Assembly (NCBI GenBank): GCA_021827985.1
Contig: JAKATL010000002.1
Location: forward strand, 846-64,845
Direction: 5' to 3'
Source: a bacterium
Lineage (GTDB): Bacteria > Chloroflexota > Dormibacteria > Aeolococcales > Bog-877
Length of the DNA: 64,000 nt
Made by a program: the position numbers and the translations under genes. Positions 1 to 64,000 of this stretch are shown here, piece by piece. Numbering within the stretch: the stretch's first letter is position 1; each line of letters begins with the position of its first letter. The notes below the pieces were generated by a model. That model had not been told where the DNA came from. It saw only the letters and a program-made list of their open reading frames with translations, and made no database searches.

Positions 1-603
1 CTTGTCCAGGATGGTGGACACGTAATTCTTGACGGTCTTCTCGGCCAGGTGCAGCTCGGCGGCGATCTCCCGGTTGGTGCGCCCGGCCGCCACCCGGCTC
101 AGGATGCGCTCCTCCTGGGCCGAGAGGCGGGCCAGCCGCTCGTCGCGAAGCCGGCTCCTGGCCTCCCGCCACTGGTCGAGGACCGTCCTCGTCAGGGCCG
201 GGTCCAGCAGGCTTCCCCCCGCCCCGATGGCCCGGACGGCGGCCACAATCTCCCCACCCCGGATCTGCTTCAGGAGATAACCGGTCGCGCCGGCCATGAT
301 CGAAGCGAACAGCGCCTCGTCGTCCGCGAAGGACGTGAGCATGAGGACCTTCGTCCCGGGCCTCCGGGCCCTGATCTCCCTGGTCGCCTCAATCCCGCTC
401 CCCGATCCCAGGCGCACGTCCATGAGAACGACATCAGGGCTGGTGCGGTCGGCCTCCCGGATCGCTGCTGCCTCGTCCCCGGCCTCGGCGACGATTTCGA
501 ACTCCCCCGAAGCGCCCAGGACCGCGCGGAGGCCATCGCGGACCAGCTCGTGGTCGTCCACCAGCATCACGCGCAACCGACGGGGAAGCGGTTGGTCAGC
601 CAT
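1..603 (-). CDS. NarL/LuxR-family response regulator, DosR/DevR-like (3' end runs off window)
   Basis: Manual translation from ATG 603: MADQPLPRRLRVMLVDDHELVRDGL...DVVLMDVRL...LTSFADDEALFASIMAGATGYLLK...TNREIAAELHLAEKTVKNYVSTILDK; REC + LuxR HTH. Not in the ORF track because there is no stop in the window. Confidence 0.92.
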   Translation of the reverse strand, partial: MADQPLPRRLRVMLVDDHELVRDGLRAVLGASGEFEIVAEAGDEAAAIREADRTSPDVVLMDVRLGSGSGIEATREIRARRPGTKVLMLTSFADDEALFASIMAGATGYLLKQIRGGEIVAAVRAIGAGGSLLDPALTRTVLDQWREARSRLRDERLARLSAQEERILSRVAAGRTNREIAAELHLAEKTVKNYVSTILDK

Positions 604-2206
604 GGGGCACCACCAGCCGTAGGCGGGCGCCCTGGCCGGGTACGGAGGTGATCGCCAGCCTGCCCCCAATCCCTCGAGCTCGATCCCGCATGTTCTGCAA
701 GCCCTGGCCGCGTCCCCGCGCCTTGCGGACGGCGAAACCTCGGCCGTCGTCGGAGATGGTGACCACCGTGGACCTCGCGCCAGCCCGGACCCGGACCCGG
801 CAGCTGGTGGCCTGGGCATGACGGCCGACGTTGGACAGTGCCTCTCTCGCCAGCTGTAGCAGCTCGCCCGCCTGAGCGCCGAGCCGCTCCTCCACGTCTC
901 CCTCCACCTCCACCACTGTGCGGACGCCGCACCGATCCTGGAAATCCGCCCCCAGACGAAGCAGGGCCTCGGACAGGCGGCTGGAGCCCAAGATTCCGGG
1001 CCGGAGCCCGAAGATGTACTGGCGCAGGTCGCCGATCACCTGATCGAGCTCCAGCACCGCTCTTTCGAGCCGCTGGCGGGTGACCTCGTCGGCGGCCGGA
1101 GCCACAGCCTGCAATCCCATGCCGACGGCGAAGAGGGACTGGATGACCCCATCGTGGAGCTCCCGGGCGATCCTCTCCCGCTCGTCCAGCAGGGCCAGCC
1201 GCTGCCGCTCCAGCTGGCTTTGCTGGAACTCCAGCGCCACGGCGCTCTGGGCTGCCAGCGCAGCGAGCATCTCGACCACTTCTGATTCCGGCGGCGGGGC
1301 CCCGGCTGGCCCCAGGGCCAGGAGTGATCCTCGGTTCGGGCCCCCTTCCCCGAAGGGCAGGACCGCCAGCGGCGCCGTCTCTGGACCTCTGCCGGGCCGG
1401 GCCGTGGTCGGGACCTGGATCACCAGCTGGCTCCCCCGGCGGATCGCGCTGACGACCGGATCCCGGGGGCCGGCGCCGAGCCTCCGGGTGAGGGTCCGGG
1501 CATGAGGACCAGCGGCGGCCAGCACCTCGGGTACCGGGCGGCTCCCGCCGTCCGCGCGAACCAGCAGGGACGACCCACCACCGACCAGTTCCCGACTGTG
1601 CGCGGCCACCAGCCGCAGGACAGCGGACGGCTCGCTCCCGGCCAGTGCGGCCTGAGCCACCTCCTGTAGCGCTCCCAGCCAGAGCTGTCGGGCCACTGCC
1701 CGCTCGTAGAGGGTGGCATTGGCGATGGCGACTGCGGCCTGGCCCGCGAGCACCTCCAGTGCCAGCTGGTCCTCCGCAGTGAAGGGGAGCCCGCCGCGCT
1801 TCTCGGTGAGGTAGATGCTGCCGAAGACCGTGTGGCGGACCACCACGGGCGCTCCCAGGAAGGTCCTCATGGGCGGGTGATGGGGCGGGAATCCCACTGA
1901 CCTGGGGTCCGAGCCGATGTCCTCCAGGCGCAGTGGCGGCCCGGGACGGAGCAGGGCCCCGAGGATCCCCCGCCCCTCTGGCGGGCTGCCGATCCGGCGT
2001 CGCTCGCCGGAGCTGACTCCGTGGGTGATGAATTGAGAGATCCCCCCACCCGGGCCGAGAACTCCAAGCGCCCCGTAGCGAGCCTCGGTGACCCGGCAGG
2101 CGAGCTTCACGATCCGCTGCAGCAGTGACGACAGGGAGAGCTCGGAGGTGAGCGCCAGGCCCGCCTCCAGCAGCAGGTCACGGCGATCGGGGCTGGCGCT
2201 GGCCAC
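596..2206 (-). CDS. GAF-domain sensor histidine kinase, DosS/DosT-like
   Basis: GAF with ARYGALGV and GFPPHHPPMRTFLGAP; H-box ERERIARELHDGVIQSLF; HATPase EALSNVGRHA, DDGRGF, GQGLQNM; overlaps the response regulator start. Confidence 0.9.
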   Translation of the reverse strand: MASASPDRRDLLLEAGLALTSELSLSSLLQRIVKLACRVTEARYGALGVLGPGGGISQFITHGVSSGERRRIGSPPEGRGILGALLRPGPPLRLEDIGSDPRSVGFPPHHPPMRTFLGAPVVVRHTVFGSIYLTEKRGGLPFTAEDQLALEVLAGQAAVAIANATLYERAVARQLWLGALQEVAQAALAGSEPSAVLRLVAAHSRELVGGGSSLLVRADGGSRPVPEVLAAAGPHARTLTRRLGAGPRDPVVSAIRRGSQLVIQVPTTARPGRGPETAPLAVLPFGEGGPNRGSLLALGPAGAPPPESEVVEMLAALAAQSAVALEFQQSQLERQRLALLDERERIARELHDGVIQSLFAVGMGLQAVAPAADEVTRQRLERAVLELDQVIGDLRQYIFGLRPGILGSSRLSEALLRLGADFQDRCGVRTVVEVEGDVEERLGAQAGELLQLAREALSNVGRHAQATSCRVRVRAGARSTVVTISDDGRGFAVRKARGRGQGLQNMRDRARGIGGRLAITSVPGQGARLRLVVPHG

Positions 2207-2232
2207 TGGATAGAGCAGAACTGTAGCAGCGG

Positions 2233-2277
2233 GGCAGGGCCGAAGGTCCCGAAATTGGCGGGACCTTCGGCCCTGCC
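2233..2277. promoter_or_regulatory. Two DosR/DevR-type boxes forming a perfect 19-bp inverted repeat
   Basis: GGGCCGAAGGTCCC (2237-2250) and GGGACCTTCGGCCC (2260-2273) match the GGGACT-NN-AGTCCC DosR core; arms 2233-2251 and 2259-2277 are exact reverse complements; located in the divergent intergenic region next to the dosS/dosR-like pair. Confidence 0.75.
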
Positions 2278-2282
2278 GCTTC

Positions 2283-2298
2283 TAGGGGATATCCCCTA
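2283..2298. promoter_or_regulatory. Perfect 16-bp palindrome TAGGGGATATCCCCTA, candidate operator
   Basis: Self-complementary; lies between the DosR boxes and the RBS (AGGAGG ~2330) of the polyferredoxin gene. Confidence 0.45.
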
Positions 2299-2345
2299 CC
2301 GTCACCGGTGGAATCCCTCGAGTGCCACAGGAGGTGCATCCCACA

Positions 2346-3896
2346 ATGGCCCTGCCGCTGAAGGAACTCCCGGTCCGCGACCTACCCAGCCGGGTGCGCC
2401 AGCCCTCCCGAGCGGGGCTGGAGGCCCATTTCGGGCCGACCGATCCACAGGTCGACATCTCCCGCGATCCCAGGGTGCGGCGCCTGCTGCGCAGCCGCCC
2501 CTTCCAGTTCATGCTGATCCTGCCCAACCAGATCATCTTCTGGCTGGTGATCGTGACTGGCCTGGTGGGCATCCTGGCGCCCACCCACAACTTCGCCACC
2601 GTGATCACCTGGTACATCTGGTTCTGCGCCGTGTTCCTGCTCATGGTGGGGATCGGCCGCGGCTGGTGCGTCATGTGTCCCTTCGGCGGCTTCGCTGAGT
2701 GGGTACAGCGCCACACGTTCTGGAAGCGTCACGCCATCTCCATCGGCCTTCACCTGCGCTGGCCAGAGCGGCTCACCAAGTGGGCGCTGCTGCCCTCGGT
2801 GGCCATGTTCCTCGGCCTCACCTGGTTCGAGGAGTACTTCAACATCGCCGGTCCCGGCGATCCTCGGTTCACCAGCTTCCTGGTCTTCTTCGTGATCGGC
2901 TCGGCGCTCATCACCTTCCTCCTCTTCGAGCGGCGCACCTTCTGCCGCTACCTCTGCCCGCTCACGGCCCTGATCGGGACCGTGGGCTCCACCGGAATGG
3001 TGGCCGGGATGCGCACCCGCGACCGGGAGCGCTGCCTGACCTGCCCCACCAAGGACTGCATGCGGGGCAGCGAGCGTGGCTACCCCTGCCCCTGGTACGA
3101 GTGGCCGGGGAGCGCCACCTCCAACCTGATGTGCGGGCTGTGCACCGAATGCATCAAGAACTGCCCCTACGACAACGTTGGGGTCTACGTCCAGAAGCCG
3201 CTCACCTCGGTCGTGGCGCCGGTGCGCCGCCGGGTCGATGTGGCCTGGGCGGTGGCCATCCTGTTCGGGCTGGTGATCTTCCAGCAGGTGAACGCGCTGC
3301 CCTTCTACGCACCTCTGGACCGCTGGCTCAACCTGCACACCGGGTTCCCCGGCTACCCCAACCCGGTCGACTACCTGGCGATCATCGGTTTGGTCGCCCT
3401 CCTGGTGGCCGCCTACGCCTTCGGGGTGCGGGAGCTCTTGGCCAAGCGCAGCGTCGCCCTGGTGAGGTCCCTGCGCCGCGTGCCGGGAAGGGCCGGCTCC
3501 TTCACCAGCTGGTTCGCTCCTCTCGCCTATGGGTTCATCCCCCTCATGGCTGCGGACTACCTCGCCCGCCAGTTGCCGCGGTTCTGGTACCACGCGCCCC
3601 GGATCGTCCCCGCCATCTCGGATCCCTTCGGGTTCGGCTGGAACCTCTTCGGGACGGCCCACTCCTCCCTCTACAACCTGCACCTCCTGACCCCGCAGGG
3701 GGTGGTCATCAGCCAGGTGGTGGTCACCGCCATCGGCACCCTGGGCGCCGCGTACGCCACCTGGCGGATCTCGGGGCGCGACCTGGCGCCCCTCACCTCC
3801 CGGTTGGCCAGCCTGAGGCTGATCGGCACCTCCGCGGTGGTGGTTGCCGGCCTCGGTGTGGCGGCTCTCTACGTGGCCATGGGTGGGATCCAGTGA
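2346..3896 (+). CDS. Membrane 4Fe-4S-binding polyferredoxin (NapH/MauN/YccM-like)
   Basis: Many TM helices; GRGWCVMCPFG and RTFCRYLCP motifs, CLTCPTKDC, CGLCTECIKNCP; AGGAGG upstream of ATG 2346. Confidence 0.82.
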   Translation: MALPLKELPVRDLPSRVRQPSRAGLEAHFGPTDPQVDISRDPRVRRLLRSRPFQFMLILPNQIIFWLVIVTGLVGILAPTHNFATVITWYIWFCAVFLLMVGIGRGWCVMCPFGGFAEWVQRHTFWKRHAISIGLHLRWPERLTKWALLPSVAMFLGLTWFEEYFNIAGPGDPRFTSFLVFFVIGSALITFLLFERRTFCRYLCPLTALIGTVGSTGMVAGMRTRDRERCLTCPTKDCMRGSERGYPCPWYEWPGSATSNLMCGLCTECIKNCPYDNVGVYVQKPLTSVVAPVRRRVDVAWAVAILFGLVIFQQVNALPFYAPLDRWLNLHTGFPGYPNPVDYLAIIGLVALLVAAYAFGVRELLAKRSVALVRSLRRVPGRAGSFTSWFAPLAYGFIPLMAADYLARQLPRFWYHAPRIVPAISDPFGFGWNLFGTAHSSLYNLHLLTPQGVVISQVVVTAIGTLGAAYATWRISGRDLAPLTSRLASLRLIGTSAVVVAGLGVAALYVAMGGIQ

Positions 3897-3927
3897 CGCC
3901 CGCGGGAGCAAGGTGGGGGAGCCTCAG

Positions 3928-5754
3928 ATGAGTGTCGATCTCCGGGAGGGAACCGGGTCCGCGCTGGCAGCTCCGGCCCGGCACGCTGAGGTGCGGGTGG
4001 ACAGCGAGCGCTGCGTCGGCTGCCAGGAGTGTGTCGTGCGCTGCCCCACGGGGGCGCTGGATTTGGACCAGGAGCGGTGGATCGCCCGCGCCGACGACCG
4101 CCTCTGTGTCGGCTGCCGGCAGTGCCAGCGGGTATGCCCCTACTCCGCCATCTTTGTAAAGGGCCCCACGGTGGTCGGGCCGCGGCACGTGTCTCTCACC
4201 CTGTATCCCAGCCGCCTGCGCGGCAACACCACTGAGGTGAGGCGGGGGTTCAGCACCTGGAAGGACGCCCTGCGCGAGGCCGATCGGTGCCTCGCCTGTC
4301 CGGATCCGACCTGCCTCGAGGGATGCCCGGCGCACAACGACATCCCCCGCTTCATCGCCGCCATCCGGGAACGGGACCTGCAGGGAGCACACGCGGTCCT
4401 GCGCGAGACCTCGGTCCTGCCGGACATCTGCAGCCGGGTCTGTGACCAGAGCGTCCAGTGCGAAGGGGCCTGCACCTGGGCCCTGGCGGGCGGGGAGCCG
4501 GTGGCCATAGGGCTGCTGGAAAGGTTCGTCACGGAACGAGCGCCGGTGCCCCCTCCCCAGGTGGGAGTGCCCACCTCCAACCCGCTCAAGGTGGCGGTGG
4601 TGGGTTCAGGGCCTGCCGGCTGCGCCGCGGCCTGGGAGCTGCTGGAAGCGGGGGCCAGAGTGACCATGTACGAGAAGGACGCCGAGCCAGGCGGGGTCCC
4701 GAGATGGGGCGTCCCCGACTTCACCCTCCCCAACGATGTCGCGCGTCGGCCGGTGCTGGCCCTCCAGGAGGCGGGACTGGAGCTGAGGACCGGGTGCTCT
4801 GTAGGCGTCGACGTCACCCTGGCCCAGCTGCTGGAGGAGCACGACGCACTCCTCCTCGCCCACGGAGCGAGCATTCCACTGATCCCGCCGGTGCCGGGAA
4901 GGGAGCTCTCTGGAGTCGAGGACGCCACCACCTTTCTCTGGCGGGCGAAGCGGGCCCTGGAATCGGGGACCACGTTGCCCGAGCTGGGGCCGGGAGCGCG
5001 GGTTCTGGTGGTCGGTGGAGGCAACACGGCCATGGACGTGGCGCGCAGCGTCCGCCGCCTGGGAGCGGAGGTGACCGCTGTGGAGTGGATGGATGAGCGG
5101 TTCACCAGGGTGAGGCGGGATGAGCTGGCCGAGGCCAGGGAGGAGGGGGTCGAGGTCCGTTTCTCCACAACCCTCGAGCGGCTGGAGGGTGACGCCCTGG
5201 GGGTATCGGCGGCCTGGCTGCGCCCCACGGTGCAGCGCCGGGTCGGCGACCGCCCCAAGATCGCGGGTGGCAAGCCGGAACGCCTCAGCGTGAACCGGGT
5301 CGTCTTTGCCCTGGGCTATAGAGTGGACTCAGCGGTCGCGGCGTCCCTGGTCAACCTACCGCTGCCGCCGGTCGACCTCAGAAAGGCGATTCCGCCCCGC
5401 CGATGGCTGGCGAGCGGGATCCTCGCCGGAGGTTCGGTGGGGCCCCTGGCCCTGGCCCGCGAGGTGACGCTGGCGGCGGCCGAGTCGCCTGCGCAGCGGA
5501 GTGGGTGGCTGAAAGCCCGCCGCGGTTCGGCGGGGAACGTCCCGGGAGGGAGGGCGGGGTGGTGGACCTGGCTCTGGAGGGAGCAAGGGGTGGTGGGACT
5601 GGATGCCGCCGGGGCCCCGAGGGGGGAGAGGGTGTGGGCCGTGGGGGACGCTCTGGTGGGGCCCTCCACCGTGGTCGGCGCCATGGCCCAGGGACGCGAG
5701 GCGGCGAAGGCTATCCTGGCCGGCTGCCGGCCCCGGGCGGAGTCCCCCATGTGA
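3928..5754 (+). CDS. Ferredoxin-fused FAD/NAD(P) oxidoreductase, GltD/NfnB/SudA-like
   Basis: Two CxxCxxCxxxCP motifs; ADRCLACPDPTCLEGCP, ICSRVCDQSVQCEGAC; VVGSGPAG, VVGGGNTAMD, GDALVGPSTVVGAMAQGR. Confidence 0.88.
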   Translation: MSVDLREGTGSALAAPARHAEVRVDSERCVGCQECVVRCPTGALDLDQERWIARADDRLCVGCRQCQRVCPYSAIFVKGPTVVGPRHVSLTLYPSRLRGNTTEVRRGFSTWKDALREADRCLACPDPTCLEGCPAHNDIPRFIAAIRERDLQGAHAVLRETSVLPDICSRVCDQSVQCEGACTWALAGGEPVAIGLLERFVTERAPVPPPQVGVPTSNPLKVAVVGSGPAGCAAAWELLEAGARVTMYEKDAEPGGVPRWGVPDFTLPNDVARRPVLALQEAGLELRTGCSVGVDVTLAQLLEEHDALLLAHGASIPLIPPVPGRELSGVEDATTFLWRAKRALESGTTLPELGPGARVLVVGGGNTAMDVARSVRRLGAEVTAVEWMDERFTRVRRDELAEAREEGVEVRFSTTLERLEGDALGVSAAWLRPTVQRRVGDRPKIAGGKPERLSVNRVVFALGYRVDSAVAASLVNLPLPPVDLRKAIPPRRWLASGILAGGSVGPLALAREVTLAAAESPAQRSGWLKARRGSAGNVPGGRAGWWTWLWREQGVVGLDAAGAPRGERVWAVGDALVGPSTVVGAMAQGREAAKAILAGCRPRAESPM

Positions 5755-7295
5755 GCGCGGCCACCGAGCCGGGGTCCGGGGTGCCACCGGTACCGACCTT
5801 CCGGGAGATCCTGGGATCGGTGCTGAGACCGCCGCTCCGAGACCACCGGTTCTGGGTGATCCAGGCGCTCATCCTGGCCATCGTGTCCGGGCATCTGGCC
5901 CTGGACCTGCGCGGGGCCAGCCTCCCCGGTGGCATACCCGACTACCCGACAGTGGGGCTCTTCCTTCTGCCCGTGATCTATGCCGCGCTCCGTTTTGGCC
6001 TGGGCGGCGCCTGCGCCAGCGCCGCCTGGGGGACGGTCCTCATGCTGCCTGACCTGGTGGTCCTGGACTCGCGCTTCGACCTATGGGGTGATGGCACGCT
6101 GCTGGCCATATCCTGCGTTGTGGCCGTGGCCGTTGGTCAACGGGTGGAGCGGGAGGCTTCCGCCCGCCGGGGGATGGGTGCCGCCCTGGCCGCCCACCGG
6201 GCCGCTGAAGCACGCTTCCGGGCAATTTTCGAGGCCTCTTCAGTGCCGGCGCTGGTGGTGGACGCGAGCGGCCGGCTGCGCCAGAGCAACCCCGCCGCAG
6301 CAGAGCTGTTCGGGAGCCGGCTCGAGCAGGGCGGCCTGGCGGAGTTGATCGGAAGGGAGTCCAGCGCGAGCCTCCTCGGTGGCTCACCGCCCTCCGAGCT
6401 GGTGTTCACCTCAGCCTCCCAGGCGGAGCTGGTGTTGCACCCCCTGCTGACCAAGCTGCGCGATGAAGGAGCGGGTGACCTGTTCCAGGTCGCCTTCCAG
6501 GACGTCACCAAGGAGGCCGAGCGCCAGCGGTTGACGGCGGCGTACGCGGCCCAGGCCAGGCAGGCGCAGGAGGACGACCGGGAACGCCTCGCCCGGGACA
6601 TCCACGATGAACCTCTGCAGACGCTGATCTACCTCGCCCGGCGCCTGGAGGCCGTGGGCCACCGGGAGGGTCAGCCCGAGTCGTCGCGTGATGAGCTGGA
6701 AGCCTTGCGGGTGGGGATCCTGGGCGTCGTGGCCGAGTTGCGCCGGTTGGCCGACAGTCTCCGCCCTCCGGCGCTGGATGATCTGGGCCTGGAGACCTCC
6801 CTTCGCCAGCTGGCCAAGGCCTTCGCCGCCCGCACCGGACTGGGCACGACGGTGTCCACCAGGGGCACGGAACTTCCCCTGGACCGGGAGCGCAGGACCG
6901 ATGTCTACCGAGTCGTCCAGGAAGCGCTCGGCAACGTGGAGCGCCATGCTGCATCGACGAGGGTGTTGGTGAGGATCATCTTCACCCGGACGGCCCTGCG
7001 GGTCCTGGTCGTCGACGATGGCCGGGGCTTTTCCCTGGACTCCCCGCCCCCCGGCCGGGGAATGGTGGCGATGCGAGAGCGTGCGGCGCTGGCGGGGGGT
7101 CGCGTCGACATAAGGTCGCGTCCCGGGCACGGTACAGCCGTCCGAGTCACGGTGCCGATCGGCGGCGCCCGCGAGTCTGTGAGCGGGCCAAGAAGGGAGC
7201 CACCGCTGGCACCTGCCGCTGCCCGCAGACCTCCGCTGCCCACTTCTCGCGACGCCATGGGCGGCACGGACTTTGCCATCGCGGCCCAGGCCTGA
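5751..7295 (+). CDS. Membrane PAS-domain sensor histidine kinase (NarX/UhpB-type)
   Basis: GTG 5751 overlaps the upstream stop; TM region; PAS-like RFRAIFEASSVPALVVD; RERLARDIHDEPLQ, LRPPALDDLGL, QEALGNVERHA, DDGRGF. Confidence 0.88.
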   Translation: MSAATEPGSGVPPVPTFREILGSVLRPPLRDHRFWVIQALILAIVSGHLALDLRGASLPGGIPDYPTVGLFLLPVIYAALRFGLGGACASAAWGTVLMLPDLVVLDSRFDLWGDGTLLAISCVVAVAVGQRVEREASARRGMGAALAAHRAAEARFRAIFEASSVPALVVDASGRLRQSNPAAAELFGSRLEQGGLAELIGRESSASLLGGSPPSELVFTSASQAELVLHPLLTKLRDEGAGDLFQVAFQDVTKEAERQRLTAAYAAQARQAQEDDRERLARDIHDEPLQTLIYLARRLEAVGHREGQPESSRDELEALRVGILGVVAELRRLADSLRPPALDDLGLETSLRQLAKAFAARTGLGTTVSTRGTELPLDRERRTDVYRVVQEALGNVERHAASTRVLVRIIFTRTALRVLVVDDGRGFSLDSPPPGRGMVAMRERAALAGGRVDIRSRPGHGTAVRVTVPIGGARESVSGPRREPPLAPAAARRPPLPTSRDAMGGTDFAIAAQA

Positions 7296-7296
7296 G

Positions 7297-7824
7297 ATGT
7301 TCCTGCGCTACTACTGTGAGCTGGCCCAGGGCTTCGAGGCCACTGCGGACCGCCTTCTCGAGGCGCCCGAGAGCTGGCTGCCGGTGCTTGCCAGCAGCGC
7401 CAGTGCCCGGGCCGAACTGCTGTTGGCAGAGGTCGGCTTCGGCCTGGTGGGTCGGCGGGTGGGAAAGCACGTGCGGGTCCGCTTGGGAACGGCGATGAGA
7501 TCTCCTGGCCGGCTGGTGCTGCCGCTCACCTGGCTGGCCACAGGCCCCTCCTCCCTGTTCCCCGCGTTCGAAGGAGAGCTGGAGGTGGGAGCCATGGGAA
7601 GCGGGTGGAGCCAGCTGGTGATCAGCGTGAACTACAGGCCGCCCCTGGGCGCGGTGGGCAAGACCTTCGACCGCCTCGCCCTCCACCGGGTGGCGGAGGC
7701 CACCATCAAGGACTTTCTGGATCGGGCTGCCATCCGCCTGGCTGGTGAGGAGCGGGCCCTGCCCGACAAAGGTCCGCTTCCCTCACGGCGGCAACCGAGG
7801 CACCGGGCGGCGGCCTCTCCCTGA
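7297..7824 (+). CDS. Conserved hypothetical protein (possible SRPBCC-like fold)
   Basis: ATG 2 nt after the kinase stop; LFPAFEGELEV and YRPPLGAVG..DRLALHRVAEATIKDFL resemble an actinobacterial hypothetical family. Confidence 0.65.
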   Translation: MFLRYYCELAQGFEATADRLLEAPESWLPVLASSASARAELLLAEVGFGLVGRRVGKHVRVRLGTAMRSPGRLVLPLTWLATGPSSLFPAFEGELEVGAMGSGWSQLVISVNYRPPLGAVGKTFDRLALHRVAEATIKDFLDRAAIRLAGEERALPDKGPLPSRRQPRHRAAASP

Positions 7825-7846
7825 GGCGGTTGGGGAGGTGCCCAGG

Positions 7847-8275
7847 CTACTGGAAGAGTCGGATCGCCGCCGCGCCCCGGGTGGTGAACGGCCCCGCCAC
7901 CAGCCAGTCGCCGGCGTTCCCCTCTTCAAGCATCTGCACCTGGACCACCCGTGGCGGGGCGCCCGGGTTGGTCACCTCCACCTGGCAGGTGACCTGATTC
8001 AGGTTGATCACCCGGCAGCTGCCCACCTTGTAGCTGGCGTGAGCCGCGTTCACGCCAGCGAAGAAGGGGAGGAAGGGGGTGGCCGCCTCGGCGGGGTTGG
8101 TGAGCAGCGTGTAGGCGTAGACCACCGAGTGGGCCCTAACGTCTGCCAGGAAGCCGCGCAGAGCCAGACGGGCAGCGGTGGCCGGGCTGGCGCAGGCGGC
8201 GAGAAGCAGGCCGGCGGTGACCACGAGCCCGGCGGCCGCCCCGGGGCGGCGCCAGCTAGCCGGTGACGACCACAC
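7847..8275 (-). CDS. Hypothetical lipoprotein (start uncertain)
   Basis: Lipobox-like LLLAAC after a hydrophobic stretch; directly downstream of the cupredoxin gene. Confidence 0.55.
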   Translation of the reverse strand: MWSSPASWRRPGAAAGLVVTAGLLLAACASPATAARLALRGFLADVRAHSVVYAYTLLTNPAEAATPFLPFFAGVNAAHASYKVGSCRVINLNQVTCQVEVTNPGAPPRVVQVQMLEEGNAGDWLVAGPFTTRGAAAIRLFQ

Positions 8276-8741
8276 GGCCCAGCATTCCCGGGTGGAGGGT
8301 GCAGTAATAGTCGTAGACGCCGGGGGAGAGGAACTGGACGGCCCACTTGAAGCCGGCCCCCTTGGTGGGAGAGTTGACCAGCTCCTGGTCGATCCACCAG
8401 ACGTTGTGCTGGTCGTAGTGGTCGGTCCAGACCCACTCCACCACCGAGCCCACCTTCACGGTCAGCGACTCGGGCACGAACTCGCCCACGGTGTTGACGT
8501 TGTGGTAGATGATCACCGTGTATTCCGGGTTGGCCGGGGGCTTGGGCAGGACGCGCAGGGAGAGGGCGCTGTTGGGCTGGCTCACCTGGTTGCCGGGCGG
8601 GATCGCGAGGTGGGCGTCAGTTGGGTCGCCGACGTCCCCGAAGGCGGAGCAACTCGAGAGCAGGGCCGCCAGGAGCAGGGCGGCCAGAGGCGCGACTAGG
8701 CGCCCGCGGCCAAGGAGCCGTAGGGGATGGCGCAGCGGCAT
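8256..8741 (-). CDS. Plastocyanin/azurin-family cupredoxin lipoprotein
   Basis: Signal peptide with LLSSC; type-1 Cu ligands HNV...YYCTLHPGM; TATCCT-N6-ATG at 8741. Confidence 0.85.
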   Translation of the reverse strand: MPLRHPLRLLGRGRLVAPLAALLLAALLSSCSAFGDVGDPTDAHLAIPPGNQVSQPNSALSLRVLPKPPANPEYTVIIYHNVNTVGEFVPESLTVKVGSVVEWVWTDHYDQHNVWWIDQELVNSPTKGAGFKWAVQFLSPGVYDYYCTLHPGMLGRVVVTG

Positions 8742-8804
8742 GGGCTCAGGATACCGGGCCGCCACCGTCTCACGGCGGGCTGCCGCGAGCCCTAGGCTGA
8801 TCCG

Positions 8805-9509
8805 GTGCCCGGTATCCCGCCACCCTCGCCCCGAACCCCCCGCCAGCGGGCTCTGGCTGCGGTCTCCGCTCTAAAGGAGCTGTATCCGGCGGTCTGCGCA
8901 CTATCCCACTCCAACCCCCTGGAGCTTCTGGTCGCCACCATCCTCTCCGCCCAGACCACCGACGAGAGGGTCAACCAGGTGACTCCGGAGCTGTTCCGCC
9001 GGATGCGGACGGCGGCGGACTACGCGGGTGCCGACCTAGCGGAGCTCGAGGAGCTCATCCACCCCACGGGCTTCTTTCGCGCCAAGGCGCGCAACCTGGT
9101 GGGCATGGGCCAGGCGCTGCTGGAGCGCTTCGACGGTCAGGTGCCGGAAACCATGGAGGAGCTGGTGCAGCTTCCCGGCGTGGGCAGGAAGACCGCCAAC
9201 GTGGTGCTGGGTGTCGGATTCGGCATCCCGGGGTTCCCGGTCGACACCCATGTGGCCCGGCTGGCCAACCTGCTCGGGCTGGTGCGAACGCGGGATCCGG
9301 TGAAGATCGAGGCCCTGGTCTGCCAGATGGTGCCGAAGGAGGAATGGTCCGGCTTCAGCCTCCGCCTCATCCAGCATGGGCGCCAGGTGTGCATCGCCCG
9401 CCGACCCCGGTGCGCGCTCTGCCCCATGTCCAGCTGGTGCCCCTCGGCGGTGGTGGACCCGCAGCGTCCCCTCAAAGGTCCCGGAACTGGGGAGCGCGCC
9501 GCTCCCTGA
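8805..9509 (+). CDS. nth: Endonuclease III
   Basis: LLVATILSAQTTDERVN, HhH LPGVGRKTANVV, VDTHV, Fe-S CIARRPRCALCPMSSWCP. Confidence 0.96.
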   Translation: MPGIPPPSPRTPRQRALAAVSALKELYPAVCALSHSNPLELLVATILSAQTTDERVNQVTPELFRRMRTAADYAGADLAELEELIHPTGFFRAKARNLVGMGQALLERFDGQVPETMEELVQLPGVGRKTANVVLGVGFGIPGFPVDTHVARLANLLGLVRTRDPVKIEALVCQMVPKEEWSGFSLRLIQHGRQVCIARRPRCALCPMSSWCPSAVVDPQRPLKGPGTGERAAP

Positions 9510-10278
9510 AGGCCGCCCATCCCTCGCGGGCGTCCTCGGTTCCCATCGACTCGGCCTGGGCCAGGCTCTCGATCGCCAGCAGAGAGTTGAAGCTCGCGCC
9601 ATCCTCAGCCAGGGCCAGGGCGCTCTTCACGTCCCGTACCACGCGGCTGGGCAGGCTGGCGATTCGGGCCGCCACCTCGTTGGCCCGGGCCGCCAGCTCA
9701 CGATCGGGCACAACTTGGGACGCCAGGCCCAGCTGCTGGGCGCGGTGGGAATCCAGCGGATCACCAAGAAGGATGATCTCCCGCGCCGCGGCCGAACCGC
9801 AGGCCCTGGTCAGCATCCAGGTGCATCCTCCGCCCGGGTGGATCCCCAACCGGAGGAAGGGCGCCGCCAGCCGGGCGCTCTCGGCGAGGATCCGTAGGTC
9901 GCAGACCAGCGCCAGGTTGAAGCCGGCCCCGATGGCTGGACCGTTGACCGCGGCGATGGTGGGGATGGGAAGTTCGCGCAGGTCGAGGAAAGCACGGTAG
10001 TACCCGGCCAGGATCTGCCGGCGGTCGGCGGTGTTCCGGGCACCGGCGGTGAGGCCTCCCAGGTCCGCTCCCGCGCAGAAGGCGCTGCCGCTGCCCGTCA
10101 CCACCACCGCCCTCGCGCCTTTGGGCCCAGCCTCGGCGATCCGCGCCCGAAGCTCTGTGGCCAGTTCGCCGGTGAGGGCGTTGCGCTGCTCCGGCCGGTT
10201 CAGGGTCAGCCGGAGGATCCCCGAGCCGTCCAGCTCGCTCAGCACCCCGGGGGCCGCCCCTTGCTCCTGTTCGCTCAT
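9472..10278 (-). CDS. Enoyl-CoA hydratase/isomerase family protein
   Basis: LTLNRPEQRNAL, AFCAGADL, AAVNGPAIGAG, CDLR; start MSEQEQ at 10278. Confidence 0.92.
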   Translation of the reverse strand: MSEQEQGAAPGVLSELDGSGILRLTLNRPEQRNALTGELATELRARIAEAGPKGARAVVVTGSGSAFCAGADLGGLTAGARNTADRRQILAGYYRAFLDLRELPIPTIAAVNGPAIGAGFNLALVCDLRILAESARLAAPFLRLGIHPGGGCTWMLTRACGSAAAREIILLGDPLDSHRAQQLGLASQVVPDRELAARANEVAARIASLPSRVVRDVKSALALAEDGASFNSLLAIESLAQAESMGTEDAREGWAAFRERRAPQFRDL

Positions 10279-10426
10279 GGGCAAGAGGATAACCACCCCG
10301 GCTGGGGCCACCGGGTTCCTTCGTTCTCCGGGCAGGTGTTTCCCCGGGTGTCCTGGGCTGGCGCAACCAGCTAGATTAGGCTCCGGCTCAGCCATCGTGT
10401 CCGCCGGTCGCCGGGGAGGAATTTCA

Positions 10427-10594
10427 GTGGACCAGCCGGCCCCCTATCTGCACTGGGGCTTCATCCTCATCTCGCTGCCCAACCTGGGGCTCGTCGTCTT
10501 CATGGTTGTCCTCTTCGTCCTGGCGCTCTTCCTGCCCTTCCCGGGCCGCGCCCGCCGCCGCCGGGCCTATCAGGAGAGCGACCGTGAGCGCTGA
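10427..10594 (+). CDS. Small membrane protein upstream of cytochrome b
   Basis: GGAGGA RBS then GTG; YLHWGFILISLPNLGLVVFMVVLFVLALFLPFPG; overlaps the cytochrome b start. Confidence 0.65.
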   Translation: MDQPAPYLHWGFILISLPNLGLVVFMVVLFVLALFLPFPGRARRRRAYQESDRER

Positions 10595-11216
10595 GCCCAG
10601 GGATGACACGCCCGGCCCTCGGAGCTGGACCGGATCCCTCCGCCGGCTGATCGAGCGCGACCTTCCCATCGAGCACCTCCTGCCCGACCGGGAGCCGGCG
10701 TACGTCGGGTCCTGGGTCTACGTCTTCGGCGTGGTGACCATCGCCGCCTTGATCCTCACCATCGCCAGCGGGGTGGTGCTGGCGTTCTTCGGCCCCCAGT
10801 GGTGGCACGTCTCCCCCCAGGGCCACTTCTTCAACAGCCTGCACTTCTGGAGCGTGCAGATGTTCTTCGTCTTCATGGTCCTCCACCTCTGGGGACAGTA
10901 TTTCGGCCAGGGTTGGCGCGACGGGCGCGCCACCACCTGGATGGTGGGGGTCGTGGTCTTCCTGGTGAGCATCGTCACCGCCTTCACCGGCTACCTCTCC
11001 CAGCAGAACTTCGACTCCCAGTGGATCGCGGTGAACGCCAAGGACGCGATCAACGCCACCGGGGCCGGCGCCTTCTTCAACGTTCTCAACTTCGGGCAGA
11101 TGTATGGGCTCCACGTGATGCTGTTCCCCATCCTGATCGTCTTCCTGGTCGGGCTCCACGTCGTCCAGGTGCGGCTCCGCGGGGTGGTGAAGCCCCCCGC
11201 TGAGGAGCGGCCATGA
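10584..11216 (+). CDS. Cytochrome b N-terminal (b6-like) domain protein
   Basis: Four heme His in SLHFWSVQMFFVFMVLHLW and GLHVMLFPILIVFLVGLHVV; TWMVGV, AFTGYL. Confidence 0.9.
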   Translation: MSAEPRDDTPGPRSWTGSLRRLIERDLPIEHLLPDREPAYVGSWVYVFGVVTIAALILTIASGVVLAFFGPQWWHVSPQGHFFNSLHFWSVQMFFVFMVLHLWGQYFGQGWRDGRATTWMVGVVVFLVSIVTAFTGYLSQQNFDSQWIAVNAKDAINATGAGAFFNVLNFGQMYGLHVMLFPILIVFLVGLHVVQVRLRGVVKPPAEERP

Positions 11217-12232
11217 AGCGGCGCCAGATCGACCAGGGGACCTACTACCGGGGGGTGCCCACCTCTCCCTACGATCTTGTAAAGGAGATCACCCTGGCAC
11301 TCGGTGTGCTGCTGGTGGTGGTGCTGGTGCTTTCCGCGGTCCTCTCCTCCCCCGACGTGCCTCCGGTCACCATTCAGAGCTGGGCCAAGTCGGCGCCACT
11401 GGACTTCCTGCAGACGGCCACAGCCGAGTTGCAGGGGACCACCATCAGCGCTGACTACGGACCTCCCTACAACATCGACGCGGATGGGCTGGACCCCTCG
11501 GACACCGGCGCCTCGGTCCAGACCTGGGGCCCCTTGGCCCCTCAGCTGTGGGCTGGGGTCCACCAGCCGATAAATCCCCCTGAAACCGACGTCATCGCCC
11601 CCCTGCGGCTGGCCAGCGTCGGCCGCCCCGGGCTGGGCGCCGCGCTGGCCAGCTACCAGGCGGCGGGCACCAGCCAGGAGCAGGCTTGGCTGACGGCCTA
11701 CCAGAAGGCGCTCACCAAGGCCACGGCGACCGGGCCACTGGTGCGGGTGCCGACGGGTGCCTACGGGCCGGTGAACGTGATGATGCAGGCGCTGCTGGCG
11801 GACGGGCGAGCCGGGGCGCTGGACTCGCTCCTGCTCCACAGCGGCCGTTTCTACGTCACCGATTACACCAAGCCCCTGCTCTTCCTCGCAGATGGCGGCT
11901 ATTTCCCGGGCCTGGCCCAGTCCCAGAAGCTGACCGGCAGCCAGTGGGGGATGATGAACGAAACGGGGCGCTACCCCGGGCAGGCCTGGCTCTGGCTATA
12001 CACCCTCTGGTACCAGATCCCGCCTTACAGCACGGCCCAGAACGCCGACCTCCTGGTGGTGCTCACCATGGGCCTGCTCACCACACTGCTGCTCTTGGTC
12101 CCCTTCATCCCCGGGCTTCGCGACCTGCCCCGCTGGCTGGGACTCCATCGGCTGGTCTGGCGGGAGCACTACCGCCTGGAGCGTGAGGCTCGGCGCCCCG
12201 GCGGTGAAGGAGGCGGCTCGGCGGGGCGTTGA
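11213..12232 (+). CDS. Membrane protein coupled to cytochrome b (subunit IV-like termini with large extracytoplasmic insert)
   Basis: ATGA overlap with the cyt b gene; N-terminal PYDLVKE + TM; C-terminal PGQAWLWLYTLWY + TM ending VPFIP; no CxxCH. Confidence 0.7.
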   Translation: MKRRQIDQGTYYRGVPTSPYDLVKEITLALGVLLVVVLVLSAVLSSPDVPPVTIQSWAKSAPLDFLQTATAELQGTTISADYGPPYNIDADGLDPSDTGASVQTWGPLAPQLWAGVHQPINPPETDVIAPLRLASVGRPGLGAALASYQAAGTSQEQAWLTAYQKALTKATATGPLVRVPTGAYGPVNVMMQALLADGRAGALDSLLLHSGRFYVTDYTKPLLFLADGGYFPGLAQSQKLTGSQWGMMNETGRYPGQAWLWLYTLWYQIPPYSTAQNADLLVVLTMGLLTTLLLLVPFIPGLRDLPRWLGLHRLVWREHYRLEREARRPGGEGGGSAGR

Positions 12233-12282
12233 TATACTCGCCCCGAGCTGGGGCTTGAGACCGGTGGGCCACGAGGTGGGAA

Positions 12283-13686
12283 TTGTCGGATCGCTCTGGG
12301 CCGCGCGTCGTGATCCTGGCCGCCGGTCGCGGATCCCGGATGGTGTCTGCGCGGACCAAGGCGTTGCACACCGTGGGCGGGCTGCCAATGGTCGAACACC
12401 TGCTGCGCGCCGCCGCGGGGCTCTCGCCCGCGTTGCCATTGGTGATCACGGCGCCGGACCAGGCGGAGTTGGATGAGTTCCTCAACGGCCGGGCCGAGGT
12501 GGCCCACCAACCGGAGCCCAGAGGCAGTGGAGACGCCCTGCTCGCCGCCCGAACGCAACTCGAGGGGGATGGCTCCTTCGTAGTCGTGCCGGTGGACATG
12601 CCCCTGCTCACCGCCGGGACCCTGCGCCGACTGTGGGAGGCGGGCTCGGCAACCCGGGAAAAGGGGGTGCTCCTGACCTGCTTCACCGAGACGCCGCAGG
12701 GCTATGGGCAGGTGCGGCGGGGGGCGGACGGCGAAGTGGCGGAGATCGTGGAGTGGGCGGATGGGCCGGCGGTGGCGGCGAGGGTGGAGGTCAGCTGCGG
12801 GGTGTACTTGTTCCCTCAGCCCGGGGTCTGGTCGGCGCTGGAGCGGGTCACCACGGACAACTCCCAGGGGGAGAGGTATCTGAGCTGGGCCCCCCAGCTC
12901 CTTCCCGGCGGGTGCCGGACGGTGGAGCTTGAGGACATCTCTGAGATGCTCCAGGTGAACGACCGGCTGCAATTGGCGGAAGCTGAGCGGGCGATGCGTC
13001 AGCGGACCCTGAGGCGGCTGATGGTGGGCGGGGTGACGGTCCGGGACCCCGGGTCCACCTGGGTCGACTGCGATGTGGAGGTGGGCCAGGACACGGTCCT
13101 GGAGCCCGCCACCGTCCTCCGCGGCCGGGTCCGGGTGGGGAGCGGTTGCCAGATCGGTCCCTTCGCCGAGCTGGTCGACTGCCAGCTGGGTGACGGCTGC
13201 CGTGTTGAGCGCTCCCAGCTCCGCCTCTGCAGTCTGCGGGAGGGCGTTCAGGTGGGGCCCTTCAACCGCGTCCGCCCCGGCACCGAGCTCAGGGAGGGGA
13301 GCCATCTCGGGACCTTCACCGAAGTCGTCAGGAGCTCCATCGGCCCGGGGAGCCAGGTGCCCCACCTCAGCTACGTGGGGGATGCGGAGCTGGATGCTGA
13401 CGTCAACATCGGGGCCGGGAGCATCATCGCCAACTGGGACGGGCTGGCGAAGCACCGCACCGTGGTGGGGGAGGGGGCAAGGATCGGCTCCGACACCGTC
13501 CTCGTGGCTCCCGTGTCCGTGGGCCGGCGAGCCTACACGGGGGCCGGGTCGGTGATCACCAAGGACGTGCCAGCCGGGGCGCTGGCAGTGTCCCGAGGTA
13601 CCCAGCGCAACCTGGAAGGCTGGGTGGAACGGCATCGTGCGGGGGCCCGGCCGGTGGCCGAGGTTCAGGCCGAGGAGGCCGAGTGA
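12283..13686 (+). CDS. glmU: Bifunctional UDP-GlcNAc pyrophosphorylase/glucosamine-1-P acetyltransferase
   Basis: ILAAGRGSRM, GYGQVRR, DNSQGERYL, hexapeptide repeats, HLSYVGDA, NIGAG; adjacent to prs. Confidence 0.95.
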   Translation: MSDRSGPRVVILAAGRGSRMVSARTKALHTVGGLPMVEHLLRAAAGLSPALPLVITAPDQAELDEFLNGRAEVAHQPEPRGSGDALLAARTQLEGDGSFVVVPVDMPLLTAGTLRRLWEAGSATREKGVLLTCFTETPQGYGQVRRGADGEVAEIVEWADGPAVAARVEVSCGVYLFPQPGVWSALERVTTDNSQGERYLSWAPQLLPGGCRTVELEDISEMLQVNDRLQLAEAERAMRQRTLRRLMVGGVTVRDPGSTWVDCDVEVGQDTVLEPATVLRGRVRVGSGCQIGPFAELVDCQLGDGCRVERSQLRLCSLREGVQVGPFNRVRPGTELREGSHLGTFTEVVRSSIGPGSQVPHLSYVGDAELDADVNIGAGSIIANWDGLAKHRTVVGEGARIGSDTVLVAPVSVGRRAYTGAGSVITKDVPAGALAVSRGTQRNLEGWVERHRAGARPVAEVQAEEAE

Positions 13687-14636
13687 GGGGCGCCGACGGT
13701 CCGCTGATGCTGCTCTGCGGCACCGCCAATCCCGAGCTGGGCCGGAAGATCTCGGAGGACGTAGGGGTTCCGCTCGCTCCCATGGAGATCACCCGGTTCG
13801 CCGATGGGGAATACGACGTCAAGATCGGCGAGTCGGTCCGGGGCCATGACGTGTTCGTGATCCAGCCCACCTGTCCCCCGGTGAACGAGAACTACATGGA
13901 GCTGTTCGTCACCCTGGACGCTCTGCGCCGGGCCAGTGCCGCCCGCATCAACGCCGTCCTGCCCTACTACGGCTACCAGCGCAAGGAGAAGAAGACCAGG
14001 GCCCGGGACCCCATCTCGGCCAAGCTCATGGCCAACTTCCTACAGGTGGCTGGGGCCGAGCGCATGATCGTGCTGGACCTCCATGCGGAGGCCATCCAGG
14101 GCTTCTTCGACATCCCGGTCGACGCCCTGACCGCCAGCAAGATCCTGGCCGCCCACATCCGCAGCCGGCACGGAAGACAACCCCTGGTGATCGTCTCCCC
14201 GGACGTTGGGGGGACGGCCCGGGCCCGGGCCATCGCCCGGCTGTTGGAGTGCCCGCTCGCCATCATCGACAAGCGGCGGCCCCGGGACGACGACATCGAG
14301 GTGCTGAACGTGATCGGGGATGTCCGGGACAGCCGCTGCGTTGTGGTGGACGACCTCATCTCCACCGCCTCCACCCTGGCTGGGGCCGCGACGGCCCTAC
14401 GGGCCGGGGGAGCGGTGTCGGTGGACGTGCTGGCCACCCACGGAGTGCTGAGCAACGGGGCGCTGCGCAAGATCGATGAGGCGGACGTCGATGAGGTGGT
14501 GGTCACCGACAGCATCCCGCTCAGCCCCGAAGGGCAGCGCAACCCCAAGGTGTCCCAGGTCTCGGTCGCGCCTCTGATCGCCGAGGCGATCGTGCGGATC
14601 CACGAGGGCCGGAGCGTTTCCGCCCTCTTCCGCTGA
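13683..14636 (+). CDS. prs: Ribose-phosphate pyrophosphokinase
   Basis: RFADGE, ESVRGHDVF, DLHAEAIQGFF, VSPDVGG, VVDDLISTAST, ATHGV. Confidence 0.96.
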   Translation: MRGADGPLMLLCGTANPELGRKISEDVGVPLAPMEITRFADGEYDVKIGESVRGHDVFVIQPTCPPVNENYMELFVTLDALRRASAARINAVLPYYGYQRKEKKTRARDPISAKLMANFLQVAGAERMIVLDLHAEAIQGFFDIPVDALTASKILAAHIRSRHGRQPLVIVSPDVGGTARARAIARLLECPLAIIDKRRPRDDDIEVLNVIGDVRDSRCVVVDDLISTASTLAGAATALRAGGAVSVDVLATHGVLSNGALRKIDEADVDEVVVTDSIPLSPEGQRNPKVSQVSVAPLIAEAIVRIHEGRSVSALFR

Positions 14637-14797
14637 GTCCGGCCCAGGGGCAGTCGGAGACGACTGCTAAACTGCGGCCAGATGGGCCCAGGCTCACCGT
14701 CGGACTTAGCACGAGGCAGCCGCCTGCCCGAGGCCCTCTCCCGCACGGGGTGGCTGCCAGGCCGGCGCGAGTCCGCTGAGGTGAAGGGGGCGCCGAG

Positions 14798-16117
14798 GTG
14801 AGCGCCTGGCTGCTGGTGGTGCTGGTGGTGGCGCTCATCGTGGCCTCCCTGGCCGCCACCGCCGAGACCGCCCTCACCTCGGTGAGCCGGGTCCGGCTGC
14901 GCGCAAGGCGGGAGCAGGGCGACCATCGGGCGGCTCTCATCGAGCGTCTGCATGCCAACCCCGGAGGCTACCTTTCCACGGTCCTGGTGCTCAACACCGT
15001 GGCCCTGGTGCTGGCCTCGTCGGCAGCCACCCTCCTGGCCCAGGACCACCTCGGAGCCAGCACCGCATTCTGGGCTTCCTTGGCTCTGGCGGTGGTGGTG
15101 CTACTGGTTTGTGAGATCGGCCCCAAGGCCTATGCCCTGCAGCACAACGAGGTGGTGGCCAACCTGCTCGCCCCTCCCGTGGCCGGGGTCACTAGGGTGC
15201 TCCACCCGCTGGTGGCTGTGCTCACCGCTGTGAGCACTCTGCTGACCAGGATCCTTCCGGGTGAGGGCGGCCGGCGCACCCCCTTCCTCACCGAGGAGGA
15301 GTTGAAGGCGGTGGTGGCGGCCAGCACCGACGAAGGGGTGGTCGAGGAGGAGGAGCGGGAGATGATCCAGGGGGTCCTGGAGATGACGGACAAGACGGCC
15401 CGCGAGGCGATGGTGCCCAGGGTCCAGGTGGTTGCCCTGGCCGCCGGAGCCACGCTCGAGGAGGCGGTCGAGCTGGTGCTGGATCGCGGCCACAGCCGCA
15501 TCCCCGTGTACAACGAGACCATCGACAACGTGGTGGGCATCCTCTACGCCAAGGACCTGCTCAAGGTCTGGCGGCAGGATCCCAACCTGGAGGTGGGCAC
15601 CCTGGCCCGCCCGGCGACGTTCGTCCCCGAGGCCAAACGGCTGGGCGAGCTGCTCCAGGAGATGCAGAGGGCCAAGGTCCATATGGCGGTGGTGGTCGAC
15701 GAGTACGGGGGGACGGCGGGGGTGGTGACCATTGAGGACCTGCTGGAGGAGATCGTGGGGCCAATTCGCGACGAGTACGATGTCCTCGAGCAAGAGGAGA
15801 TCCAGTTGATCTCGCCCACCGAAGCCCTGCTCAGCGGCTCCACCAGCCTGGACGACGTCAACGAGGTCCTCCATCTGAGCCTCAGCGGCGAGGACTTCGA
15901 CTCCATTGGCGGGCTGGTGTACTCCCTCCTGGGGCGGATCCCCGTCGTGGGGGACGAGGTGCGGGCCGACGGTGGAGTGGTGCTGCGGGTTGAGGAGGTG
16001 GAGCGCCAGTCCATCACCTCGGTGCGCCTCCTTATCGACCGTGGGGAGGAGGCCGCTCCGGGCGAAGCGGTTCCCGCCCATCCAGAGGGGCAGGTCACCG
16101 ACGGGTCCGGCGGCTAG
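14798..16117 (+). CDS. CNNM/CBS/CorC (hemolysin-family) transporter
   Basis: AETALTSV, CEIGPK, AMVPR, HSRIPVY, VVDEYGGTAGVVTIEDLLEEIVG, CorC C-terminus. Confidence 0.93.
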   Translation: MSAWLLVVLVVALIVASLAATAETALTSVSRVRLRARREQGDHRAALIERLHANPGGYLSTVLVLNTVALVLASSAATLLAQDHLGASTAFWASLALAVVVLLVCEIGPKAYALQHNEVVANLLAPPVAGVTRVLHPLVAVLTAVSTLLTRILPGEGGRRTPFLTEEELKAVVAASTDEGVVEEEEREMIQGVLEMTDKTAREAMVPRVQVVALAAGATLEEAVELVLDRGHSRIPVYNETIDNVVGILYAKDLLKVWRQDPNLEVGTLARPATFVPEAKRLGELLQEMQRAKVHMAVVVDEYGGTAGVVTIEDLLEEIVGPIRDEYDVLEQEEIQLISPTEALLSGSTSLDDVNEVLHLSLSGEDFDSIGGLVYSLLGRIPVVGDEVRADGGVVLRVEEVERQSITSVRLLIDRGEEAAPGEAVPAHPEGQVTDGSGG

Positions 16118-16119
16118 GG

Positions 16120-16875
16120 TTGCCAGCGTCCGTCGCGGACGAGGGCGTCGTACTCCGGCGCCGCAACTATCAGGAGGCCGACCGGATCCTGGTCATTCTG
16201 ACCCGCGACCATGGCAAGGTGAGCTGCCTCGCCCGAGGAGTCAGGCGGCCCCGGGCGCGCAACGCCGCCGGTCTGGATCTTTTGGGGAGGGCCAAACTGC
16301 TGCTGATCCCCGGTCGCAGCCTGTACGTGCTCGCACAGGCAAGGCCGGTGGGGGCCGCCGGGCGCGGCGACGATCCCATTCGGCTGGCGTGCGCTGCCCT
16401 CTTCGCCGAGGCCGCGGATGGGCTTCTGGAGGAGGGCCATCCGGACCCGATCCTCTTCGAGCTGGTGGGAGAGCACGCCGAGCGGCTCCTCGACATTGGA
16501 CGGCCTCCCCGGCCCGAGCTGGTGCTGGCTCTGTTCCGGCTGGCGGCGGAGGTCGGATATCTCCCCGCCCTCGAACGGTGCATGGGCTGCGGCCGGCCAC
16601 TGGAGAACCGGCCGGGCAGCTTCATCCCTGAGCTGGGGGGCGTGGTCCAGCCTCCCTGCCCAGTTCCGGGCGGGGTGAGCTGTGAGGCGGCCACCATCCG
16701 GGTCCTCCGCGCCCTCGCCCGTGGCGACTTCGAGGTGGGCCGGCGGCTCCGCTGGGGTCCCCGGCTGCTTTCGGAGACTGAAGCGGTCCTGGTGGCCCAC
16801 CTGCGCCACCGCCTCGACCGCCGACTCCTGGCGGCGGATGTGCTGGCGCAGCTGGTGGACGCCGGGGCGGACTAG
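16120..16875 (+). CDS. recO: DNA repair protein RecO
   Basis: EGVVLRRRNYQEADRILVILTRDHGKV..LARGVRR; GYLPALERCMGCG. Confidence 0.93.
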   Translation: MPASVADEGVVLRRRNYQEADRILVILTRDHGKVSCLARGVRRPRARNAAGLDLLGRAKLLLIPGRSLYVLAQARPVGAAGRGDDPIRLACAALFAEAADGLLEEGHPDPILFELVGEHAERLLDIGRPPRPELVLALFRLAAEVGYLPALERCMGCGRPLENRPGSFIPELGGVVQPPCPVPGGVSCEAATIRVLRALARGDFEVGRRLRWGPRLLSETEAVLVAHLRHRLDRRLLAADVLAQLVDAGAD

Positions 16876-16897
16876 CAGGGCCGCCGCCCCGCAGTGA

Positions 16898-19057
16898 TCA
16901 GCCGGAGGACCCAGTGGCGACCAGGAGGTCGGTTCGGTGGTGCCAGCGGTCGTAGAAGCGGCGGAAGTTGATCCGGCTGAGACGGTCCCGCTCGTCTGGG
17001 TCGGAGTCCTCCCACCCCCGGTGCTGGTGCATGACCACCGGTAGGTCGGGGATGCGTCGGAGGTGGAGGCCAGCGCCCCGCAGGGCGAGGCTGAGGTTGA
17101 AGTCCAGCATCCGGTAGAAGCGGAAGCGCTCGTCAAGGAAGCCGAGCTCCGAGAACCGGCGCCTCAGGGTGGCGAGGCAGTAGCCATCGATGGCGTCCAC
17201 CTCCACCTCCTCGGAGTCGTAGAACTCACGGAGGTCGCTGCTTCGAGCTCCCCAGCGGCCCACCGCCCCCACGCGAGGATCATCAAGGGCGTTCAGCAGA
17301 GGTCCGAAGCAGTCCCCGACCGCCTCCACCCCGGTGTCCAGCATGAGGATGGCCCGGCCCCGAGCGGCCCGCACGGTGAGGTTGCGCGCCGCCGCCTCCC
17401 CCAGCTGGTGGTCGGCGTGGAAGGAGCGCAGGCCCGGTTCCTCCTCCTGCAGACGGGAGAGCAGCCTGGACACCTCAGGACCGGCGTCGTTGTCCACCAC
17501 GAGGTACTCGATCTCATGGCCGGTGCTGTACCGCCGCAGGCTATCGACGCACCGCTCCAGGTCCTCGGGGTAGGGGCCAGCCACGATGCTGACGGAGACC
17601 TCGAGGGCGTCCGGGGCCGATCTACCATCGGGGACCTCGTGCGGTGAGGAGATCAGCCCCCGGCGCAGGTCGAGGGCGGTGGCTTTCCGCAGCCGGCCTC
17701 CCCCGGGACGGTCCTCGGGGACGGCCCGAAGAGTGAGAAGCTGGTCGCGGGCCCGGTCCGCCTCGGCGAAGCTGGCCGCCTGCCGCAGTCTCGACCGGCT
17801 AGTTGCCAGCTCGGTCCAGGGCCCCTCGCCGAGGCGGACCTCGGGACTGCGCTCCAGGGCCAGGCCCAGCAGCCGGTCGGCTGCCAAGAGGCCGGAAGCT
17901 CTGGTGGCCGGGCTCATCTTCGGGTCGCTGGCGAAGGTGAAAGTGGCAGCGATCGCGGATGGCAGGTCGAGGTCGTCCTCCATCGCCAACCGCACCGCGA
18001 ACTCCAGCTCCCGTGCCCGCACCGGGTCTACCTCGCCCTCTCTGGCGGCAGCGGCGCGGCGCAGCCGGCGCAGCCCGTGCTCGGCGGCGGCCAGGGCCGC
18101 GAGGGTGAAGTTCAGCCGGGTGCGGTAGCCAACCTGAGCGCAGAGCAGTCGGAAGGCCAGGGGGTCGAAGCCTCGGTCCTCGAGGTCGGCCACGGTGTAC
18201 ACGTTGCCCTGGGACTTGGCCATCTTGACCCCGTCGGCGAGAAGGTGCTGGCCGTGCACCCAGTGCCGGACGAACCGGCCCCCGGTGGCGCCCTCGCTCT
18301 GCGCCAACTCGTCCTCGTGGTGGGGGAAGATGTTGTCCACCCCGCCCGTGTGCAGGTCGATCTCCTCGCCCAGATAGGTCATCGACATGGCGGAGCACTC
18401 TATGTGCCAACCGGGGAACCCGGGGCCGTAGGGGCTGTCCCAGACCATCATCTGGCGGCCGGGATCGGCCGCCCGCCATATGGTGAAGTCGGCGGGGTGG
18501 CGCTTGACGGGGTCGGCCTCGGCCCCGACGCCGTTCAAGAGAAGATCGGGGGTGTTGCCCGAGAGGGCCCCATACCCCGGGTGCCTTGCGGTGTCGAAGT
18601 AGACCGTACCGTCCACCTGGTAGGCGAGGCCCCTTTCCAGAAGCCTGGCGATGAGCTCCAGCATTTGGGGCACGTGGTCGGTGGCCCGGGGAAAGACGTC
18701 CGCCGGCTCGATCGCCAGCTTGGCCTCGGCCTCGTGGAACTCCTGCTCGAAGTGGTCGGCGATCTCCCTTGGCGTCCTACCCGCCGCCAGGGCGGCCGCG
18801 ATCACCTTGTCCCCGCCGCGCTCCGCCATCTCCTGGCGCATATGGCCGACGTCGGTGATGTTCTTGACGTGGAGGACATGCCAGCCCTGGGCCCGGGCCA
18901 CGCGCTTGATCCAGTCGGCCAGCAGGTAGGTGCGCAGGTTGCCGATGTGCACCGACCGGTAGACGGTGGGACCGCAGCTGTACATCCGCAGTGTCCCATC
19001 GCGGAGCGGGACCAACGGGCGCACCGCCCGTGTGCGGGTGTCGAAGAGGCGGAGCAC
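16898..19057 (-). CDS. cysS: Cysteine-tRNA ligase fused to C-terminal GT2 glycosyltransferase domain
   Basis: YSCGPTVY, HIGN, NITDVGH, GFPGWHIECS, DLHTGGVDNIFPHH, KMAKS; then a GT-A fold: LERCVDSL, YLVVDND, AARNL, ILMLDTG, IDGYCL, LDERF. Start GTG 19057 (TACGAT-N6-GTG) or 19087. Confidence 0.88.
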   Translation of the reverse strand: MLRLFDTRTRAVRPLVPLRDGTLRMYSCGPTVYRSVHIGNLRTYLLADWIKRVARAQGWHVLHVKNITDVGHMRQEMAERGGDKVIAAALAAGRTPREIADHFEQEFHEAEAKLAIEPADVFPRATDHVPQMLELIARLLERGLAYQVDGTVYFDTARHPGYGALSGNTPDLLLNGVGAEADPVKRHPADFTIWRAADPGRQMMVWDSPYGPGFPGWHIECSAMSMTYLGEEIDLHTGGVDNIFPHHEDELAQSEGATGGRFVRHWVHGQHLLADGVKMAKSQGNVYTVADLEDRGFDPLAFRLLCAQVGYRTRLNFTLAALAAAEHGLRRLRRAAAAREGEVDPVRARELEFAVRLAMEDDLDLPSAIAATFTFASDPKMSPATRASGLLAADRLLGLALERSPEVRLGEGPWTELATSRSRLRQAASFAEADRARDQLLTLRAVPEDRPGGGRLRKATALDLRRGLISSPHEVPDGRSAPDALEVSVSIVAGPYPEDLERCVDSLRRYSTGHEIEYLVVDNDAGPEVSRLLSRLQEEEPGLRSFHADHQLGEAAARNLTVRAARGRAILMLDTGVEAVGDCFGPLLNALDDPRVGAVGRWGARSSDLREFYDSEEVEVDAIDGYCLATLRRRFSELGFLDERFRFYRMLDFNLSLALRGAGLHLRRIPDLPVVMHQHRGWEDSDPDERDRLSRINFRRFYDRWHHRTDLLVATGSSG

Positions 19058-19149
19058 CAGGCGATCGTACCAGCCGCCTTCGGCCACCCAAGGAGGGACC
19101 AGTTCAGCTCTCCCCCGTTCCGTAGAATGACCCCGTCTTCCTGGGGCGG

Positions 19150-20469
19150 GTGAGGAGTGGAGTGGCTGATTCGAACCGGCTTGACCTTCTGGTCTCGCTC
19201 TGCAAGCGGCGGGGCTTCGTCTTCCCCAGCAGCGAGATCTACGGCGGCCTGAACGCCGTCTACGACTTCGGGCCCCTGGGGGTCCGCCTCAGGCGCCGCA
19301 TCCGGGACCTCTGGTGGAGAGAGGTGGTGGAACTCCGCGACGACGTGGAGGGGCTGGAGGCGGCGATCCTGATGAACCCCCGGGTCTGGGAGGCCTCCGG
19401 CCACCTGGCCAACTTCAGCGATCCCATGGTCGACTGCCTCGGGGAGTGCCACCAACGCTGGCGGGCCGACCAGCTGTCGGGAGACCGATGCCCCAACTGT
19501 GGTGGTGAGCTCAGCGCCGCCCGCCAATTCAATCTGATGTTCAAGACCCACATGGGCGCGGTGGAGGACGCCGGAAGTGTCGTCTACCTCCGCCCGGAGA
19601 CGGCTCAGGGCATATTCGTCAACTTCAAGAACGTTCTCACCAGCTCGCGCCAGCGGGTGCCCTTCGGCATCGCCCAGATCGGGCGCAGCTTCCGCAACGA
19701 GATCACCACCGGCAACTTCATCTTCCGCCTCCGTGAGCTGGAGATGATGGAGCTGGAGTGGTTCTGCGCGCCGGAGGACGACGCCACCTGGTTCGAGTAC
19801 TGGTGCGAGCGCCGCATGGGGTGGCATCGCTCGATCGGGCTTCGCGCCGAGAGCCTGCGCTTGCGGCCTCATGGTGAGGACGAGAAGGCCCACTACGCCC
19901 TCGCCTCCACGGACATCGAATATCGATTCCCCTGGGGCTGGGGCGAGCTGGAGGGGATCGCTCGCCGAGGTGACTACGATCTCCGCCGCCACCAGGAGAT
20001 GAGCGGCAAGGATCTTCAGTACACCGACCCCGCCTCCGGGGCTCGTTTTCTGCCCTATGTGGTGGAGCCGTCCCTGGGGGTGGACCGCACCTTCCTGGCG
20101 CTCCTGCTGGACGCCTACAGGGAGGAGGAGGTTCGAGGGGAGACGAGAGTCGTGCTGGGCCTCGATCCCCGAGTGGCACCATTCGAGGTGGCCGTCCTGC
20201 CGCTCTCCAAGCGGCCTGAGCTGATGGAGATGGCCAGGCGAGTGGAGGCTGATCTCCGCTCCAGCTTCGCCACCGAGTACGACGAGACCCAGGCCATCGG
20301 CCGGCGGTACCGGCGGCAGGACGAGATCGGCACCCCGCTGGCGATCACGATTGACTTCGAGAGCCTTGAGGACCAGGCGGCGACCGTGCGCCGTAGGGAC
20401 ACCATGGAGCAGGTCCGGGTGTCGCTATCGCAGCTTAGGGAGGTCTGCGCCAGCGAGCTGGGGCGCTAG
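19150..20469 (+). CDS. glyQS: Glycine-tRNA ligase (dimeric GlyQS type)
   Basis: LCKRRGFVFPSSEIYGG, YLRPETAQG, PFGIAQIGRSFRNEIT, WGELEGIA, IGRRYRRQDEIGTP. Confidence 0.96.
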   Translation: MRSGVADSNRLDLLVSLCKRRGFVFPSSEIYGGLNAVYDFGPLGVRLRRRIRDLWWREVVELRDDVEGLEAAILMNPRVWEASGHLANFSDPMVDCLGECHQRWRADQLSGDRCPNCGGELSAARQFNLMFKTHMGAVEDAGSVVYLRPETAQGIFVNFKNVLTSSRQRVPFGIAQIGRSFRNEITTGNFIFRLRELEMMELEWFCAPEDDATWFEYWCERRMGWHRSIGLRAESLRLRPHGEDEKAHYALASTDIEYRFPWGWGELEGIARRGDYDLRRHQEMSGKDLQYTDPASGARFLPYVVEPSLGVDRTFLALLLDAYREEEVRGETRVVLGLDPRVAPFEVAVLPLSKRPELMEMARRVEADLRSSFATEYDETQAIGRRYRRQDEIGTPLAITIDFESLEDQAATVRRRDTMEQVRVSLSQLREVCASELGR

Positions 20470-20522
20470 TTCCGGTCCGCCCAGGGAGCCGCGTCCGAGG
20501 CGTTGATGCCTTAGCATTGCAG

Positions 20523-20551
20523 TTGCCACTAAGTGGCATGTGTGCTAACAT
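20523..20551 (+). promoter_or_regulatory. Sigma70-type promoter overlapped by a 7-1-7 Fur/Nur-like box
   Basis: TTGCCA (20523-28)-N17-TAACAT (20546-51) with TG extension; TGCCACT-A-AGTGGCA at 20524-20538. Confidence 0.65.
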
Positions 20552-20582
20552 CCCACCACTTGAGCCTTGGAGGAGCCAGTTG

Positions 20583-21722
20583 ATGGCCAGCCCAGCCGTT
20601 GCCGTCCAGACATCTCGGCCCAGCCTCGTCGGCTGGATCCGAGGGTTCAGTCCCGAGCAGCGCCGGCAGGCCATTTTCATGGTGGTCGTCATCGTTGGCC
20701 TCCATGTGCTGGGATTCGGGCTGCTCCTGCTGGCGGTGGCCCATCACTACTCCGTGGGTCCCAAGGTCTTCGGGCTAGGACTCGGAATCCTCGCCTACTC
20801 CTTCGGACTCCGCCATGCCTTCGACGCGGATCACATCTCGGCGATCGACAACACCACCCGGAAGCTCCAGGCCGAAGGACAGCGTCCTCTGAGCATCGGT
20901 ACCTTCTTCTCTCTGGGTCACTCGACGATCGTCTTCGCCCTCGCCGTGGGCATCGGTTTCGCGGCGCGGGCGGTTTCCAGCGCGGTGAACAACAGCCATT
21001 CCACCCTGCAGTCCTTCGGGAACTTCTTCGGCACCTTGGTATCGGGCGGATTCCTCTACCTGATCGCCGGCTTGAACCTCATGGTGCTGATCGGCATCGT
21101 GCAGATCTTCCTGGAGATGAGACAGGGGAAGTACAACGATTCCGAGCTCGAGGCCCAGTTGAACAGCCGGGGCTTCATGTTCCGGTTCCTCGGCCCCTTG
21201 GCGCGGTCCATCACCAAGCCCTGGCAGATGTACCCGGTGGGGGTCCTGTTCGGGCTGGGGTTTGATACCGCCACCGAGGTCGCCCTGCTGGTTCTGGCGG
21301 GTACCGCGACCTCGGCTGGGCTTCCCCTCTACGCCATCATCTCCCTCCCGCTTCTCTTTGCGGCGGGGATGTCGATGATGGACTCCTTCGACGGGGCCTT
21401 CATGAACTACGCCTATGGTTGGGCCTTCTCAAGGCCCCTGCGCAAGGTCTACTACAACATCGCCATCACCGGGATATCGGTGCTGGTGGCCCTCATCATC
21501 GGGACCATTGAGCTCATCCAGGTGCTGCGGTCGGAGCTACACCTCCACGGGGGCGTGTGGAACTTCGCCGCCGGCTTCTCGATCAACACCGCCGGCTTCG
21601 TGATCGTGGGCCTCTTCATCCTCACCTGGGCCTCCGCGCTGCTCATCTGGCGGTACGGCAATGTGGAGGAGCGATGGGAGCGCGCCGCGGCGGAGGCCAG
21701 GGCCCGGGCGGGGCGCGGCTGA
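20583..21722 (+). CDS. NiCoT (HoxN/HupN/NixA) nickel/cobalt transporter
   Basis: GLRHAFDADHISAIDNTTRK, FFSLGHSTIV, LFGLGFDTATE; GGAGGA RBS. Confidence 0.95.
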   Translation: MASPAVAVQTSRPSLVGWIRGFSPEQRRQAIFMVVVIVGLHVLGFGLLLLAVAHHYSVGPKVFGLGLGILAYSFGLRHAFDADHISAIDNTTRKLQAEGQRPLSIGTFFSLGHSTIVFALAVGIGFAARAVSSAVNNSHSTLQSFGNFFGTLVSGGFLYLIAGLNLMVLIGIVQIFLEMRQGKYNDSELEAQLNSRGFMFRFLGPLARSITKPWQMYPVGVLFGLGFDTATEVALLVLAGTATSAGLPLYAIISLPLLFAAGMSMMDSFDGAFMNYAYGWAFSRPLRKVYYNIAITGISVLVALIIGTIELIQVLRSELHLHGGVWNFAAGFSINTAGFVIVGLFILTWASALLIWRYGNVEERWERAAAEARARAGRG

Positions 21723-21776
21723 CCCAGGCCTGGGAGGACGGGCGCTCCGGTAAACTCGGTCGGATGCGGCCTTCCC

Positions 21777-22550
21777 TTGCCGAAGCCTGAACATCCGGTG
21801 AGCCCGGGGCGTGCGGTTCTGGTCACGGGGGCTTCCCGCGGCATCGGCAGGGCTGCGGCCCTGGCCTTCGCCGCGGCCGGGGATCGGGTAGCGGTCCACC
21901 ACCGCGACTCGCCCCACCTAGCCGAAGAGCTCCTCGGCGAACTCGTCGGGGCGGGTCATGGCGTGGTCTCCGGGGACCTCTCCGATCCGCAGGTAGCGGA
22001 GCGGGTGGTCGAGGAGGCCGACGCCCTTCTCGGAGGGCTGGACGTCCTGGTCAACAATGCGGGGGTCAGCCTTCCCCATGACCTCCTGGAGATGGATTTC
22101 GACTCCTGGCGCCAGGCGCTGGAGCGAACGCTGGCGGTCAACCTGCTGGCCCCCGCCTATCTCATGTACTTCGCGGCGCGGAAGATGATGGGGAGGGGCG
22201 GGGCGATCGTCAACGTCTCCTCTCGGGGCGCCTTCCGGGGCGAGCCCGGGCAGCCCGGGTACGGTGCCAGCAAGGCAGGCCTCAACGCGCTGGGGCAATC
22301 GCTGGCGGTGGCACTGGCTCCCCACGGGATCAGCATCGCCACGGTGGCGCCCGGTTGGGTCGCCACCGACATGTACAACCAGGAGCTGAAGCGTCCGCGA
22401 GGCGAGGAGATCCAGCGCCAGAGTCCCTTCGGCCGGGTGGCCACCCCGGAGGAGGTGGCGGCCGCCATCTTCTACCTGGCCTCCCCCGAAGCCCGGTTCT
22501 CCAGCGGGGCGATCCTGGATGTGAACGGCGCCTCCTACCTCAGGACCTGA
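21777..22550 (+). CDS. SDR family oxidoreductase
   Basis: TGASRGIG, LVNNAG, YGASK, APGWVATDM. Confidence 0.93.
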   Translation: MPKPEHPVSPGRAVLVTGASRGIGRAAALAFAAAGDRVAVHHRDSPHLAEELLGELVGAGHGVVSGDLSDPQVAERVVEEADALLGGLDVLVNNAGVSLPHDLLEMDFDSWRQALERTLAVNLLAPAYLMYFAARKMMGRGGAIVNVSSRGAFRGEPGQPGYGASKAGLNALGQSLAVALAPHGISIATVAPGWVATDMYNQELKRPRGEEIQRQSPFGRVATPEEVAAAIFYLASPEARFSSGAILDVNGASYLRT

Positions 22551-23953
22551 GGCGGCGCGTCCCGACTCGTCTGCGGGTGGCCGAGCTCGAACACGCGGTG
22601 CAGCGCGCGGAGCGCGCCAGCCAGGTCCCGGCGCTGCACCACCGCGGCCACGGCCAGCTCCGAGGATCCCTGGGAGATGGCAACCACGTTGATGCCTTCC
22701 TCACCCAGGGCCCCGAACATCTTCCCGGCGATCCCGGCGGTGCCGCGCATCGCCTCGCCGACCACCACCACCACCGACACCTGGTCCTGAGCGTCCTGCG
22801 CCCGAAGGTAGCTCGCCTGCCGGAGAGCCTCCCGGGCGGCCGTCAACTCGCCCGCGGGGACGGCGACGCAGATCACGTCCTCGGCGGAGGACTGGGTCAC
22901 CAGGAGGGTGGTGATCCGGGCGTCGGCGAAGCGGCCGAAGACCTCGCCGGCCAGACGATTGAGCCCCGCCCCTGGGCTCGCCGTGAGGGTCAGGAGGCCG
23001 GCCTCCGCCACCCCGGTCACCGCCCTGGCCCCTCCTGGTCCTGGCGACCTGCGGTGGATCACCGTGCCCTGCTCCTGGGGCCGCATGGTGTTCTTGATCC
23101 GGATGGGGATGGCGGCCGAGGCCGCGGGTGGCACGGCGCTCCGGTGCAGCACCTTGGCTCCGAAGTAGGCAAGCTCCATCGCCTCGGCGTACGAGACCTC
23201 TGAGAGGAGCTGGGCATCTGGAACCAGGCGGGGGTCGGCGGTCAGCAGGCCATCGACATCAGTCCAGATCCACACCTCGGCCGCGGGGAGGACCGCGGCC
23301 AGGAGGGTGGCGCTGTGGTCCGATCCGCCTCTACCAAGCGTCGTCACCTCCCCCCCGGCAGTCCGAGCCCGGAAACCGGTGACCACGGGAAGAGTCCCGG
23401 CCTGGAGAAGTGGTAGCAACCGCACTCTGGTCCGCTCCAGAGATTCCGGCATGAGGGGAGCAGCCGCCAGCGGGTGGCCGTCCGTGACCAGCAGTTGAGC
23501 GGAGTCCACAGCGGTGGCCGCCACTCCGCGTTGCCTGAGGACCGCCGCTAGAAGGCATGCCGATAGCAGCTCTCCGGCGCTGGCGGCTGCCTCCAGAGAA
23601 CGGTTGGCCCCGCTCGGGGTTGGGGCCAGCTGACCGCTGCAGGCCCTGTAGGTTGCGGTCACCTCGTCCACTCGCGATACGAAGTCCGCCAGCTCTCTCC
23701 GCGCCAGCAACTCCTTGGCCACACCAACATAGGCGCTCCGGGTAGCTCCGGCGGCTGCTTCCAACCCCGGCCTGCCGGCCACCGCGGACTCGGCCCCTCG
23801 GAGCAGGAGGTCGGTGGTGCCAGCCATGGCCGACACTACGGCGACCACCCCCACCGGGCTGTCGGCCAGGATCGATGCCACCCGGTCCGTGCCCTGGGAG
23901 CCGAGGACCGAGGTACCGCCGAACTTCATCACCGCACGGCAAGGGACACCCAT
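22535..23953 (-). CDS. Aspartate kinase with two ACT domains
   Basis: VMKFGGTSV, VVSAMAGTTD, TTLGRGGSD, WTDVDG, YFGAKVLH, ISQGSSE. Confidence 0.93.
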   Translation of the reverse strand: MGVPCRAVMKFGGTSVLGSQGTDRVASILADSPVGVVAVVSAMAGTTDLLLRGAESAVAGRPGLEAAAGATRSAYVGVAKELLARRELADFVSRVDEVTATYRACSGQLAPTPSGANRSLEAAASAGELLSACLLAAVLRQRGVAATAVDSAQLLVTDGHPLAAAPLMPESLERTRVRLLPLLQAGTLPVVTGFRARTAGGEVTTLGRGGSDHSATLLAAVLPAAEVWIWTDVDGLLTADPRLVPDAQLLSEVSYAEAMELAYFGAKVLHRSAVPPAASAAIPIRIKNTMRPQEQGTVIHRRSPGPGGARAVTGVAEAGLLTLTASPGAGLNRLAGEVFGRFADARITTLLVTQSSAEDVICVAVPAGELTAAREALRQASYLRAQDAQDQVSVVVVVGEAMRGTAGIAGKMFGALGEEGINVVAISQGSSELAVAAVVQRRDLAGALRALHRVFELGHPQTSRDAPPQVLR

Positions 23954-23956
23954 GCG

Positions 23957-25201
23957 CTATGCGGCTCCCGCAAGTCGGTCCCAATGGGCCTCGAAGGCAT
24001 CCAGGCTGGGGGCCAGTGGAGCCCCAAGATCGATCTCGCGGTCGAGGCAGTCGAGTGTCTTCAGCCCATTGCCGGTGATGCACACGACGGTGGTCTCGCC
24101 GGGTGCGATTGCCCCGACTTCGAGAAGCTGTCCGGTCACCGCTACGGTGACGCCCGCCGCCGTCTCTCCCAGGATGCCCTCCGACTCCGCCAGCAGACGG
24201 ATGCCGCGGACGATCTCCAAGTCGGTGGCCGAACCGGCGCCTCCGCCGGACCGGGCGATCGCCCGAAGGGCGGCGTGCCCGTCCGCAGGGTTGCCGATGG
24301 CCAGGGACTTGCAAATGGTGCTGGGCACCACCGGAACAACGCTCTTGCGCCCCAACTGGTGGGCGGTCGCAATCGGGGAGCACCCCTTAGCTTGGGCACC
24401 GAACAGCCGGACCGGGTGGGCTGGCACCATCCCGAGTATCACCAGCTCCTGAAATCCATTGGCGATCCGGGTAAGCTGGGCGCCTCCCGCCATGGGCACC
24501 ACCACGTTGTCGGGCAGCCGCCACCCCAGCTGCTCGGCGATCTCGAAAGCGACCGTCTTGGAGCCCTCCGCGTAGAAGGGCCGGAGATTGACGTTGACGA
24601 ATCCCCAGCGGTGGCGCTCAGCGATCTCCGCACAGAGGCGGTTGACCTGATCGTAGGCAGCCGTCACGCGAACCAGGTTGGCGCCGTACACCGCGGTGCC
24701 TAGGAGCTTGGCGGGCTCCAGGTCCGCGGGAACCAGCACCCACGCCTCCAGACCCGCGCGGGCAGCGTGGGCCGCCACGGCGTTGGCCAGATTGCCGGTG
24801 GAGGCGCAGCCTACCACCTGGAATCCGAGCGCCCTGGCCTCCGCCAGGGCCACCGCGACCACCCGGTCCTTGAACGACAGGGTGGGGAAGCAGGCGGCGT
24901 CGTCCTTTATGAACAGGGATCCCGATCCCAAACGCCGTCCGAGGCGGGGGGCCTCGATCAGCGGGGTCCAGCCCACCCCCGCCAGCCGGGGTGCGGAGTC
25001 CGGGACGGGAAGCAGCTCGCCATAGCGCCAGATGTCGCGGGGTCGGCGCTCCACGGCATCTTGACTCAGGCGCTCCCCGATGGCCTGGTAGTCGTAGACG
25101 ATCTCGGTGGGGTAGAAGCAGTCGGGACATAGGGTCACCGCTTCGCGGATGAACTCTCGCTCACAGCTGGGGCAGAGGAGTCGGTAGAGGTTGGACATCA
25201 C
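23957..25201 (-). CDS. thrC: Threonine synthase
   Basis: Zn ribbon, PTLSFKDR (PLP Lys), CASTGNLA, EGSKT, SLAIGNPADG, ITGNGLKT. Confidence 0.92.
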   Translation of the reverse strand: MMSNLYRLLCPSCEREFIREAVTLCPDCFYPTEIVYDYQAIGERLSQDAVERRPRDIWRYGELLPVPDSAPRLAGVGWTPLIEAPRLGRRLGSGSLFIKDDAACFPTLSFKDRVVAVALAEARALGFQVVGCASTGNLANAVAAHAARAGLEAWVLVPADLEPAKLLGTAVYGANLVRVTAAYDQVNRLCAEIAERHRWGFVNVNLRPFYAEGSKTVAFEIAEQLGWRLPDNVVVPMAGGAQLTRIANGFQELVILGMVPAHPVRLFGAQAKGCSPIATAHQLGRKSVVPVVPSTICKSLAIGNPADGHAALRAIARSGGGAGSATDLEIVRGIRLLAESEGILGETAAGVTVAVTGQLLEVGAIAPGETTVVCITGNGLKTLDCLDREIDLGAPLAPSLDAFEAHWDRLAGAA

Positions 25202-25509
25202 AGGTCTCCTGGATCAGCGGATTGCATCAAGCCGCCCCACGGACGGCAGGCGCACCGGCGCCGGGATGCGGGGCGGGGGAGCTAGCGCTGGGCGCTAGTT
25301 GAGGGTCGGCGTGTCCCCCGCGGCACGCTCGCGCATTCGTGCCGTGACCTGGGCGGCCGTCAGCCCATGTTCCGTCGAACTCCGGTGAGTACGGGAGAGA
25401 CGGTCCTGGGCGAAACGCGCGATGGCCACATGGCAACAATAGCGGCTGAGGAGGTGTCGGCGCAGGTGGCGCTGGACGGTGCCGGTCGTCGGCTGCCAGA
25501 CTCTAGGCT

Positions 25510-26580
25510 ATGACCGCGAAGATTCCGGTCGCCATCCTGGGGGCCACTGGAACGGTGGGGCAGCAGATGGTGGCCATGCTTGACGGTCACCCCTGGTTCG
25601 AACTCGCCGAGCTGGTGGCATCGGACCGGTCTGCGGGCCGGCCGTACGGGGAGGCGGTCGACTGGAGGCTGCCGGGCTCGCCGCCTGAGAGGGCTGGCCA
25701 ACTCCGGGTCCAGCCCCTGGCAGAGCTCCCGAGGTCGCGGCTGCTGCTCTCGGCACTTGACGCGGCGGTGGCGGCGGACGCCGAGGCCCACCTCGCCTGC
25801 CAGGGATATGCGGTGGTGACCAACAGCAGCTCTCACCGGATGGACCCGGAAGTGCCCCTGGTGATTCCCGAGGTCAACGCCTCCCACCTCGACGCGCTCC
25901 AGGGTGTCCGAAGCGGCAGTGGTGGCTTCATCGTCGCCAATCCCAACTGCTCAACCATCGGGCTGGTGCTGGCCCTCAAGCCTCTCTGGGACCGCTTCGG
26001 CGTGAGCCAGGTCCAGGTGGCAACCATGCAGGCGATCTCGGGCGCAGGCTTGGACGGGCTAAGCGCCGGAATGATTGCCGATAACGTTTTGCCCCACATC
26101 CCTGGGGAGGAGGAGAAGCTAGAGGCGGAGCCGCGCAAGATCCTCGGGCGATGGGATGGCAGCTTCTTGCCCGCCGGTCTGGCGGTGAGCGCGGCCTGCC
26201 ATCGGGTGGCCGTCCTGGATGGTCACCTGGAGGCGGTCAGCGTGAAGTTGAGGTCGGCGGCAACGGCCCAGGAGGTGGCAGACGCTTTTGCCTTCTTTCG
26301 AGCTGCTCCGGAGGTTGCCGCCCTCCCCAGCTCTCCAACATTCCCGGTCCAGCTTCACCGCCGGCCCGACCGTCCGCAGCCTCGGCTCGACCGAGGGGTT
26401 GGACGCGGGATGACGGTGTCTGTCGGAAGGGTCCGAGAGTGTCCAGTATTGGACTGGAAGTTCACCGTCCTCACCCACAACCTTGTGCGGGGCGCGGCCG
26501 GGGCGGCGCTGCTCAACGCCGAACTACTGGTTGCCCGCGGGCAGGTGGGGTCCGCATTTGGGGTTAGCGCGGGCGATTAG
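25510..26580 (+). CDS. asd: Aspartate-semialdehyde dehydrogenase
   Basis: ILGATGTVGQ, VPLVIPEVN, NPNCST, MQAISGAG, HNLVRGAAGAA. Confidence 0.95.
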   Translation: MTAKIPVAILGATGTVGQQMVAMLDGHPWFELAELVASDRSAGRPYGEAVDWRLPGSPPERAGQLRVQPLAELPRSRLLLSALDAAVAADAEAHLACQGYAVVTNSSSHRMDPEVPLVIPEVNASHLDALQGVRSGSGGFIVANPNCSTIGLVLALKPLWDRFGVSQVQVATMQAISGAGLDGLSAGMIADNVLPHIPGEEEKLEAEPRKILGRWDGSFLPAGLAVSAACHRVAVLDGHLEAVSVKLRSAATAQEVADAFAFFRAAPEVAALPSSPTFPVQLHRRPDRPQPRLDRGVGRGMTVSVGRVRECPVLDWKFTVLTHNLVRGAAGAALLNAELLVARGQVGSAFGVSAGD

Positions 26581-27353
26581 AGCCCGGCCAGGCTGGCCAT
26601 TAGCGGGGCGTGGTCGCTGGGGCGGGAAGCTTCCCGGGCGGACCGATCGACCTCAACCAGGGTCGTTGCCCCGACAAGATCCCGCGACCCGAGCAGGAGG
26701 TCGATCCGCATCCCCAGCCCCCGGCGGAAGAATCCCTGGCGGTAGTCCCAGTAGGTATATGAGGGGGTCTGACCCGGAAGGTCAGCCAGATCGACTACCC
26801 CGGCTCCAATCACCGCTGTCAACGCTTCACGTTCCTCCTGGCTCACGTGGGTCTGCCCCACGAAGGCCGCCGGGTCGAAGACATCGCTGTCCTTGGGCGC
26901 GATGTTGAAATCTCCTCCGATGACGAACGCCCTCCCTCCCGCCAGCTCCATGGCCACCCGCTCCCTCAGTTCCTCGAGGAAGGCCAGCTTGTAGGTGAAG
27001 TAGGGGTGTCCGAGTTCCCGGCCGTTCGGGACGTAGACACTGGCGACGCGCAGGGGGCCGCAATCGGCGGCGACATAGCGGGCCTCGACCCGGCCGTCGG
27101 GGGCCGCCAGTTCCAGCCCGGTGGCGACCTGGTCCAGGCCGACCCGCGACAGTACCGCCACTCCGTTCCACCTCCCCTCGCCGTGGTCTGCAACCTGGTA
27201 ACCGGCGGCCCCGACCTCGGCCCGAGGAAAGGCACCCGGCGGGCACTTGGTCTCCTGGACCAGGAGCACGTCGGGGCCGCGCCGGTCCAGCCACTCGATC
27301 ACCAGGGGCAGCCGGGCCTGGATGGAGTTGACGTTCCAGGTGGCGATCAGCAA
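26577..27353 (-). CDS. xth: Exodeoxyribonuclease III
   Basis: ATWNVNSI, QETK, WNGVA, YVPNG, GDFNIAP, RIDLL, PSDHAP. Confidence 0.95.
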   Translation of the reverse strand: MLIATWNVNSIQARLPLVIEWLDRRGPDVLLVQETKCPPGAFPRAEVGAAGYQVADHGEGRWNGVAVLSRVGLDQVATGLELAAPDGRVEARYVAADCGPLRVASVYVPNGRELGHPYFTYKLAFLEELRERVAMELAGGRAFVIGGDFNIAPKDSDVFDPAAFVGQTHVSQEEREALTAVIGAGVVDLADLPGQTPSYTYWDYRQGFFRRGLGMRIDLLLGSRDLVGATTLVEVDRSAREASRPSDHAPLMASLAGL

Positions 27354-27375
27354 GAGAAGAGACCCGGCGGCCGCC

Positions 27376-29220
27376 TCATCCCACCCGCTCCAGGTCGGAG
27401 TTGGCGAACTGTTCGAAGTAGAGGCGGGAGTAGACCCCCTCCTGGGCCAGGAGCTCAGTGTGCGTGCCCTGCTCCACTATCTCACCGTGGTCCAGGACCA
27501 GGATCTGGTGCGCAGCCAGGATGGTGGAGAGGCGGTGGGCGATGGCGATGGTCGTCCGTCCCCCCATCAGCTTTTCCAGCGCCGACTGGATGGCCCGCTC
27601 GCTGTGGGTGTCCAGGGCGCTGGTGGCCTCGTCCAGGACCAGCACCCTCGGGTTCTTGAGAATGGCCCGTGCCAGCGCTACCCTCTGCTTCTCCCCACCG
27701 CTGAGGCGGTAGCCCCGCTCCCCGGTCATGGTGTCGTACCCGTCGGGGAGCTCCATGATCCGATCGTGGATGGACGCCGCTCGGGCTGCCTGCTCCAGCT
27801 CCTCCTGGCCGGCGTCGGCCTTGCCGACCAGAAGGTTCTCCCGGATGGTGCCATGGAAGAGGAACGTCTCCTGGGTCACGACAGCGATGGCATCCCGGAG
27901 AGTCTCCTGGGTCAGGTCCCGAAGATCGTGGCCGTCCAGGGTGACCCGGCCCTCGTCTACGTCGTAGAGGCGTGCTGCCAGGTAGGTGAGAGTGCTCTTG
28001 CCGGCTCCGCTGTGTCCGACCAGCGCTATCAGCTGGCCCGGGCTGGCGTGGAAGGAGACGTCCCGCACCGCGGGCGGAGAGTCCGGCTCGTACTGGAAGG
28101 TGACGCCCTCGAACGCCAGCTCTCCCCGGATCGAGGCCGCCGGGATCGCCAGCGCTCCCTCACGGTCCTGGATCTCCACCCTCTCGTCCAGGTACTGGAA
28201 GATGCGCTCGAAGAGGGCCAGAGCGCCCTGCAGCTCGACCTGGATGTTGAGCAGCTGCCCGACGGGGAAGAAGAGCTGCGACTGGAAGGTGGTGAAGGCC
28301 ACCAGCGTGCCCACCGACGCCCCCCCGGTCCGGCCGGCGCCGAGGAAGACCCCAGCCACCAGGTAAACGAGGGCGGGCAGGATGGAGAAGAAGGTGGAGA
28401 TGAATCCGAAGAACCACCTCCCCACCATCTGCTGCCGGATCATGAGATCGGTGAGCCGGCCGGTCTCGGTGACGTACCTCTGCTGGGTGACCTTCTCCCG
28501 GCCGAAGACCTTGCTGAGAAGGATCCCACTCACCGAGAGCGTCTCCTCGGCGATCGCCGAGAGGTCGGCCAGGGTGGACTGGGTGTCCGCGCTGACCTTC
28601 CTGCGCACCTCACCTACCCGGGCCGTCACCAGCAGGAAGACGGGCATCAGAACCACCGAAAGGAGGGTCAGCTGCCAGCTGAGAACCGCCATGCCAGTCA
28701 GGGTGGCGGCCGCCCTGGTCAGGTTGGAGACGATGCTGGTGGCGGTGTTGGTGATCACCGAGTCCACCCCGCCGACGTCGTTGGTGAGCCGCGACTGGAT
28801 CTCCCCGGTCCGGGTGGCGGTGAAGAACCTGAGCGGCAGGCTCTGGAGGTGGCTGTAGAGGGCGACCCTGAGGTCCTGCATCATCCGCTGGCCGACCACG
28901 GCGTTGAGATAGGTCTGCCAGACCCCGAGCCCGGTGCTCACCACCGGGGTTATCACCATCACCCCTACGAAGATGAGGAGCAGATGGACGTTGCGCTTCA
29001 AGATGGCGTCGTCGATGATCAGCTTCAGCATCACCGGGTTGACGATCCCGAGGCCGGCCACCACCACCAGGATCAGAAGCACCCCGGTGACCTTCCACCG
29101 GTAGGGGCGGAAGAGGCGGAGCACCCTGAGGATAGTGCTGCGCTGGATCTTCCCGGGAGGGCGCTCCTGCTGGTATCCAGCCATCAGGCGGCGGGGCCCC
29201 CCTCCCATGCGCATCGCCAT
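27376..29220 (-). CDS. ABC exporter, fused permease/ATPase
   Basis: Six-TM domain; GHSGAGKST, LSGGEKQR, LVLDEATSALD, IAHRLST. Confidence 0.95.
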   Translation of the reverse strand: MAMRMGGGPRRLMAGYQQERPPGKIQRSTILRVLRLFRPYRWKVTGVLLILVVVAGLGIVNPVMLKLIIDDAILKRNVHLLLIFVGVMVITPVVSTGLGVWQTYLNAVVGQRMMQDLRVALYSHLQSLPLRFFTATRTGEIQSRLTNDVGGVDSVITNTATSIVSNLTRAAATLTGMAVLSWQLTLLSVVLMPVFLLVTARVGEVRRKVSADTQSTLADLSAIAEETLSVSGILLSKVFGREKVTQQRYVTETGRLTDLMIRQQMVGRWFFGFISTFFSILPALVYLVAGVFLGAGRTGGASVGTLVAFTTFQSQLFFPVGQLLNIQVELQGALALFERIFQYLDERVEIQDREGALAIPAASIRGELAFEGVTFQYEPDSPPAVRDVSFHASPGQLIALVGHSGAGKSTLTYLAARLYDVDEGRVTLDGHDLRDLTQETLRDAIAVVTQETFLFHGTIRENLLVGKADAGQEELEQAARAASIHDRIMELPDGYDTMTGERGYRLSGGEKQRVALARAILKNPRVLVLDEATSALDTHSERAIQSALEKLMGGRTTIAIAHRLSTILAAHQILVLDHGEIVEQGTHTELLAQEGVYSRLYFEQFANSDLERVG

Positions 29221-29349
29221 CCGGTCTAGCCTTCCTCGCTCTTGCTCAACTCAGCCCCGGGCGATCTTATCGTTCGGCGCGGAGTCCGGGCAGTTGGCCG
29301 GTCTAAACTCACAGCAGGGAGGATTCAAGGGGAAAGGAGGCCAGCATCC

Positions 29350-32049
29350 ATGTCACAGACCGTTGCCAGGACCCGTCCGCGGACCAAGGCCGCCGCCGCC
29401 CGCAAGTTCGTGTACGACTTCGAGGAGGGCAACGCGGAGATGCGGGGCCTGCTCGGGGGAAAGGGAGCGGGAGTGGCCGAGATGACCCGGGCGGGGCTGC
29501 CCGTGCCCCCGGGGTTCACCATCACCACCGAGGCGTGTCTGGCGTATCTGGAGAAGGGGACCTTCCCGGAAGGGATGATGGAGGAGGTCCGGACTCACCT
29601 TCAGAGGCTGGAGTCGACCGCCGGCCGGCGCTTCGGGGACCCCAAGGACCCGCTTTTGGTCTCGGTGCGCTCCGGTGCCGCCTTCTCGATGCCGGGGATG
29701 ATGGACACGGTGCTCAACCTCGGCCTCAACGAGAGAACCCTGGAGGGGCTGGCCCAGGCCACCGGGGACCTGCGCTTCGCCCGGGATGCCTACCGGAGGT
29801 TCGTCCAGATGTATGGGCGGATCGTCCTCGGCATCGAGGGCGAGCTCTTCGATGAGGAGCTGGAGGCCGCCAAGCGCCGCCAGGGGGTGAAGACGGACGC
29901 CGAGCTCGACCCCGAGTCCCTGGAGAAGCTGGCGGCCACCTACCGTGTCACCGTCGAGCGCCGGACCGGCAATCCGTTCCCGGAGGAGCCCTGGGAGCAG
30001 CTGACCGGGGCGATAGCCGCGGTCTTCTCCTCCTGGAACGGCAAGCGGGCCGTCGCCTATCGTGAGTACAACCACATCCCGCACACCCTGGGGACCGCCG
30101 TCAACGTGCAGGCCATGGTCTTCGGGAACATGGGCCAGGACTCCGGCACCGGGGTGGCCTTCACCCGCGATCCCTCCACCGGTGAGCGTCGGCTCTACGG
30201 CGAGTACCTGCTCAACGCCCAGGGCGAGGACGTGGTGGCGGGGATCCGCACCCCCCAGCCGATCGCCAGCCTGGAGAGCAGCCTGCCGGAGGTGTACCGG
30301 CAGTTTCAGGAGATCGCCGAGAAGCTGGAGCGGCACTACCGCGACGTACAGGACATGGAGTTCACCATCGAGCGGGGGAAGCTCTACATGCTGCAGACGC
30401 GCACCGGCAAGCGCACCGCGGCAGCGGCGGTCAAGATAGCCGTGGACATGGTGGACGAGGGGTTGATCACCCGCGAGGAGGCTCTGTCCCGGGTAGAGCC
30501 GGAGCAGGTGGACCACCTTCTCCATCGAGCGATCGACCCGAGGGCGGAGGTCAAGGTACTGGCCCAGGGCCTGGCCGCCTCCCCGGGGGCGGCCACCGGG
30601 GCGGCAGTCTTCGATGCCGACCGGGCCGAGGAGATGGCCAAGAAGGGGCAGCGATCCATCCTGGTGCGCATCGAGACCAACCCTGATGACGTGCACGGGA
30701 TGATCGCCGCCGAGGGCGTGCTCACCTCCCGCGGCGGCCGGACCTCGCACGCCGCGGTGGTGGCCAGGGGGATGGGCAAGCCGTGCGTGGCCGGCTGTGA
30801 CGGGATCCGGGTGGACCTGGAGAAGCGGCGCTTTGCCGCCGACGGGGTGACCATTAAAGAAGGAGACCTCATCACCATCGACGGGACCACCGGCCGGGTG
30901 ATCCAGGGTTCAGTCCCCATGGTCGAGGCTGGGGTGTCAGGAGATCTCGAGAAGCTTCTCAAGACGGCCGACCAGGTGCGGCGCCTCAAGGTCTACGCCA
31001 ACGCCGACACCCCTGAGGATGCCCGCCGGGCCCGGGAATTCGGGGCCCAGGGGATCGGGCTCTGCCGGACCGAGCACATGTTCATGCAGCAGGAGCGGCT
31101 TCCCCATGTGCAGGCGATGATCCTGGCCCAGGACTCGACCGCCCGCAAGGAGGCCCTGGACCAGCTCCTGCCCTTCCAGCGGGGGGACTTCATCGGAATC
31201 CTTGAGGCCATGCAGGGGCTCCCGGTGATCATCCGGCTCATCGACCCACCCCTCCATGAGTTCCTGCCCAGCCACGACGAGCTGCTCGAGGAGGTGACCC
31301 GGCTCCGGGCACTGAAGAAGAGCGGAAAGAAGCTGCAGCGGGCGGAGCGACTTCTGGCTGCGGTCGAGGAGCTGCGTGAGCAGAACCCCATGCTGGGACT
31401 CCGAGGATGCCGGCTCGGCCTGCTGTTCCCTGAGATCATCGAGATGCAGGTGCGGGCCATCGCTGAGGCGGCATCGCAGCTGCGCCAGCGGCGCGTCCGC
31501 GCCATCCCCGAGATCATGGTGCCGCTCGTCGGGCACGCCGAGGAGCTGCGCCGCTCCCGCCTGGTGATCGAGGCCACCCTCAAGCAGGTGGCCAAGGAGC
31601 AGGGAGTGCGCTTCGAGACCAAGATCGGGACCATGATCGAGGTCCCGCGTGCCGCGCTGACCGCTGGGTCCATCGCCGAGCACGCCCAGTTCTTCTCCTT
31701 CGGTACCAACGACTTGACCCAGATGACCTTTGGTGTGTCACGGGACGACGCCGAGGGCAAGTTCCTGCGCCGCTACGTCGAGGACGGCATCCTGCCCGCC
31801 AATCCCTTCGAGCACCTGGACCCGGACGGCGTCGGTCGCCTGATGGGTCTGGCGGTCCAGGAGGGGAGGGGGACGAGGCCGGCCCTGGAGGTGGGGATCT
31901 GCGGCGAGCACGGGGGCGACGCCCAGTCGATCGCGATCTGTGAGCGTCTCGGCCTGGACTACGTCTCCAGCTCGCCGTTCCGGGTCCCCGGGGCCCGGCT
32001 GGCTGCCGCCCAAGCCCGACTGGCTGAGGGGGGAGCCAGGGACGTCTGA
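29350..32049 (+). CDS. ppdK: Pyruvate, phosphate dikinase
   Basis: LLGGKGAG, SVRSGAAFSMPGMMDT, GGRTSHAAVVARG, GIGLCRTEHMF, SFGTNDLTQ, GICGEHGG. Confidence 0.97.
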   Translation: MSQTVARTRPRTKAAAARKFVYDFEEGNAEMRGLLGGKGAGVAEMTRAGLPVPPGFTITTEACLAYLEKGTFPEGMMEEVRTHLQRLESTAGRRFGDPKDPLLVSVRSGAAFSMPGMMDTVLNLGLNERTLEGLAQATGDLRFARDAYRRFVQMYGRIVLGIEGELFDEELEAAKRRQGVKTDAELDPESLEKLAATYRVTVERRTGNPFPEEPWEQLTGAIAAVFSSWNGKRAVAYREYNHIPHTLGTAVNVQAMVFGNMGQDSGTGVAFTRDPSTGERRLYGEYLLNAQGEDVVAGIRTPQPIASLESSLPEVYRQFQEIAEKLERHYRDVQDMEFTIERGKLYMLQTRTGKRTAAAAVKIAVDMVDEGLITREEALSRVEPEQVDHLLHRAIDPRAEVKVLAQGLAASPGAATGAAVFDADRAEEMAKKGQRSILVRIETNPDDVHGMIAAEGVLTSRGGRTSHAAVVARGMGKPCVAGCDGIRVDLEKRRFAADGVTIKEGDLITIDGTTGRVIQGSVPMVEAGVSGDLEKLLKTADQVRRLKVYANADTPEDARRAREFGAQGIGLCRTEHMFMQQERLPHVQAMILAQDSTARKEALDQLLPFQRGDFIGILEAMQGLPVIIRLIDPPLHEFLPSHDELLEEVTRLRALKKSGKKLQRAERLLAAVEELREQNPMLGLRGCRLGLLFPEIIEMQVRAIAEAASQLRQRRVRAIPEIMVPLVGHAEELRRSRLVIEATLKQVAKEQGVRFETKIGTMIEVPRAALTAGSIAEHAQFFSFGTNDLTQMTFGVSRDDAEGKFLRRYVEDGILPANPFEHLDPDGVGRLMGLAVQEGRGTRPALEVGICGEHGGDAQSIAICERLGLDYVSSSPFRVPGARLAAAQARLAEGGARDV

Positions 32050-32074
32050 CCGGCCTGGTGCCCCAGCCCGCCCT

Positions 32075-32530
32075 TCAGGCGGTCTGGGGCCCCGGCTCAG
32101 GAACCGCCAGGACTGACTCCAGCAGAGGGCGCCACGGAACGGCCTCCCAGCCGCGCTCCCGAGCCACCTCGCGGGCCAGCCGGCACGCTTCATCCACCCA
32201 GGCGATCTCCGCGGCGAACTGTGCGGAGACCCGCCAGCCCGCCTCCGGGACGAGGCGCCCGGTCTCCGTGGCCACGGCGTCGCCGAAGAGCCGGACGGCC
32301 TCGTGCGAGGCGGACAGGATGTGGGCCAGGTGGCCGTGCTCTGGTTGCGAGGCTACCTCAACCGCCCAGCGGGCACAGGCGAAGGCCCGGTGCCACTCCG
32401 ACCGCTCGTCGGAACCGAGCTTCGCGGCACGTGCCCGGTAGTGGGCGAGTTCTTCGCTGGGGCCGGCAGTCATGGCGGTGCCGAGGCAATCCAGGAGATG
32501 TGCGGCCATGAAGCTGGGTTCAGTGTCCAC
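32075..32530 (-). CDS. Hypothetical protein
   Basis: 151-aa helical-looking ORF filling the gap; TAGAGT-N6-GTG leaderless-type start. Confidence 0.55.
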   Translation of the reverse strand: MDTEPSFMAAHLLDCLGTAMTAGPSEELAHYRARAAKLGSDERSEWHRAFACARWAVEVASQPEHGHLAHILSASHEAVRLFGDAVATETGRLVPEAGWRVSAQFAAEIAWVDEACRLAREVARERGWEAVPWRPLLESVLAVPEPGPQTA

Positions 32531-32706
32531 GCCAAGACTCTACCGCCCACCGCCTCTCCGGCGCCGCCCTCCTCCACCCTGAGGGCGGGCGCGCGTGAAC
32601 CCCGGGGGGTACCGGGTGATTCCCTGCTGTAGGGCGTGCTGAGGCCGAACCTACGCTGGGATCACCCGATCAAGAGAGCGGCGCCGGAGCGCCGAGGAGG
32701 TGACCC

Positions 32707-32964
32707 ATGATGGCTATCGAGCAGTTGACGGCCCTGGAGGCCCAGAAGACGGTCGATGCGCGGGGAACCTCCTGCCCCGGTCCCATCCTGGCGGCCAAGA
32801 AGGGGATCGTCGAGGTCAAGGTCGGCGAGGTGATGGCGGTGCTCTCCACCGACTCCGGAACCAAGAAGGACCTTCCGGCCTGGGCGGCCAAGATGGGACA
32901 CGAGTTCCTTGGGGTAGTGGACGAGCAGGGCTACTTCAAGTGCTTCGTGAGGAGGATGAAGTAA
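32707..32964 (+). CDS. tusA: TusA-family sulfur carrier
   Basis: VDARGTSCPGPIL; GAGGAGG RBS; 85 aa. Confidence 0.92.
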   Translation: MMAIEQLTALEAQKTVDARGTSCPGPILAAKKGIVEVKVGEVMAVLSTDSGTKKDLPAWAAKMGHEFLGVVDEQGYFKCFVRRMK

Positions 32965-32970
32965 CCGGCC

Positions 32971-33414
32971 ATGGCAACCACCATGGCGCCGCCGGCCCCC
33001 ACGGCGGGAACCACCTTCGGCCCCAAGATCCTGGTGTTCTCCACCAATAACATCTCGGATCCGGGGATCGACCTGGCGGGCAGCTCGCATCTGCACTACT
33101 CCCCCCGGGCGATGACGATCGCGGTTCCCTGCAGCAGCGGGATCGCCCCGGAGTGGATCGCCTACGCCTTCGACCAGGGGTTTGATGGGGTCTTCATCGC
33201 CTCCGACGGCGAGGAGTGCAGCTACCTCACCGACTGCTCGGAGCGGTCGGCCAAGTTGTTCGAGAGAGCGCAGGCGATGATGGCGGAGAAGGGGTACGCC
33301 CCGGAGCGCCTCAAGATGGCGGCCATCTGCTCGGTCTGCGCCGAGCCCTTCGTGAAGTACATGCACGAGTTCGAAGCCCAGCTGCGGGAGCTGGGCCCGG
33401 TCGGGGTGGCATAG
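32971..33414 (+). CDS. MvhD/FlpD-like iron-sulfur subunit (variant)
   Basis: PKILVF..DLAG...YSP, VPCSSG, AFDQGFDGVFI, ERL; Cys in ECSYLTDC and ICSVC. Confidence 0.85.
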   Translation: MATTMAPPAPTAGTTFGPKILVFSTNNISDPGIDLAGSSHLHYSPRAMTIAVPCSSGIAPEWIAYAFDQGFDGVFIASDGEECSYLTDCSERSAKLFERAQAMMAEKGYAPERLKMAAICSVCAEPFVKYMHEFEAQLRELGPVGVA

Positions 33415-33416
33415 CC

Positions 33417-36116
33417 ATGGACTACGACGTCCTGGTGATTGGAAGCGGCATCGGGGGGATGGAGTCCGCCCTCAAGCTCGGGGACATGGGCTATCGGGTC
33501 CTGGTGGTCGAGAAGGAGGCCTCGGTGGGGGGGAAGATGATCCTCCTCAGCAAGGTGTTCCCCACCCTGGACTGCGCCAGCTGCATCTCCACGCCCAAGA
33601 TGGCGGCGACCATCCACCACCCCAACATCACCGTCCGCACCTATGCGGAGGTGGAGAGGATCCAGCGCCACCCGGATGGCACCTTCTCGGTGTCGATCCG
33701 CCAGAACCCACGCTTTGTCGATGAGGCCGCCTGCACCGGCTGCCAGCTCTGTGAGCAGGCCTGCACGGTGGCCGTCCCCGACCAGTTCAATGCCGACCTG
33801 GTGTCCAGGCGGGCCGCGTACATCCCCTTCCCTCAGGCCGTGCCCAAGAAGGCGGTGGTCGAAAGGCCGGGTACGTCGCCCTGCACCTTCGATTGCCCGG
33901 CCGGCATCAAGGCGCATGGGTACGTTTCCCTGGCGCGGAGTGGCGAATACGAGAAGGCCTTCAACCTGGTCCTGGAGAGCACTCCCCTGGTGGGTAGCCT
34001 TGGGCGGGCCTGCTTCGCACCCTGTGAGGATGGCTGCTCGCGCGGATCGCTCGAGGGCCCCGTGCCGATCCGCCGGATCAAGCGTTTCGTTGCCGACGCC
34101 CACTACCAGTCCGAGTTCCCGTTGGGAGTCGAGGCCGGCTCGACCACCGGGAAGCGGGTGGCGATAGTGGGCTCCGGACCGGCCGGCCTCACCGCGGCCT
34201 GGCAGCTGCGCCTGCTGGGACACGAGGTGAAGATCTACGAGGCGGGGCCGGTGGCGGGAGGAGCCCTCGGCCTCACCATCCCGAACTACCGGCTCCCGAG
34301 CGAGGTGGTGGCGGACGACGTGGGCAACGTCACCGCGATCGGAGTTGAGATCGAGCTCAATCACCGGGTGACCGATCTGGGTGAGCTCACGGACCAGGGC
34401 TTTGACGCCGTCCTCGTGGCGACCGGAACGCCGCGCTCGGGACGACTCGGAGTGGACGGGGAGGCCCTGCCCCAGGTGGTTCCGTCCCTGGACTTCCTTG
34501 AGGCCAGCAAGCTGTGTCGGGGGATGGAGGTCCGGGGGCAGCGGGTGGTGGTCGTGGGTGGTGGCAACGTCGCCATCGACGCGGCCCGCTCGGCTCGTCG
34601 ACTGGGGGCCCTGGCCGTGACCGAGGTGTGCCTAGAGACCCGCGCGGAGATGCCGGCCTTCGACTGGGAGGTCGATGAGGCTCTGGCCGAGGGGGTGCAT
34701 CTGGAGGACGGCTGGGGAATCGCCAGGGTCCTAGGCCACGACCGGGTGGAGGGGATCGAGCTCAAACGCTGCACCGCGGTATTCGACGCCCAGGGCCGCT
34801 TCCACCCCGCCTATGACGAGGGCGAGCGCCAGAGCATCGCCTGCGACCTGGTGGTGGTGGCGATCGGGATGGGGCCGGACACCGAATCCTTCGCCCCCCT
34901 GCTCGACCGCCGGGGAAACGGGACTCTGGCAGTTGATCCGGGCACCCTGCAGTCTCGGGTCCCCAAGATCTTCGCCTGCGGGGACGTGGTTGACGGCGCC
35001 ACCATGATCACGACCGCGGTTGGCCAGGGACGCCGCGCCGCCCACATGATCGACCGCTTCCTCAACTCCCAGGAGTTTGACCCGGAGGAGTTCAATCTGC
35101 TCCTGCCCCGGGTCGAGGCCCAGGATGTGCTGCGGCGGCAGAAGACGCACAGCCGGAAGGATGCCCTGGGGTCGGGCAAGGAGCTGGTCCTGGATCCCCG
35201 CGACTTCCACGAGATCGAGGCTCCCCTGAGTGAGGCCGAGGTGCACTACAGCGCCGGTCGCTGCCTGGACTGTGGGGTGTGCTCCGAGTGCCACGAGTGC
35301 GTGAACGTCTGCCCGGCCGATGCCATCCATCTGGACATGCGACCGGAGAAGGTGGAGACGGAAGTGGCGGCGGTGGTGGTCTCCACCGGCTTCAAGCTGT
35401 TCCCGGCGGACCTCAAGCCCCAGTACGGGTTCGGTCGCTTCAAGAATGTCATCACCGGGATGCAGATGGACCGGCTGCTGGCTCCGACCCGGCCCTTCAA
35501 CACCGTGCTCAGGCCCGGTGATGGAAAGGTCCCGGAGCGGATCGCCTACGTGATGTGCACCGGCTCGCGGGACCAGACAGTGGGCAACCCACTCTGCTCC
35601 CGGATCTGCTGCATGTATTCCATCAAGCAGAACCAGCTCATCATGGGAGCCCTTCCCCTGGCTGACGTCACCGTGTTCACCATTGACGTGCGCACCGCCG
35701 GCAAGGGATATGACGAGTTCTACGTCCAGGCCGAGGCGATGGGAACCACCTTCATCAAGGGCCGGATCGCCGAGATCCGGGAGCTGGACAACGGCGACCT
35801 GGTCCTCCGCTACGAGGACATCGAGCACGGTGGCGAGATCCGGGAGGCCGAGTTCGACCTGGTGGTCCTGGCGGTGGGCGTGCAGCCCAACCTGGACACC
35901 CGCCAGCTGTTCGGCGAGGGCGAGCTCCAGCACGACCCCTACTACTACGTGGAGGAGGTGGACGAGGACCTCAACCCCGGGCAGACCAGCATCGAGGGGG
36001 TGTTCGTCGCCGGCGCGGCGTCCGGGGCCAAGGACATACCCGAGTCGATCCTCCACGCCGGGGCGGCCGTGGCCCAGGCCGCGGCCCACGTCGAGGCCCT
36101 GAGGGTGAGGTCATGA
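33417..36116 (+). CDS. HdrA-like flavoprotein with inserted GltD-type NAD(P)H oxidoreductase domain (HdrL-like)
   Basis: VIGSGIGG, KVFPTLDCASC, CTGCQLCEQAC; insert PCTFDCPAG...GSGPAG...GGGNVAID; return via CSECHECVNVCP; CTGSRD..CSRICCMYSIKQ. Confidence 0.9.
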   Translation: MDYDVLVIGSGIGGMESALKLGDMGYRVLVVEKEASVGGKMILLSKVFPTLDCASCISTPKMAATIHHPNITVRTYAEVERIQRHPDGTFSVSIRQNPRFVDEAACTGCQLCEQACTVAVPDQFNADLVSRRAAYIPFPQAVPKKAVVERPGTSPCTFDCPAGIKAHGYVSLARSGEYEKAFNLVLESTPLVGSLGRACFAPCEDGCSRGSLEGPVPIRRIKRFVADAHYQSEFPLGVEAGSTTGKRVAIVGSGPAGLTAAWQLRLLGHEVKIYEAGPVAGGALGLTIPNYRLPSEVVADDVGNVTAIGVEIELNHRVTDLGELTDQGFDAVLVATGTPRSGRLGVDGEALPQVVPSLDFLEASKLCRGMEVRGQRVVVVGGGNVAIDAARSARRLGALAVTEVCLETRAEMPAFDWEVDEALAEGVHLEDGWGIARVLGHDRVEGIELKRCTAVFDAQGRFHPAYDEGERQSIACDLVVVAIGMGPDTESFAPLLDRRGNGTLAVDPGTLQSRVPKIFACGDVVDGATMITTAVGQGRRAAHMIDRFLNSQEFDPEEFNLLLPRVEAQDVLRRQKTHSRKDALGSGKELVLDPRDFHEIEAPLSEAEVHYSAGRCLDCGVCSECHECVNVCPADAIHLDMRPEKVETEVAAVVVSTGFKLFPADLKPQYGFGRFKNVITGMQMDRLLAPTRPFNTVLRPGDGKVPERIAYVMCTGSRDQTVGNPLCSRICCMYSIKQNQLIMGALPLADVTVFTIDVRTAGKGYDEFYVQAEAMGTTFIKGRIAEIRELDNGDLVLRYEDIEHGGEIREAEFDLVVLAVGVQPNLDTRQLFGEGELQHDPYYYVEEVDEDLNPGQTSIEGVFVAGAASGAKDIPESILHAGAAVAQAAAHVEALRVRS

Positions 36117-37843
36117 GCGAGCGCAAGATCGGCGTCTACGTCTGCCAGTGCGGCGGCAACATCTCCGACTACGTGGACGTGGAGCGGGTCCGCCAGGCCG
36201 TGGCCGAAGACCCCGACGTGGTGGTGGCCCGAACCGCGATGTTCACCTGCTCAGACGCCACCCAGGACGAGATCGCCGACGACATCAAGCTCGATGACCT
36301 GGACGGACTGGTGGTCGCCTCCTGCTCCCCCAAGCTCCACACCTTCACCTTCCGCGGAGTGGCCCGCCGCGCCGGCCTCAACCCCTACCGCTACACGCAG
36401 GTGAACCTGCGCGAGCAGGACTCCTGGGCCCACACCGACGATCGCCTAGGCGCGACCGAGAAGGCGATTCGCCTGGTGCGAGCCGGGATCGCCCGCACCC
36501 GTCTGCTCGAGCCGCTCGACCCGACCGTGGTGGAGACCGTTCCCCGGGCGCTGGTCATCGGTGCCGGGATCGCGGGGCTGCGAGCCGCGATCGGGCTGGC
36601 GGACATAGGCCTTGGGGTGGTCCTCATCGAGCGCGAGGCGGAGGTGGGGGGGCATGTGCGGGAGCTGGGGACCATGTATCCGCACGACCGCCAGGGGCAG
36701 GAGTTGATCTCGGAGCTCCTGGGTGAGGTCCGGCGCCGGGAGGGCATCGCGCTCTTCACCAACGCCGAACTGGTGCGCAAGGGCGGCACCTTCGGGAATT
36801 ACGAGGTGGACATCCGGACCCGCGGCGACTCCAACATGACCCGCCGCTTCGAGGTGGGCTCGATCATCGTCGCCACGGGATTCGACAGCTATCTCCCGGA
36901 AGAGGGGGAGTACGGCTACGGCATCCCCGGTGTCCTGACCCTCCCGGAGTTCAAGAAGCTGGTGGATGCCAGCGAAGGCCCGCTGGTCTACGGGGACCGT
37001 CCGGTCCGCTCGGTCGCCTACATCTACTGCGTCGGGAGCCGCCAGGGCGAGAGCGGACCGCACCAGTACTGCTCGCGCTTCTGCTGCACCTCGGCGGTGC
37101 ACACCGACCTGGAGCTCCGGGCCAAGGCCCCCAAGGTCCACCAGTACCACCTCTACCGGGACATGCGCACCTATGGACGCTACGAGCTCCTCTACAACGA
37201 TTCCCGGGAGAAGGGCTCCGCCTACCTTAAGTTCGCACCCGACACCCCTCCTGAGGTTCAGCGCCGTGGGGACGGCCAGCTGGAGGTAAGGGTCCATGAC
37301 CAGCTCGCCAGCCAGGAGGAGGTCAACCTGGACGTGGACCTGGTGGTCCTGGTGACCGGGATGGTGCCCCGCTCGAACCAGGAGCTGATCCAAAGGCTCA
37401 AGCTGCCCGTGGGCCGAGACGGTTTCTTCAACGAGATCCACCCCAAGCTCCGACCGGTGGAGACAGTGGTGGACGGGGTGGCCATCTGCGGCGCGTGCCA
37501 GTTCCCCAAGACGGCGGGGGAGAGCGTGGCCTCCGGGCTGGCGGCGGTCTCCTGGAGCGCCGCCATGCTCAAGCAGGGGAGGGCCGAGCTGGATCCCCAG
37601 GTGGCGACCGTGGATCCGGACCTCTGCACCTTCTGCGGGGTCTGCATGGAGGCCTGCCCGTACGGCGCCATCGGGCAGCAGGAGCTGGGCGGGAGCCGCC
37701 AGGTGGCGGTCATCGACCCGGCCACCTGCAAGGGCTGCGGCGGCTGCGCCCCGCTCTGTCCGGAGCACGCCATCAACGTACTCGGATACACCGGTAGGGA
37801 GGTGGAGGCGATGATCGAGAGCCTGGCCGCGGGGGTCGCCTGA
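36113..37843 (+). CDS. HdrA-family heterodisulfide reductase subunit A-like protein
   Basis: YVCQCGGNI, FTCS, ASCSPKLH, NLREQDSWAH, IGAGIAG, YCVGSR..YCSRFCC, HPKLRP, C-terminal 2x[4Fe-4S]. Confidence 0.92.
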   Translation: MSERKIGVYVCQCGGNISDYVDVERVRQAVAEDPDVVVARTAMFTCSDATQDEIADDIKLDDLDGLVVASCSPKLHTFTFRGVARRAGLNPYRYTQVNLREQDSWAHTDDRLGATEKAIRLVRAGIARTRLLEPLDPTVVETVPRALVIGAGIAGLRAAIGLADIGLGVVLIEREAEVGGHVRELGTMYPHDRQGQELISELLGEVRRREGIALFTNAELVRKGGTFGNYEVDIRTRGDSNMTRRFEVGSIIVATGFDSYLPEEGEYGYGIPGVLTLPEFKKLVDASEGPLVYGDRPVRSVAYIYCVGSRQGESGPHQYCSRFCCTSAVHTDLELRAKAPKVHQYHLYRDMRTYGRYELLYNDSREKGSAYLKFAPDTPPEVQRRGDGQLEVRVHDQLASQEEVNLDVDLVVLVTGMVPRSNQELIQRLKLPVGRDGFFNEIHPKLRPVETVVDGVAICGACQFPKTAGESVASGLAAVSWSAAMLKQGRAELDPQVATVDPDLCTFCGVCMEACPYGAIGQQELGGSRQVAVIDPATCKGCGGCAPLCPEHAINVLGYTGREVEAMIESLAAGVA

Positions 37844-37844
37844 G

Positions 37845-38093
37845 ATGGTCGTTGAGAGCCGCGACCTGCGCGAGGTGATCCGAGAGGAGCCGCTTCGGCG
37901 CCGCGAGATCCTGAGGGCGGTGGCCGACGGTCCACGCACCGTGCCGGAGATCGCCGGAATGATCGGCTGCCCCACCCACGAGGTCATGTACTGGGTGATG
38001 GGGATGCGCAAGTACGGGTACCTCGCCGAGAGCTCCGAGGCCGATGATGATGGGCTCTTCCACTACCGGGCGCTGGAGCGGCTTGCGCCATGA
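37845..38093 (+). CDS. Small winged-helix protein
   Basis: REILRAVADGPRTVPEIAGMIG..HEVMYWVMGMRKYG; translationally coupled within the operon. Confidence 0.75.
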   Translation: MVVESRDLREVIREEPLRRREILRAVADGPRTVPEIAGMIGCPTHEVMYWVMGMRKYGYLAESSEADDDGLFHYRALERLAP

Positions 38094-38404
38094 CCGCCAC
38101 GCTCCAGCCCGACCTGGCGGAGAGGGTGGGGATGGACCCCGCCTTCAATCCCTCGGCCTGCATGAACTGCGGCATCTGCACCGCCATCTGCCCCCTTGGG
38201 CTGCGCCATCTTCCCCGCGAGGTGTTCGCCTACGTGGTCCTGGGGATGGAGGAGGAGGTGCTCCAGCATCAGGAGGAGGTGTTCTCCTGCCTGCTCTGCA
38301 AGCTCTGTGAGGTGAGCTGCCCGGCGGGCGTGCACATCACCGAGAACGTGCGGGCGCTCCGGCACTACTTCGACCGCAACGTTTTCCGCCTACAGGGGAG
38401 GTGA
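38090..38404 (+). CDS. HdrC-like 4Fe-4S dicluster protein
   Basis: CMNCGICTAICP and CLLCKLCEVSCP. Confidence 0.88.
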   Translation: MTATLQPDLAERVGMDPAFNPSACMNCGICTAICPLGLRHLPREVFAYVVLGMEEEVLQHQEEVFSCLLCKLCEVSCPAGVHITENVRALRHYFDRNVFRLQGR

Positions 38405-38407
38405 GGG

Positions 38408-39394
38408 ATGCCCCTGGCCACCTCCGACACCATCGCGATCCTGGCCGACAACCTGCGGCTGCGCAAGTCGGTGCTTCCCATCCCCGCCGCCAATGCCATC
38501 CGCTGGACGGAGGGGCTGCACCTGCGTCGGGGCGGGGACACCGTCCTCTACACCGGGCAGATGTACCAGCTGATCCCCTACATCGAGCAGCTGGTGGCCG
38601 CGGAGGAGCGGCTGGGGGACTCCTTCCTGGCCGGCTTCACCGGATTTGGTCGCCAGGTGAACCGGGTCCTGAACCTCGCCGGGTTCATGGCCCACCCCAG
38701 CTCTGCGGAGCGGTCGGTGTACGACCGGATCCCCCACAACGTGGCCCTGCTCTTGCGTCGAGCCGGGGTCGACTTCGGGTCCCTGTTCGAGGATGACCTC
38801 TACTCGGGGGCGCTCATCTACGACCTCGGGGTGGACGAGGTCCTGGCCGCCCACGCCCGCACCGTGTACGAGGTCTTCCAGAAGTACGAGGTGAAGGAGG
38901 TCATCACCATCGACCCCCACACCACCAACATGCTGCGCTCGGTCTACCCCACGTTCATTCCCGGTTATGAGCTCAAGGTGCGCAGCTACCTGGAGGTGCT
39001 GGCGGAGCGCGGCTTCGGACCCACGCGCAGGCTGGCCGGAGAGGTGGCCATCCACGACTCGTGCGTCTTCGCCCGCTACGAGGGGGTGGTGGACGCCCCC
39101 CGCCAGCTCCTGGACCAAGCCGGGCTCACGGTGCGCGAGCCGGCCCACAGCGGCATCATGACCTGGTGCTGCGGCGGACCGGCCGAGTCCCTCTTCCCCA
39201 GGCGGGCGGCTGAGCAGGCGGCCCGGCGGGTCGGCGAGCTGCGGGCGGTGGCGGGCCGGGCGGTCACCATGTGCCCGCTTTGCTTCGTCAATCTGGAGAA
39301 GGCAGCCGAAGACGTGATCGCCATCGAGGACATCTCCGACTACCTGTTGCGGGCCTGCGAGGGCCCGGAAGGAGAGTCAGATGGACAGCTCTAA
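38408..39394 (+). CDS. CCG-domain (HdrB/HdrD/GlpC-like) Fe-S protein
   Basis: C-terminal HDSC...WCCGG...TMCPLC; N-terminal CCG repeat degenerate (YSGA, ITIDPHT). Confidence 0.85.
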   Translation: MPLATSDTIAILADNLRLRKSVLPIPAANAIRWTEGLHLRRGGDTVLYTGQMYQLIPYIEQLVAAEERLGDSFLAGFTGFGRQVNRVLNLAGFMAHPSSAERSVYDRIPHNVALLLRRAGVDFGSLFEDDLYSGALIYDLGVDEVLAAHARTVYEVFQKYEVKEVITIDPHTTNMLRSVYPTFIPGYELKVRSYLEVLAERGFGPTRRLAGEVAIHDSCVFARYEGVVDAPRQLLDQAGLTVREPAHSGIMTWCCGGPAESLFPRRAAEQAARRVGELRAVAGRAVTMCPLCFVNLEKAAEDVIAIEDISDYLLRACEGPEGESDGQL

Positions 39395-39857
39395 GAAGAC
39401 CCTCATCGTGTTCAGCGGAGATCTGGACCGGGCCATCGCCGCCTTCATCATCGCCACCGGAGCCGCTGCCATGGGCGATGAGGTGACCATGTTCTTCACC
39501 TTCTGGGGGCTCAACATTCTGCGCAAGAGCTCGGCACCGCACCACCACAAGGCCCTGCTCCAGGCGATGTTCGGGGCCATGATGCCCCGGGGCACCGCCC
39601 GGCTCCGGCTCTCGCAGATGAACTTCCTGGGTCTGGGTCCGCGCCTGATGCGCCGGGTGATGCGCCAGCAGAACGTCATGTCCCTGGAGGAGCTGATGGC
39701 CAGCGCGCGCGAGCAGGGCGTGAAGATGATCGCCTGCAAGATGTCCATGGACGTGCTCGGCCTGTCCGAGGATGAGCTCGTCGACGGTCTGGACTACGTC
39801 GGGGTGGCCAGCTACCTGGCCGAGGCTGACCAAGCCTCGGTGAACCTTTTCGTCTGA
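39381..39857 (+). CDS. DsrE2/DsrE-DsrF-DrsH-like sulfurtransferase
   Basis: VFSGDLD, IIATGAAAMG, FFTFWGL, IACKMSMD, VGVASYL. Confidence 0.9.
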   Translation: MDSSKKTLIVFSGDLDRAIAAFIIATGAAAMGDEVTMFFTFWGLNILRKSSAPHHHKALLQAMFGAMMPRGTARLRLSQMNFLGLGPRLMRRVMRQQNVMSLEELMASAREQGVKMIACKMSMDVLGLSEDELVDGLDYVGVASYLAEADQASVNLFV

Positions 39858-39870
39858 TGGAGTTGGGGGG

Positions 39871-40290
39871 ATGAAGATGGCCAAGATGGTTGTCGGGCTG
39901 GCGAGCGGCAGCGAGGAGACGCTGCTGGTGGCCTCCACCGTGATCGGAGGAGCGGTGGCTCTGGACCAGCGGGTTGACCTGTACCTTCTCCTGGGCGGGG
40001 CCCGAGCCTTCCGCCGGGACGTGGCCACTAGTGAAAGCCCCACCTACGACCACCCGGAACTCCGGGCCGAGATGGAAGCGGGGATTGCCAAGCACAAGAT
40101 CCCGCTCCCCATGGCTCAGCTGCGCAACCTGAAGGCGCAGGGCGACCTGCACATCCACGCCTGCGCCACCGCCGGCAAGATCTGGGGCGCGGAGCAGCTC
40201 TCCGACTTCAGCGACCTCGTTGACGACATCGTGGGCGTCGGCGAGTACGTGATCGCCTGCGCGGAAGCCGACGCGGTCCAGACGCTCTGA
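39871..40290 (+). CDS. DsrE-family protein
   Basis: DsrE-like fold pattern with HIHACATA and VDDIVGVGEY. Confidence 0.75.
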   Translation: MKMAKMVVGLASGSEETLLVASTVIGGAVALDQRVDLYLLLGGARAFRRDVATSESPTYDHPELRAEMEAGIAKHKIPLPMAQLRNLKAQGDLHIHACATAGKIWGAEQLSDFSDLVDDIVGVGEYVIACAEADAVQTL

Positions 40291-40384
40291 CGAAACCGGG
40301 CGGCGGGACCATCTCGGTGCCGCGCCTCGGCTCGCCGTAAGGGTGGCGAGCAGGGCACGCCAGCGGCTGGCGCCCGAACCGGGA

Positions 40385-40678
40385 TCAGAGCTGGAGCGAC
40401 TTCGCGGCCAAAAACTCCTCGATCCCGTACCGGCCGAATTCCCGACCATACCCCGACTGGCGGACGCCTCCGAAGGGAGCCTCGGTGCTGAATGCCCCGC
40501 CGTTCACCTCAACGGTCCCCGCCCGCAGGCGTTGGGCCACGGCCAGAGCTCGCTGCTGGTCCGCTGACCAGACCGCCGCGGCCAGCCCGTAGGGCGTCCC
40601 GTTGGCGATCTCCACAGCATGGTCGTCGCCATCATCACCGATGACGCACAGCACCGGGCCGAAGATCTCCTCCTGGGC
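40385..40678 (-). pseudogene. Displaced 3' fragment of aldehyde dehydrogenase (97 aa)
   Basis: AQEEIFGPV...KSLQL, 92/97 aa identical by manual alignment to the C-terminus of the ALDH at 45559-46995; no start; abuts TnpB-like DNA. Confidence 0.9.
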
Positions 40679-40679
40679 G

Positions 40680-41650
40680 TAGGGGGACTCACCCGGTACC
40701 GCTTCCAGGCTGAAGTTCGCTCCTCGTACCGCCAGGCAGAGTGGCTGGCCCAGGTCGGGGCTCACCGGGCGGTCGCCTACACCATCTCCTGCAACCCTGC
40801 CCATGACCGGTTCTACCTCGATGCCAGTTTCACCCCGGCATCCCCTCTTAGGGTCGCGGCTTACCAGGATCTGCTCTCCGACCCGGCCGCGCGCACCCTG
40901 GCGGTGGACCACAACCGTGGCTTCCTCGCCCCCGCCCTGCTCGACCGCTTCGGCAACCCGGTGGGCTGGCTGCCCCACATCGCACTGGTGACCGAGGACC
41001 GGTCCGCCTGGACCAGGGACGGGCACCTGCGCCAGGCGATCACCGACCTTCTGGACCTGGCCGAGGCGGGAGGCGCCAGGTCCATCACCATTGAGGACCT
41101 CGGCTTCTCGGAGATGCGCTCGACCGGCCGGGAGCAACACGGCTCCCGGCGCTGGGTCCGCAAGGTGGTCTCGGGGATGCCGACCGGCGAGTTCTCGGAT
41201 CGATTGGTGGCGATGGCCTCCAGGCGGGGCATCGCGGTGGTTGGAGTCCCCGCCGCTCACTCCTCGATCTGGGGCAGGCAGCACTGGCTGGCTCCCCTCT
41301 GGGCACAGCATCAGCAGGTATCCGGGCACACGGCCACGGCCGTGGTGCTCGGCAGAAGGGCACTCGGGCACTCGGCCCGGCGCCGACCACCGGCAAGTCC
41401 AGGTGTGACCACATCCGACCGGAGGATCGAAGCGGCGGGGCAACCCGTTGCTGTGGAGAGCTACCACGTGGGAAGCGTCGGCCCGGCGGGTACCGGGTGC
41501 CAGGGCCAGTCCAAGCTCCGAAGGCGCCAGGGCCACCACCCACGTGGCGCAAGACCCGAAACGGCGACGGCTTGCTTGGCAGAGTCCAGGTCGGGAAGGA
41601 CCGCTCGTCCCGACCGGGTGTCGCTTATGGACACTCAGCAGGGACGGTAG
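40680..41650 (+). mobile_element. 5'-truncated IS200/IS605-associated TnpB-like remnant
   Basis: RFYLDASF, RuvC-I TLAVDHN, Ruv[35 protein letters not shown], low-complexity tail ending CAGGGACGGTAG; N-terminus and transposase absent. Confidence 0.75.
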
Positions 41651-41943
41651 GGAAGAGCTTGCCCCCAGCTCCTCTCGCTCGCGGTCGCAGCCGGGACGCC
41701 GCTGCGACCGTAGCCCCAGCCCGGTCCCACTCCCGGCGGCAGCCGCCGCTGCGGGCGGCGCATCCCACCTGGAGTTGCTGCGGCTGGCGGCCGCTGTCGC
41801 CGCCCACTGACGGTCATGGCCCGCGTGGTTCCTTCCATGCCCGGTGGGGGAAATCGCCCTGTGCCGCGGCCGGTCCCAGCTCCAGTATGCAAGACATGCA
41901 GATGCAAGCCTTGCCGATGCATGGTAGGCACGACGGCGGGGAG

Positions 41944-42597
41944 ATGCTGCGGGCGGCGCAGGTTGGGCAGCTGCTCTCCATCGACCGCTCGACGGTCTAT
42001 CGGATGGCGGAGCGCGGGGGCTTGCCGGCGCTCAAGATCGGCCGCCAGTGGAGGTTCCCCTCTCGCGAAATCGGCCTCCTGCTGAGCGCCCGCACCGGGC
42101 GCGGTTCCGAGGTGGTTGCCTCGGGGCGAGCGGCTATGACCGCGGCCACCCGGGCGGCGCTGCCGATGATCGAGCTGGCCGCGCAGCTGCTGGGCGTCAT
42201 GGTCGTTGCCACGGACATGGACGGCGAGCCGGTAGCAGAGGTCCTCAACCCCTGCCCCTGGTTCAGCGAGCATTCTGATGACCCCGAGCTGCTGGACAGC
42301 TGCCTCGCCGACTGGAAGCAGCTGGCCGACGACCCCTGCCTCGACGTCAGCTTCCGCACCGGGCCGCTGGGGCTGGACTGCGCCAGGTCGTTCGTCCGCC
42401 AGGGCAGCCTCCTGGTGGGCATGCTGCTGGCGGGCGGCGTCGCCGCCGCGGAAACCGAGGACCGTGCCGTCTACCGGCTCACGTCGGAGGGCCGGGGACG
42501 GGTGCTCACCTCTCTTCCACTCATCGCGGGCAGGGTGTCCAGCCTGGTGGCGCCAGCACCCGCAGCGGATTCCAACACGAGGTATATGACCAAATGA
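41944..42597 (+). CDS. Excisionase-type HTH (HTH_17) regulator with PocR-like sensory domain
   Basis: [39 protein letters not shown]; C-terminal TDMDGEP..NPCPWF...GPLGLDCA; overlaps the sqr start. Start uncertain. Confidence 0.75.
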
Positions 42598-43835
42598 AGC
42601 GACTTGTGATCCTCGGCGGTGGCACCGCCGGGACCATGGCGGCCAACCGCCTGCGGCGGCGCCTGGACCCGGGCGACTGGAAGATCAGCGTGGTGGATAA
42701 GAGCGAGATCCACTACTACCAGCCCGGGCACCTGTTCGTTCCTTTCGGCATCTACCGGCCCCAGGACGTGGTCAAGCCGCGCCGGCGCTTCATCCCTGAC
42801 GGCGTCGACCTGATCTTCGGGGAGATCGCCCAGGTGGTCCCCGCGGAGAATCGCGTCCTACTCACGGACGGCCAGGAGCTGCCCTACGACTACCTGATCA
42901 TCGCCACCGGCACCTCCCCGCGCCCGGACCAGACTCCCGGGATGGCGGAGACCGAGTGGCGCAAGAGCGTGCACGAGTTCTACACCCTGGAGGGTGCCAC
43001 GGCGCTGGGGGAGCGGCTGGCGGACTGGGACGGCGGCCGCATGCTGGTGCAGATCGTCGACATGCCTATCAAGTGCCCCGTGGCTCCCCTGGAATTCACC
43101 TTCCTCGCCGACGCCTTCTTCGCGGAGCGGGGTATCCGCGACCGGGTGGACCTGACCCTGGTGACGCCGCTGGAGGGAGCCTTCACCAAGCCCATCGCCT
43201 CCAAGCATCTCGGGTCCATCCTCGGCGAACGTGGGGTCAGGATCGAGGGGGACTTTGTGGTCGAGCGCATCGACCCGGACCGCAAGACGGTGGTCTCCTA
43301 CGACGGGCGAGAGATCCCCTTCGACCTGCTGGTGACGGTACCCCTCCACATGGGTGCCGACTACCTGGCGGCGTCTGGCCTGGGCGACGAACTCAACTAC
43401 GTCCCGGTGGACAAGTGCACCCTGCTGTCCAAGGCCTATGCCAACATCTTCGCCATCGGCGACGCTTCGGACATCCCGACCTCCAAGGCTGGGTCTGTGG
43501 CCCACTTCTCCCTGGAGCTGTTCGAGGACAACTTCGTGAGCCATGTGCGCGGCCGGGCCATGACCCGCCCCTTCGACGGGCACGCCAACTGCTTCATCGA
43601 GTCCGGGCACGGCAAGGGGCTGTTGATCGATTTCAACTACGACACAGAGCCGCTGCCCGGAAAGTACCCCCTGCCCGGCATTGGCCCCTTCTCCCTGCTT
43701 CGGGAGACCGAAGCCAACCACTGGGGAAAGATGATGTTTCGCTGGGTCTACTGGAACCTCCTGCTACCCGGCAAGCCGATGCCCCTCGAGCCGCTGATGT
43801 CGATGGCCGGAAAAGAGGTCGAGGTGCTGCCGTGA
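42594..43835 (+). CDS. sqr: Sulfide:quinone oxidoreductase-like flavoprotein
   Basis: LGGGTAG, HYYQPG, YDYLIIATG, IKCPVAPLEF, AIGDA, SKAGSVAH, FDGHANCFIESG, HWGK. Confidence 0.85.
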   Translation: MKRLVILGGGTAGTMAANRLRRRLDPGDWKISVVDKSEIHYYQPGHLFVPFGIYRPQDVVKPRRRFIPDGVDLIFGEIAQVVPAENRVLLTDGQELPYDYLIIATGTSPRPDQTPGMAETEWRKSVHEFYTLEGATALGERLADWDGGRMLVQIVDMPIKCPVAPLEFTFLADAFFAERGIRDRVDLTLVTPLEGAFTKPIASKHLGSILGERGVRIEGDFVVERIDPDRKTVVSYDGREIPFDLLVTVPLHMGADYLAASGLGDELNYVPVDKCTLLSKAYANIFAIGDASDIPTSKAGSVAHFSLELFEDNFVSHVRGRAMTRPFDGHANCFIESGHGKGLLIDFNYDTEPLPGKYPLPGIGPFSLLRETEANHWGKMMFRWVYWNLLLPGKPMPLEPLMSMAGKEVEVLP

Positions 43836-44521
43836 CTGCCCTCACAGAGGCCCCGGCCGAAGAGCGGCTGGCCAGGATCGAGGCGCTTCTGGCGGAGGTC
43901 CGGGAGGAGTTGCAGAGTCGGGCGGTGGCCCGCGAGCGCTGGAGCGAGTTCGCTGATGACCTCGCTCCCCTGGCGGGGGAGGCGGTCTCCCTGCTGACTC
44001 GCCATCTCGACGCCGACGCGCGCGACTTCCCGGCGGCGGCGAGCCTCGCGCACAGCCTGGTCAGGGATGCGGACACTCTCGCGGCCGGGATCGATGCGCT
44101 TCCCACGCTCATCGGCTTCACCGAAGAAGTAGGCCCCCTGGGGACCGCCGCCATGCAGAGCGTCAATCGCCGGCTCCAGCAACTGGACGATCGGGGGTAT
44201 TTCGCCTTCATTCGGCAGACCGCGGCGATCGTGGACAACGTGGTCACCTCGTTCAGCGAGGAGGACGTCAAGCTGCTGGGCGAGAACATCGTGCTCATCC
44301 TGGCCACGGTCAAGGAGATGACCCAGCCAGAGATCATGACCCTGCTGGGGCGGGCGGCGCGTTCCCTGCAGGACGGGGACTCGGTCACGGCGCCGGAAAC
44401 GCCCTCCTCCCTGGCTCTGCTGCGACAGCTTCGAGACCCCATGGTCCGCCGGGGGCTGGCCCGGGTCCTGGCCACCCTGCGCGCCGTGGGGGCGGAGTCC
44501 CCACCCGCTGACCGCCGATGA
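43832..44521 (+). CDS. DUF1641-domain protein
   Basis: GTG overlapping the sqr stop; C-terminal SLALLRQLRDPMVRRGL. Confidence 0.8.
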   Translation: MTALTEAPAEERLARIEALLAEVREELQSRAVARERWSEFADDLAPLAGEAVSLLTRHLDADARDFPAAASLAHSLVRDADTLAAGIDALPTLIGFTEEVGPLGTAAMQSVNRRLQQLDDRGYFAFIRQTAAIVDNVVTSFSEEDVKLLGENIVLILATVKEMTQPEIMTLLGRAARSLQDGDSVTAPETPSSLALLRQLRDPMVRRGLARVLATLRAVGAESPPADRR

Positions 44522-44542
44522 CACAGATTGGAGGTAGTTGAC

Positions 44543-44857
44543 ATGGCCCTGGCCACTATCGCGGGCACCCAGGTCCACGTGGACGACGAGGGGTTCCTGA
44601 CCGAGTACGACGAATGGACCGAGGGGCTGGCCCAGGTGCTGGCCGCCCAAATCGCGATCGAGCTGACAGAGCCGCACTGGAAGGCCATTCACTTCCTGCG
44701 CGAGGACTTCAAGCAGCACGGCGAGACGGCGACCATCCGCCGCATCACCACCGTCGGAGGAATTCCCACTAAGGACCTCTTCACCCTGTTCCCGAAGCAA
44801 CCGGCCAAGAAGATGGCGTACATCGCGGGTCTGCCCAAGCCGCGCGGTTGCGTGTGA
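44543..44857 (+). CDS. TusE/DsrC/DsvC-family sulfur relay protein
   Basis: VDDEGFL, LTEPHWKAIHFLR, LFPKQPAK, IAGLPKPRGCV; single C-terminal Cys. Confidence 0.92.
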   Translation: MALATIAGTQVHVDDEGFLTEYDEWTEGLAQVLAAQIAIELTEPHWKAIHFLREDFKQHGETATIRRITTVGGIPTKDLFTLFPKQPAKKMAYIAGLPKPRGCV

Positions 44858-44880
44858 CCGCAGACCAGGAGGGATCAATC

Positions 44881-45390
44881 GTGACGACCGAAGTCGCTCC
44901 GGCCCCCGTTCCCAAGTTCGACCAAGGTGACGTCGGGCGCAGGCTGGCCATCATCTGCTCCAAGGGCAACTTGGACATGGCCTATCCCGGGCTGGTGCTT
45001 GCCAATGCTGCACTCGGCGAGGGTGTAGAGGTGCACCTGTTCTTTACCTTCTGGGGCTTCGACATGATCACTAAGAAGACCATGGCCCACCTCAAGTTCA
45101 CTCCTCTCGGGAACACCGCCACCCACATGCCCCAGGGCTTGGGAGGGATCCCGGGCATGACGGCCATGGCGACCAACATGCTGAGAAAGCAGATCGCCAG
45201 CATCGGAGTGCCGGATGTGCCGGAATTCCTGGACCAGATCAGTGCGTCCGGTGGGCACCTGTGGGCATGCCGGATGTCCGCCGACATGATGCATGTCGGC
45301 AAGGAGGACCTGCGTGACGACGTCGAAGCCATCATCAACGCCTCAGACTTCATCGAGATGACCGCGGGGGCGCAGCTACTGTTCATCTGA
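44881..45390 (+). CDS. DsrE2-like sulfurtransferase
   Basis: IICSKGNLDMAYP, FFTFWG, WACRMSADM. Confidence 0.88.
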   Translation: MTTEVAPAPVPKFDQGDVGRRLAIICSKGNLDMAYPGLVLANAALGEGVEVHLFFTFWGFDMITKKTMAHLKFTPLGNTATHMPQGLGGIPGMTAMATNMLRKQIASIGVPDVPEFLDQISASGGHLWACRMSADMMHVGKEDLRDDVEAIINASDFIEMTAGAQLLFI

Positions 45391-45558
45391 CCTGAAAGAG
45401 TGGATGGAGGGGGAGCAGGCTGGAGGGAGGGGTGGGGGCCGGTGAGCGCGGCCGAGGGCTCGGACACGGGCCACTGATGAGGTTCTGGGGCTTGCGGTCC
45501 CCGAACAGGATGTGGGGGGCCTACCGATGCCTGTCGGTCGGAGTCGCCCGACCGGGAA

Positions 45559-46995
45559 TCAGAGCTGAAGCGACTTCGGGGCCAGGAACTCCTCGATGCC
45601 GTACCTGCCGAACTCCCGTCCATACCCGGACTGGCGGACCCCACCGAACGGGGCTTCCGTGCTGAAGGCGCCGCCGTTGACCTCCACGGTCCCCGCCCGC
45701 AGCCGCCGGGCCACGGCCAGAGCTCGCTGCTGGTCGGCCGACCAGACCGCAGCGGCCAGCCCGTAGGGAGTCCCATTGGCGATCTCTAGCGCGTGGTCGT
45801 CCCCATCGTGGCCGATTATGCAGAGAACCGGGCCGAAGATCTCCTCCTGAGCGATCGTCATGCCCGGGTCCACCTCGCTGAAGATGGTGGGCTGGACGAA
45901 GTAACCGCGCTCCCGGCCCGCGGGCGGCTCCGCTCCCCCGCAGACCAGCCGGGCTCCCTCCTCAAGGCCGAGGCGAATGTAGCCGCGAACTCGCTCAAGC
46001 TGGACCTGTGAGGCCAGCGGGCCGAGCCGGGTAGCCTCGTCCAGCGGATCGCCGGGCACCAACTTGGCAGCCGTGGCGGCGGCCACCTCCTCCGCCTCCC
46101 TGATCCGGGCACGGGGCACCACCAGCCGGGTGAGGGCGGTGCAAGTCTGCCCCGAGTTCAGAAAGGCGTTGTACACCGCGAACTTGGCCGCCGTGGCCAG
46201 GTCTGCATCGTCCAGGACCACACTGGCGGACTTGCCCCCCAGCTCGAGGGTCACCGGGCGAACCAGAGAACCGGCGAGTTCGGCGATCCTGCGACCCGCC
46301 CGGGTGGAGCCAGTGAAGGACAGCTTGTCCACCAGGGGGTGGGTGACCAGCGCTTCCCCGGTGACCTCGCCTCGCCCGATGAGCACGTTGAGTACACCTG
46401 CAGGGAGTCCCGAGGCCCCGGCTGTCTCCGCCAGGATGAAGGCTGTGAGCGGTGCCACCTCGCTGGCCTTGAGGACCACCGCGCACCCTGCGGCCAGCGC
46501 AGGCGCCACCTTGGCCACCACCTGCTGGAGCGGGTAGTTCCAAGGGGTGATGGCCCCCACCACGCCCACCGGTTCGCGGACCACAAGGCAGTTGCCCAGG
46601 TGTTCGCTTAAGGTCATCGAGGTGAGCGCGTCCGCGGTGTGGGCCAGGATCCCCAAGGGGTTGCCTACCTGGATGGAGCGCGAGTGGCGGATCGGAGTAC
46701 CCACCTCCCTGCTAATAGAGGTGGCGAATTCCTCCGCGCGCTCCTCCATGACCTGGCGCCAGCTCCGGAGCGCCGCGGCCCGCTCATCCGCTGGCACCGC
46801 CGCCCAGTCTGGCAGCGCCCCTTGCGCGGCCCGGACCGCGCGATCGACGTCGCTCGGGGACGCCTCCGTCACCTCGGCTAATACCTCGCCGGTGGAGGCT
46901 TCAAGGACCGGGATCCGCTCCTGCCCCTCAAGCTCGACGAACTCGCCGCCTATGTAGCCGCGCCGAAATCGCTGGTCGCCCACGGGTGCTGCCAT
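45559..46995 (-). CDS. Aldehyde dehydrogenase
   Basis: ITPWNYP, SFTGST, LELGGKS, NSGQTC, EEIFGPV, PFGG. Confidence 0.95.
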   Translation of the reverse strand: MAAPVGDQRFRRGYIGGEFVELEGQERIPVLEASTGEVLAEVTEASPSDVDRAVRAAQGALPDWAAVPADERAAALRSWRQVMEERAEEFATSISREVGTPIRHSRSIQVGNPLGILAHTADALTSMTLSEHLGNCLVVREPVGVVGAITPWNYPLQQVVAKVAPALAAGCAVVLKASEVAPLTAFILAETAGASGLPAGVLNVLIGRGEVTGEALVTHPLVDKLSFTGSTRAGRRIAELAGSLVRPVTLELGGKSASVVLDDADLATAAKFAVYNAFLNSGQTCTALTRLVVPRARIREAEEVAAATAAKLVPGDPLDEATRLGPLASQVQLERVRGYIRLGLEEGARLVCGGAEPPAGRERGYFVQPTIFSEVDPGMTIAQEEIFGPVLCIIGHDGDDHALEIANGTPYGLAAAVWSADQQRALAVARRLRAGTVEVNGGAFSTEAPFGGVRQSGYGREFGRYGIEEFLAPKSLQL

Positions 46996-47258
46996 AACCA
47001 GAATCCCTCCTCTCCCGGGCGGCGGCCCGAACGTGGGGTCCCCGTGGGCCCGGAAGCCCGGGAGATGGCCGCACTGAGCTGGTTCGAGCCGCCGGCAAGT
47101 GTAGCAATCCCCATTTCGCAGTCAGCTCACCGTAGAATGGCCGCAAGCGAGGAGGCAGAATGCGATGCCGAGGCTCCTGGGATCCGACCCGGACGGCGCC
47201 GAGCTCGCCAGGGCGCGTGCATTAGCCCCGGCGCCTGCGTTCGGGGAGCACTGCTGAG

Positions 47259-47984
47259 GTGAGAGTCCCGCGCCAGCTCGCACCCTGGCTGGGCAACCCC
47301 GCGATCGAGACCGTCGGGCAGGTGACCGAGCGCAAGCCGCCGGAGCCACGCAAACGGCCCCGGCTTACCTTCGGTGGGCGGCGCCGCCAGCTGCTCGATG
47401 CCAGTCTGGCGGCGTTCGTCTCGCATGGTCTCGACCTCACCACCATGGACACGATCGCGGCCCAGGCCGGGGTGAGCAAGCCGTTGGTATATCGCCACTT
47501 TCCCAACCGCTTCGAGGCTCTCCTAGCGGTGGTCAACGATCAGGCGGACAGGTTGCTGGAGACGCTGGACCTCGAATCCGGCCCCAGCCTGGCCCAGCTG
47601 ATCGAGTCATACCTCAGCTATGCCGAGGCCTCGCCGGCGGGCTTTCGCTTCCTCTTCCAGGTGGTCAATGGCAGCCCGGGAGCGGCCCGACGGCGGGTCC
47701 AGTCCCTGAGGTTGCTTTTGGAGGAGGCGGTGCTGGGGGCCGTGCTGCGCGAGGCCGGAGCCTGCGCCGATGTCGGTGACGCCGCTCGGGCTTCCGGAGT
47801 GGGGACCCTTCTGCTGTCGATCCTGGAAGGGGTCGGGGGATCCCTGCACGACGGCGACGACGCCGCCGGTCGGGCGCTGGCCCTGAGCAAGCTACTCGAT
47901 CCGACCTGGATACTGGGAGCGATGTCCGACACGCCTGCGAAGGTCCCGGAGTTTACCGACACCCTCTTCCCACCGGGAGTTTGA
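47259..47984 (+). CDS. TetR/AcrR-family regulator (start uncertain)
   Basis: TTMDTIAAQAGVSKPLVYRHF; divergent from the ALDH; overlaps the helicase gene start. Confidence 0.85.
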   Translation: MRVPRQLAPWLGNPAIETVGQVTERKPPEPRKRPRLTFGGRRRQLLDASLAAFVSHGLDLTTMDTIAAQAGVSKPLVYRHFPNRFEALLAVVNDQADRLLETLDLESGPSLAQLIESYLSYAEASPAGFRFLFQVVNGSPGAARRRVQSLRLLLEEAVLGAVLREAGACADVGDAARASGVGTLLLSILEGVGGSLHDGDDAAGRALALSKLLDPTWILGAMSDTPAKVPEFTDTLFPPGV

Positions 47985-50900
47985 CCGCCTTTCCGAGTGG
48001 TCCGGGGCTCTTGGAGCCGGTCGGGCCGACACGTCTCACCGGAGGGCCGGGCTCCGGGAAGACAAGGGCACTGGTCGAGCTGGTGTCCCGGGATCTGGAG
48101 AGAGGGGCGGACCCATCGCGAGTGATCGTGGTGCTCCCGAGCCGGGCGGCCGTGCGGGATTTCGGCCGACAGCTGGACGGTGGGCGTCGTGGGGCGAGCC
48201 GTCCGCCGTTGGTGATGACCCACGAGCGGTTGGCCCGCTGGGTCATGGAACGCTCGGTCGCCGAGCCGCGCCAGGTCCTCGGACCGGTGGCGGAGTGGAT
48301 CGCCATGCGTGCGGCGGTGGAGCATTCCCGCCCCGTCCTGGGGGAGCTCGGACAGCTGGCCGACGTCCCGGGGTTCGTAGATGGCCTCCTGGACCTCTGT
48401 GGCAGCTTCAGCCAGGCCCTGGTGTCCCCGGCGCTTCTCGCCTCGCGGGTCCGCAGCAGCGACGGCATTCTCGCCCAGGTAACCGTGTTGGCCGCCAACT
48501 ACCAGCTGGCGCTTGACCAAATGGAGGCGATGGACACCAAGCAGCTGGCCGGAGCTGCCCTCGCCTGCCTGCAAGCACACCCCCATGAGTGGGCGGGGTG
48601 GGCCGACCTCCTGGTGGTTGATCAGGCCGAGCAGCTCAGCCCGGCCCAGTGGTACCTGCTCCGGGAACTGGCTGACCTGCTCACCCCACCGCGTCGCTTC
48701 GTGGTGGCGGGTGACGGCACGGTGGCTGGCGGCGAGCGTCATGGGCCCTCGGTGCGCTGCTTTGAGGAGCTCTTCCCCCGAGAGATGCACCCTCAAGAAC
48801 TCTTGCTGCCGGGGAACGGCCCCGTGGTCGAACTGGCGATGAGGTGGGGCGTCACTGCGGACAATCTGGTCACCCCGGCGAGGGCCGCCTCCAGCACGGC
48901 CGCATCGCTCCGGATCTGGCGGGCCGCGGACGAGACCGAGGAGGCGTACGCCGTTTCCCGAGAGGTCCGCCGGCTGCGGCTCGAGGAGGGAGTGCCATAT
49001 GACCAGGTCGCCGTGGTCTCGGCTGGCGGAGCGGTTCTGCTCCCTTCGCTGGTGCAGTCGCTCCGCTCCATTGGGGTCCCGGTGCGGCTGGAGATGAGCC
49101 CATGGTCCGGCAGTCCCGTTCTCAGCCAGCTCTCGGCCTGGCTCGAGGCCCTCTGCCATCCCGCCGACGACCGGCGGGTTGTGTTGGCGCTGCAGGCTGA
49201 TCCGGGAGGGGTGGGTGAGGCTGAGATCCTGCGCCTTCGGCGGTGGGCGGCGAGGAGGCGCACCAGCGTGGCGGGTGCGCTCCGGAGCGCCGAAGTTGGG
49301 TCGACCGAGGGCGCCCTGGGGCTGCGCCGAGCGCTGTGGCTTCGGCTCGGTGGCGGCGACCCCGGGCTCGCCGACAAACGATTCACTCCGCCGGAGTTCC
49401 TGGGCTTGCTCGGCACCCTAGAGGTGGAGCTGGGAGTCTCCGAACTCGCGCTCCGTGAGTTCTCCTCCGCCTCCGCGCTGGCCCGCGTCAACCTCTCGGT
49501 CCAGGATGCCGGGAATGCTCGCGAGCTTTTGGTGCTGGGGCCGGCTCAACTGCGAGAGTGGGCGCACATCCTGCAGCTGGCGGCCCGGCGGTCGGGGTGG
49601 GAGGTGGATCGGGTCCCCAGGCCAGACCGACCCGAGGTGACGGTGGTGACGCTGGGCCAGGCCAAGGGGCGCCGCTGGCAACGGGTGTTCCTGGTTGGGG
49701 TCGCTGATCGGTACCTGCCTGGTCCCGGACCTACCCGCGAGCTGCTGACCGGGGAGGACAGGCAGCGCCTCGCGGAGTTCGTGCCCGAGATGGAGGAGGT
49801 GCTGGCACCCGGGGACTGGGGAGCCCAGGAGCGCCGAAGGTTCCTGATGGGGATCTCCCGTGCTGACGTCCAGCTGACCGTCACCTGGGCTGCTCGGTAC
49901 GGCGAGGACGAGGTGGGCGGTTCTCGGTTCGCCGCCGCCCTGGAGGGCCTGGGGGTGACCGCCGGCCCGGCGCCATCCGCTAGGAATGTGACCCGGGCAG
50001 ACTGCCTGGCCCAGCTGGCGGCCATCGCGCAGGGAGCCGGGGGCGAGGCGGGGCAAGCCCTACCGGAGGAGGCCCGTGATCTGGCCGGACTTCTGCGGCC
50101 GTGGGACCCGACGGCGCCCGATCCGGCTCCAGACCCGGTCCGGCTCAGCGCCACCAGCCTGAAGAGCTGGCTCGCCTGCCCCCGGCAGTATCACTATCAC
50201 CGACTTCACCTCTTCGAGCAGGGCACCGCCCAGTCGGTCCTGGGTAGCATGGCGCACCGACTTCTGCAGCTCCTCTACGAGGAACAAGCCGTGTGGGCGG
50301 GGGACCCTGATCAGTTCCGGATCCAGGGCCAGAAGCTGATCAGGGAGCAGCTGATGCCGGATGTCCGCGATTACCTCTGCGACCCCCTGGCCGAGACCTC
50401 CGTGGACCTCTCTCTGCGCGCCATCTTGTCCCGTTGGGCGGAGCGCATGGTGGACCCGGGCCCAGATCAGGTGGGTAGCCCGGTAGCGGTGGAGGTCCCT
50501 TTCAGCCTTCAGCGCCAGGGGTACCACCTCACCGGTCGGGTGGATGCGCTTTGGCGGCGTCCCTCCGGTGACCTGGAGCTGGTTGACTACAAGACCTCCC
50601 CGCAAGCACCGAGCAGGGATGTCCTGGCCAGCTCCGTCTCCGGCGCCGATGGCAAGCCGGCGGTCGACTGGCAGCTCCCCATCTACGAGCTGGCAGCCAG
50701 CTCGGGGGCTCTGGACCCGGCCACCCAGGGTGTCCGCCCTCGCTTCGTCCGCAACTGGTACCTAGCCATCGAACCGAGCTCCAGGTTCAAGACTGGGCTG
50801 GCCGTGCGCGGATTCGCCGTGGGCGAGGAATCGGAGAGTGTTGCCTGGACGGATGCGCTGCTCACGCCTGAAGTCCGCCGCCAATTTGACCTGCGGTTGG

Positions 50901-51049
50901 ATCACGAGGCACGAGCGATCCAGAGGGGTGTATTCCCTGCCGCTCCGCGCCACGATGCGGGGACCTGTCTCGGCGAGCGCGGATGCCCCTTTTCGACCTG
51001 CTGCGATGGCGAGGGAAGCGTCGGCTCGGGACCCGGGGTCCCCGAGTGA
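47981..51049 (+). CDS. AdnA/AddB-like helicase-nuclease subunit (degenerate UvrD + PD-(D/E)XK)
   Basis: GGPGSGKT, degenerate Walker B VVDQAEQL, AKGRRW; LSATSL..ACPRQY, GRVD, LVDYKT, QLPIY, C-terminal Cys cluster. Confidence 0.85.
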   Translation: MTAFPSGPGLLEPVGPTRLTGGPGSGKTRALVELVSRDLERGADPSRVIVVLPSRAAVRDFGRQLDGGRRGASRPPLVMTHERLARWVMERSVAEPRQVLGPVAEWIAMRAAVEHSRPVLGELGQLADVPGFVDGLLDLCGSFSQALVSPALLASRVRSSDGILAQVTVLAANYQLALDQMEAMDTKQLAGAALACLQAHPHEWAGWADLLVVDQAEQLSPAQWYLLRELADLLTPPRRFVVAGDGTVAGGERHGPSVRCFEELFPREMHPQELLLPGNGPVVELAMRWGVTADNLVTPARAASSTAASLRIWRAADETEEAYAVSREVRRLRLEEGVPYDQVAVVSAGGAVLLPSLVQSLRSIGVPVRLEMSPWSGSPVLSQLSAWLEALCHPADDRRVVLALQADPGGVGEAEILRLRRWAARRRTSVAGALRSAEVGSTEGALGLRRALWLRLGGGDPGLADKRFTPPEFLGLLGTLEVELGVSELALREFSSASALARVNLSVQDAGNARELLVLGPAQLREWAHILQLAARRSGWEVDRVPRPDRPEVTVVTLGQAKGRRWQRVFLVGVADRYLPGPGPTRELLTGEDRQRLAEFVPEMEEVLAPGDWGAQERRRFLMGISRADVQLTVTWAARYGEDEVGGSRFAAALEGLGVTAGPAPSARNVTRADCLAQLAAIAQGAGGEAGQALPEEARDLAGLLRPWDPTAPDPAPDPVRLSATSLKSWLACPRQYHYHRLHLFEQGTAQSVLGSMAHRLLQLLYEEQAVWAGDPDQFRIQGQKLIREQLMPDVRDYLCDPLAETSVDLSLRAILSRWAERMVDPGPDQVGSPVAVEVPFSLQRQGYHLTGRVDALWRRPSGDLELVDYKTSPQAPSRDVLASSVSGADGKPAVDWQLPIYELAASSGALDPATQGVRPRFVRNWYLAIEPSSRFKTGLAVRGFAVGEESESVAWTDALLTPEVRRQFDLRLDHEARAIQRGVFPAAPRHDAGTCLGERGCPFSTCCDGEGSVGSGPGVPE

Positions 51050-54000
51050 GCCTGGAGATCTTGGAGGGCATCCTGCGGGACCTGAGTCCGGCGCAGCGCG
51101 AGGTTGTGTCCCAGCTCCATCACGGACCGGTGAAGGTGGTCGCCGCCGCTGGTAGCGGCAAGACCCGGACCATGGCGGCCTTGTACGCGGCCGGCCTGTT
51201 GGACGGGATGACCCCGGGCCAGATCCTGGCCGTGACCTTCACCAAGAAGGGCGCCGCTGAGTTGCGGGAGAGGGTGGCCCGGACGGTTGCCACCTTCCCC
51301 TCGCCGCCCGACCTCGACTCAGCCTGGATCGGCACCTTCCACCAGCTGATGCATCGCCTGCTGGCTGAGCACTGGTATGACGCCCGGGTTGGCCCGGAGC
51401 TCGAGCAGCTGGACGAGATCGAGGCCCATCAGCTGCTGCAGGAGGCCGGCCAGGCGGTGCGCAGGAGGTTGGCCAATGGTGAACTCGGCCACCTGCCCCC
51501 CCGGGTGAATGGCCGAGACCTCGTCCCCATCGCCAGATCCGCCGAGGAGGCGGTCGTGCGGCTCCGCTCGACGCCGCTCAGCCCGGACGATTGCCTGCGG
51601 CTCTCCACCTCGGCGTACGGCGCGCCGCCGTTTGCTACCGATCCGGAGTCCGAGGTGGCCGTCCACCGGCTTGGTCTTCGACTCACCCTGGAGGTCTGGC
51701 TCGAGTACGAGAAGCATCTCGAGGCCCTCAATGCCACGGACTTCGACGGCCTTCTTAGAACTGCCCTCCAGGCGCTGCGATCGGCACCGTCCCTCAGGGC
51801 CTGGACGCAGCAGAACTTTCGTCTGGTGATCGTGGATGAGTATCAGGACACCAGCCCTCTCCAGGTGGGGCTGCTGGCTGAGCTGTGGGGCCGCAACCAG
51901 GAGCGCAGCTACGTTGTGGGCGACCCGAGACAGTCGATCTACGCGTTCCGGGATGCCCAGCCGGGGGTCATGGAGGAGCATCCCGGCCGCCTGTATCCCC
52001 TCGCCTGCAACTACCGCTCCCTGGCCTCCATCCTGTCGGCCGCCGAAGCGGTGCTGCGCACCGAGCCGCAGTTCGCGGACGACCGCCCGATGGAGGTGGG
52101 GAGGACAACGCCCGACGGCCACCCGGTCCTCCTCGGGATGGCCACCCATCCCGAATTGGAGGCAGAGGGGATCGCCGACCTGATCAGGAAGCTCCACGAC
52201 GAGGGGCTCGTCCACCCCGACGGGAGCCAGCAGGAGGTGCGTTATCAGGACGTCGCCATCCTCGCCCGTACCCTCAGCCGAATTGGACCTCACCTGGAGG
52301 AGGCCCTGAGGGCACGAGGCATCCCCTTCGCCGCCGCCGCCGGTGGGCTGCTGGACCGACCGGCGGTGAAGGACGCCGTGGCGCTGCTGCGCGCTGCGGT
52401 CAATCCCCTCGACGGTCAGGCCTGGGTGCGCGTCCTCCAGGGACCGCTGTTCCGCGTCCCCGACCAGGAGCTGACCCTGATCATGGCCCGTCCGCAGGCG
52501 GAGGGTGAGCCGGTGCCCAATCTGGTCCGCCGCGGCCTGGCCACGGCGTCCCTGAGCCGTCTGGTACGGCGTCGCGCGCATTCGGCCCTTGAATTGCTGG
52601 CTGCGGGGGCGGCCGCGGCGGAGCTCCGCTCAGGCAGCGAGGTCTTGTCCCTGCTAGTGGAACGGTCCGGCTTGAGGCCTTATCATGACGCCCGTCGCCG
52701 CCTTGGGGAACCGGACGGTTCACGCGCCCTCGCCTCTCTGGAAGCACTCAACCGCGTGGCCCTGGAGGCCGAACGCGGGGGGCGGTTCGTGCCTGCCCGC
52801 GAGCTGGTGGCCAGGATCGCCGCTCTGGGGGAGCGTGGGGGGCGCCGGGAGCCCGCGCCCGCGGAGGGCGACCAGGTGACGATCAGCACCATCCACGGGG
52901 CCAAGGGGTTGGAGTGGCCAGTGGTGGTGCTGGCTGACTGCCGCCCGTTCCATTCCCAGAGCCGCTCCGGACCGGTGCTCTGGGATGAGGAGGCGAGGGC
53001 CGTGGTGGTCACCAGCGCCGGGGGTGTCGACACGGCTGCCAAGGCGCGTTGGGCGGCGACGAGGGCGGCGCGGGTGGACCGGGAGGAGCGTACCCGGCTG
53101 ATCTACGTGGGGATGACGAGGGCCAGAGACCTGCTGGTGGTGACTACGACCCGGGCCTGGCGGGGGAGCAAGGGAGCCACCCTGGACGAGCTGGTCGAAG
53201 AGGTCTGGAATGGGGCGAGAGGCGGAGGAGAATTCGGCGAGTTGGTCGCCGCAATGGCCGCGCGCGCTCCTTGGGTGGGGCCTCTGCCGGGCTTCCCCGA
53301 GGATGTGACCCTGCCCTGGCTGTCTTCCCCGAGCATCGCCCGCGCACCGGCCCGTGGGCGACAGCCCGCGAACCTGCAATCGGCGCTGGCGAGGTGGCGG
53401 CAGGTGGAGCAGCTGAAGGAGGAGGGTTGGGATCACGGGCAGCGCCCGCGGCCCGAGATCAGCTTCAGCGCACTGGAGACTCTGGAACGCTGCCCCAGGT
53501 GGTACTGGTTTGAGCAGGTGGCCCAGTTGAGGGTCGGAGGGCCGGACGAGATGGACGGGAGTGCGGCCCGGGAGATGGGAAGTGCCGCCCACCGCGTCCT
53601 GGAGAGCTTCCACCGGCGCAATCCGGCTCGCGGACCCCGGCCCGGGGAGTTGGTCGAGATCGCGAGAAGCTCTGGGGTCAGCTCGGAGGAGCTGGAGGCG
53701 ATGCTGGAGGCCTACGCCACTCTTCCGATCGCCGCCCTGCCCACCCTGGGGGTGGAGGTGAAGTTCAAATGGAGTGGTTGGGGCCCGGTGGGGCTTCCCG
53801 ACCTGGTCGGGGCGATCGACCGGGTGGCGCTGACGGACCGGGGAGAGGCCCTGGTGGTGGACTACAAGACGGACCGCACGCTGACCACCGCCTCCCTGGA
53901 GCGGCACAGCCGCCAGCTTCTCCTCTACTCCATGGCAGTGGGAGGGGGCCTCCTCGGAAGCCATCGGGTGGCTCCGCCGACCCTGGTCCTCTTGCGCACG

Positions 54001-54210
54001 GGTGAGATGGTGGAGGTGGACTCGTCTGCGGCGGCCCGCGACGACGCGCTCAGCTGGGCGGTTGCCCTGGCGCGCAGGGCGGCAGAGCCGGAGACCCTCT
54101 CAGCGGTGGGGCACTCACCGCTGCCCTGCGGCGAGTGCCCCTACCAGTGGTTCTGCCCTGAGCGCAGCGGAGTGGCCTGTCGCCGCCCGCTTCCCGTCAG
54201 CGAAGGTTGA
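51046..54210 (+). CDS. AdnB/AddA-like UvrD helicase + PD-(D/E)XK nuclease
   Basis: AAAGSGKT, VTFTKK, IVDEYQDTS, VGDPRQSIYAFR, NYRS, TIHGAKGLEW, YVGMTRA; RCPRWY, GAID, VDYKT, CGECPYQWFCP. Confidence 0.92.
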   Translation: MSLEILEGILRDLSPAQREVVSQLHHGPVKVVAAAGSGKTRTMAALYAAGLLDGMTPGQILAVTFTKKGAAELRERVARTVATFPSPPDLDSAWIGTFHQLMHRLLAEHWYDARVGPELEQLDEIEAHQLLQEAGQAVRRRLANGELGHLPPRVNGRDLVPIARSAEEAVVRLRSTPLSPDDCLRLSTSAYGAPPFATDPESEVAVHRLGLRLTLEVWLEYEKHLEALNATDFDGLLRTALQALRSAPSLRAWTQQNFRLVIVDEYQDTSPLQVGLLAELWGRNQERSYVVGDPRQSIYAFRDAQPGVMEEHPGRLYPLACNYRSLASILSAAEAVLRTEPQFADDRPMEVGRTTPDGHPVLLGMATHPELEAEGIADLIRKLHDEGLVHPDGSQQEVRYQDVAILARTLSRIGPHLEEALRARGIPFAAAAGGLLDRPAVKDAVALLRAAVNPLDGQAWVRVLQGPLFRVPDQELTLIMARPQAEGEPVPNLVRRGLATASLSRLVRRRAHSALELLAAGAAAAELRSGSEVLSLLVERSGLRPYHDARRRLGEPDGSRALASLEALNRVALEAERGGRFVPARELVARIAALGERGGRREPAPAEGDQVTISTIHGAKGLEWPVVVLADCRPFHSQSRSGPVLWDEEARAVVVTSAGGVDTAAKARWAATRAARVDREERTRLIYVGMTRARDLLVVTTTRAWRGSKGATLDELVEEVWNGARGGGEFGELVAAMAARAPWVGPLPGFPEDVTLPWLSSPSIARAPARGRQPANLQSALARWRQVEQLKEEGWDHGQRPRPEISFSALETLERCPRWYWFEQVAQLRVGGPDEMDGSAAREMGSAAHRVLESFHRRNPARGPRPGELVEIARSSGVSSEELEAMLEAYATLPIAALPTLGVEVKFKWSGWGPVGLPDLVGAIDRVALTDRGEALVVDYKTDRTLTTASLERHSRQLLLYSMAVGGGLLGSHRVAPPTLVLLRTGEMVEVDSSAAARDDALSWAVALARRAAEPETLSAVGHSPLPCGECPYQWFCPERSGVACRRPLPVSEG

Positions 54211-54532
54211 ATAGCTGGGGCAGCCTCATGGCCAGCCCCATGTCGCCCTTGACCTTGAGCTTCCCGGTCATGAAGGCCACCGTCCCGTCCAGCTTGCCGG
54301 TGAGGAGTTTCACGAAGTTTTCGTCGGCGATGGTGAGGGTGATGTTGGGGGCCTCGGCCTGGCCCTCGGCCACGTGGCAGGCTGAGTCCTTGACGGTCAC
54401 GAACCAGTGCCCCCCTTGTTCGCCGCCCACCTCCCATTGGAAAACGGCGGTCACCCCCGCGGCCTTTTCCGGCTTGAACGCAGAGGGAATGCGCTCCATG
54501 ATCTCCTTGGGGGTGGGGTTCTCGTCGCTCAT
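54197..54532 (-). CDS. SCP2 sterol-binding domain protein
   Basis: FKPEKAAG..VFQW, AFMTGKLKVKGDMGLAM; start MSDENP after AGGAGG. Confidence 0.92.
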   Translation of the reverse strand: MSDENPTPKEIMERIPSAFKPEKAAGVTAVFQWEVGGEQGGHWFVTVKDSACHVAEGQAEAPNITLTIADENFVKLLTGKLDGTVAFMTGKLKVKGDMGLAMRLPQLFNLR

Positions 54533-54557
54533 AACAGATTCCTCCTGGGGGCGCCGG

Positions 54558-55562
54558 TCAGCCGCCACCCCCCGTCTCGCGACCCTGGCCTGCGGCCGAG
54601 GGTCCATGGTTCTCAAGCCTAGCGCTGCCCTGGTCCAACAGCCGCATTGGCCAGCGGCGCTGCCGCCGCAGGTAGCCCAGGTTGGGCTCCAGAGGGCGGG
54701 GGTCAAAGCCGAAGTTGCTGCGCACGGCATCCACCTGGGCCACGTTGGGCTTGACCAGCATGTCCAGCTGATCGGGAGTGACCAGGGGGTTGGGGAGCAG
54801 CTTATCCATTAGCACAGCTCCCGGACGGATCAGCCGCGGGTCCAGGTGGAGAAGCCGCCGCCGAGTTATCCCAAGCCACTCGCGCCCGGTAACCCGCGCC
54901 ACCACCTCGGTGATCTGATCCAGGGTCAGCTGTTCCGGGCCGCCCAACTCGTACAGGTGGCCGGCCCGGCCGTCGTCCTCGACCGCCGCGACCAGGCAGC
55001 GGGCCAAGTCCTCGGCGTGGATGGGCTGGAAGGTCGCGGAGCCGTTGCCCGGGACCACCAAGAACGGGGAGGGGAGGGCGATCGCCCGAGCCAGGAGGGT
55101 GAAGAAGCCGTCGCCCTTGCCGAAGACGACCGAGGAGCGGAGGATGACCGTCTCCAGCCCGCTCCCCCTGACCGCCTGCTCGCCCTGCCACTTGGAGTAC
55201 AGGTAGGGGAAGCGGGGGTCGGGGTCGGCACCGATGGCCGAGAGCTGCACCACCCGACGGGCGCCTGCCGCTCGGGCCGCGCGGGCGACCCGGGCGCTGC
55301 CCCCGGCGTTGACCGACTCGAAGGTCTGCACCCCGCGGCTGCGGATCACCGCTGCCAGGTTGACCACCACCTCAGCCCCCTCGAACGCCTCCTCCAAGCC
55401 CCGGCCGGACACCACATCTCCGAAGGTGGGCAGGAGCCCCGCGGGCAGGTCGGCATGGGCACTGCCCCGTGCCACCACCCTCAGCTCGTGGCCGGCGCTG
55501 AGCAGCTGGGTAACCAGATACGAGCCGACGAATCCGGTTCCGCCGGTGATGGCGACTCGCAC
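54558..55562 (-). CDS. NAD-dependent epimerase / NDUFA9-like atypical SDR
   Basis: ITGGTGFVG, VNLAA, YLYSK, FQPI, YELGGPE. Confidence 0.88.
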   Translation of the reverse strand: MRVAITGGTGFVGSYLVTQLLSAGHELRVVARGSAHADLPAGLLPTFGDVVSGRGLEEAFEGAEVVVNLAAVIRSRGVQTFESVNAGGSARVARAARAAGARRVVQLSAIGADPDPRFPYLYSKWQGEQAVRGSGLETVILRSSVVFGKGDGFFTLLARAIALPSPFLVVPGNGSATFQPIHAEDLARCLVAAVEDDGRAGHLYELGGPEQLTLDQITEVVARVTGREWLGITRRRLLHLDPRLIRPGAVLMDKLLPNPLVTPDQLDMLVKPNVAQVDAVRSNFGFDPRPLEPNLGYLRRQRRWPMRLLDQGSARLENHGPSAAGQGRETGGGG

Positions 55563-55580
55563 CTCAGTCCTCCCTCGGCT

Positions 55581-55922
55581 CTATGAGCGCCGGGCGTTAC
55601 GCCTGGAGGCGGTGGGCTTGCCCGCTACCTGGGCCTTCAGTGAGCTGGCCGGGTAGAAGCGCACCTTGGTGGTCGGGGCGACCCGGACCATGGCTTGGGT
55701 CTGGGGGTTGCGGCGCATCCCACCCGGGCTCTGGCGCAACTTCCAGTGGCCGAAGCCGGCGATGCTCACCTCCTCGCCGTTCGCCAGCTTCTGGCCGATG
55801 AGGCCGAAGATCAACTGGAGGGTCTCATCGGCGAAGCGGAAGTTGGGAAAGACGGGATCGCTGGGGTCGTTGTCGTAGAGCAGCTGGGCCTGCAGAGTCT
55901 TCGCCAGCTCGCGCCGATTCAT
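55581..55922 (-). CDS. HU/IHF-family DNA-binding protein
   Basis: MNRRELA, GEEVSIAGFG, RRNPQT, VRFYPASSLK. Confidence 0.88.
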   Translation of the reverse strand: MNRRELAKTLQAQLLYDNDPSDPVFPNFRFADETLQLIFGLIGQKLANGEEVSIAGFGHWKLRQSPGGMRRNPQTQAMVRVAPTTKVRFYPASSLKAQVAGKPTASRRNARRS

Positions 55923-56023
55923 GGGCTTGCCTCCCGAGAGCGACCTTGAGCTAGGGTCGCGTGACTACTTTCTTCAGGGATTCTAGGCAATTTATGGGGA
56001 GGCACGCAGTCTGCGGAGGCCGC

Positions 56024-56053
56024 TTGCCTTCCGGGAACAAATGTTCGTATCAT
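56024..56053 (+). promoter_or_regulatory. LexA (SOS) box within a sigma70-type promoter
   Basis: GAAC-AAAT-GTTC at 56035-56046 between TTGCCT (56024-29) and TATCAT (56048-53), upstream of the imuA-like gene. Confidence 0.85.
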
Positions 56054-56059
56054 GGCCCT

Positions 56060-56869
56060 GTGTCCGCTGGACCTTGTCGAGGAGCTGGGACATTGCTGGG
56101 CGACGACCTCCGTAACCGGGCTTCCCCCGCTCTGGGGGAGGCTCTGGCCACCCTCCGGGAGCGCTACGGCTCCCGTGCGGTCCTGGCGGGGACGGGGCTG
56201 AGCGTGGCCGGGTTGCCCACGGGGATAGGGGGGGTTGATGGCCTGACCGGGTGCGACGGGCTGCCCCGAGGGCGCCTCACATGGGTGTCAGGAGAGTTGG
56301 GGCAGGGGTGGTTCGACCTGAGCCTGGCGATCCTGGCTCGCCTCTCCACCTCTCTCCCGGCGGTGCTGGTGGACTTCTCCGGACGGGTCGACCCCAATGA
56401 CATAGAGGCCTATGGGGGTGATCTGCGCAACCTATGGCTGGTTCATCCCCGCCACCCTGAACAGGGGTGGGCCGCCGCCCGAGCCCTCGTCGAGGCGGGA
56501 GCGGGCATCACCCTGATGGTGGCCGATAGGTGGGAGCCGGTCAGGAGGGCGGCTCCGGCGACCCTGCTCGGGGCGCTGGAGTCCAGCGGAGGGGCGGCGC
56601 TCATCTGTGGGGGCCAGTCTCTCCCCGGAGAGGTCGCCCTCCGGGTGGCGATGGAGGTCGAGTGTCAGCGGCTGGCCTGGACCAGAGTCCATCGTGACAT
56701 CTCTGGAATCTGGGTGCGCCTGCAGGTGGGACGCAGCCGGATAGGGGTGAGCGGCCGGAGCTGTCGGCTGCGGATCGCACTTCCTCGCCCCTACTTCTCC
56801 GGGGCGGGAGTGGCGGAGGCGGAGCTGGAGGCAGAGGATCTCACGCTCCTCCGGGAGGCCAGTGGGTGA
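56060..56869 (+). CDS. ImuA'-like degenerate RecA-fold protein
   Basis: LRERYG, LPTGIGGVDGLTGCDGLPRGRLT with degenerate Walker A; SOS box upstream; coupled to imuB-like gene. Confidence 0.75.
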   Translation: MSAGPCRGAGTLLGDDLRNRASPALGEALATLRERYGSRAVLAGTGLSVAGLPTGIGGVDGLTGCDGLPRGRLTWVSGELGQGWFDLSLAILARLSTSLPAVLVDFSGRVDPNDIEAYGGDLRNLWLVHPRHPEQGWAAARALVEAGAGITLMVADRWEPVRRAAPATLLGALESSGGAALICGGQSLPGEVALRVAMEVECQRLAWTRVHRDISGIWVRLQVGRSRIGVSGRSCRLRIALPRPYFSGAGVAEAELEAEDLTLLREASG

Positions 56870-58077
56870 GCGGCCGGGGCTCCTCCCCCCGCCTGGCTTG
56901 CGCGATCTTTCCCCATCTCGCACTCAGCCTGGTCTGGCGTGCCCATCCTGAGCTGAGGGAAGAGGCGGTTTTGGTGGGCCCGGGACGGAGACCGGGCAGC
57001 GGGGAGGTGCTTCTGGCCGCCTCGGGGGCTGCGGTGGCCGCCGGGGCTGTCCCCGGAGGTGAGTGGCGCCAGGCGGTGATCTCCTGCCCGGACGCGGCCC
57101 GTCTCAGCGTGGAGGAGACGGCGATCTCGGAGCTGCGCTGGGAGCTGCGCCTGGCCCTGCAGGACATCAGCCCCATGGTGGAGTGGGTGGACGACACCCT
57201 CGCCTACCTGGATGCCGGGGCCCGCGACCTGCGCTGGCCCACGGAGGCGGCTCTGGCCTCCCGGCTGGGAAGGGAGTTGCAGCGGCTGCTTCTGGTCCCG
57301 CCCCGGGTGGGGGTGGGGCAGTCGCGCTTTACCGCTTGGGCGGCCGCCCTGGCCACAGATCCCGGGCGTGCCCGGTTGGTGCCTCCAGGCCGGGCACCGC
57401 ACTTTCTGGCCGAGCTTCCGGTGGAGGCCCTGCCGCTGCCCGGGGCCGTCAAGGAGCGGTTGCGGGAGTTTGGCCTGACGACCTGTGGTGACTGTGCCTC
57501 GATCCCGCTCCCTCTGTTGCAACGACAGTTCGGACCGGAGGGCCTGCTTCTCAACCGTCTCTGTCTGGGAAGAGACGGGGCCACCGTCAATCCCTGGGTG
57601 GTTCCGCCTCCTTGTGGTGTTCGGCGGGTGTTGGCAGGGCCGGTCGAAGACACGGAAGCGTTGCGCTTCGGCGCTCCAGAGCTGGCGGCGGAGCTGGCCG
57701 TGGAACTGGCCCAGCGGAACCTGGCCGCGGGCCGCCTGCGGCTGCTGGTGGGTGGGGAGGGAGGGGAGTCCTGGGAGCTGATCACGCCTCCCTCTCCCGC
57801 CATGACCAAGGAGGAACTGCTGCCTCTGGTGCTCAGCCTCATGGCCCGGGTGCGGCGTCCGGTCGAGGTGGTCGAACTCCAAGCGTTGGAGCTGGTCGCG
57901 CCTCCGGTGCGCCAGCGACAGCTCTTTCCCAGCGGAGGGGATCGGCGGGAGGAGATCGAACGCGCCGCCGCTCGGCTCAGTGAGCGGTTCGGCGGCGGCC
58001 TGATCTGGCGGGTTGCGGTGCGTCCGGAGCACCCCGGGGATGTGCCCGAGGAGCGGCTGGCGTGGCGTCGGGCATGA
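56866..58077 (+). CDS. ImuB-like inactive Y-family polymerase
   Basis: AVISCP, ISPMVE, AYLD, FLAELPVEALP, clamp-binding-like QRQLF; catalytic acidic motifs not evident. Confidence 0.8.
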   Translation: MSGRGSSPRLACAIFPHLALSLVWRAHPELREEAVLVGPGRRPGSGEVLLAASGAAVAAGAVPGGEWRQAVISCPDAARLSVEETAISELRWELRLALQDISPMVEWVDDTLAYLDAGARDLRWPTEAALASRLGRELQRLLLVPPRVGVGQSRFTAWAAALATDPGRARLVPPGRAPHFLAELPVEALPLPGAVKERLREFGLTTCGDCASIPLPLLQRQFGPEGLLLNRLCLGRDGATVNPWVVPPPCGVRRVLAGPVEDTEALRFGAPELAAELAVELAQRNLAAGRLRLLVGGEGGESWELITPPSPAMTKEELLPLVLSLMARVRRPVEVVELQALELVAPPVRQRQLFPSGGDRREEIERAAARLSERFGGGLIWRVAVRPEHPGDVPEERLAWRRA

Positions 58078-58316
58078 CTCCGGTGGAGGTGGAGTGCGGC
58101 GGGAAGGATGCGGAGCCGCGCGCCGTTCTAAGGGAGAGTGGCTGGGTGGAGGTGGCCGAGGTCGTTGAGCGGTCAGTGGTGGAGGTGGGCTGGTGGCGCA
58201 CCGCCCCAGCCCGGCCCCGGAGGCTGCGATGTTGGCGGGTGCTGCTGGCATCAGGAGAGTGTCTGGATCTGCGTCGCGAGCCCAGGGTGGGCTGGACGGT
58301 CCGAGTGTGGGGATGA
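58074..58316 (+). CDS. Small DUF6504-like protein of the mutagenesis cassette
   Basis: ATGA overlap with imuB-like stop; VEVGWWR...WRV...DL...W pattern. Confidence 0.6.
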   Translation: MTPVEVECGGKDAEPRAVLRESGWVEVAEVVERSVVEVGWWRTAPARPRRLRCWRVLLASGECLDLRREPRVGWTVRVWG

Positions 58317-58372
58317 GGGCAAGGCAAATCTCCCCCGCGAACCGCCGCTCCGCCATCTGCTAGCTTTCGCTC

Positions 58373-60346
58373 ATGGCCCAATCTCCGCAGGGCGGCTCCC
58401 CGCCGCCCCGGCGGTCCCCCCAGTGGCGTTCGCTCCAATTCCTGCTGCCGGTGGCCATCTTCCTAGCTCTGAACATCCTGGTGGCCAACGTCTTCTTTCC
58501 ACCGGCCAGCCCCAAGACCATAACTGTCCCCTACAACCGCTTCGTGACCGAGGTCCAGGCCAACGACGTCACCAGCATCACCGCGACCGGGGACAGCATC
58601 GAGGGCACCTTCAAGAGGCCGACCGGGGCGAGCGACTCCAGCAAGAACAAGGCCCTTCACTTCACAACGCAGGTCCCCGCCTTCGCCGGCGGCCAGCTGG
58701 AGTCGCTGCTGACCGCCCACAACGTCACCATCAATGCCCAGAACCCCAATCCGCCGACCTCGGCGCTGGTGGAGATCCTCTACAGCTTCGGGCCGACCCT
58801 GCTCTTCCTGGTGTTCTTCGTCTGGCTGATGCGTCGCACCACGGCCTCGGCGGGGGGCGGACTCTTCAGCCTGGGCCGGTCCCAGGCCCGGCTCTACGAC
58901 CCGGAGAAGCCGGCCACCACCTTCGCGGATGTCGCGGGGATCGAGGAGGCGAAGGAGGAGCTGGAGGAGATAGTGGATTTCCTGCGCCAGCCGGGGAAGT
59001 ACCAGCGCCTCGGAGGCAGCATTCCCAAGGGTGTGCTGCTGGTGGGCCTTCCCGGGACCGGCAAGACCCTGCTGGCCCGGGCGGTGGCGGGGGAGGCGGG
59101 GGTCCCGTTCTTCAGCATCTCGGCGTCGGAATTCATTGAGATGGTCGTCGGGGTGGGCGCCTCCCGCGTTCGCGACCTGTTCAACAAGGCCAAGGCGGCC
59201 GCCCCGGCCATCATCTTCATCGACGAGCTGGACGCGGTGGGGCGGAGCCGCAGCGTCGGGCCGAGCTTCGGGGGACACGACGAGCGGGAGCAGACCCTGA
59301 ACCAGATTCTCACCGAGATGGACGGCTTCGACTCCCGCGAGGGGGTCATCGTCCTGGCGGCCACGAACCGCGCCGACGTGCTCGACTCGGCCCTGCTGCG
59401 TCCGGGGCGCTTCGACCGGCGGGTGATGGTCCAACCACCGGATCGCGTCGGTCGGGCCGCGATCTTGAGGATCCACACCAAGGGGGTACCGCTGGCCGCA
59501 GACGTCGACCTGGACTCCCTCGCCTCCCGGACTCCGGGCCTGGTAGGCGCAGAGCTGCGCAACCTCGTCAACGAGGCGGCGCTCACCGCCGCCCGCCGCA
59601 ACCGCGCCGCCGTCACCATGGACGACTTCACCGAGTCGCTGGAGAAGGTCCTTCTGGGCGCAGCTCGGCGCATCGTCATGAGCGCCGAGGACCGGGAGCG
59701 CACCGCTTACCACGAGTCCGGTCACGCGCTCCTTGGCCTCCTGGTGCCGGAGGCCGACCCGGTCCGCCGGGTCTCGATCATCCCCCGGGGACGGGCCTTG
59801 GGCGTGACCGTCCAGGCGCCGGTGGACGACCGCCAGAACTACCCGGAGACGTACCTGCGGGCGCGCATCGTCGGGGCCCTGGGCGGGCGTGCCGCCGAGC
59901 AGCTGGTCTACGGAGTGGTGACCACCGGGGCGGAGAGCGACCTGCAGCAGGTCACCAACATCGCGAGGCAGATGGTGGTCCGCTGGGGGATGAGCCCCAA
60001 GGTCGGTCCCCTCAACCTGGCGGATGACCCCGAGCAGCAGACGATGATGATGGCTCAGCGCCCCTACAGCGAGGCCACCGCCCAGGTGATCGATTCGGAG
60101 GTGCGGCGGATCGTTGACGAATGTTTCGACGAGGCGGTGAGCCTGCTCGAGCAGAACCGGGACAAGCTCCGGGCCCTGAGCACCGCCCTGCTCCGGGAGG
60201 AGTCGCTGGAGGAGGCCGAGATCCTGCGGGTGACCGGCCTTCCGCCCAAGCCGGTGGCCTCTGAACCGGTGCCCCAGCCGGAGAAGGCGGCGGTGGCGAC
60301 GGCACACGATGCTGTCGCCGAGGGAGGACTTCCCTCCCAACTCTGA
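58373..60346 (+). CDS. ftsH: ATP-dependent zinc metalloprotease FtsH
   Basis: [47 protein letters not shown]. Confidence 0.96.
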
Positions 60347-60351
60347 CTCCG

Positions 60352-61584
60352 TCAGCCGTCGTCCGCGAGCCGGCGATCGCTGAGTCTGGCCCGGGGTACG
60401 CCGGCCAGCATGGTGGCCCCGGCGGCTGCTCCCACAGCCGCCGCATAGGCGTACGCCAGCTGCGGGGCGACACCGTAAAGCAGCCCCATAAGCAGGTTCC
60501 CGAGGAACACCCCCCAGCTGCGGGCGGCGGCGAGGGCGCCAAAGCCACGGCCTGCAGCCGACCCCGGGCGCAGGACCGACATCAGACTGGGCTCGAGGGT
60601 CTCGACGACCCCGAGCCCACAGCCCAGCACGGCGACCCCCGGAAGAAGCGCCGCCAGGCCGAGGTGGAGGCCGTACCCCGCCGCGAGCAGCACCGCTCCC
60701 AGCGCCCCTCCCCCATACCCCAGCCACGCCAGTTCACGAAAGCCTCTGGCCAAGGTGCTTCCGAGAAAGCGGGGCAGGAGGTACCCGGTGGCGGCGGAGA
60801 CAGCCTGGAAGAGGAGGAAGGCCCCGATGCCCGCCACTGGGCCCCCACCACCCTGGGCGACGGTGAGGATGGGAAAGCCCACGGCGTAGAAGGTGAACCC
60901 ATAGAGGGCGGCGGCCAGGAGCAGTGCCCGGGCGCCAGGAAGTGGGGAGCGCTTCGGGCCGGCAACTAGAGACCCGGACGGGCTAGGCCCCCGCACCCCG
61001 GTGCGCGCCTGGGAGAGGGCGACGGTGGACGCCAGCAGTGGAGCGGCCGTGGCCAGGAAGATCCATCGATAGGGGACGTGGGCGGAGACGGCGGCCAGCA
61101 CCCACACGGCGGCCAGGGCACCGCCCCCGACATCGAGGGCATGGAGGAACCCGAAGGCGGCATTGCGGGCGGAGGGATCGGGAACCGCCTCGGTCAGCAT
61201 CACCCGCCGAGATGGGCTTCGCAGGTTGCGGAACCACCAACCCCCGGTGAGCAGTCCGATGGAGACGGAGGGGCTGGTGGACAGGGCACTCAGGGAGAGC
61301 AGGGGGATCAAGGAGTTGCCCAGGATGGCGACGCGGCGGTGGCCCCAGCGATCTCCCAGCCTTCCCCCCAGCAGCGAGAAGAATGTGCCTCCCCCATAGC
61401 TGAGCGCACTGGCCACTCCGAACAGCGCGACGGGCTGGTGAAGGTCCAGCACCAGATACAGGGGGAAGCCGGCCAGTACTGCCTGGTAGCCGAGGTCGGC
61501 GCAGAAGGCCGAAAGTGAGATGGCCCACACGTCCCCGGTGCGCCAGTGGGGCGGCACCGGTTCGGGTCTGCCTTTTGGGGTCAC
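60352..61584 (-). CDS. MFS transporter
   Basis: About 12 TM segments; motif A GGRLGDRWGHRR. Confidence 0.85.
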   Translation of the reverse strand: MTPKGRPEPVPPHWRTGDVWAISLSAFCADLGYQAVLAGFPLYLVLDLHQPVALFGVASALSYGGGTFFSLLGGRLGDRWGHRRVAILGNSLIPLLSLSALSTSPSVSIGLLTGGWWFRNLRSPSRRVMLTEAVPDPSARNAAFGFLHALDVGGGALAAVWVLAAVSAHVPYRWIFLATAAPLLASTVALSQARTGVRGPSPSGSLVAGPKRSPLPGARALLLAAALYGFTFYAVGFPILTVAQGGGGPVAGIGAFLLFQAVSAATGYLLPRFLGSTLARGFRELAWLGYGGGALGAVLLAAGYGLHLGLAALLPGVAVLGCGLGVVETLEPSLMSVLRPGSAAGRGFGALAAARSWGVFLGNLLMGLLYGVAPQLAYAYAAAVGAAAGATMLAGVPRARLSDRRLADDG

Positions 61585-61591
61585 CTGGCAG

Positions 61592-62413
61592 TCAAACCTC
61601 TTCGCGCTCCACGTGCGCCGTGGCGGCTGCCGACTTCGGCACAGCTGACGAGGATGTGCCGCCGTGACCGGGGGAGGTCAGCCCCCGCACCTCGGCCCAC
61701 AGGTCCTGATAGGCGAGCGCCGCCCGGGTGCTCGCAGCGAAGGTGTGCACCGGTGCCCGCCTGGGACCCATCTGTTCCACCGCGGAGGAGATGGGTATGG
61801 CGGCGCGGGCGAGGGACGGGAGTCCGGCCCGGAGCTCCTCGGCCACCTCCCGATGCAAGCGGCGGCGGCGGTCGACCAGGGAGAGAAACGGAAGCATGGC
61901 CGGGCGCGGCGCCTTGAGCTCCTTGACCAGCCCGGTCACCTGGTTGAGGGTTCTAAAGGAGAGGGTCGCCGGGATGACGGGGATCAGCACCAGCCGGGCG
62001 GCGCGCAGCGCGGCTTGGGAAACGAGGGATGCACTCGGCGGGCAGTCGAGGAGCACCAGGTCGTACCGCCTCGCCAGCGGCCGGAGCTGGTCCCCGAGGC
62101 GGCGGGTGGAATGGGATGTCCGGTCCAGGACCAGGTCCATGGCCCGGTAGGAGCGATCGGCAGGCAGAAGATCAAGGTTGTCGAACTCGGTACCTCGTAT
62201 GCGTTGCTCCAGCTGGCCGGGCTTGTTGATCAGGGACCGGGCTCCGCCCTTCACCTTGGGGCGGCCGCGCAGCAGGTACGTCGCCCCAGCTTGGGGATCG
62301 AGGTCCCACAGAATGGTCCGGTACCCATCACGAGCCGCCAGGAAGGCGAGGTTGACGGCGGCCGAGGTCTTGCCCACGCCGCCCTTGAGGTTGTACACGG
62401 CAACGGTCAGCAT
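61592..62413 (-). CDS. ParA/Soj-family ATPase
   Basis: YNLKGGVGKT, WDLDPQ, LLDCPPS. Confidence 0.9.
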   Translation of the reverse strand: MLTVAVYNLKGGVGKTSAAVNLAFLAARDGYRTILWDLDPQAGATYLLRGRPKVKGGARSLINKPGQLEQRIRGTEFDNLDLLPADRSYRAMDLVLDRTSHSTRRLGDQLRPLARRYDLVLLDCPPSASLVSQAALRAARLVLIPVIPATLSFRTLNQVTGLVKELKAPRPAMLPFLSLVDRRRRLHREVAEELRAGLPSLARAAIPISSAVEQMGPRRAPVHTFAASTRAALAYQDLWAEVRGLTSPGHGGTSSSAVPKSAAATAHVEREEV

Positions 62414-63978
62414 CGGGATCCTCTCCGCCCGGTGGCAGCCCGCGCCCACCGCCTCAACCTGGGCTGGGTGAACGCCGCAAGCCTGGGGATGATGGCTTGC
62501 CGGGCCCGCTCGCGGCGCTCCCGCAACTGGTGATCCAGCCGGCCCAGGGCGAGGACCGCCTCGGGCCCCGAGGTAGCTGCCAAAGGGGCCAGTTGCATCA
62601 GCTCGGTCTCCTGCACCTGCGTGTCCTGGAATTCGCCTAGGCAGTCCTGAAGGGAGCGCAGCACGGTCAGGAGTTCACGGTACTCCACGCCGTCCAGGGC
62701 GGGAGCGAAGAACTCCAGCAGGTAGCGAAGCTCCTTGCAGCGTTTGCGCAGGCTGTGGAATACCTCGGGGGGCGAGGTCGGACCTAGGGCCAGGGCGATG
62801 CGGAGGGCCCGACGGTACGCCTTTCCCGCCCGTTCATGCGCCAGCGCCTCGACCGGGCGGTCACCCGGGACGGCGGCAGAGCTGCCCCGGGTGACCGCAG
62901 CCCAGCGGCGGAGCGCGGTCCTCCATCGGGGGCTCCTGATCTGGGCTGCGAGCTGGGACCACTCCTCGGCACGGCGCTCCGCGAGGTGCCGCAGCAGCGG
63001 CTCGGCCGCCGCGTCCCCGCTTGAGGAGAGCGCCTGGAGCAGGACATCCATGTCCCTGGTCGGGGTGGTCGAGTCCCCCATCCACCGGAGGTCGGAACCC
63101 AGCCGGGCCACTCCTGCCCCGGGTAGACAGTCACCCACCAGCTTGACGGCAGAGCGAGCCCGCCGCACCGCGACCCGGAGGTCGTGGAGGAACTCCACGT
63201 CGAGGTCGGCGAGGACCCCCGGGGTGTTGGCGGAGACCACCTCCATGAGGTCGCGCAGAATCCTCCTCACCGCGTCGGCCGAAGGCCCGCCCGGGTCGAT
63301 GGGCCGCACGCGAGGCCCGTCGGCTCGGGCCAGCCAGGCCAGCCAGCCTCCCGAGCTGGGCTCCAGCCCTTCCACTCTCAGCAGGCGGCCCCGCAGCTCC
63401 TTGGCCCGGCGCTGGGCTTGGTGCAGCAGCGTTACCCGCAGCCAGGTTCGGGGCATCACTCCCCCGGCCCCCAGGCGCTCTTCCCAGCGTGCCTCGCCGA
63501 GTGTCCGGCCCTGGGTATCGCGCAGCGAGATGCTGTGCCTCCGCGCCCGCAGGCTGGCGATCGGCAAGAGCGCCCTCCCTCCGATCACGGGGCCGAGCAC
63601 AGAGGTCGCCGGCCCCTCGCCGATCAGCTGCTCCAACCGCCACCCCGCGTCGTTCCTCCGCGAGCGCGGCAGCTGGCAGGGGACGCTCCAGGTGGAGCCT
63701 CCGTCCACTCCCTCGATCTCGGCCCTGCCACTCTCCGGCCGTTGCCCCCAGGAGAGAAGCAGGGTGACGCCGACCCGCCGGAGGCGCCGGTCGAAGGTGT
63801 CGACCCACCGCTGATCGATGACCTCGACGGCCTCTGGCCCCGGTGCCCAGATCTGAAGCAGGTCACGGATGAGGGCCGCTGGGAGTGGTTCTCTGGAGGT
63901 GAACTCGAGCGACGTCCCGGGGCGGCCGGAAGCGGGCATCGGGGCGGCAGCCGAGCGGGGGCCTTCACGGGCTGCCAT
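62407..63978 (-). CDS. CHAD-domain protein with CYTH-like N-terminus (polyphosphate-binding)
   Basis: DTFDRRL, EFLHDLRVAVRRARS, RDMDV, HSLRKRCKELRYLLEFF, LQDCLGEFQD. Confidence 0.88.
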   Translation of the reverse strand: MAAREGPRSAAAPMPASGRPGTSLEFTSREPLPAALIRDLLQIWAPGPEAVEVIDQRWVDTFDRRLRRVGVTLLLSWGQRPESGRAEIEGVDGGSTWSVPCQLPRSRRNDAGWRLEQLIGEGPATSVLGPVIGGRALLPIASLRARRHSISLRDTQGRTLGEARWEERLGAGGVMPRTWLRVTLLHQAQRRAKELRGRLLRVEGLEPSSGGWLAWLARADGPRVRPIDPGGPSADAVRRILRDLMEVVSANTPGVLADLDVEFLHDLRVAVRRARSAVKLVGDCLPGAGVARLGSDLRWMGDSTTPTRDMDVLLQALSSSGDAAAEPLLRHLAERRAEEWSQLAAQIRSPRWRTALRRWAAVTRGSSAAVPGDRPVEALAHERAGKAYRRALRIALALGPTSPPEVFHSLRKRCKELRYLLEFFAPALDGVEYRELLTVLRSLQDCLGEFQDTQVQETELMQLAPLAATSGPEAVLALGRLDHQLRERRERARQAIIPRLAAFTQPRLRRWARAATGRRGSRC

Positions 63979-64000
63979 GGCGAGATTCTGACAGCTGCGC

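Follow-up and report, generated by a model that had tools for sequence, protein, structure and literature searches.

Of the proteins with which the present locus can be compared, MprF acts through the aminoacyl end of tRNA and B3GNTL1 is a glycosyltransferase (GT) of family GT2. LysX, in which a lysyl-tRNA synthetase (LysRS) is fused to MprF (PMC5388404, available part of the text), joins a second-copy aminoacyl-tRNA synthetase (aaRS) to an enzyme domain and carries tRNA handling and a second reaction on one chain. The animal enzymes QTGAL (B3GNTL1) and QTMAN (GTDC1) glycosylate queuosine in tRNA, an anticodon-loop nucleoside (Q34 of tRNA-Tyr and tRNA-Asp), according to the accessible portion of the source (PMC11755703); they are eukaryotic, work without an aaRS-derived targeting domain, and are compared here by functional analogy only. 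AvpGT, NucGT and ScaGT of Streptomyces (9JMA, 9JN3) are inverting GT2 nucleoside 3'-O-glucosyltransferases, whose acceptor, in the excerpt of PMC11959488 at hand, is the ribose hydroxyl of adenosine-like nucleosides; these acceptors are free nucleosides, and the enzymes have no RNA-targeting domain. On the synthetase side, the E. coli cysteinyl-tRNA synthetase (CysRS) CysS (1LI5, 1U0B) contacts the anticodon (G34-C35-A36) through Arg427, Trp432, Asp436 and Arg439 (PMC13449415, available part of the text), and MshC (3C8Z, 8HFM), the Cys ligase of mycothiol synthesis, is paralogous to CysRS and shares its catalytic fold.

The window, by which we mean the whole stretch of 64,000 nucleotides analysed, comes from a soil bacterium. 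An earlier note, made from the letters of this DNA, had described in it an uninterrupted frame joining a CysRS to a GT2 glycosyltransferase, inverted between recO and glyQS, and this description was borne out. A single minus-strand frame of 729 aa encodes both halves, both neighbours lie on the plus strand, and position 19057, where the note had ended the gene, is the likely start. The quoted motifs SCGPTVY, VHIGNLR, GWHIECS, IFPHHEDE, VKMAKSQ, FAEADRARDQL and LMLDTGVEA are all in the translation, the last with the DTG that the note had placed at the DxD position. The features are collected in Table 1. No clear Shine-Dalgarno sequence was found upstream of either GTG, and a search of positions 15500-21000 for an RNA element in the divergent spacer returned no Rfam family at E <= 0.1. 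The Hdr-like system that the note had placed beside the gene is absent among the ten genes annotated at 13.7-29.2 kb of the window.

Table 1 Position of the CysRS-GT2 fusion gene, its parts and its neighbours in the window
Feature	Position	Strand	Basis or remark
recO	16120-16875	+	Neighbour of the fusion gene
Whole ORF	16898..19087	-	Single open frame, 729 aa and stop; longest start GTG 19087
GT-A fold GT2 domain, residues 495-725	16913..17605	-	PF00535 and AF2 fold
D584-T585-G586 at the DxD position, then E588, D592	17330..17338	-	Translation
Linker, residues 471-494, ISSPxEVP motif	17606..17677	-	Conserved in alignments
CysS_C anticodon-binding domain, residues 425-470	17678..17815	-	Gapless profile match to 1li5/1u0b residues 418-459, E 1.4e-10
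CysRS catalytic domain and helical bundle, residues 11-424	17816..19057	-	CGPT, HIGN, WHIECS, FPHH, KMAKS
GH insert, G81-G91 (GHMRQEMAERG), 11 residues after NITDV	18815..18847	-	Marker of the type-B CysRS clade (alignments)
Likely true start	GTG 19057	-	N-terminus of close homologues, MLRLFDT, matches GTG 19057
Divergent spacer between fusion gene and glyQS	19088..19149	.	62-92 bp, set by the choice of fusion start
Class-II GlyRS (glyQS)	19150-20469	+	Neighbour, divergent from the fusion gene

The CysRS-GT2 fusion is not an artefact. An assembly or stop-loss error, which the earlier note had considered, does not agree with the database matches: 119 of the best 120 share the PF01406 and PF00535 architecture, the exception being a 429-aa partial record, and these matches, at 47-92% identity, are drawn from several sources, some of them lying on contigs of 2.4-3.4 Mb. 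Public records name the fusions plain "cysteine--tRNA ligase", and the full-text literature searched, whose coverage leaves out most subscription journals, contained no published description of a CysRS-GT2 fusion.

Within the synthetase half, PF01406 matched residues 26-335 at 291 bits (cut-off 27), the NCBIfam cysS model TIGR00435 matched at 361.7 bits (cut-off 340) over model positions 1-465 of 466, and both class-I motifs are present, HIGN for HIGH and KMAKS for KMSKS. Residues C38, H47, G49, N50, W227, C231, H256, E260, K288, M289 and K291 were found in 93/93 aligned fusions and S292 in 92/93; those of the Cys/Zn site presumably serve as zinc and cysteine ligands. The closest structural match of the full-length model is the tRNA-Cys-bound CysRS, 1U0B (chain B; TM 0.83, target-normalised, 476 columns). 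Like E. coli CysS, the fusion keeps the full domain set, the class-I motifs and the Cys/Zn-site and anticodon-contact residues, whereas it adds the 11-residue GH insert and about 260 C-terminal residues (linker and GT2). The GH insert, modelled with a pLDDT of only 62-66, occurs in 18/18 type-B rows of the CysRS tree, in 0/13 canonical and in 0/7 MshC-like rows, and the window groups in this type-B (GH-insert) clade together with free type-B enzymes with a support of 100. The sister family f5 has one CysRS-family match per genome in 11/11 genomes, confirmed as type B by sequence in 2 of the 11, so that the GH-insert clade appears to supply the sole CysRS of that family. Given that the genome has a separate canonical cysS (454 bits on TIGR00435), the fusion is a second CysRS copy, a paralogue standing beside that canonical gene. 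The earlier note had proposed a check for such a gene and had allowed that the protein might simply be the sole housekeeping CysRS; this reading fails because the second cysS exists and scores better. The synthetase half is a complete and probably active CysRS of the GH-insert type; it may charge tRNA-Cys, in indirect agreement with a clade that includes the sole CysRS-family matches of related genomes.

The anticodon-domain motif had been called eroded in the earlier note, a fair description: PF23493 (CysS_C) gives no match to the window's own copy (in the host genome its sole match is the canonical cysS), while profile alignment and the AF2 fold do find CysS_C. The gapless match given in Table 1 sets the E. 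coli numbering, by which R435, F440, D444 and R447 are the equivalents of Arg427, Trp432, Asp436 and Arg439. Among the 93 fusions, R435 and D444 are both present in 93/93 and R447 in 84/93, and position 440 is aromatic in 91/93 (His in the other 2); the fusion thus has the C-terminal anticodon-binding domain, with its anticodon-contact residues, that is expected of a CysRS. Of the CysS_C copies, that of the window has diverged the most, and the branch of its unit is long (1.16, the median being 0.25). The linker shows a mean identity of 71% to the window among 28 close fusions.

Comparison of relatives shows that CysS_C, the linker and GT2 are the unit kept together in evolution. The unit is found fused to a synthetase or, more often, as a free protein of about 300 aa without a synthetase core. 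In all 24 aligned units, fused and unfused, R and D stand at the equivalents of Arg427 and Asp436, K or R at that of Arg439, and F, W or Y at that of Trp432. A PF23493 match was obtained for 6/7 unfused GT proteins, and the seventh shows the motif once its frame is extended. With multi-GT giants set aside, 78 of the best 149 representatives remain, and CysS_C was found in 56 of these (46 short, 7 long, 3 partial); for both Chloroflexota and Actinomycetota, the ESM Atlas holds clusters of about 300 aa that bear the automatic name "CysS anticodon binding/GT2". An independent linkage of the unit and CysRS is seen in genome G029, where a free unit and the start of a complete type-B cysS share 19 nt, in a gene order opposite to that of the fusion. 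GT domains without CysS_C occur in the G068 fusion and in three representatives that have N-terminal sequence and no CysS_C match in it, and the mid-length relatives offered no other informative fusions, just truncated ones or extra DALR-like pieces.

The unit and the type-B CysRS often co-occur (families f1, f4, f5, f13 and f23); a strict coupling of the two is broken by G187 (f35), which has the unit with a canonical-type enzyme as its only CysRS-family match. A link to selenocysteine, through misreading of UGA by tRNA-Cys, was likewise rejected, as the distributions of the unit and SelA disagree: SelA is present in 155/201 genomes, f13 has the unit in 9/12 and SelA in 0/12, and f10 has SelA in 13/13 and the unit in 0/13. 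When ORFs from 20 loci and the window were clustered, none was common between families except the gene itself, and Pfam assigned the neighbours to unrelated housekeeping genes; neither analysis gave a tRNA-modification gene as a conserved neighbour. A gene for a ManC-like sugar-nucleotidyl transferase lies directly upstream in one genus.

The glycosyltransferase domain matches PF00535 over residues 507-659 at 55.9 bits (gathering cut-off 23.3), and the AF2 model of the unit has a pLDDT of 92.1 and a pTM of 0.87, the pTM of the whole protein also being 0.87. In this model CysS_C and GT2 appear to pack rigidly, which we take in favour of a GT tethered to tRNA-Cys. VIA-align gave Z scores of 20.9 to 6yv7, 20.2 to 8v9q and 19.0 to SpsA (1h7l), and the values of 19-21 to GT2 and GT27 structures place the domain in the GT-A fold; the fold search for a specific acceptor class returned generic GT-A only, with ties within about 2 Z units. 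AvpGT is among the top ten structural neighbours (Z 18.4, with 211 residues superposed at an rmsd of 3.3 A and 20% identity), a match no better than those to other GT2 enzymes (Z 17-21). A canonical DxD is absent: the window has D-T-G and its relatives D-x-G/S, the first Asp being invariant, and in one family the usual uridine-binding Asp is Ala. An HMM alignment sets DTG against the DCD motif of the chondroitin polymerase K4CP, and DTG is a variant of the DxD motif; D662 aligns to the D of the K4CP GGED motif and is the putative catalytic base. Among the 93 fusions, D584, D662 and H689 are present in 93/93, E588 and H687 in 92/93 and D592 in 90/93, and from these conserved residues the domain looks catalytically active. 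For the 28 close fusions its mean identity is 68%; for 64 distant fusions the figure is 45%. A basic surface, which would have pointed to RNA binding, was ruled out, as the domain is net acidic, with net charges of -14 to +1 in 24 units.

We know of no bacterial glycosyltransferase that works on or through tRNA-Cys. Because relatives keep the GT tied to the anticodon-reading piece alone, it probably does so here. CysS_C would read the GCA anticodon of tRNA-Cys, and the GT would therefore be placed beside the anticodon arm, where it would use a nucleotide-sugar to glycosylate the tRNA on a nucleoside or a ribose hydroxyl; in the fusion, glycosylation would be linked with charging on one polypeptide. 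To the whole reading, in which anticodon binding brings the GT to tRNA-Cys to modify the anticodon arm, with a conjectural acceptor, we give a probability of about 0.42, and we consider it the best explanation. We infer that the unit binds tRNA-Cys, and likewise only guess at the donor and at the physiological role. AvpGT, as a GT2 enzyme that glucosylates ribose hydroxyls of nucleosides, and QTGAL and QTMAN, through their action on queuosine in tRNA, provide precedents for such a reaction. The earlier note had suggested, as one of its two readings, a glycosylating synthetase, leaving the choice between tRNA and some other substrate; of this we favour the tRNA direction because the GT keeps CysS_C even where the synthetase core is absent. 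As in LysX, the added domain would then join tRNA handling, whereas here it is on the anticodon-binding end and also exists with that end of the synthetase alone. A special partner tRNA-Cys was ruled out, since the anticodon loop is CUGCAAA in 24/24 genomes with the unit and in 20/20 without it; G000, the genome with the fusion and the canonical cysS, has one tRNA-Cys gene and one tRNA-Sec gene. Against the tRNA reading, tRNA-Cys shows no partner-specific feature, the CysS_C residues could be kept for packing on the GT domain, the GT domain is acidic and without a canonical DxD, neighbours for tRNA modification are missing, some members do without CysS_C, and the window's own copy of that domain, on its long branch, is the most diverged.

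Several of these points would suit a GT acting on a non-RNA acceptor (for example a small molecule, protein or envelope precursor), with CysS_C as a sensor for which tRNA-Cys is a regulatory ligand, or as a purely structural adaptor inherited from the fusion. The acidic GT domain and the few members without CysS_C fit this explanation, as do the best folds, which are polypeptide GalNAc-transferases and polysaccharide or lipid-sugar GT2 enzymes (Z 17-21), and the ManC-like gene in one genus. We nevertheless hold it to be rather unlikely: the four anticodon-contact positions are kept in 24/24 units, free ones included, which is hard to square with a mere adaptor, no acceptor-pathway neighbours are conserved across families, and an envelope role is disfavoured by the predicted lack of any membrane segment or signal, both in the sequence and in a fully folded soluble model. 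That the protein is an ordinary redundant CysRS whose appended GT is inert or vestigial would agree with the missing DxD and with the window's long branch. Such an idea seems improbable to us in view of the identity retained among close and distant fusions, the invariant D584, D662 and H689, the maintenance of the unit as a free gene in many lineages, and the confidence of the predicted model (pLDDT 92).

The earlier note had also offered a one-polypeptide route to a Cys-sugar thiol; the CysRS half would then work like MshC and join Cys to an amino sugar that the GT half supplies. Such a route could draw on the fusion being a paralogue beside the canonical cysS and, among the msh/bsh genes that the note had proposed to look for, on an MshA-like GT4 (370 bits, below the cut-off of 462.5), four PIG-L/LmbE deacetylase matches and the absence of an MshC-like third copy in G000; MshD (31 bits) and BshC are lacking there. 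The MshA-like GT4 is uninformative because, irrespective of the CysRS set, it occurs in 57/61 genomes of the class, including 11/11 f5 genomes without an MshC-like gene. On the MshC model (TIGR03447, 411 positions), the fusion scores 239.8 bits against a cut-off of 485.1. MshC shares the catalytic fold (TM about 0.85), but its solved chains, about 400-413 residues long, align over 412 columns, compared with 476 for 1U0B; the fusion retains the anticodon domain, while the CysS_C motif is absent from seven local MshC-like proteins (397-429 aa). These seven form a clade of their own (support 100) apart from the type-B clade of the window, and type B is the only CysRS-family match in f5 genomes (verified by sequence in 2/11). 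The GT unit survives without any ligase domain, and no thiol-pathway gene is among the conserved neighbours. With the MshC score, the anticodon domain, the clade and the neighbours all against it, we regard the thiol route as very improbable.

Returning to the reading of a tRNA-Cys-directed GT, we tentatively extend it, with less assurance, to the two phyla: Chloroflexota, including Dormibacteria, and Actinomycetota may glycosylate tRNA-Cys in or next to the anticodon loop, a GT2 family having borrowed the CysRS anticodon reader as a targeting device and having been welded in some lineages to a second CysRS, which would couple charging and modification. If true, this would be the first bacterial tRNA glycosylation and the first case of a glycosyltransferase that finds its target with an aaRS-derived anticodon reader. 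The label "cysteine--tRNA ligase" conceals a conserved second enzyme, and GH-insert CysRS and MshC-like clades coexist in these phyla and should be kept apart in any genome-based inference of thiol pathways. The finding also makes a possible new RNA modification testable, with one tRNA, few candidate positions and one enzyme family that occurs both free and fused.

The fused gene occupies one uninterrupted frame, in which the homologue N-terminus MLRLFDT was found by homologue alignment to begin at a GTG at position 19057, the same end that the earlier note had assigned to its single open frame. All the motifs quoted there (CGPT, HIGN, WHIECS, FPHH, KMAKS, FAEADRARDQL and D584-T-G) are present in the translation, and annotation of the region agrees that the gene lies inverted between recO and glyQS. 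The remaining annotated genes around it are housekeeping genes, and no Rfam element was found in 15500-21000. Against the NCBIfam models, the fused protein scored 361.7 bits for cysS (TIGR00435, cut-off 340; model positions 1-465 of 466) and 239.8 bits for MshC (TIGR03447), below the threshold of 485.1. A strong AAGGAGG-like string is present on the plus strand at 19088-19100, some 53 nt ahead of the annotated beginning of glyQS (19150); since this is too distant for a glyQS ribosome-binding site, either that start or a leader may have been wrongly assigned.

Coordinates of the fused gene, its domains, its neighbours and the tRNA-Cys gene (window positions unless residues or a contig are named)
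Feature	Location	Strand	Remarks
Fused ORF	16898..19087	-	uninterrupted frame, 729 aa
CysRS catalytic domain	residues 26-335		PF01406, 291 bits (Pfam)
GT2	residues 507-659		PF00535, 55.9 bits, cut-off 23.3 (Pfam)
recO	16120-16875	+	neighbour of fused gene
Class-II GlyRS gene	19150-20469	+	neighbour of fused gene
tRNA-Cys gene	contig C61:23133-23206		same genome, outside window

The fusion recurs in relatives. When 5.8 billion proteins were searched, PF01406 and PF00535 occurred together in 119 of the 120 best matches, the exception being a 429-aa partial record. These matches (47-92% identity, 694-994 aa) come from several sources, with contigs of 2.4-3.4 Mb among them, are labelled “cysteine--tRNA ligase”, and fall in bins of Dormibacteria, Chloroflexota, Dehalococcoidia and Anaerolineae. 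Across 93 aligned fusions, the CysRS active site (C38, H47, G49, N50, W227, C231, H256, E260, K288, M289 and K291) is invariant, as are D584, D662 and H689 of the GT domain, with E588 and H687 kept in 92/93 and D592 in 90/93; GT-domain identity to the window averages 68% among 28 close and 45% among 64 distant relatives. Given this shared architecture and conservation, we rejected both an assembly or stop-loss artefact and a decaying GT appendage, and the observation made in the earlier note is confirmed.

The window's own genome (2.83 Mb, 80 contigs, 93% complete) also carries, on a different contig, a canonical cysS of 471 aa (453.5-454 bits), so the fused gene is a paralogue and not, as the earlier note had allowed, the sole housekeeping CysRS. 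With the synthetase half as query, three CysRS-family kinds were found in 61 genomes of the class: canonical enzymes (type A), enzymes with an 11-residue insert beginning GH after NITDV (type B), and MshC-like proteins of about 400-430 aa (type C). In a tree of 38 sequences (SH-aLRT), type C forms a separate clade (support 100) and type B another (100), within which the 10 fused sequences form a single clade (96) with branch lengths resembling those of free type-B enzymes. No CysS_C motif (the CysRS C-terminal anticodon-binding domain, PF23493) was seen in the seven type-C rows of this tree, and two type-C proteins inspected closely align with the MshC model over its full length, yet score below its cut-off. 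In all 11 genomes of one family, f5 (76-94% complete), there is a single CysRS-family match; in the two whose sequences were inspected (both 94% complete), this is a full enzyme of 468-473 aa with the GH insert and its own anticodon domain. The AF2 model of the full-length fused protein (pLDDT 90.3, pTM 0.87) matched best E. coli CysRS with tRNA-Cys (1U0B chain B; 476 columns, target TM 0.83, 35% identity), whereas MshC structures align over 412 columns. From the clade placement, the f5 pattern and this structural match, we conclude that the synthetase half represents a genuine type of CysRS rather than an MshC.

The GT part (residues 470-729) matched 49/201 sampled genomes of the phylum and 34/123 genera, in frames that fall into two size ranges, about 700-920 and about 280-440 aa. 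Four genomes counted in the phylum and class tallies (G038, G145, G173 and G224) all lack the unit described below, and none of the individual conclusions depends on them. Among 20 loci fetched, 8 are synthetase fusions and 12 have no CysRS fusion. The unfused proteins begin with CysS_C, matched by PF23493 in 6/7 and visible in the seventh once its frame was extended, so that CysS_C, linker and GT2 recur as a unit, fused or free; one fused lineage, that of G068, has no CysS_C. In 24 aligned units (12 fused and 12 free), R7, R11, A19, D20 and D35 are invariant, position 23 is always K/R and position 16 always aromatic. The CysS_C profile aligns without gaps to residues 418-459 of E. coli CysRS (E 1.4e-10), which equates positions 11, 16, 20 and 23 with Arg427, Trp432, Asp436 and Arg439. 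According to the available part of PMC13449415, these four are anticodon-interaction residues picked for mutagenesis, and Arg427 bonds O6 of G34.

A profile search of 1.84 billion representatives returned 1270 proteins at E <= 1e-30. The best 149 of these comprise 71 unrelated multi-GT giants, 53 complete units (46 below 650 aa, 7 longer), 3 partial units with CysS_C and 22 proteins without a CysS_C match; 19 of the latter align from within their first 15 residues and are thus truncated calls or GT-only forms, and 3 have other N-termini. Clusters of ~300-aa proteins in the ESM Atlas, auto-named “CysS anticodon binding/GT2”, are commonest in Chloroflexota and Actinomycetota. Mid-length forms showed no other informative fusion, only truncated fusions or an extra DALR-like piece. 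Type-B CysRS often, though not always, co-occurs with the unit. G029 has a free unit of 293 aa whose gene shares 19 nt with the start of a complete type-B cysS carrying its own CysS_C; the gene order is opposite to that of the fusion, and this is thus an independent linkage of the two. The unit tree requires two fused/free changes, and there may have been a single origin.

Several features of individual relatives were also recorded. A 778-aa frame in G142 (locus L027:6165-8498) ends in CysS_C and GT2, and over its first ~475 residues there is neither a family match nor a CysRS; either the frame is over-extended, in DNA of 73% GC, or the unit here has a different N-terminal partner. Directly upstream of a free unit, on the same strand, one genus has a gene for a ManC-like mannose-1-phosphate guanylyltransferase (L042:6165-7226 and its L043 counterpart), which hints weakly that the donor is a GDP-sugar. 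Many fused relatives (L011, L014-L016, L018, L019 and L033) end in a His-rich tail of 60-80 residues (HDH...HxHxHWPDHxHxHPH) that may bind metal and is absent from the window's protein.

The fold of the GT domain is generic GT-A. VIA-align Z scores were 20.9 for PcManGT, 20.2 for GalNAc-T1, 19.1 for K4CP, 19.0 for SpsA and 18.4 for AvpGT, and Foldseek ranked polypeptide GalNAc-transferases on top. The DxD position reads D-T-G in the window and D-x-G/S in relatives, with an invariant first Asp followed by E588 and D592; D662 aligns with the acidic residue of the K4CP GGED motif, and the usual uridine-binding Asp is Ala in one family. For the unit alone, AF2 gave a pLDDT of 92.1 and a pTM of 0.87, which predicts rigid packing between CysS_C and GT.

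A GT welded to a 45-residue anticodon reader, whose contact residues stay intact even without the synthetase core, is most simply explained as an enzyme directed to tRNA-Cys. We tentatively favour, at a probability of about 0.4, a CysRS with a glycosyltransferase putatively tethered to tRNA-Cys. In the L-shaped tRNA, the anticodon end is far from the acceptor end. Since the GT domain is attached to the synthetase at its anticodon end, the anticodon arm would be a likelier target than the cysteinyl group. There are several precedents. Among aaRS paralogues, GluQRS modifies a nucleoside of the anticodon. LysRS-MprF fusions are mentioned in PMC5388404. The available part of PMC11959488 describes AvpGT, a GT2 enzyme that glucosylates ribose hydroxyls of adenosine-type nucleosides, and that of PMC11755703 the glycosylation of queuosine in tRNA by animal QTGAL and QTMAN. 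Counted against a tRNA-Cys target were the net acidic GT domain (-14 to +1), the tRNA-Cys loop CUGCAAA, identical in 24 unit-bearing genomes and 20 lacking the unit, the single tRNA-Cys gene of the window's genome, the failure to find a tRNA-modification gene as conserved neighbour at the examined loci, and the few members without CysS_C. So was the window's own CysS_C, the most diverged copy, which PF23493 misses; at unit position 30 it has Arg where Gly is near-invariant in the 24-unit alignment, and in the unit tree it sits on a terminal branch of 1.16 (median 0.25). Conservation of the CysS_C residues might also reflect a role in domain packing.

The earlier note had offered two interpretations, a one-polypeptide route to a Cys-sugar thiol and a synthetase glycosylating tRNA or another substrate, and is borne out in part: the second fits the evidence and the first does not. 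The window's genome has four PIG-L matches and an MshA-like GT4 (370 bits, cut-off 462.5), while MshD, BshC and an MshC-like copy were not found in it. An MshA-like gene occurs in 57 of the 61 class genomes, among them the 11 of f5, none of which has an MshC-like gene, and so lends the thiol route no specific support; since clade placement and domain evidence also speak against an MshC identity, we consider this route very improbable. MshC-like paralogues themselves (L035:303-1559, L037:74-1333 and five further loci, L062-L065 and L073) are common in the phylum at 374-382 bits on the MshC model, and the two examined contain CGVTPYDTGHLGH. Together with the widespread MshA-like GT4, they suggest a mycothiol-like pathway not annotated as such in these genomes. 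The table of thiol-gene distribution in PMC6282198 (Data Set S1) could be informative on thiol genes of Chloroflexota.

A link of the unit to selenocysteine use was rejected. Contig C54 of the window's genome carries a tRNA-Sec (UCA) gene (2005-2100) and selA (9559-10869) 7.5 kb apart, from which the organism appears to use selenocysteine. On C61, the final 50 nt of tRNA-Cys recur in two partial copies (96-98% identical) at 28289-28338 and 30379-30428, 5 and 7 kb downstream of this tRNA gene. They resemble attachment-site repeats, which would belong to one or two elements integrated at tRNA-Cys.

A full-text literature search found no description of a CysRS-GT2 fusion, and the available parts of PMC2922099, PMC6282198 and PMC5388404 do not mention one. 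Proteins of this general kind, in which an aaRS carries an added enzyme or a domain derived from an aaRS serves to target tRNA, are already known; tRNA glycosylation, if shown, would make the finding categorically new.

What the first reader, a model, noticed from the sequence alone, without database searches (positions are those of the whole stretch)
32707..40290. Hydrogenase-free Hdr-like complex wrapped in sulfur-carrier genes: candidate NAD(P)H-linked persulfide oxidoreductase
Seen: nine tightly packed co-oriented genes tusA-mvhD-hdrA(GltD insert)-hdrA-wHTH-hdrC-CCG-dsrE2-dsrE, with no mvhAG, fdh, flx, aprAB, dsrAB or lipoate-binding genes in the window. Known: methanogen HdrABC-MvhD takes electrons from a hydrogenase or formate dehydrogenase; sulfur-oxidiser sHdr is hdrC1B1A-hyp-C2B2 with LbpA; QmoABC pairs with AprAB. 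This architecture matches none of them. Inference: the GltD insert exchanges electrons with NAD(P)H, and the CCG subunit reduces or oxidises persulfide carried on TusA/DsrE, i.e. a distinct cytoplasmic sulfane-sulfur redox system, possibly fed by the neighbouring sqr operon.
Basis: partly seen in the sequence, partly recalled or inferred. Interest (0 to 1): 0.82.

Follow-up and report, generated by a model that had tools for sequence, protein, structure and literature searches.

The report
TusA-linked Hdr-like redox complex operon
Nine tightly packed genes encode an uncharacterised iron-sulfur flavoenzyme complex, related to the heterodisulfide reductase of methanogens but with no hydrogenase, that probably links NAD(P)H to sulfur carried on the small protein TusA and recurs in many soil and mine bacteria.

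Summary
Nine co-oriented, near-abutting genes at 32707-40290 encode TusA, MvhD, an HdrA with an NfnB/GltD-like insert, a second HdrA, a small winged-helix protein, HdrC, an HdrB-like CCG protein and two DsrE-type carriers.

The core tusA-mvhD-hdrA(NfnB)-hdrA-wHTH-hdrC-CCG is syntenic in 59 of 63 assessable loci. These come from Actinomycetota, Chloroflexota, Dormibacterota and Bacillota MAGs. tusA is present in 63 of 63 loci and a DsrE-type gene is adjacent in 46 of 57.

The two HdrA paralogs have complementary domain and cysteine losses, which implies an obligate heterodimer. The CCG subunit keeps only one non-cubane cluster motif.

Best reading, inferred and not shown: a hydrogenase-independent, NAD(P)(H)-linked Hdr-like complex that cleaves S-S bonds on TusA-bound sulfur, possibly by electron bifurcation.

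The sqr link is not supported as a conserved feature. The sqr segment is a ~5.2-kb insertion absent from the two closest relatives, and only 15 of 50 cluster-bearing genomes hold an SQR homolog.

The genome carries sat-aprBA-qmoAB, a type II sHdr-like cluster and lbpA on another contig. Each building block is known; I found the combination in no paper. I rate it a new variant of a known kind.

The parts
32707..32964 (+). tusA: sulfur carrier, 85 aa, active-site Cys23 in a CPGP motif. First gene of the operon, with an AGGAGG-like ribosome-binding site just upstream.
   Evidence: PF01206, 78.9 bits. Cys23 is conserved in 65 of 65 sequences. tusA is present upstream of mvhD in 63 of 63 assessable loci. 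Upstream sequence read.
32971..33414 (+). mvhD-like [2Fe-2S] electron-transfer subunit, 147 aa.
   Evidence: PF02662 FlpD, 101.6 bits. Five Cys are conserved in 62 of 62 sequences. Present in 63 of 63 loci. It is one of only two FlpD matches in the genome.
33417..36116 (+). hdrA-L: HdrA thioredoxin-reductase-type flavoprotein, 899 aa. It lacks the N-terminal and C-terminal ferredoxin domains. A near full-length NfnB/GltD module (two [4Fe-4S], FAD, NAD(P)H site) sits inside the inserted ferredoxin domain. It keeps the FPTLDCxxC cysteines.
   Evidence: methanogen HdrA 338-346 bits in two stretches; insert aa 155-630 matches NfnB-type chains, including 4ylf_B at 191 bits. Cys inventory. ATG position. 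Present in 61 of 64 loci.
36113..37843 (+). hdrA2: second HdrA paralog, 576 aa. It has the N-terminal Cys domain, the flavin domain with its [4Fe-4S] motif and the C-terminal 2x[4Fe-4S] ferredoxin domain. It lacks the inserted ferredoxin domain and the Cys197-region cysteines.
   Evidence: Alignment to 5odc_A: aa 1-236 match 1-236 and aa 246-555 match 319-633. Conserved Cys. Present in 67 of 68 loci.
37845..38093 (+). Small winged-helix-like protein, 82 aa, embedded between hdrA2 and hdrC with a 4-nt overlap onto hdrC. No conserved Cys. Whether it is a subunit or a regulator is unknown.
   Evidence: Only weak HTH hits. Its Cys is kept in 5 of 73 sequences. Present in 72 of 73 loci.
38090..38404 (+). 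hdrC-like ferredoxin subunit, 104 aa, 2x[4Fe-4S].
   Evidence: TIGR03290 E 2.3e-12; Fer4_17 and Fer4_8. Eight Cys are conserved in 65-66 of 66 sequences. Present in 75 of 75 loci. Fused to the CCG protein in 27 of 120 family representatives.
38408..39394 (+). HdrB-like CCG protein, 328 aa, the candidate catalytic subunit. It has one intact CX34CCGX33CXXC motif (C219, C254, C255, C289, C292). Its N-terminal half is Cys-free, with invariant Y48-T49-G50, Y132, G134 and D169-P170-H171-T172-T173.
   Evidence: Pfam CCG matches only aa 213-296. The five Cys are conserved in 75 of 75 sequences and there are none in the N-half. Invariant columns. The profile hits HdrB only at E 2.5e-5 and 1.8e-4, over the C-terminal domain; the best PDB hit is 9ojn_A at 4.7e-20.
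39381..39857 (+). DsrE2-type sulfur carrier, 158 aa, conserved Cys119.
   Evidence: PF13686, 206 bits. The NCBIfam DsrE2 model gives 92 bits, below its cut-off of 210. Cys119 is conserved in 51 of 51 sequences. A DsrE-type gene is adjacent in 46 of 57 loci.
39871..40290 (+). Divergent DsrE-fold protein (DsrE2B-like), 139 aa, conserved Cys98. Found only in the closest relatives and some Bacillota and Actinomycetota loci.
   Evidence: No Pfam hit. hhalign against the DsrE2 family: probability 95.7%, E 9e-9. Profile against PDB: 2qs7_A E 2e-23 and 3pnx_A E 5.7e-6. Cys98 is conserved in 13 of 13 sequences. Present in 12 of the 80 loci.
40371..45844 (.). Context, not part of the conserved unit: a ~5.2-kb inserted segment bracketed by a 300-nt direct repeat. 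It holds an unknown ORF, an HTH_17 regulator, a type III sqr (42594-43835), a DUF1641 protein, a tusE/dsrC-family gene (44528-44857; terminal Cys only) and a second DsrE2-type gene (44848-45390).
   Evidence: Gene identities. Repeat 40371-40670 / 45545-45844 at 86% identity. The fragment is an Aldedh C-terminus, 90% identical in protein to the intact gene. In L010 and L011 the aldehyde dehydrogenase gene follows the ninth gene directly.

Best explanation
The nine genes form one operon for a cytoplasmic, hydrogenase-independent Hdr-like iron-sulfur flavoprotein complex, together with its sulfur carriers.

Proposed assembly. HdrA-L and HdrA2 form an obligate heterodimer. HdrA-L carries an NfnB/GltD module and retains the Cys197-region cysteines. 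[quoted passage not shown] Together they hold one copy of each domain that a methanogen HdrA homodimer holds twice. MvhD ([2Fe-2S]) and HdrC (2x[4Fe-4S]) act as electron wires. The HdrB-like subunit holds a single non-cubane [4Fe-4S] site.

Proposed reaction. NAD(P)H is oxidised, or NAD(P)+ reduced, at the NfnB module. Electrons pass through the HdrA flavins and HdrC to the CCG subunit. There an S-S bond on TusA-bound sulfur is cleaved by two electrons, regenerating TusA-SH and releasing sulfide. The substrate could be a persulfide, a polysulfide, or a disulfide or trisulfide with a DsrE2-type carrier. The Cys-free but invariant Asp-Pro-His-Thr-Thr pocket may take the place of the second cluster and handle the leaving sulfide. 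DsrE2-type proteins load or unload TusA. A third redox partner, ferredoxin or similar, may make the reaction electron-bifurcating. [quoted passage not shown]

What is shown: gene content, domain and cysteine inventories, and conserved synteny with tusA.

What is inferred: complex formation, the substrate, the direction, and bifurcation.
For: - Gene and domain identities.
- Tight junctions, and no intrinsic terminator-like site on the + strand within 32000-41000.
- Complementary HdrA paralogs. HdrA2 aligns to 5odc_A 1-236 and 319-633, so residues 237-318 (the inserted ferredoxin domain) are missing. HdrA2 keeps N-terminal C11, C13, C46 and C71 in 69 of 69 sequences but has no Cys in the Cys197 region in 0 of 69. 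HdrA-L has no N-terminal or C-terminal ferredoxin domain but keeps C54 and C57 (FPTLDCxxC) in 57 of 58 (HdrA-L numbering from base 33414). PMC9012536 describes the same logic for ANME HdrA pairs and explains the role of Cys197 (passages read).
- NAD(P)H module. Insert aa 155-630 matches NfnB-type chains: T. maritima 4ylf_B at 191 bits, 5jca_L at 168 bits, 9n5u_A at 259 bits. Fer4_20 and Pyr_redox_2 also match.
- One catalytic cluster. Five Cys are conserved in 75 of 75 sequences, and the N-half has no Cys but invariant polar residues. In 120 more distant representatives the five Cys are kept in 101-118 and D169/P170/H171 in 92/112/97.
- TusA link. tusA is in 63 of 63 loci, all six upstream genes in 59 of 63, and a DsrE-type gene is adjacent in 46 of 57. 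Carrier cysteines are invariant. This genome has three TusA copies, one in each sulfur locus, so the window's copy looks dedicated.
- Hydrogenase independence. No PF00374 match in the own genome, which is 93.1% complete. No hydrogenase gene family recurred in the flanks of the related loci.
- Ferredoxin-using enzymes exist in the genome: two POR_N proteins.
Against: - There is no biochemical, genetic or expression evidence of any kind.
- By homology with the methanogen enzyme as summarised in PMC9012536, the NfnB module sits on the arm that leads out to ferredoxin. MvhD sits on the input arm but has no encoded partner. NAD(P)H as the simple donor is therefore not the only wiring, and the direction is open.
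- The pseudo-CCG reading of the N-terminal half rests on a weak internal alignment (hhalign E 0.008, probability 4.8%).
- TusA could serve another role, such as cofactor sulfur supply.
- The cluster sits in an organism that also oxidises sulfide (SQR) and probably sulfane sulfur (sHdr-like, AprBA, Sat). A purely reductive persulfide reductase could therefore cycle futilely unless it is regulated.
- The reduction potential of a TusA persulfide is unknown, so bifurcation to ferredoxin may not be feasible.
Confidence: 0.55

Rival explanations
1. The same complex runs in the oxidative or confurcating direction. Thiol-level or sulfane sulfur on TusA/DsrE2 is oxidised at the CCG subunit. Those electrons, alone or together with NAD(P)H electrons, leave through MvhD to an unknown acceptor, or reduce NAD(P)+ with help from reduced ferredoxin. 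It would then be an sHdr-independent oxidative module.
For: - In domain topology the NfnB module lies on the low-potential arm and MvhD on the third arm. The authors of PMC9012536 propose confurcation from NADPH and thiols for the ANME-1 HdrA-NfnB fusions (passages read).
- The host is an aerobe-capable sulfur oxidiser: COX1 at 555 bits, SQR, AprBA and Sat.
- TusA and DsrE carriers are the usual partners of oxidative sHdr (PMC11094781).
Against: - No lipoate-binding protein gene is in the locus and none appeared among the recurring flank families.
- There is only one non-cubane cluster.
- No acceptor module is encoded next to MvhD in any locus.
- Only 2 of 50 cluster-bearing genomes hold an sHdrB1 homolog and 15 of 50 an SQR homolog. 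Most hosts are therefore not evident sulfur oxidisers with these queries.
Confidence: 0.17
2. The CCG subunit acts on something other than TusA-bound sulfur: a low-molecular-weight disulfide or heterodisulfide, or a TusE/DsrC-type protein. TusA and DsrE2 would then be accessory, for example supplying sulfur or playing a regulatory role.
For: - Hdr and DsrK relatives reduce CoM-S-S-CoB or DsrC-bound sulfur (established knowledge).
- A TusE/DsrC-family gene lies 4 kb downstream in the window.
- The window also holds a CysRS-like/glycosyltransferase fusion that could belong to a low-molecular-weight thiol pathway (not followed up).
Against: - tusA is the one carrier present in 63 of 63 loci.
- tusE is near the cluster only in the window (within an insertion), in L050 and, weakly, in L041.
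- The window's TusE-like protein has only the terminal Cys.
- The host phyla are not known to share one low-molecular-weight thiol (general knowledge, not tested).
Confidence: 0.15
3. The cluster is merely an accessory part of the genome's known sulfur systems: the sHdr-like/EtfAB-EMO cluster, or AprBA-QmoAB.
For: The same genome holds sat-aprBA-qmoAB-hdrCB and a type II sHdr-like cluster with two lbpA genes and a tusA on contig C47.
Against: - Those systems are complete on another contig with their own TusA and MvhD domain.
- Only 2 of 50 cluster-bearing genomes hold an sHdrB1 homolog at E<=1e-30.
- Both HdrA paralogs score far higher against methanogen HdrA (338-389 bits) than against sHdrA 6tjr_A (108-132 bits).
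Confidence: 0.04

Closest known systems
Methanogen HdrABC-MvhAGD (for example PDB 5odc, 8rvu)
   Same: - HdrA-type flavoprotein with the CxGSRD...CC cluster motif, plus HdrC, a CCG subunit and MvhD.
- Both HdrA paralogs score 338-389 bits against these chains.
   Different: - No MvhAG hydrogenase in the locus or the genome.
- HdrA is split into two complementary paralogs, one with an NfnB insert.
- The CCG subunit has one Cys motif instead of two, and its profile matches HdrB only at E 2.5e-5 and 1.8e-4.
- TusA and DsrE2 genes stand where CoM/CoB chemistry would be expected.
HdrA with NfnB insertion and heterodimeric HdrA paralogs of ANME archaea (HdrA9-11, HdrA3/4; PMC9012536), and HdrL of Desulfobacterium autotrophicum (mentioned in PMC12142623)
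   Same: - A ~450-500-aa NfnB-like insert interrupts the inserted ferredoxin domain.
- The paralogs show complementary loss of the N-terminal domain and of Cys197.
   Different: - Those are archaeal or deltaproteobacterial genes known only from genomics, and are tied to CoM/CoB or sulfate-reduction contexts.
- Here the partners are a one-cluster CCG protein, an embedded winged-helix protein and an invariant tusA, in Terrabacteria MAGs.
- I did not test sequence-level orthology to the ANME or HdrL proteins, because I held no sequences for them.
Sulfur-oxidising sHdr systems, type I (shdrC1B1AHC2B2) and type II (shdrC1B1AHB3-etfAB-emo), with LbpA, TusA and DsrE3 (PMC11094781)
   Same: - A cytoplasmic Hdr-like complex genetically tied to TusA and DsrE-family carriers.
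- sHdrB3 likewise binds only one non-cubane cluster.
   Different: - sHdrA is a short (~350 aa) protein without ferredoxin domains. Both paralogs here are methanogen-type (108-132 bits against 6tjr_A, versus 338-389 bits).
- No lbpA, etfAB or emo in the locus.
- MvhD and an NfnB module are present.
- An sHdr-like cluster exists separately in this genome.
DsrK / HdrD-type CCG proteins, and PDB 9ojn_A 'iron-sulfur-binding reductase'
   Same: - A single catalytic CCG motif acting, in DsrK, on a protein-bound sulfur substrate (DsrC; established knowledge, recalled).
- 9ojn_A is the best PDB match of the CCG profile, at E 4.7e-20.
- Weak NCBIfam hits to DsrK, HmcF and TmcB.
   Different: - Those are membrane-associated or fused proteins that receive electrons from quinol-linked modules.
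- This one is a soluble 328-aa subunit next to HdrC and HdrA.
QmoABC
   Same: Two different HdrA-like flavoproteins plus an MvhD module and an HdrC-like ferredoxin.
   Different: - No membrane QmoC and no aprBA neighbour.
- The genome's qmoAB-like pair sits beside aprBA on contig C47.
NAD(P)H-dependent persulfide/polysulfide reductases (Npsr, CoA persulfide reductase; SudAB/NfnAB-type sulfide dehydrogenase)
   Same: - The proposed net chemistry is the same: NAD(P)H to sulfane sulfur, giving sulfide.
- SudBA is an NfnBA relative reported to reduce polysulfide with NADPH (passage in PMC5736913; Npsr and CoAPR are recalled from memory).
   Different: - Those are one- or two-subunit flavoenzymes that use a Cys or CoA at the active site.
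- They have no HdrA, HdrC or CCG subunits and no dedicated TusA.

Membership tests
Methanogenic HdrABC-MvhAGD | HdrB with two CCG domains, each binding a non-cubane [4Fe-4S] cluster | tested here: not met
   Only one Pfam CCG stretch, aa 213-296. Five conserved Cys, all in the C-terminal half, in 75 of 75 sequences. The profile matches HdrB only over its C-terminal domain, at E 2.5e-5 and 1.8e-4.
Methanogenic HdrABC-MvhAGD | MvhAG [NiFe] hydrogenase (or FdhAB) as electron donor | tested here: not met
   No PF00374 match in the own genome, which is 93.1% complete. Molybdopterin matches lie only on other contigs. No such gene recurs in the flanks of the related loci.
Methanogenic HdrABC-MvhAGD | Four-domain HdrA acting as a homodimer | tested here: not met
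   There are two paralogs with complementary domain loss. HdrA2 lacks 5odc_A residues 237-318. [quoted passage not shown] Cys inventories are.
sHdr (type I / type II) | Short sHdrA, the shdrC1B1AH(C2B2 or B3) gene order, and linked lbpA | tested here: not met
   Scores against sHdrA 6tjr_A are 108-132 bits, versus 338-389 bits against methanogen HdrA. The gene order differs. GCV_H matches lie only on C53, C47 and C78. An sHdrB1 homolog is present in 2 of 50 cluster-bearing genomes.
QmoABC | QmoA, QmoB(MvhD) and membrane QmoC next to aprBA | tested here: not met
   aprA (933 bits) and aprB lie on C47, next to the qmoAB-like genes. There is no apr on C3. The locus has a CCG subunit and no QmoC (qmoC model only E 9e-7 on the HdrC-like protein).
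FlxABCD-HdrABC | flxABCD genes adjacent to hdrABC | tested here: inconclusive
   The locus holds no genes beyond the nine, and MvhD is the only FlxD-like element. Flx families were not searched genome-wide.
HdrA-NfnB insertion class (ANME-1 HdrA9-11 / HdrL-like) | NfnB-like module of ~500 aa inserted in the inserted ferredoxin domain of HdrA | tested here: met
   Fer4 motifs at aa 102-118 and 623-648 flank an insert that matches NfnB-type chains over aa 153-630. The feature is as described in PMC9012536. Orthology to those proteins was not tested.
TusA family | PF01206 fold with a conserved Cys in a CPxP motif | tested here: met
   78.9 bits against a cut-off of 28.6. C23-P24-G25-P26 is invariant in 42 aligned sequences. 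The NCBIfam TusA equivalog is below its cut-off (50.3 against 78), so it is not the E. coli-type orthologue.
DsrE superfamily (DsrE2 / DsrE2B) | DsrE fold with a conserved active-site Cys | tested here: met
   Gene 8: PF13686 at 206 bits, with C119 in 51 of 51 sequences. Gene 9: hhalign probability 95.7% and 2qs7_A at E 2e-23 (named DsrE2B in PMC11094781), with C98 in 13 of 13 sequences.

The most novel reading that the evidence does not exclude
This is the first flavin-based electron-bifurcating enzyme whose high-potential acceptor is a protein persulfide. A heterodimeric HdrA/HdrA-NfnB complex would use TusA-bound sulfane sulfur to pull electrons from NAD(P)H uphill onto ferredoxin. That would give largely aerobic Actinomycetota, Chloroflexota and Dormibacterota a sulfur-driven source of low-potential reductant. 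Where SQR is also present, the two would form a sulfide/sulfane shuttle between the quinone pool and ferredoxin.
Probability: 0.15. Interest if true: 0.85.

Novelty: new variant of a known kind. Interest (0 to 1): 0.6.

Why it matters
Hdr-type complexes are central to methanogenesis, sulfate reduction and sulfur oxidation. In each case a donor module and a thiol/disulfide substrate define the system. This cassette combines known pieces in an arrangement I found in no paper:
- a complementary HdrA heterodimer;
- an NfnB insert;
- MvhD without a hydrogenase;
- a one-cluster CCG subunit;
- an embedded winged-helix protein;
- an invariant TusA.

It is widespread. 123 relatives were confirmed in a scan of 185,579 species genomes, and 205 clusters at 50% identity scored E<=1e-30. 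Most hosts are uncultured soil, peat, mine and hot-spring Terrabacteria.

If the proposed function holds, it would be a new route by which cells handle sulfane sulfur. It would also give a defined protein substrate, TusA persulfide, for studying how a single non-cubane cluster cleaves S-S bonds. If it bifurcates, it would add a new class of bifurcating enzyme in aerobes.

Tried and rejected
No fold or docking test of gene 9, the CCG protein or TusA-CCG binding was possible. Fold search was therefore unused.
- Expression. No RNA holder was listed for the 7.6-kb stretch. Read laying was not used. DNA holders were mine-drainage, tailings and sediment metagenomes, several of them possible sources of this DNA.
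- Rfam scan of 31900-45600 at E<=1: two sub-threshold chance-level matches only.
- Promoter and terminator scan of 32000-41000: 0 promoter-like sites, and 1 terminator-like site on the minus strand. Both counts are no more than the shuffled sequences gave.
- Protein atlas search of the CCG protein returned only generic CCG clusters.
- PF00374 across 50 cluster-bearing genomes gave 40 of 50 with matches, but most were short partial matches. I draw nothing from it.
- Internal N-half versus C-half alignment of the CCG protein is weak (E 0.008, probability 4.8%). It suggests a register but does not prove one.
- The ArsR-type regulator beside the cluster in 23 loci has two conserved Cys. Its cysteines do not sit in the register of HlyU in the printed alignment. 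SqrR and BigR were hit at E 3.8e-10 and 7.8e-8, but their alignments were not printed. A persulfide-sensor role is therefore not claimed. The window's own locus lacks this regulator.
- An apparent CCG-gene-9 fusion in L015 and L016 (long ORFs) was rejected, because the two coding regions are in different frames.
- Literature. Nine full-text searches, plus passages read in PMC6776052, PMC12142623, bioRxiv 10.1101/2021.08.23.457424, PMC11094781, PMC4378227, PMC9012536, PMC5736913, PMC13490349 and PMC6397845. None describes a tusA-mvhD-hdrA(NfnB)-hdrA-hdrC-CCG cluster. The review by Appel et al. 2021 (BBA 1862:148379) is not held and may cover it. Supplementary tables, for example the Hdr or TusA neighbourhood lists of PMC11094781 and PMC9012536, could not be read and may bear on novelty.

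Full report
**Observation.** The stretch 32707-40290 holds nine + strand ORFs with the codon bias of real genes: GC3 0.86-0.93 in a 68-70% GC window. Junctions run from a 14-nt overlap to a 13-nt gap.

Family searches give the following:
- TusA: PF01206, 78.9 bits.
- MvhD/FlpD: 101.6 bits.
- A 899-aa HdrA with an NfnB/GltD-like insert. Its true ATG is at 33417.
- A 576-aa HdrA.
- An 82-aa protein with weak winged-helix matches only.
- An 8-Cys HdrC-like ferredoxin.
- A 328-aa protein with a single CCG domain.
- A PF13686 DsrE2-type protein.
- A 139-aa protein with no Pfam or NCBIfam hit.

That last protein is a DsrE-fold relative. hhalign against the DsrE2 family gives probability 95.7%, E 9e-9. 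Its profile hits PDB 2qs7_A at E 2e-23 and 3pnx_A at E 5.7e-6. PMC11094781 names 2QS7 as a DsrE2B sulfur transferase.

**Anatomy.**

HdrA2 aligns to methanogen HdrA (5odc_A) over residues 1-236 and 319-633. It thus lacks the segment 237-318, the inserted ferredoxin domain. It keeps the N-terminal Cys domain, the flavin domain and the C-terminal 2x[4Fe-4S] domain.

HdrA-L begins directly at the FAD-binding motif and ends where the flavin domain ends. It therefore has neither the N-terminal nor the C-terminal ferredoxin domain. Its inserted ferredoxin domain is interrupted by a near full-length NfnB-type module: aa 153-630, with 4ylf_B at 191 bits and 9n5u_A at 259 bits.

Across the family:
- HdrA-L keeps the two Cys of FPTLDCxxC in 57 of 58 sequences. 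HdrA2 has none there (0 of 69).
- HdrA2 keeps four N-terminal Cys in 69 of 69 sequences.

PMC9012536 (passages) explains the significance. In the methanogen enzyme, the N-terminal cluster of one HdrA is completed by Cys197 of the other. The paper also describes ANME HdrA pairs with this complementary loss, and HdrA paralogs with a ~500-aa NfnB insert. The two genes here therefore most likely form an obligate heterodimer that carries one copy of each HdrA domain.

The CCG subunit has exactly five conserved Cys: C219, C254, C255, C289 and C292, in 75 of 75 sequences. That is one non-cubane cluster motif. Its N-terminal half has no Cys but has invariant Y48-T49-G50, Y132, G134 and D169-P170-H171-T172-T173. 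A weak internal alignment puts Y138-D139 on the CC pair and D169/T172 on the CxxC pair. This suggests a degenerate first CCG domain.

The CCG profile matches HdrB only at E 2.5e-5 and 1.8e-4, and matches 9ojn_A best at 4.7e-20.

**Conservation.** A pattern scan of one genome per species, using the CCG protein, confirmed 123 relatives and kept 80 loci. The record titles name Actinomycetota (Thermoleophilia, Gaiellales, Solirubrobacterales, Acidimicrobiaceae and others), Chloroflexota, Dormibacterota and Bacillota MAGs.

Among loci long enough to judge:

| Gene | Present |
|---|---|
| tusA | 63 of 63 |
| mvhD | 63 of 63 |
| hdrA-L | 61 of 64 |
| hdrA2 | 67 of 68 |
| winged-helix gene | 72 of 73 |
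| hdrC | 75 of 75 |
| all six together | 59 of 63 |

The four incomplete cases each miss hdrA-L, hdrA2 or the small gene at my threshold of 50% coverage by a single alignment.

A DsrE-type gene is adjacent in 46 of 57 loci: 21 downstream, and 25 upstream as dsrE2-tusA-tusA. Gene 9 occurs in only 12 of the 80 loci.

An exhaustive profile search found 205 clusters (50% identity) at E<=1e-30. Of 120 representatives of at least 280 aa, 27 are HdrC-CCG fusions.

**Genome context.** The genome is 2.83 Mb and 93.1% complete.
- It has no NiFe hydrogenase match.
- It has a heme-copper oxidase and two 2-oxoacid:ferredoxin oxidoreductase-type proteins.
- Contig C47 carries sat, aprB, aprA (933 bits), a qmoA/qmoB-like pair, HdrC/B-type fusions, a short HdrA, etfAB, a 664-aa Fer4+CCG protein, two GCV_H/LbpA-type genes and a TusA.
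- That arrangement resembles the type II sHdr layout described in PMC11094781, next to an APS-reductase pathway.
- NIR_SIR matches fall in one 651-aa frame only, so no dsrAB pair was seen.

The organism thus looks like an aerobe-capable sulfur oxidiser. The window's cluster is a separate system with its own TusA.

In 50 other cluster-bearing genomes, an sHdrB1 homolog was found in 2 and an SQR homolog in 15 (these are MAGs and each search used a single query, so the counts are lower bounds).

**The sqr neighbour.** Right after gene 9 lies a C-terminal fragment of an aldehyde dehydrogenase gene. It is 90% identical in protein to the intact gene at 45559-46995. The two ends form a 300-nt direct repeat of 86% identity, spaced 5174 nt apart.

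Between the repeats lie an unknown ORF, an HTH_17 regulator, a type III SQR (625 bits, above its cut-off), a DUF1641 protein, a TusE/DsrC-family protein with only the terminal Cys, and a second DsrE2-type gene.

In the two closest relatives (93-98% identical proteins), the aldehyde dehydrogenase gene follows gene 9 directly. The sqr module is therefore an insertion in this genome.

One distant Gaiellales locus (L050) has the same four genes immediately upstream of tusA. A loose functional affinity is therefore possible, but it is not a conserved feature.

**Mechanism.** The parts shown are one NAD(P)(H) site, three flavin sites, a chain of Fe-S clusters, one non-cubane catalytic cluster and a dedicated Cys-carrier protein.

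The most economical reading is an NAD(P)(H)-linked two-electron cleavage of an S-S bond on TusA-bound sulfur. DsrE2-type proteins would act as relay. One cluster binds the carrier sulfur, and the Asp/His/Thr pocket handles the small leaving group. This parallels the other one-cluster CCG enzymes.

[quoted passage not shown] However, domain topology places the NfnB module on the arm that leads to ferredoxin in methanogens, and leaves MvhD without an encoded partner. Direction and partner remain open.

My odds:
- NAD(P)(H)-linked TusA-sulfur reductase: 0.55.
- Oxidative or confurcating operation: 0.17.
- A non-TusA substrate: 0.15.
- An accessory to sHdr or Qmo: 0.04.

**Comparison and novelty.** The membership tests exclude methanogenic Hdr-Mvh, sHdr and Qmo. 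The HdrA-L architecture belongs to the NfnB-insert class already noted in ANME-1, and resembles HdrL. None of these is biochemically characterised in the passages I read. Nine full-text searches and nine papers read in part gave no description of this cassette. One key review and all supplementary files were out of reach. I rate it a new variant of a known kind.

**Limits.** There are no expression data (no RNA holder was listed), no structure or complex predictions (tools off) and no experiments. Most related genomes are MAGs. Numbering of HdrA-L residues starts at base 33414, one residue before the ATG.

Noticed in passing
G000:C47:164000-183999 (locus L009), plus C47:181362-182628: A second sulfur locus lies on another contig. 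It holds sat, aprB, aprA, a qmoA/qmoB-like pair (qmoB with an MvhD domain), an HdrC/B-type fusion, an HdrB-like protein, a short HdrA, a hypothetical gene, a second HdrC/B fusion, etfB, etfA and a 664-aa Fer4+CCG protein. These are followed by two GCV_H/LbpA-type genes and a tusA. It looks like an APS-reductase pathway joined to a type II sHdr-like system.
   Followed up: partly
window 40371-40670 and 45545-45844: A 300-nt direct repeat (86% identity) is made of the 3' end of an aldehyde dehydrogenase gene. It brackets a ~5.2-kb segment holding an unknown 343-aa ORF, an HTH_17 regulator and sqr-DUF1641-tusE-dsrE2. The segment is absent at this site in the two closest relatives (L010, L011).
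   Followed up: yes
L023:2647-3048 and 24 further ORFs in 23 of the 80 related loci: An ArsR-family regulator with two conserved cysteines (21 of 25 and 23 of 25) sits just upstream of tusA in many Actinomycetota, Dormibacterota and Chloroflexota loci. Its best PDB relatives are HlyU, CadC, SqrR and BigR. It may be a thiol-based sensor. The window's own locus does not have it.
   Followed up: partly
window 3844-5754 (+), with 2322-3896 (+) upstream: A second GltD/NfnB-like protein (636 aa; gltA model 278 bits, below its cut-off) is preceded by an overlapping 524-aa ORF with no Pfam or NCBIfam match.
   Followed up: no
window 16898-19087 (-): A 728-aa protein joins a class I cysteinyl-tRNA-synthetase catalytic domain to a family 2 glycosyltransferase domain. 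It may belong to a low-molecular-weight thiol pathway (MshC-like; this label is recalled, not tested).
   Followed up: no
window 42594-43835 (+): The SQR scores above the cut-off of the NCBIfam model named 'type III sulfide quinone reductase, selenoprotein subtype', yet its frame is open without a stop. I did not look at which residue stands at the selenocysteine position.
   Followed up: no
G000:C54:18243-19898 (-): A molybdopterin oxidoreductase match carries one in-frame TGA within a 1061-aa frame. It may be a selenocysteine enzyme or a broken gene.
   Followed up: no
Representatives P0040, P0059, P0064 and 24 others: 27 of 120 distant members of the CCG-protein family carry an N-terminal 8-Cys HdrC-like extension, so they are HdrC-CCG fusions. 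About a dozen keep Cys at positions of the otherwise Cys-free first domain.
   Followed up: partly
L032:5727-6017 and six similar ORFs in 6 loci in all: A small CsoR/RcnR-like regulator with two Cys lies a few kb from the cluster in a few loci. The family label is judged by eye from the sequence and was not tested.
   Followed up: no
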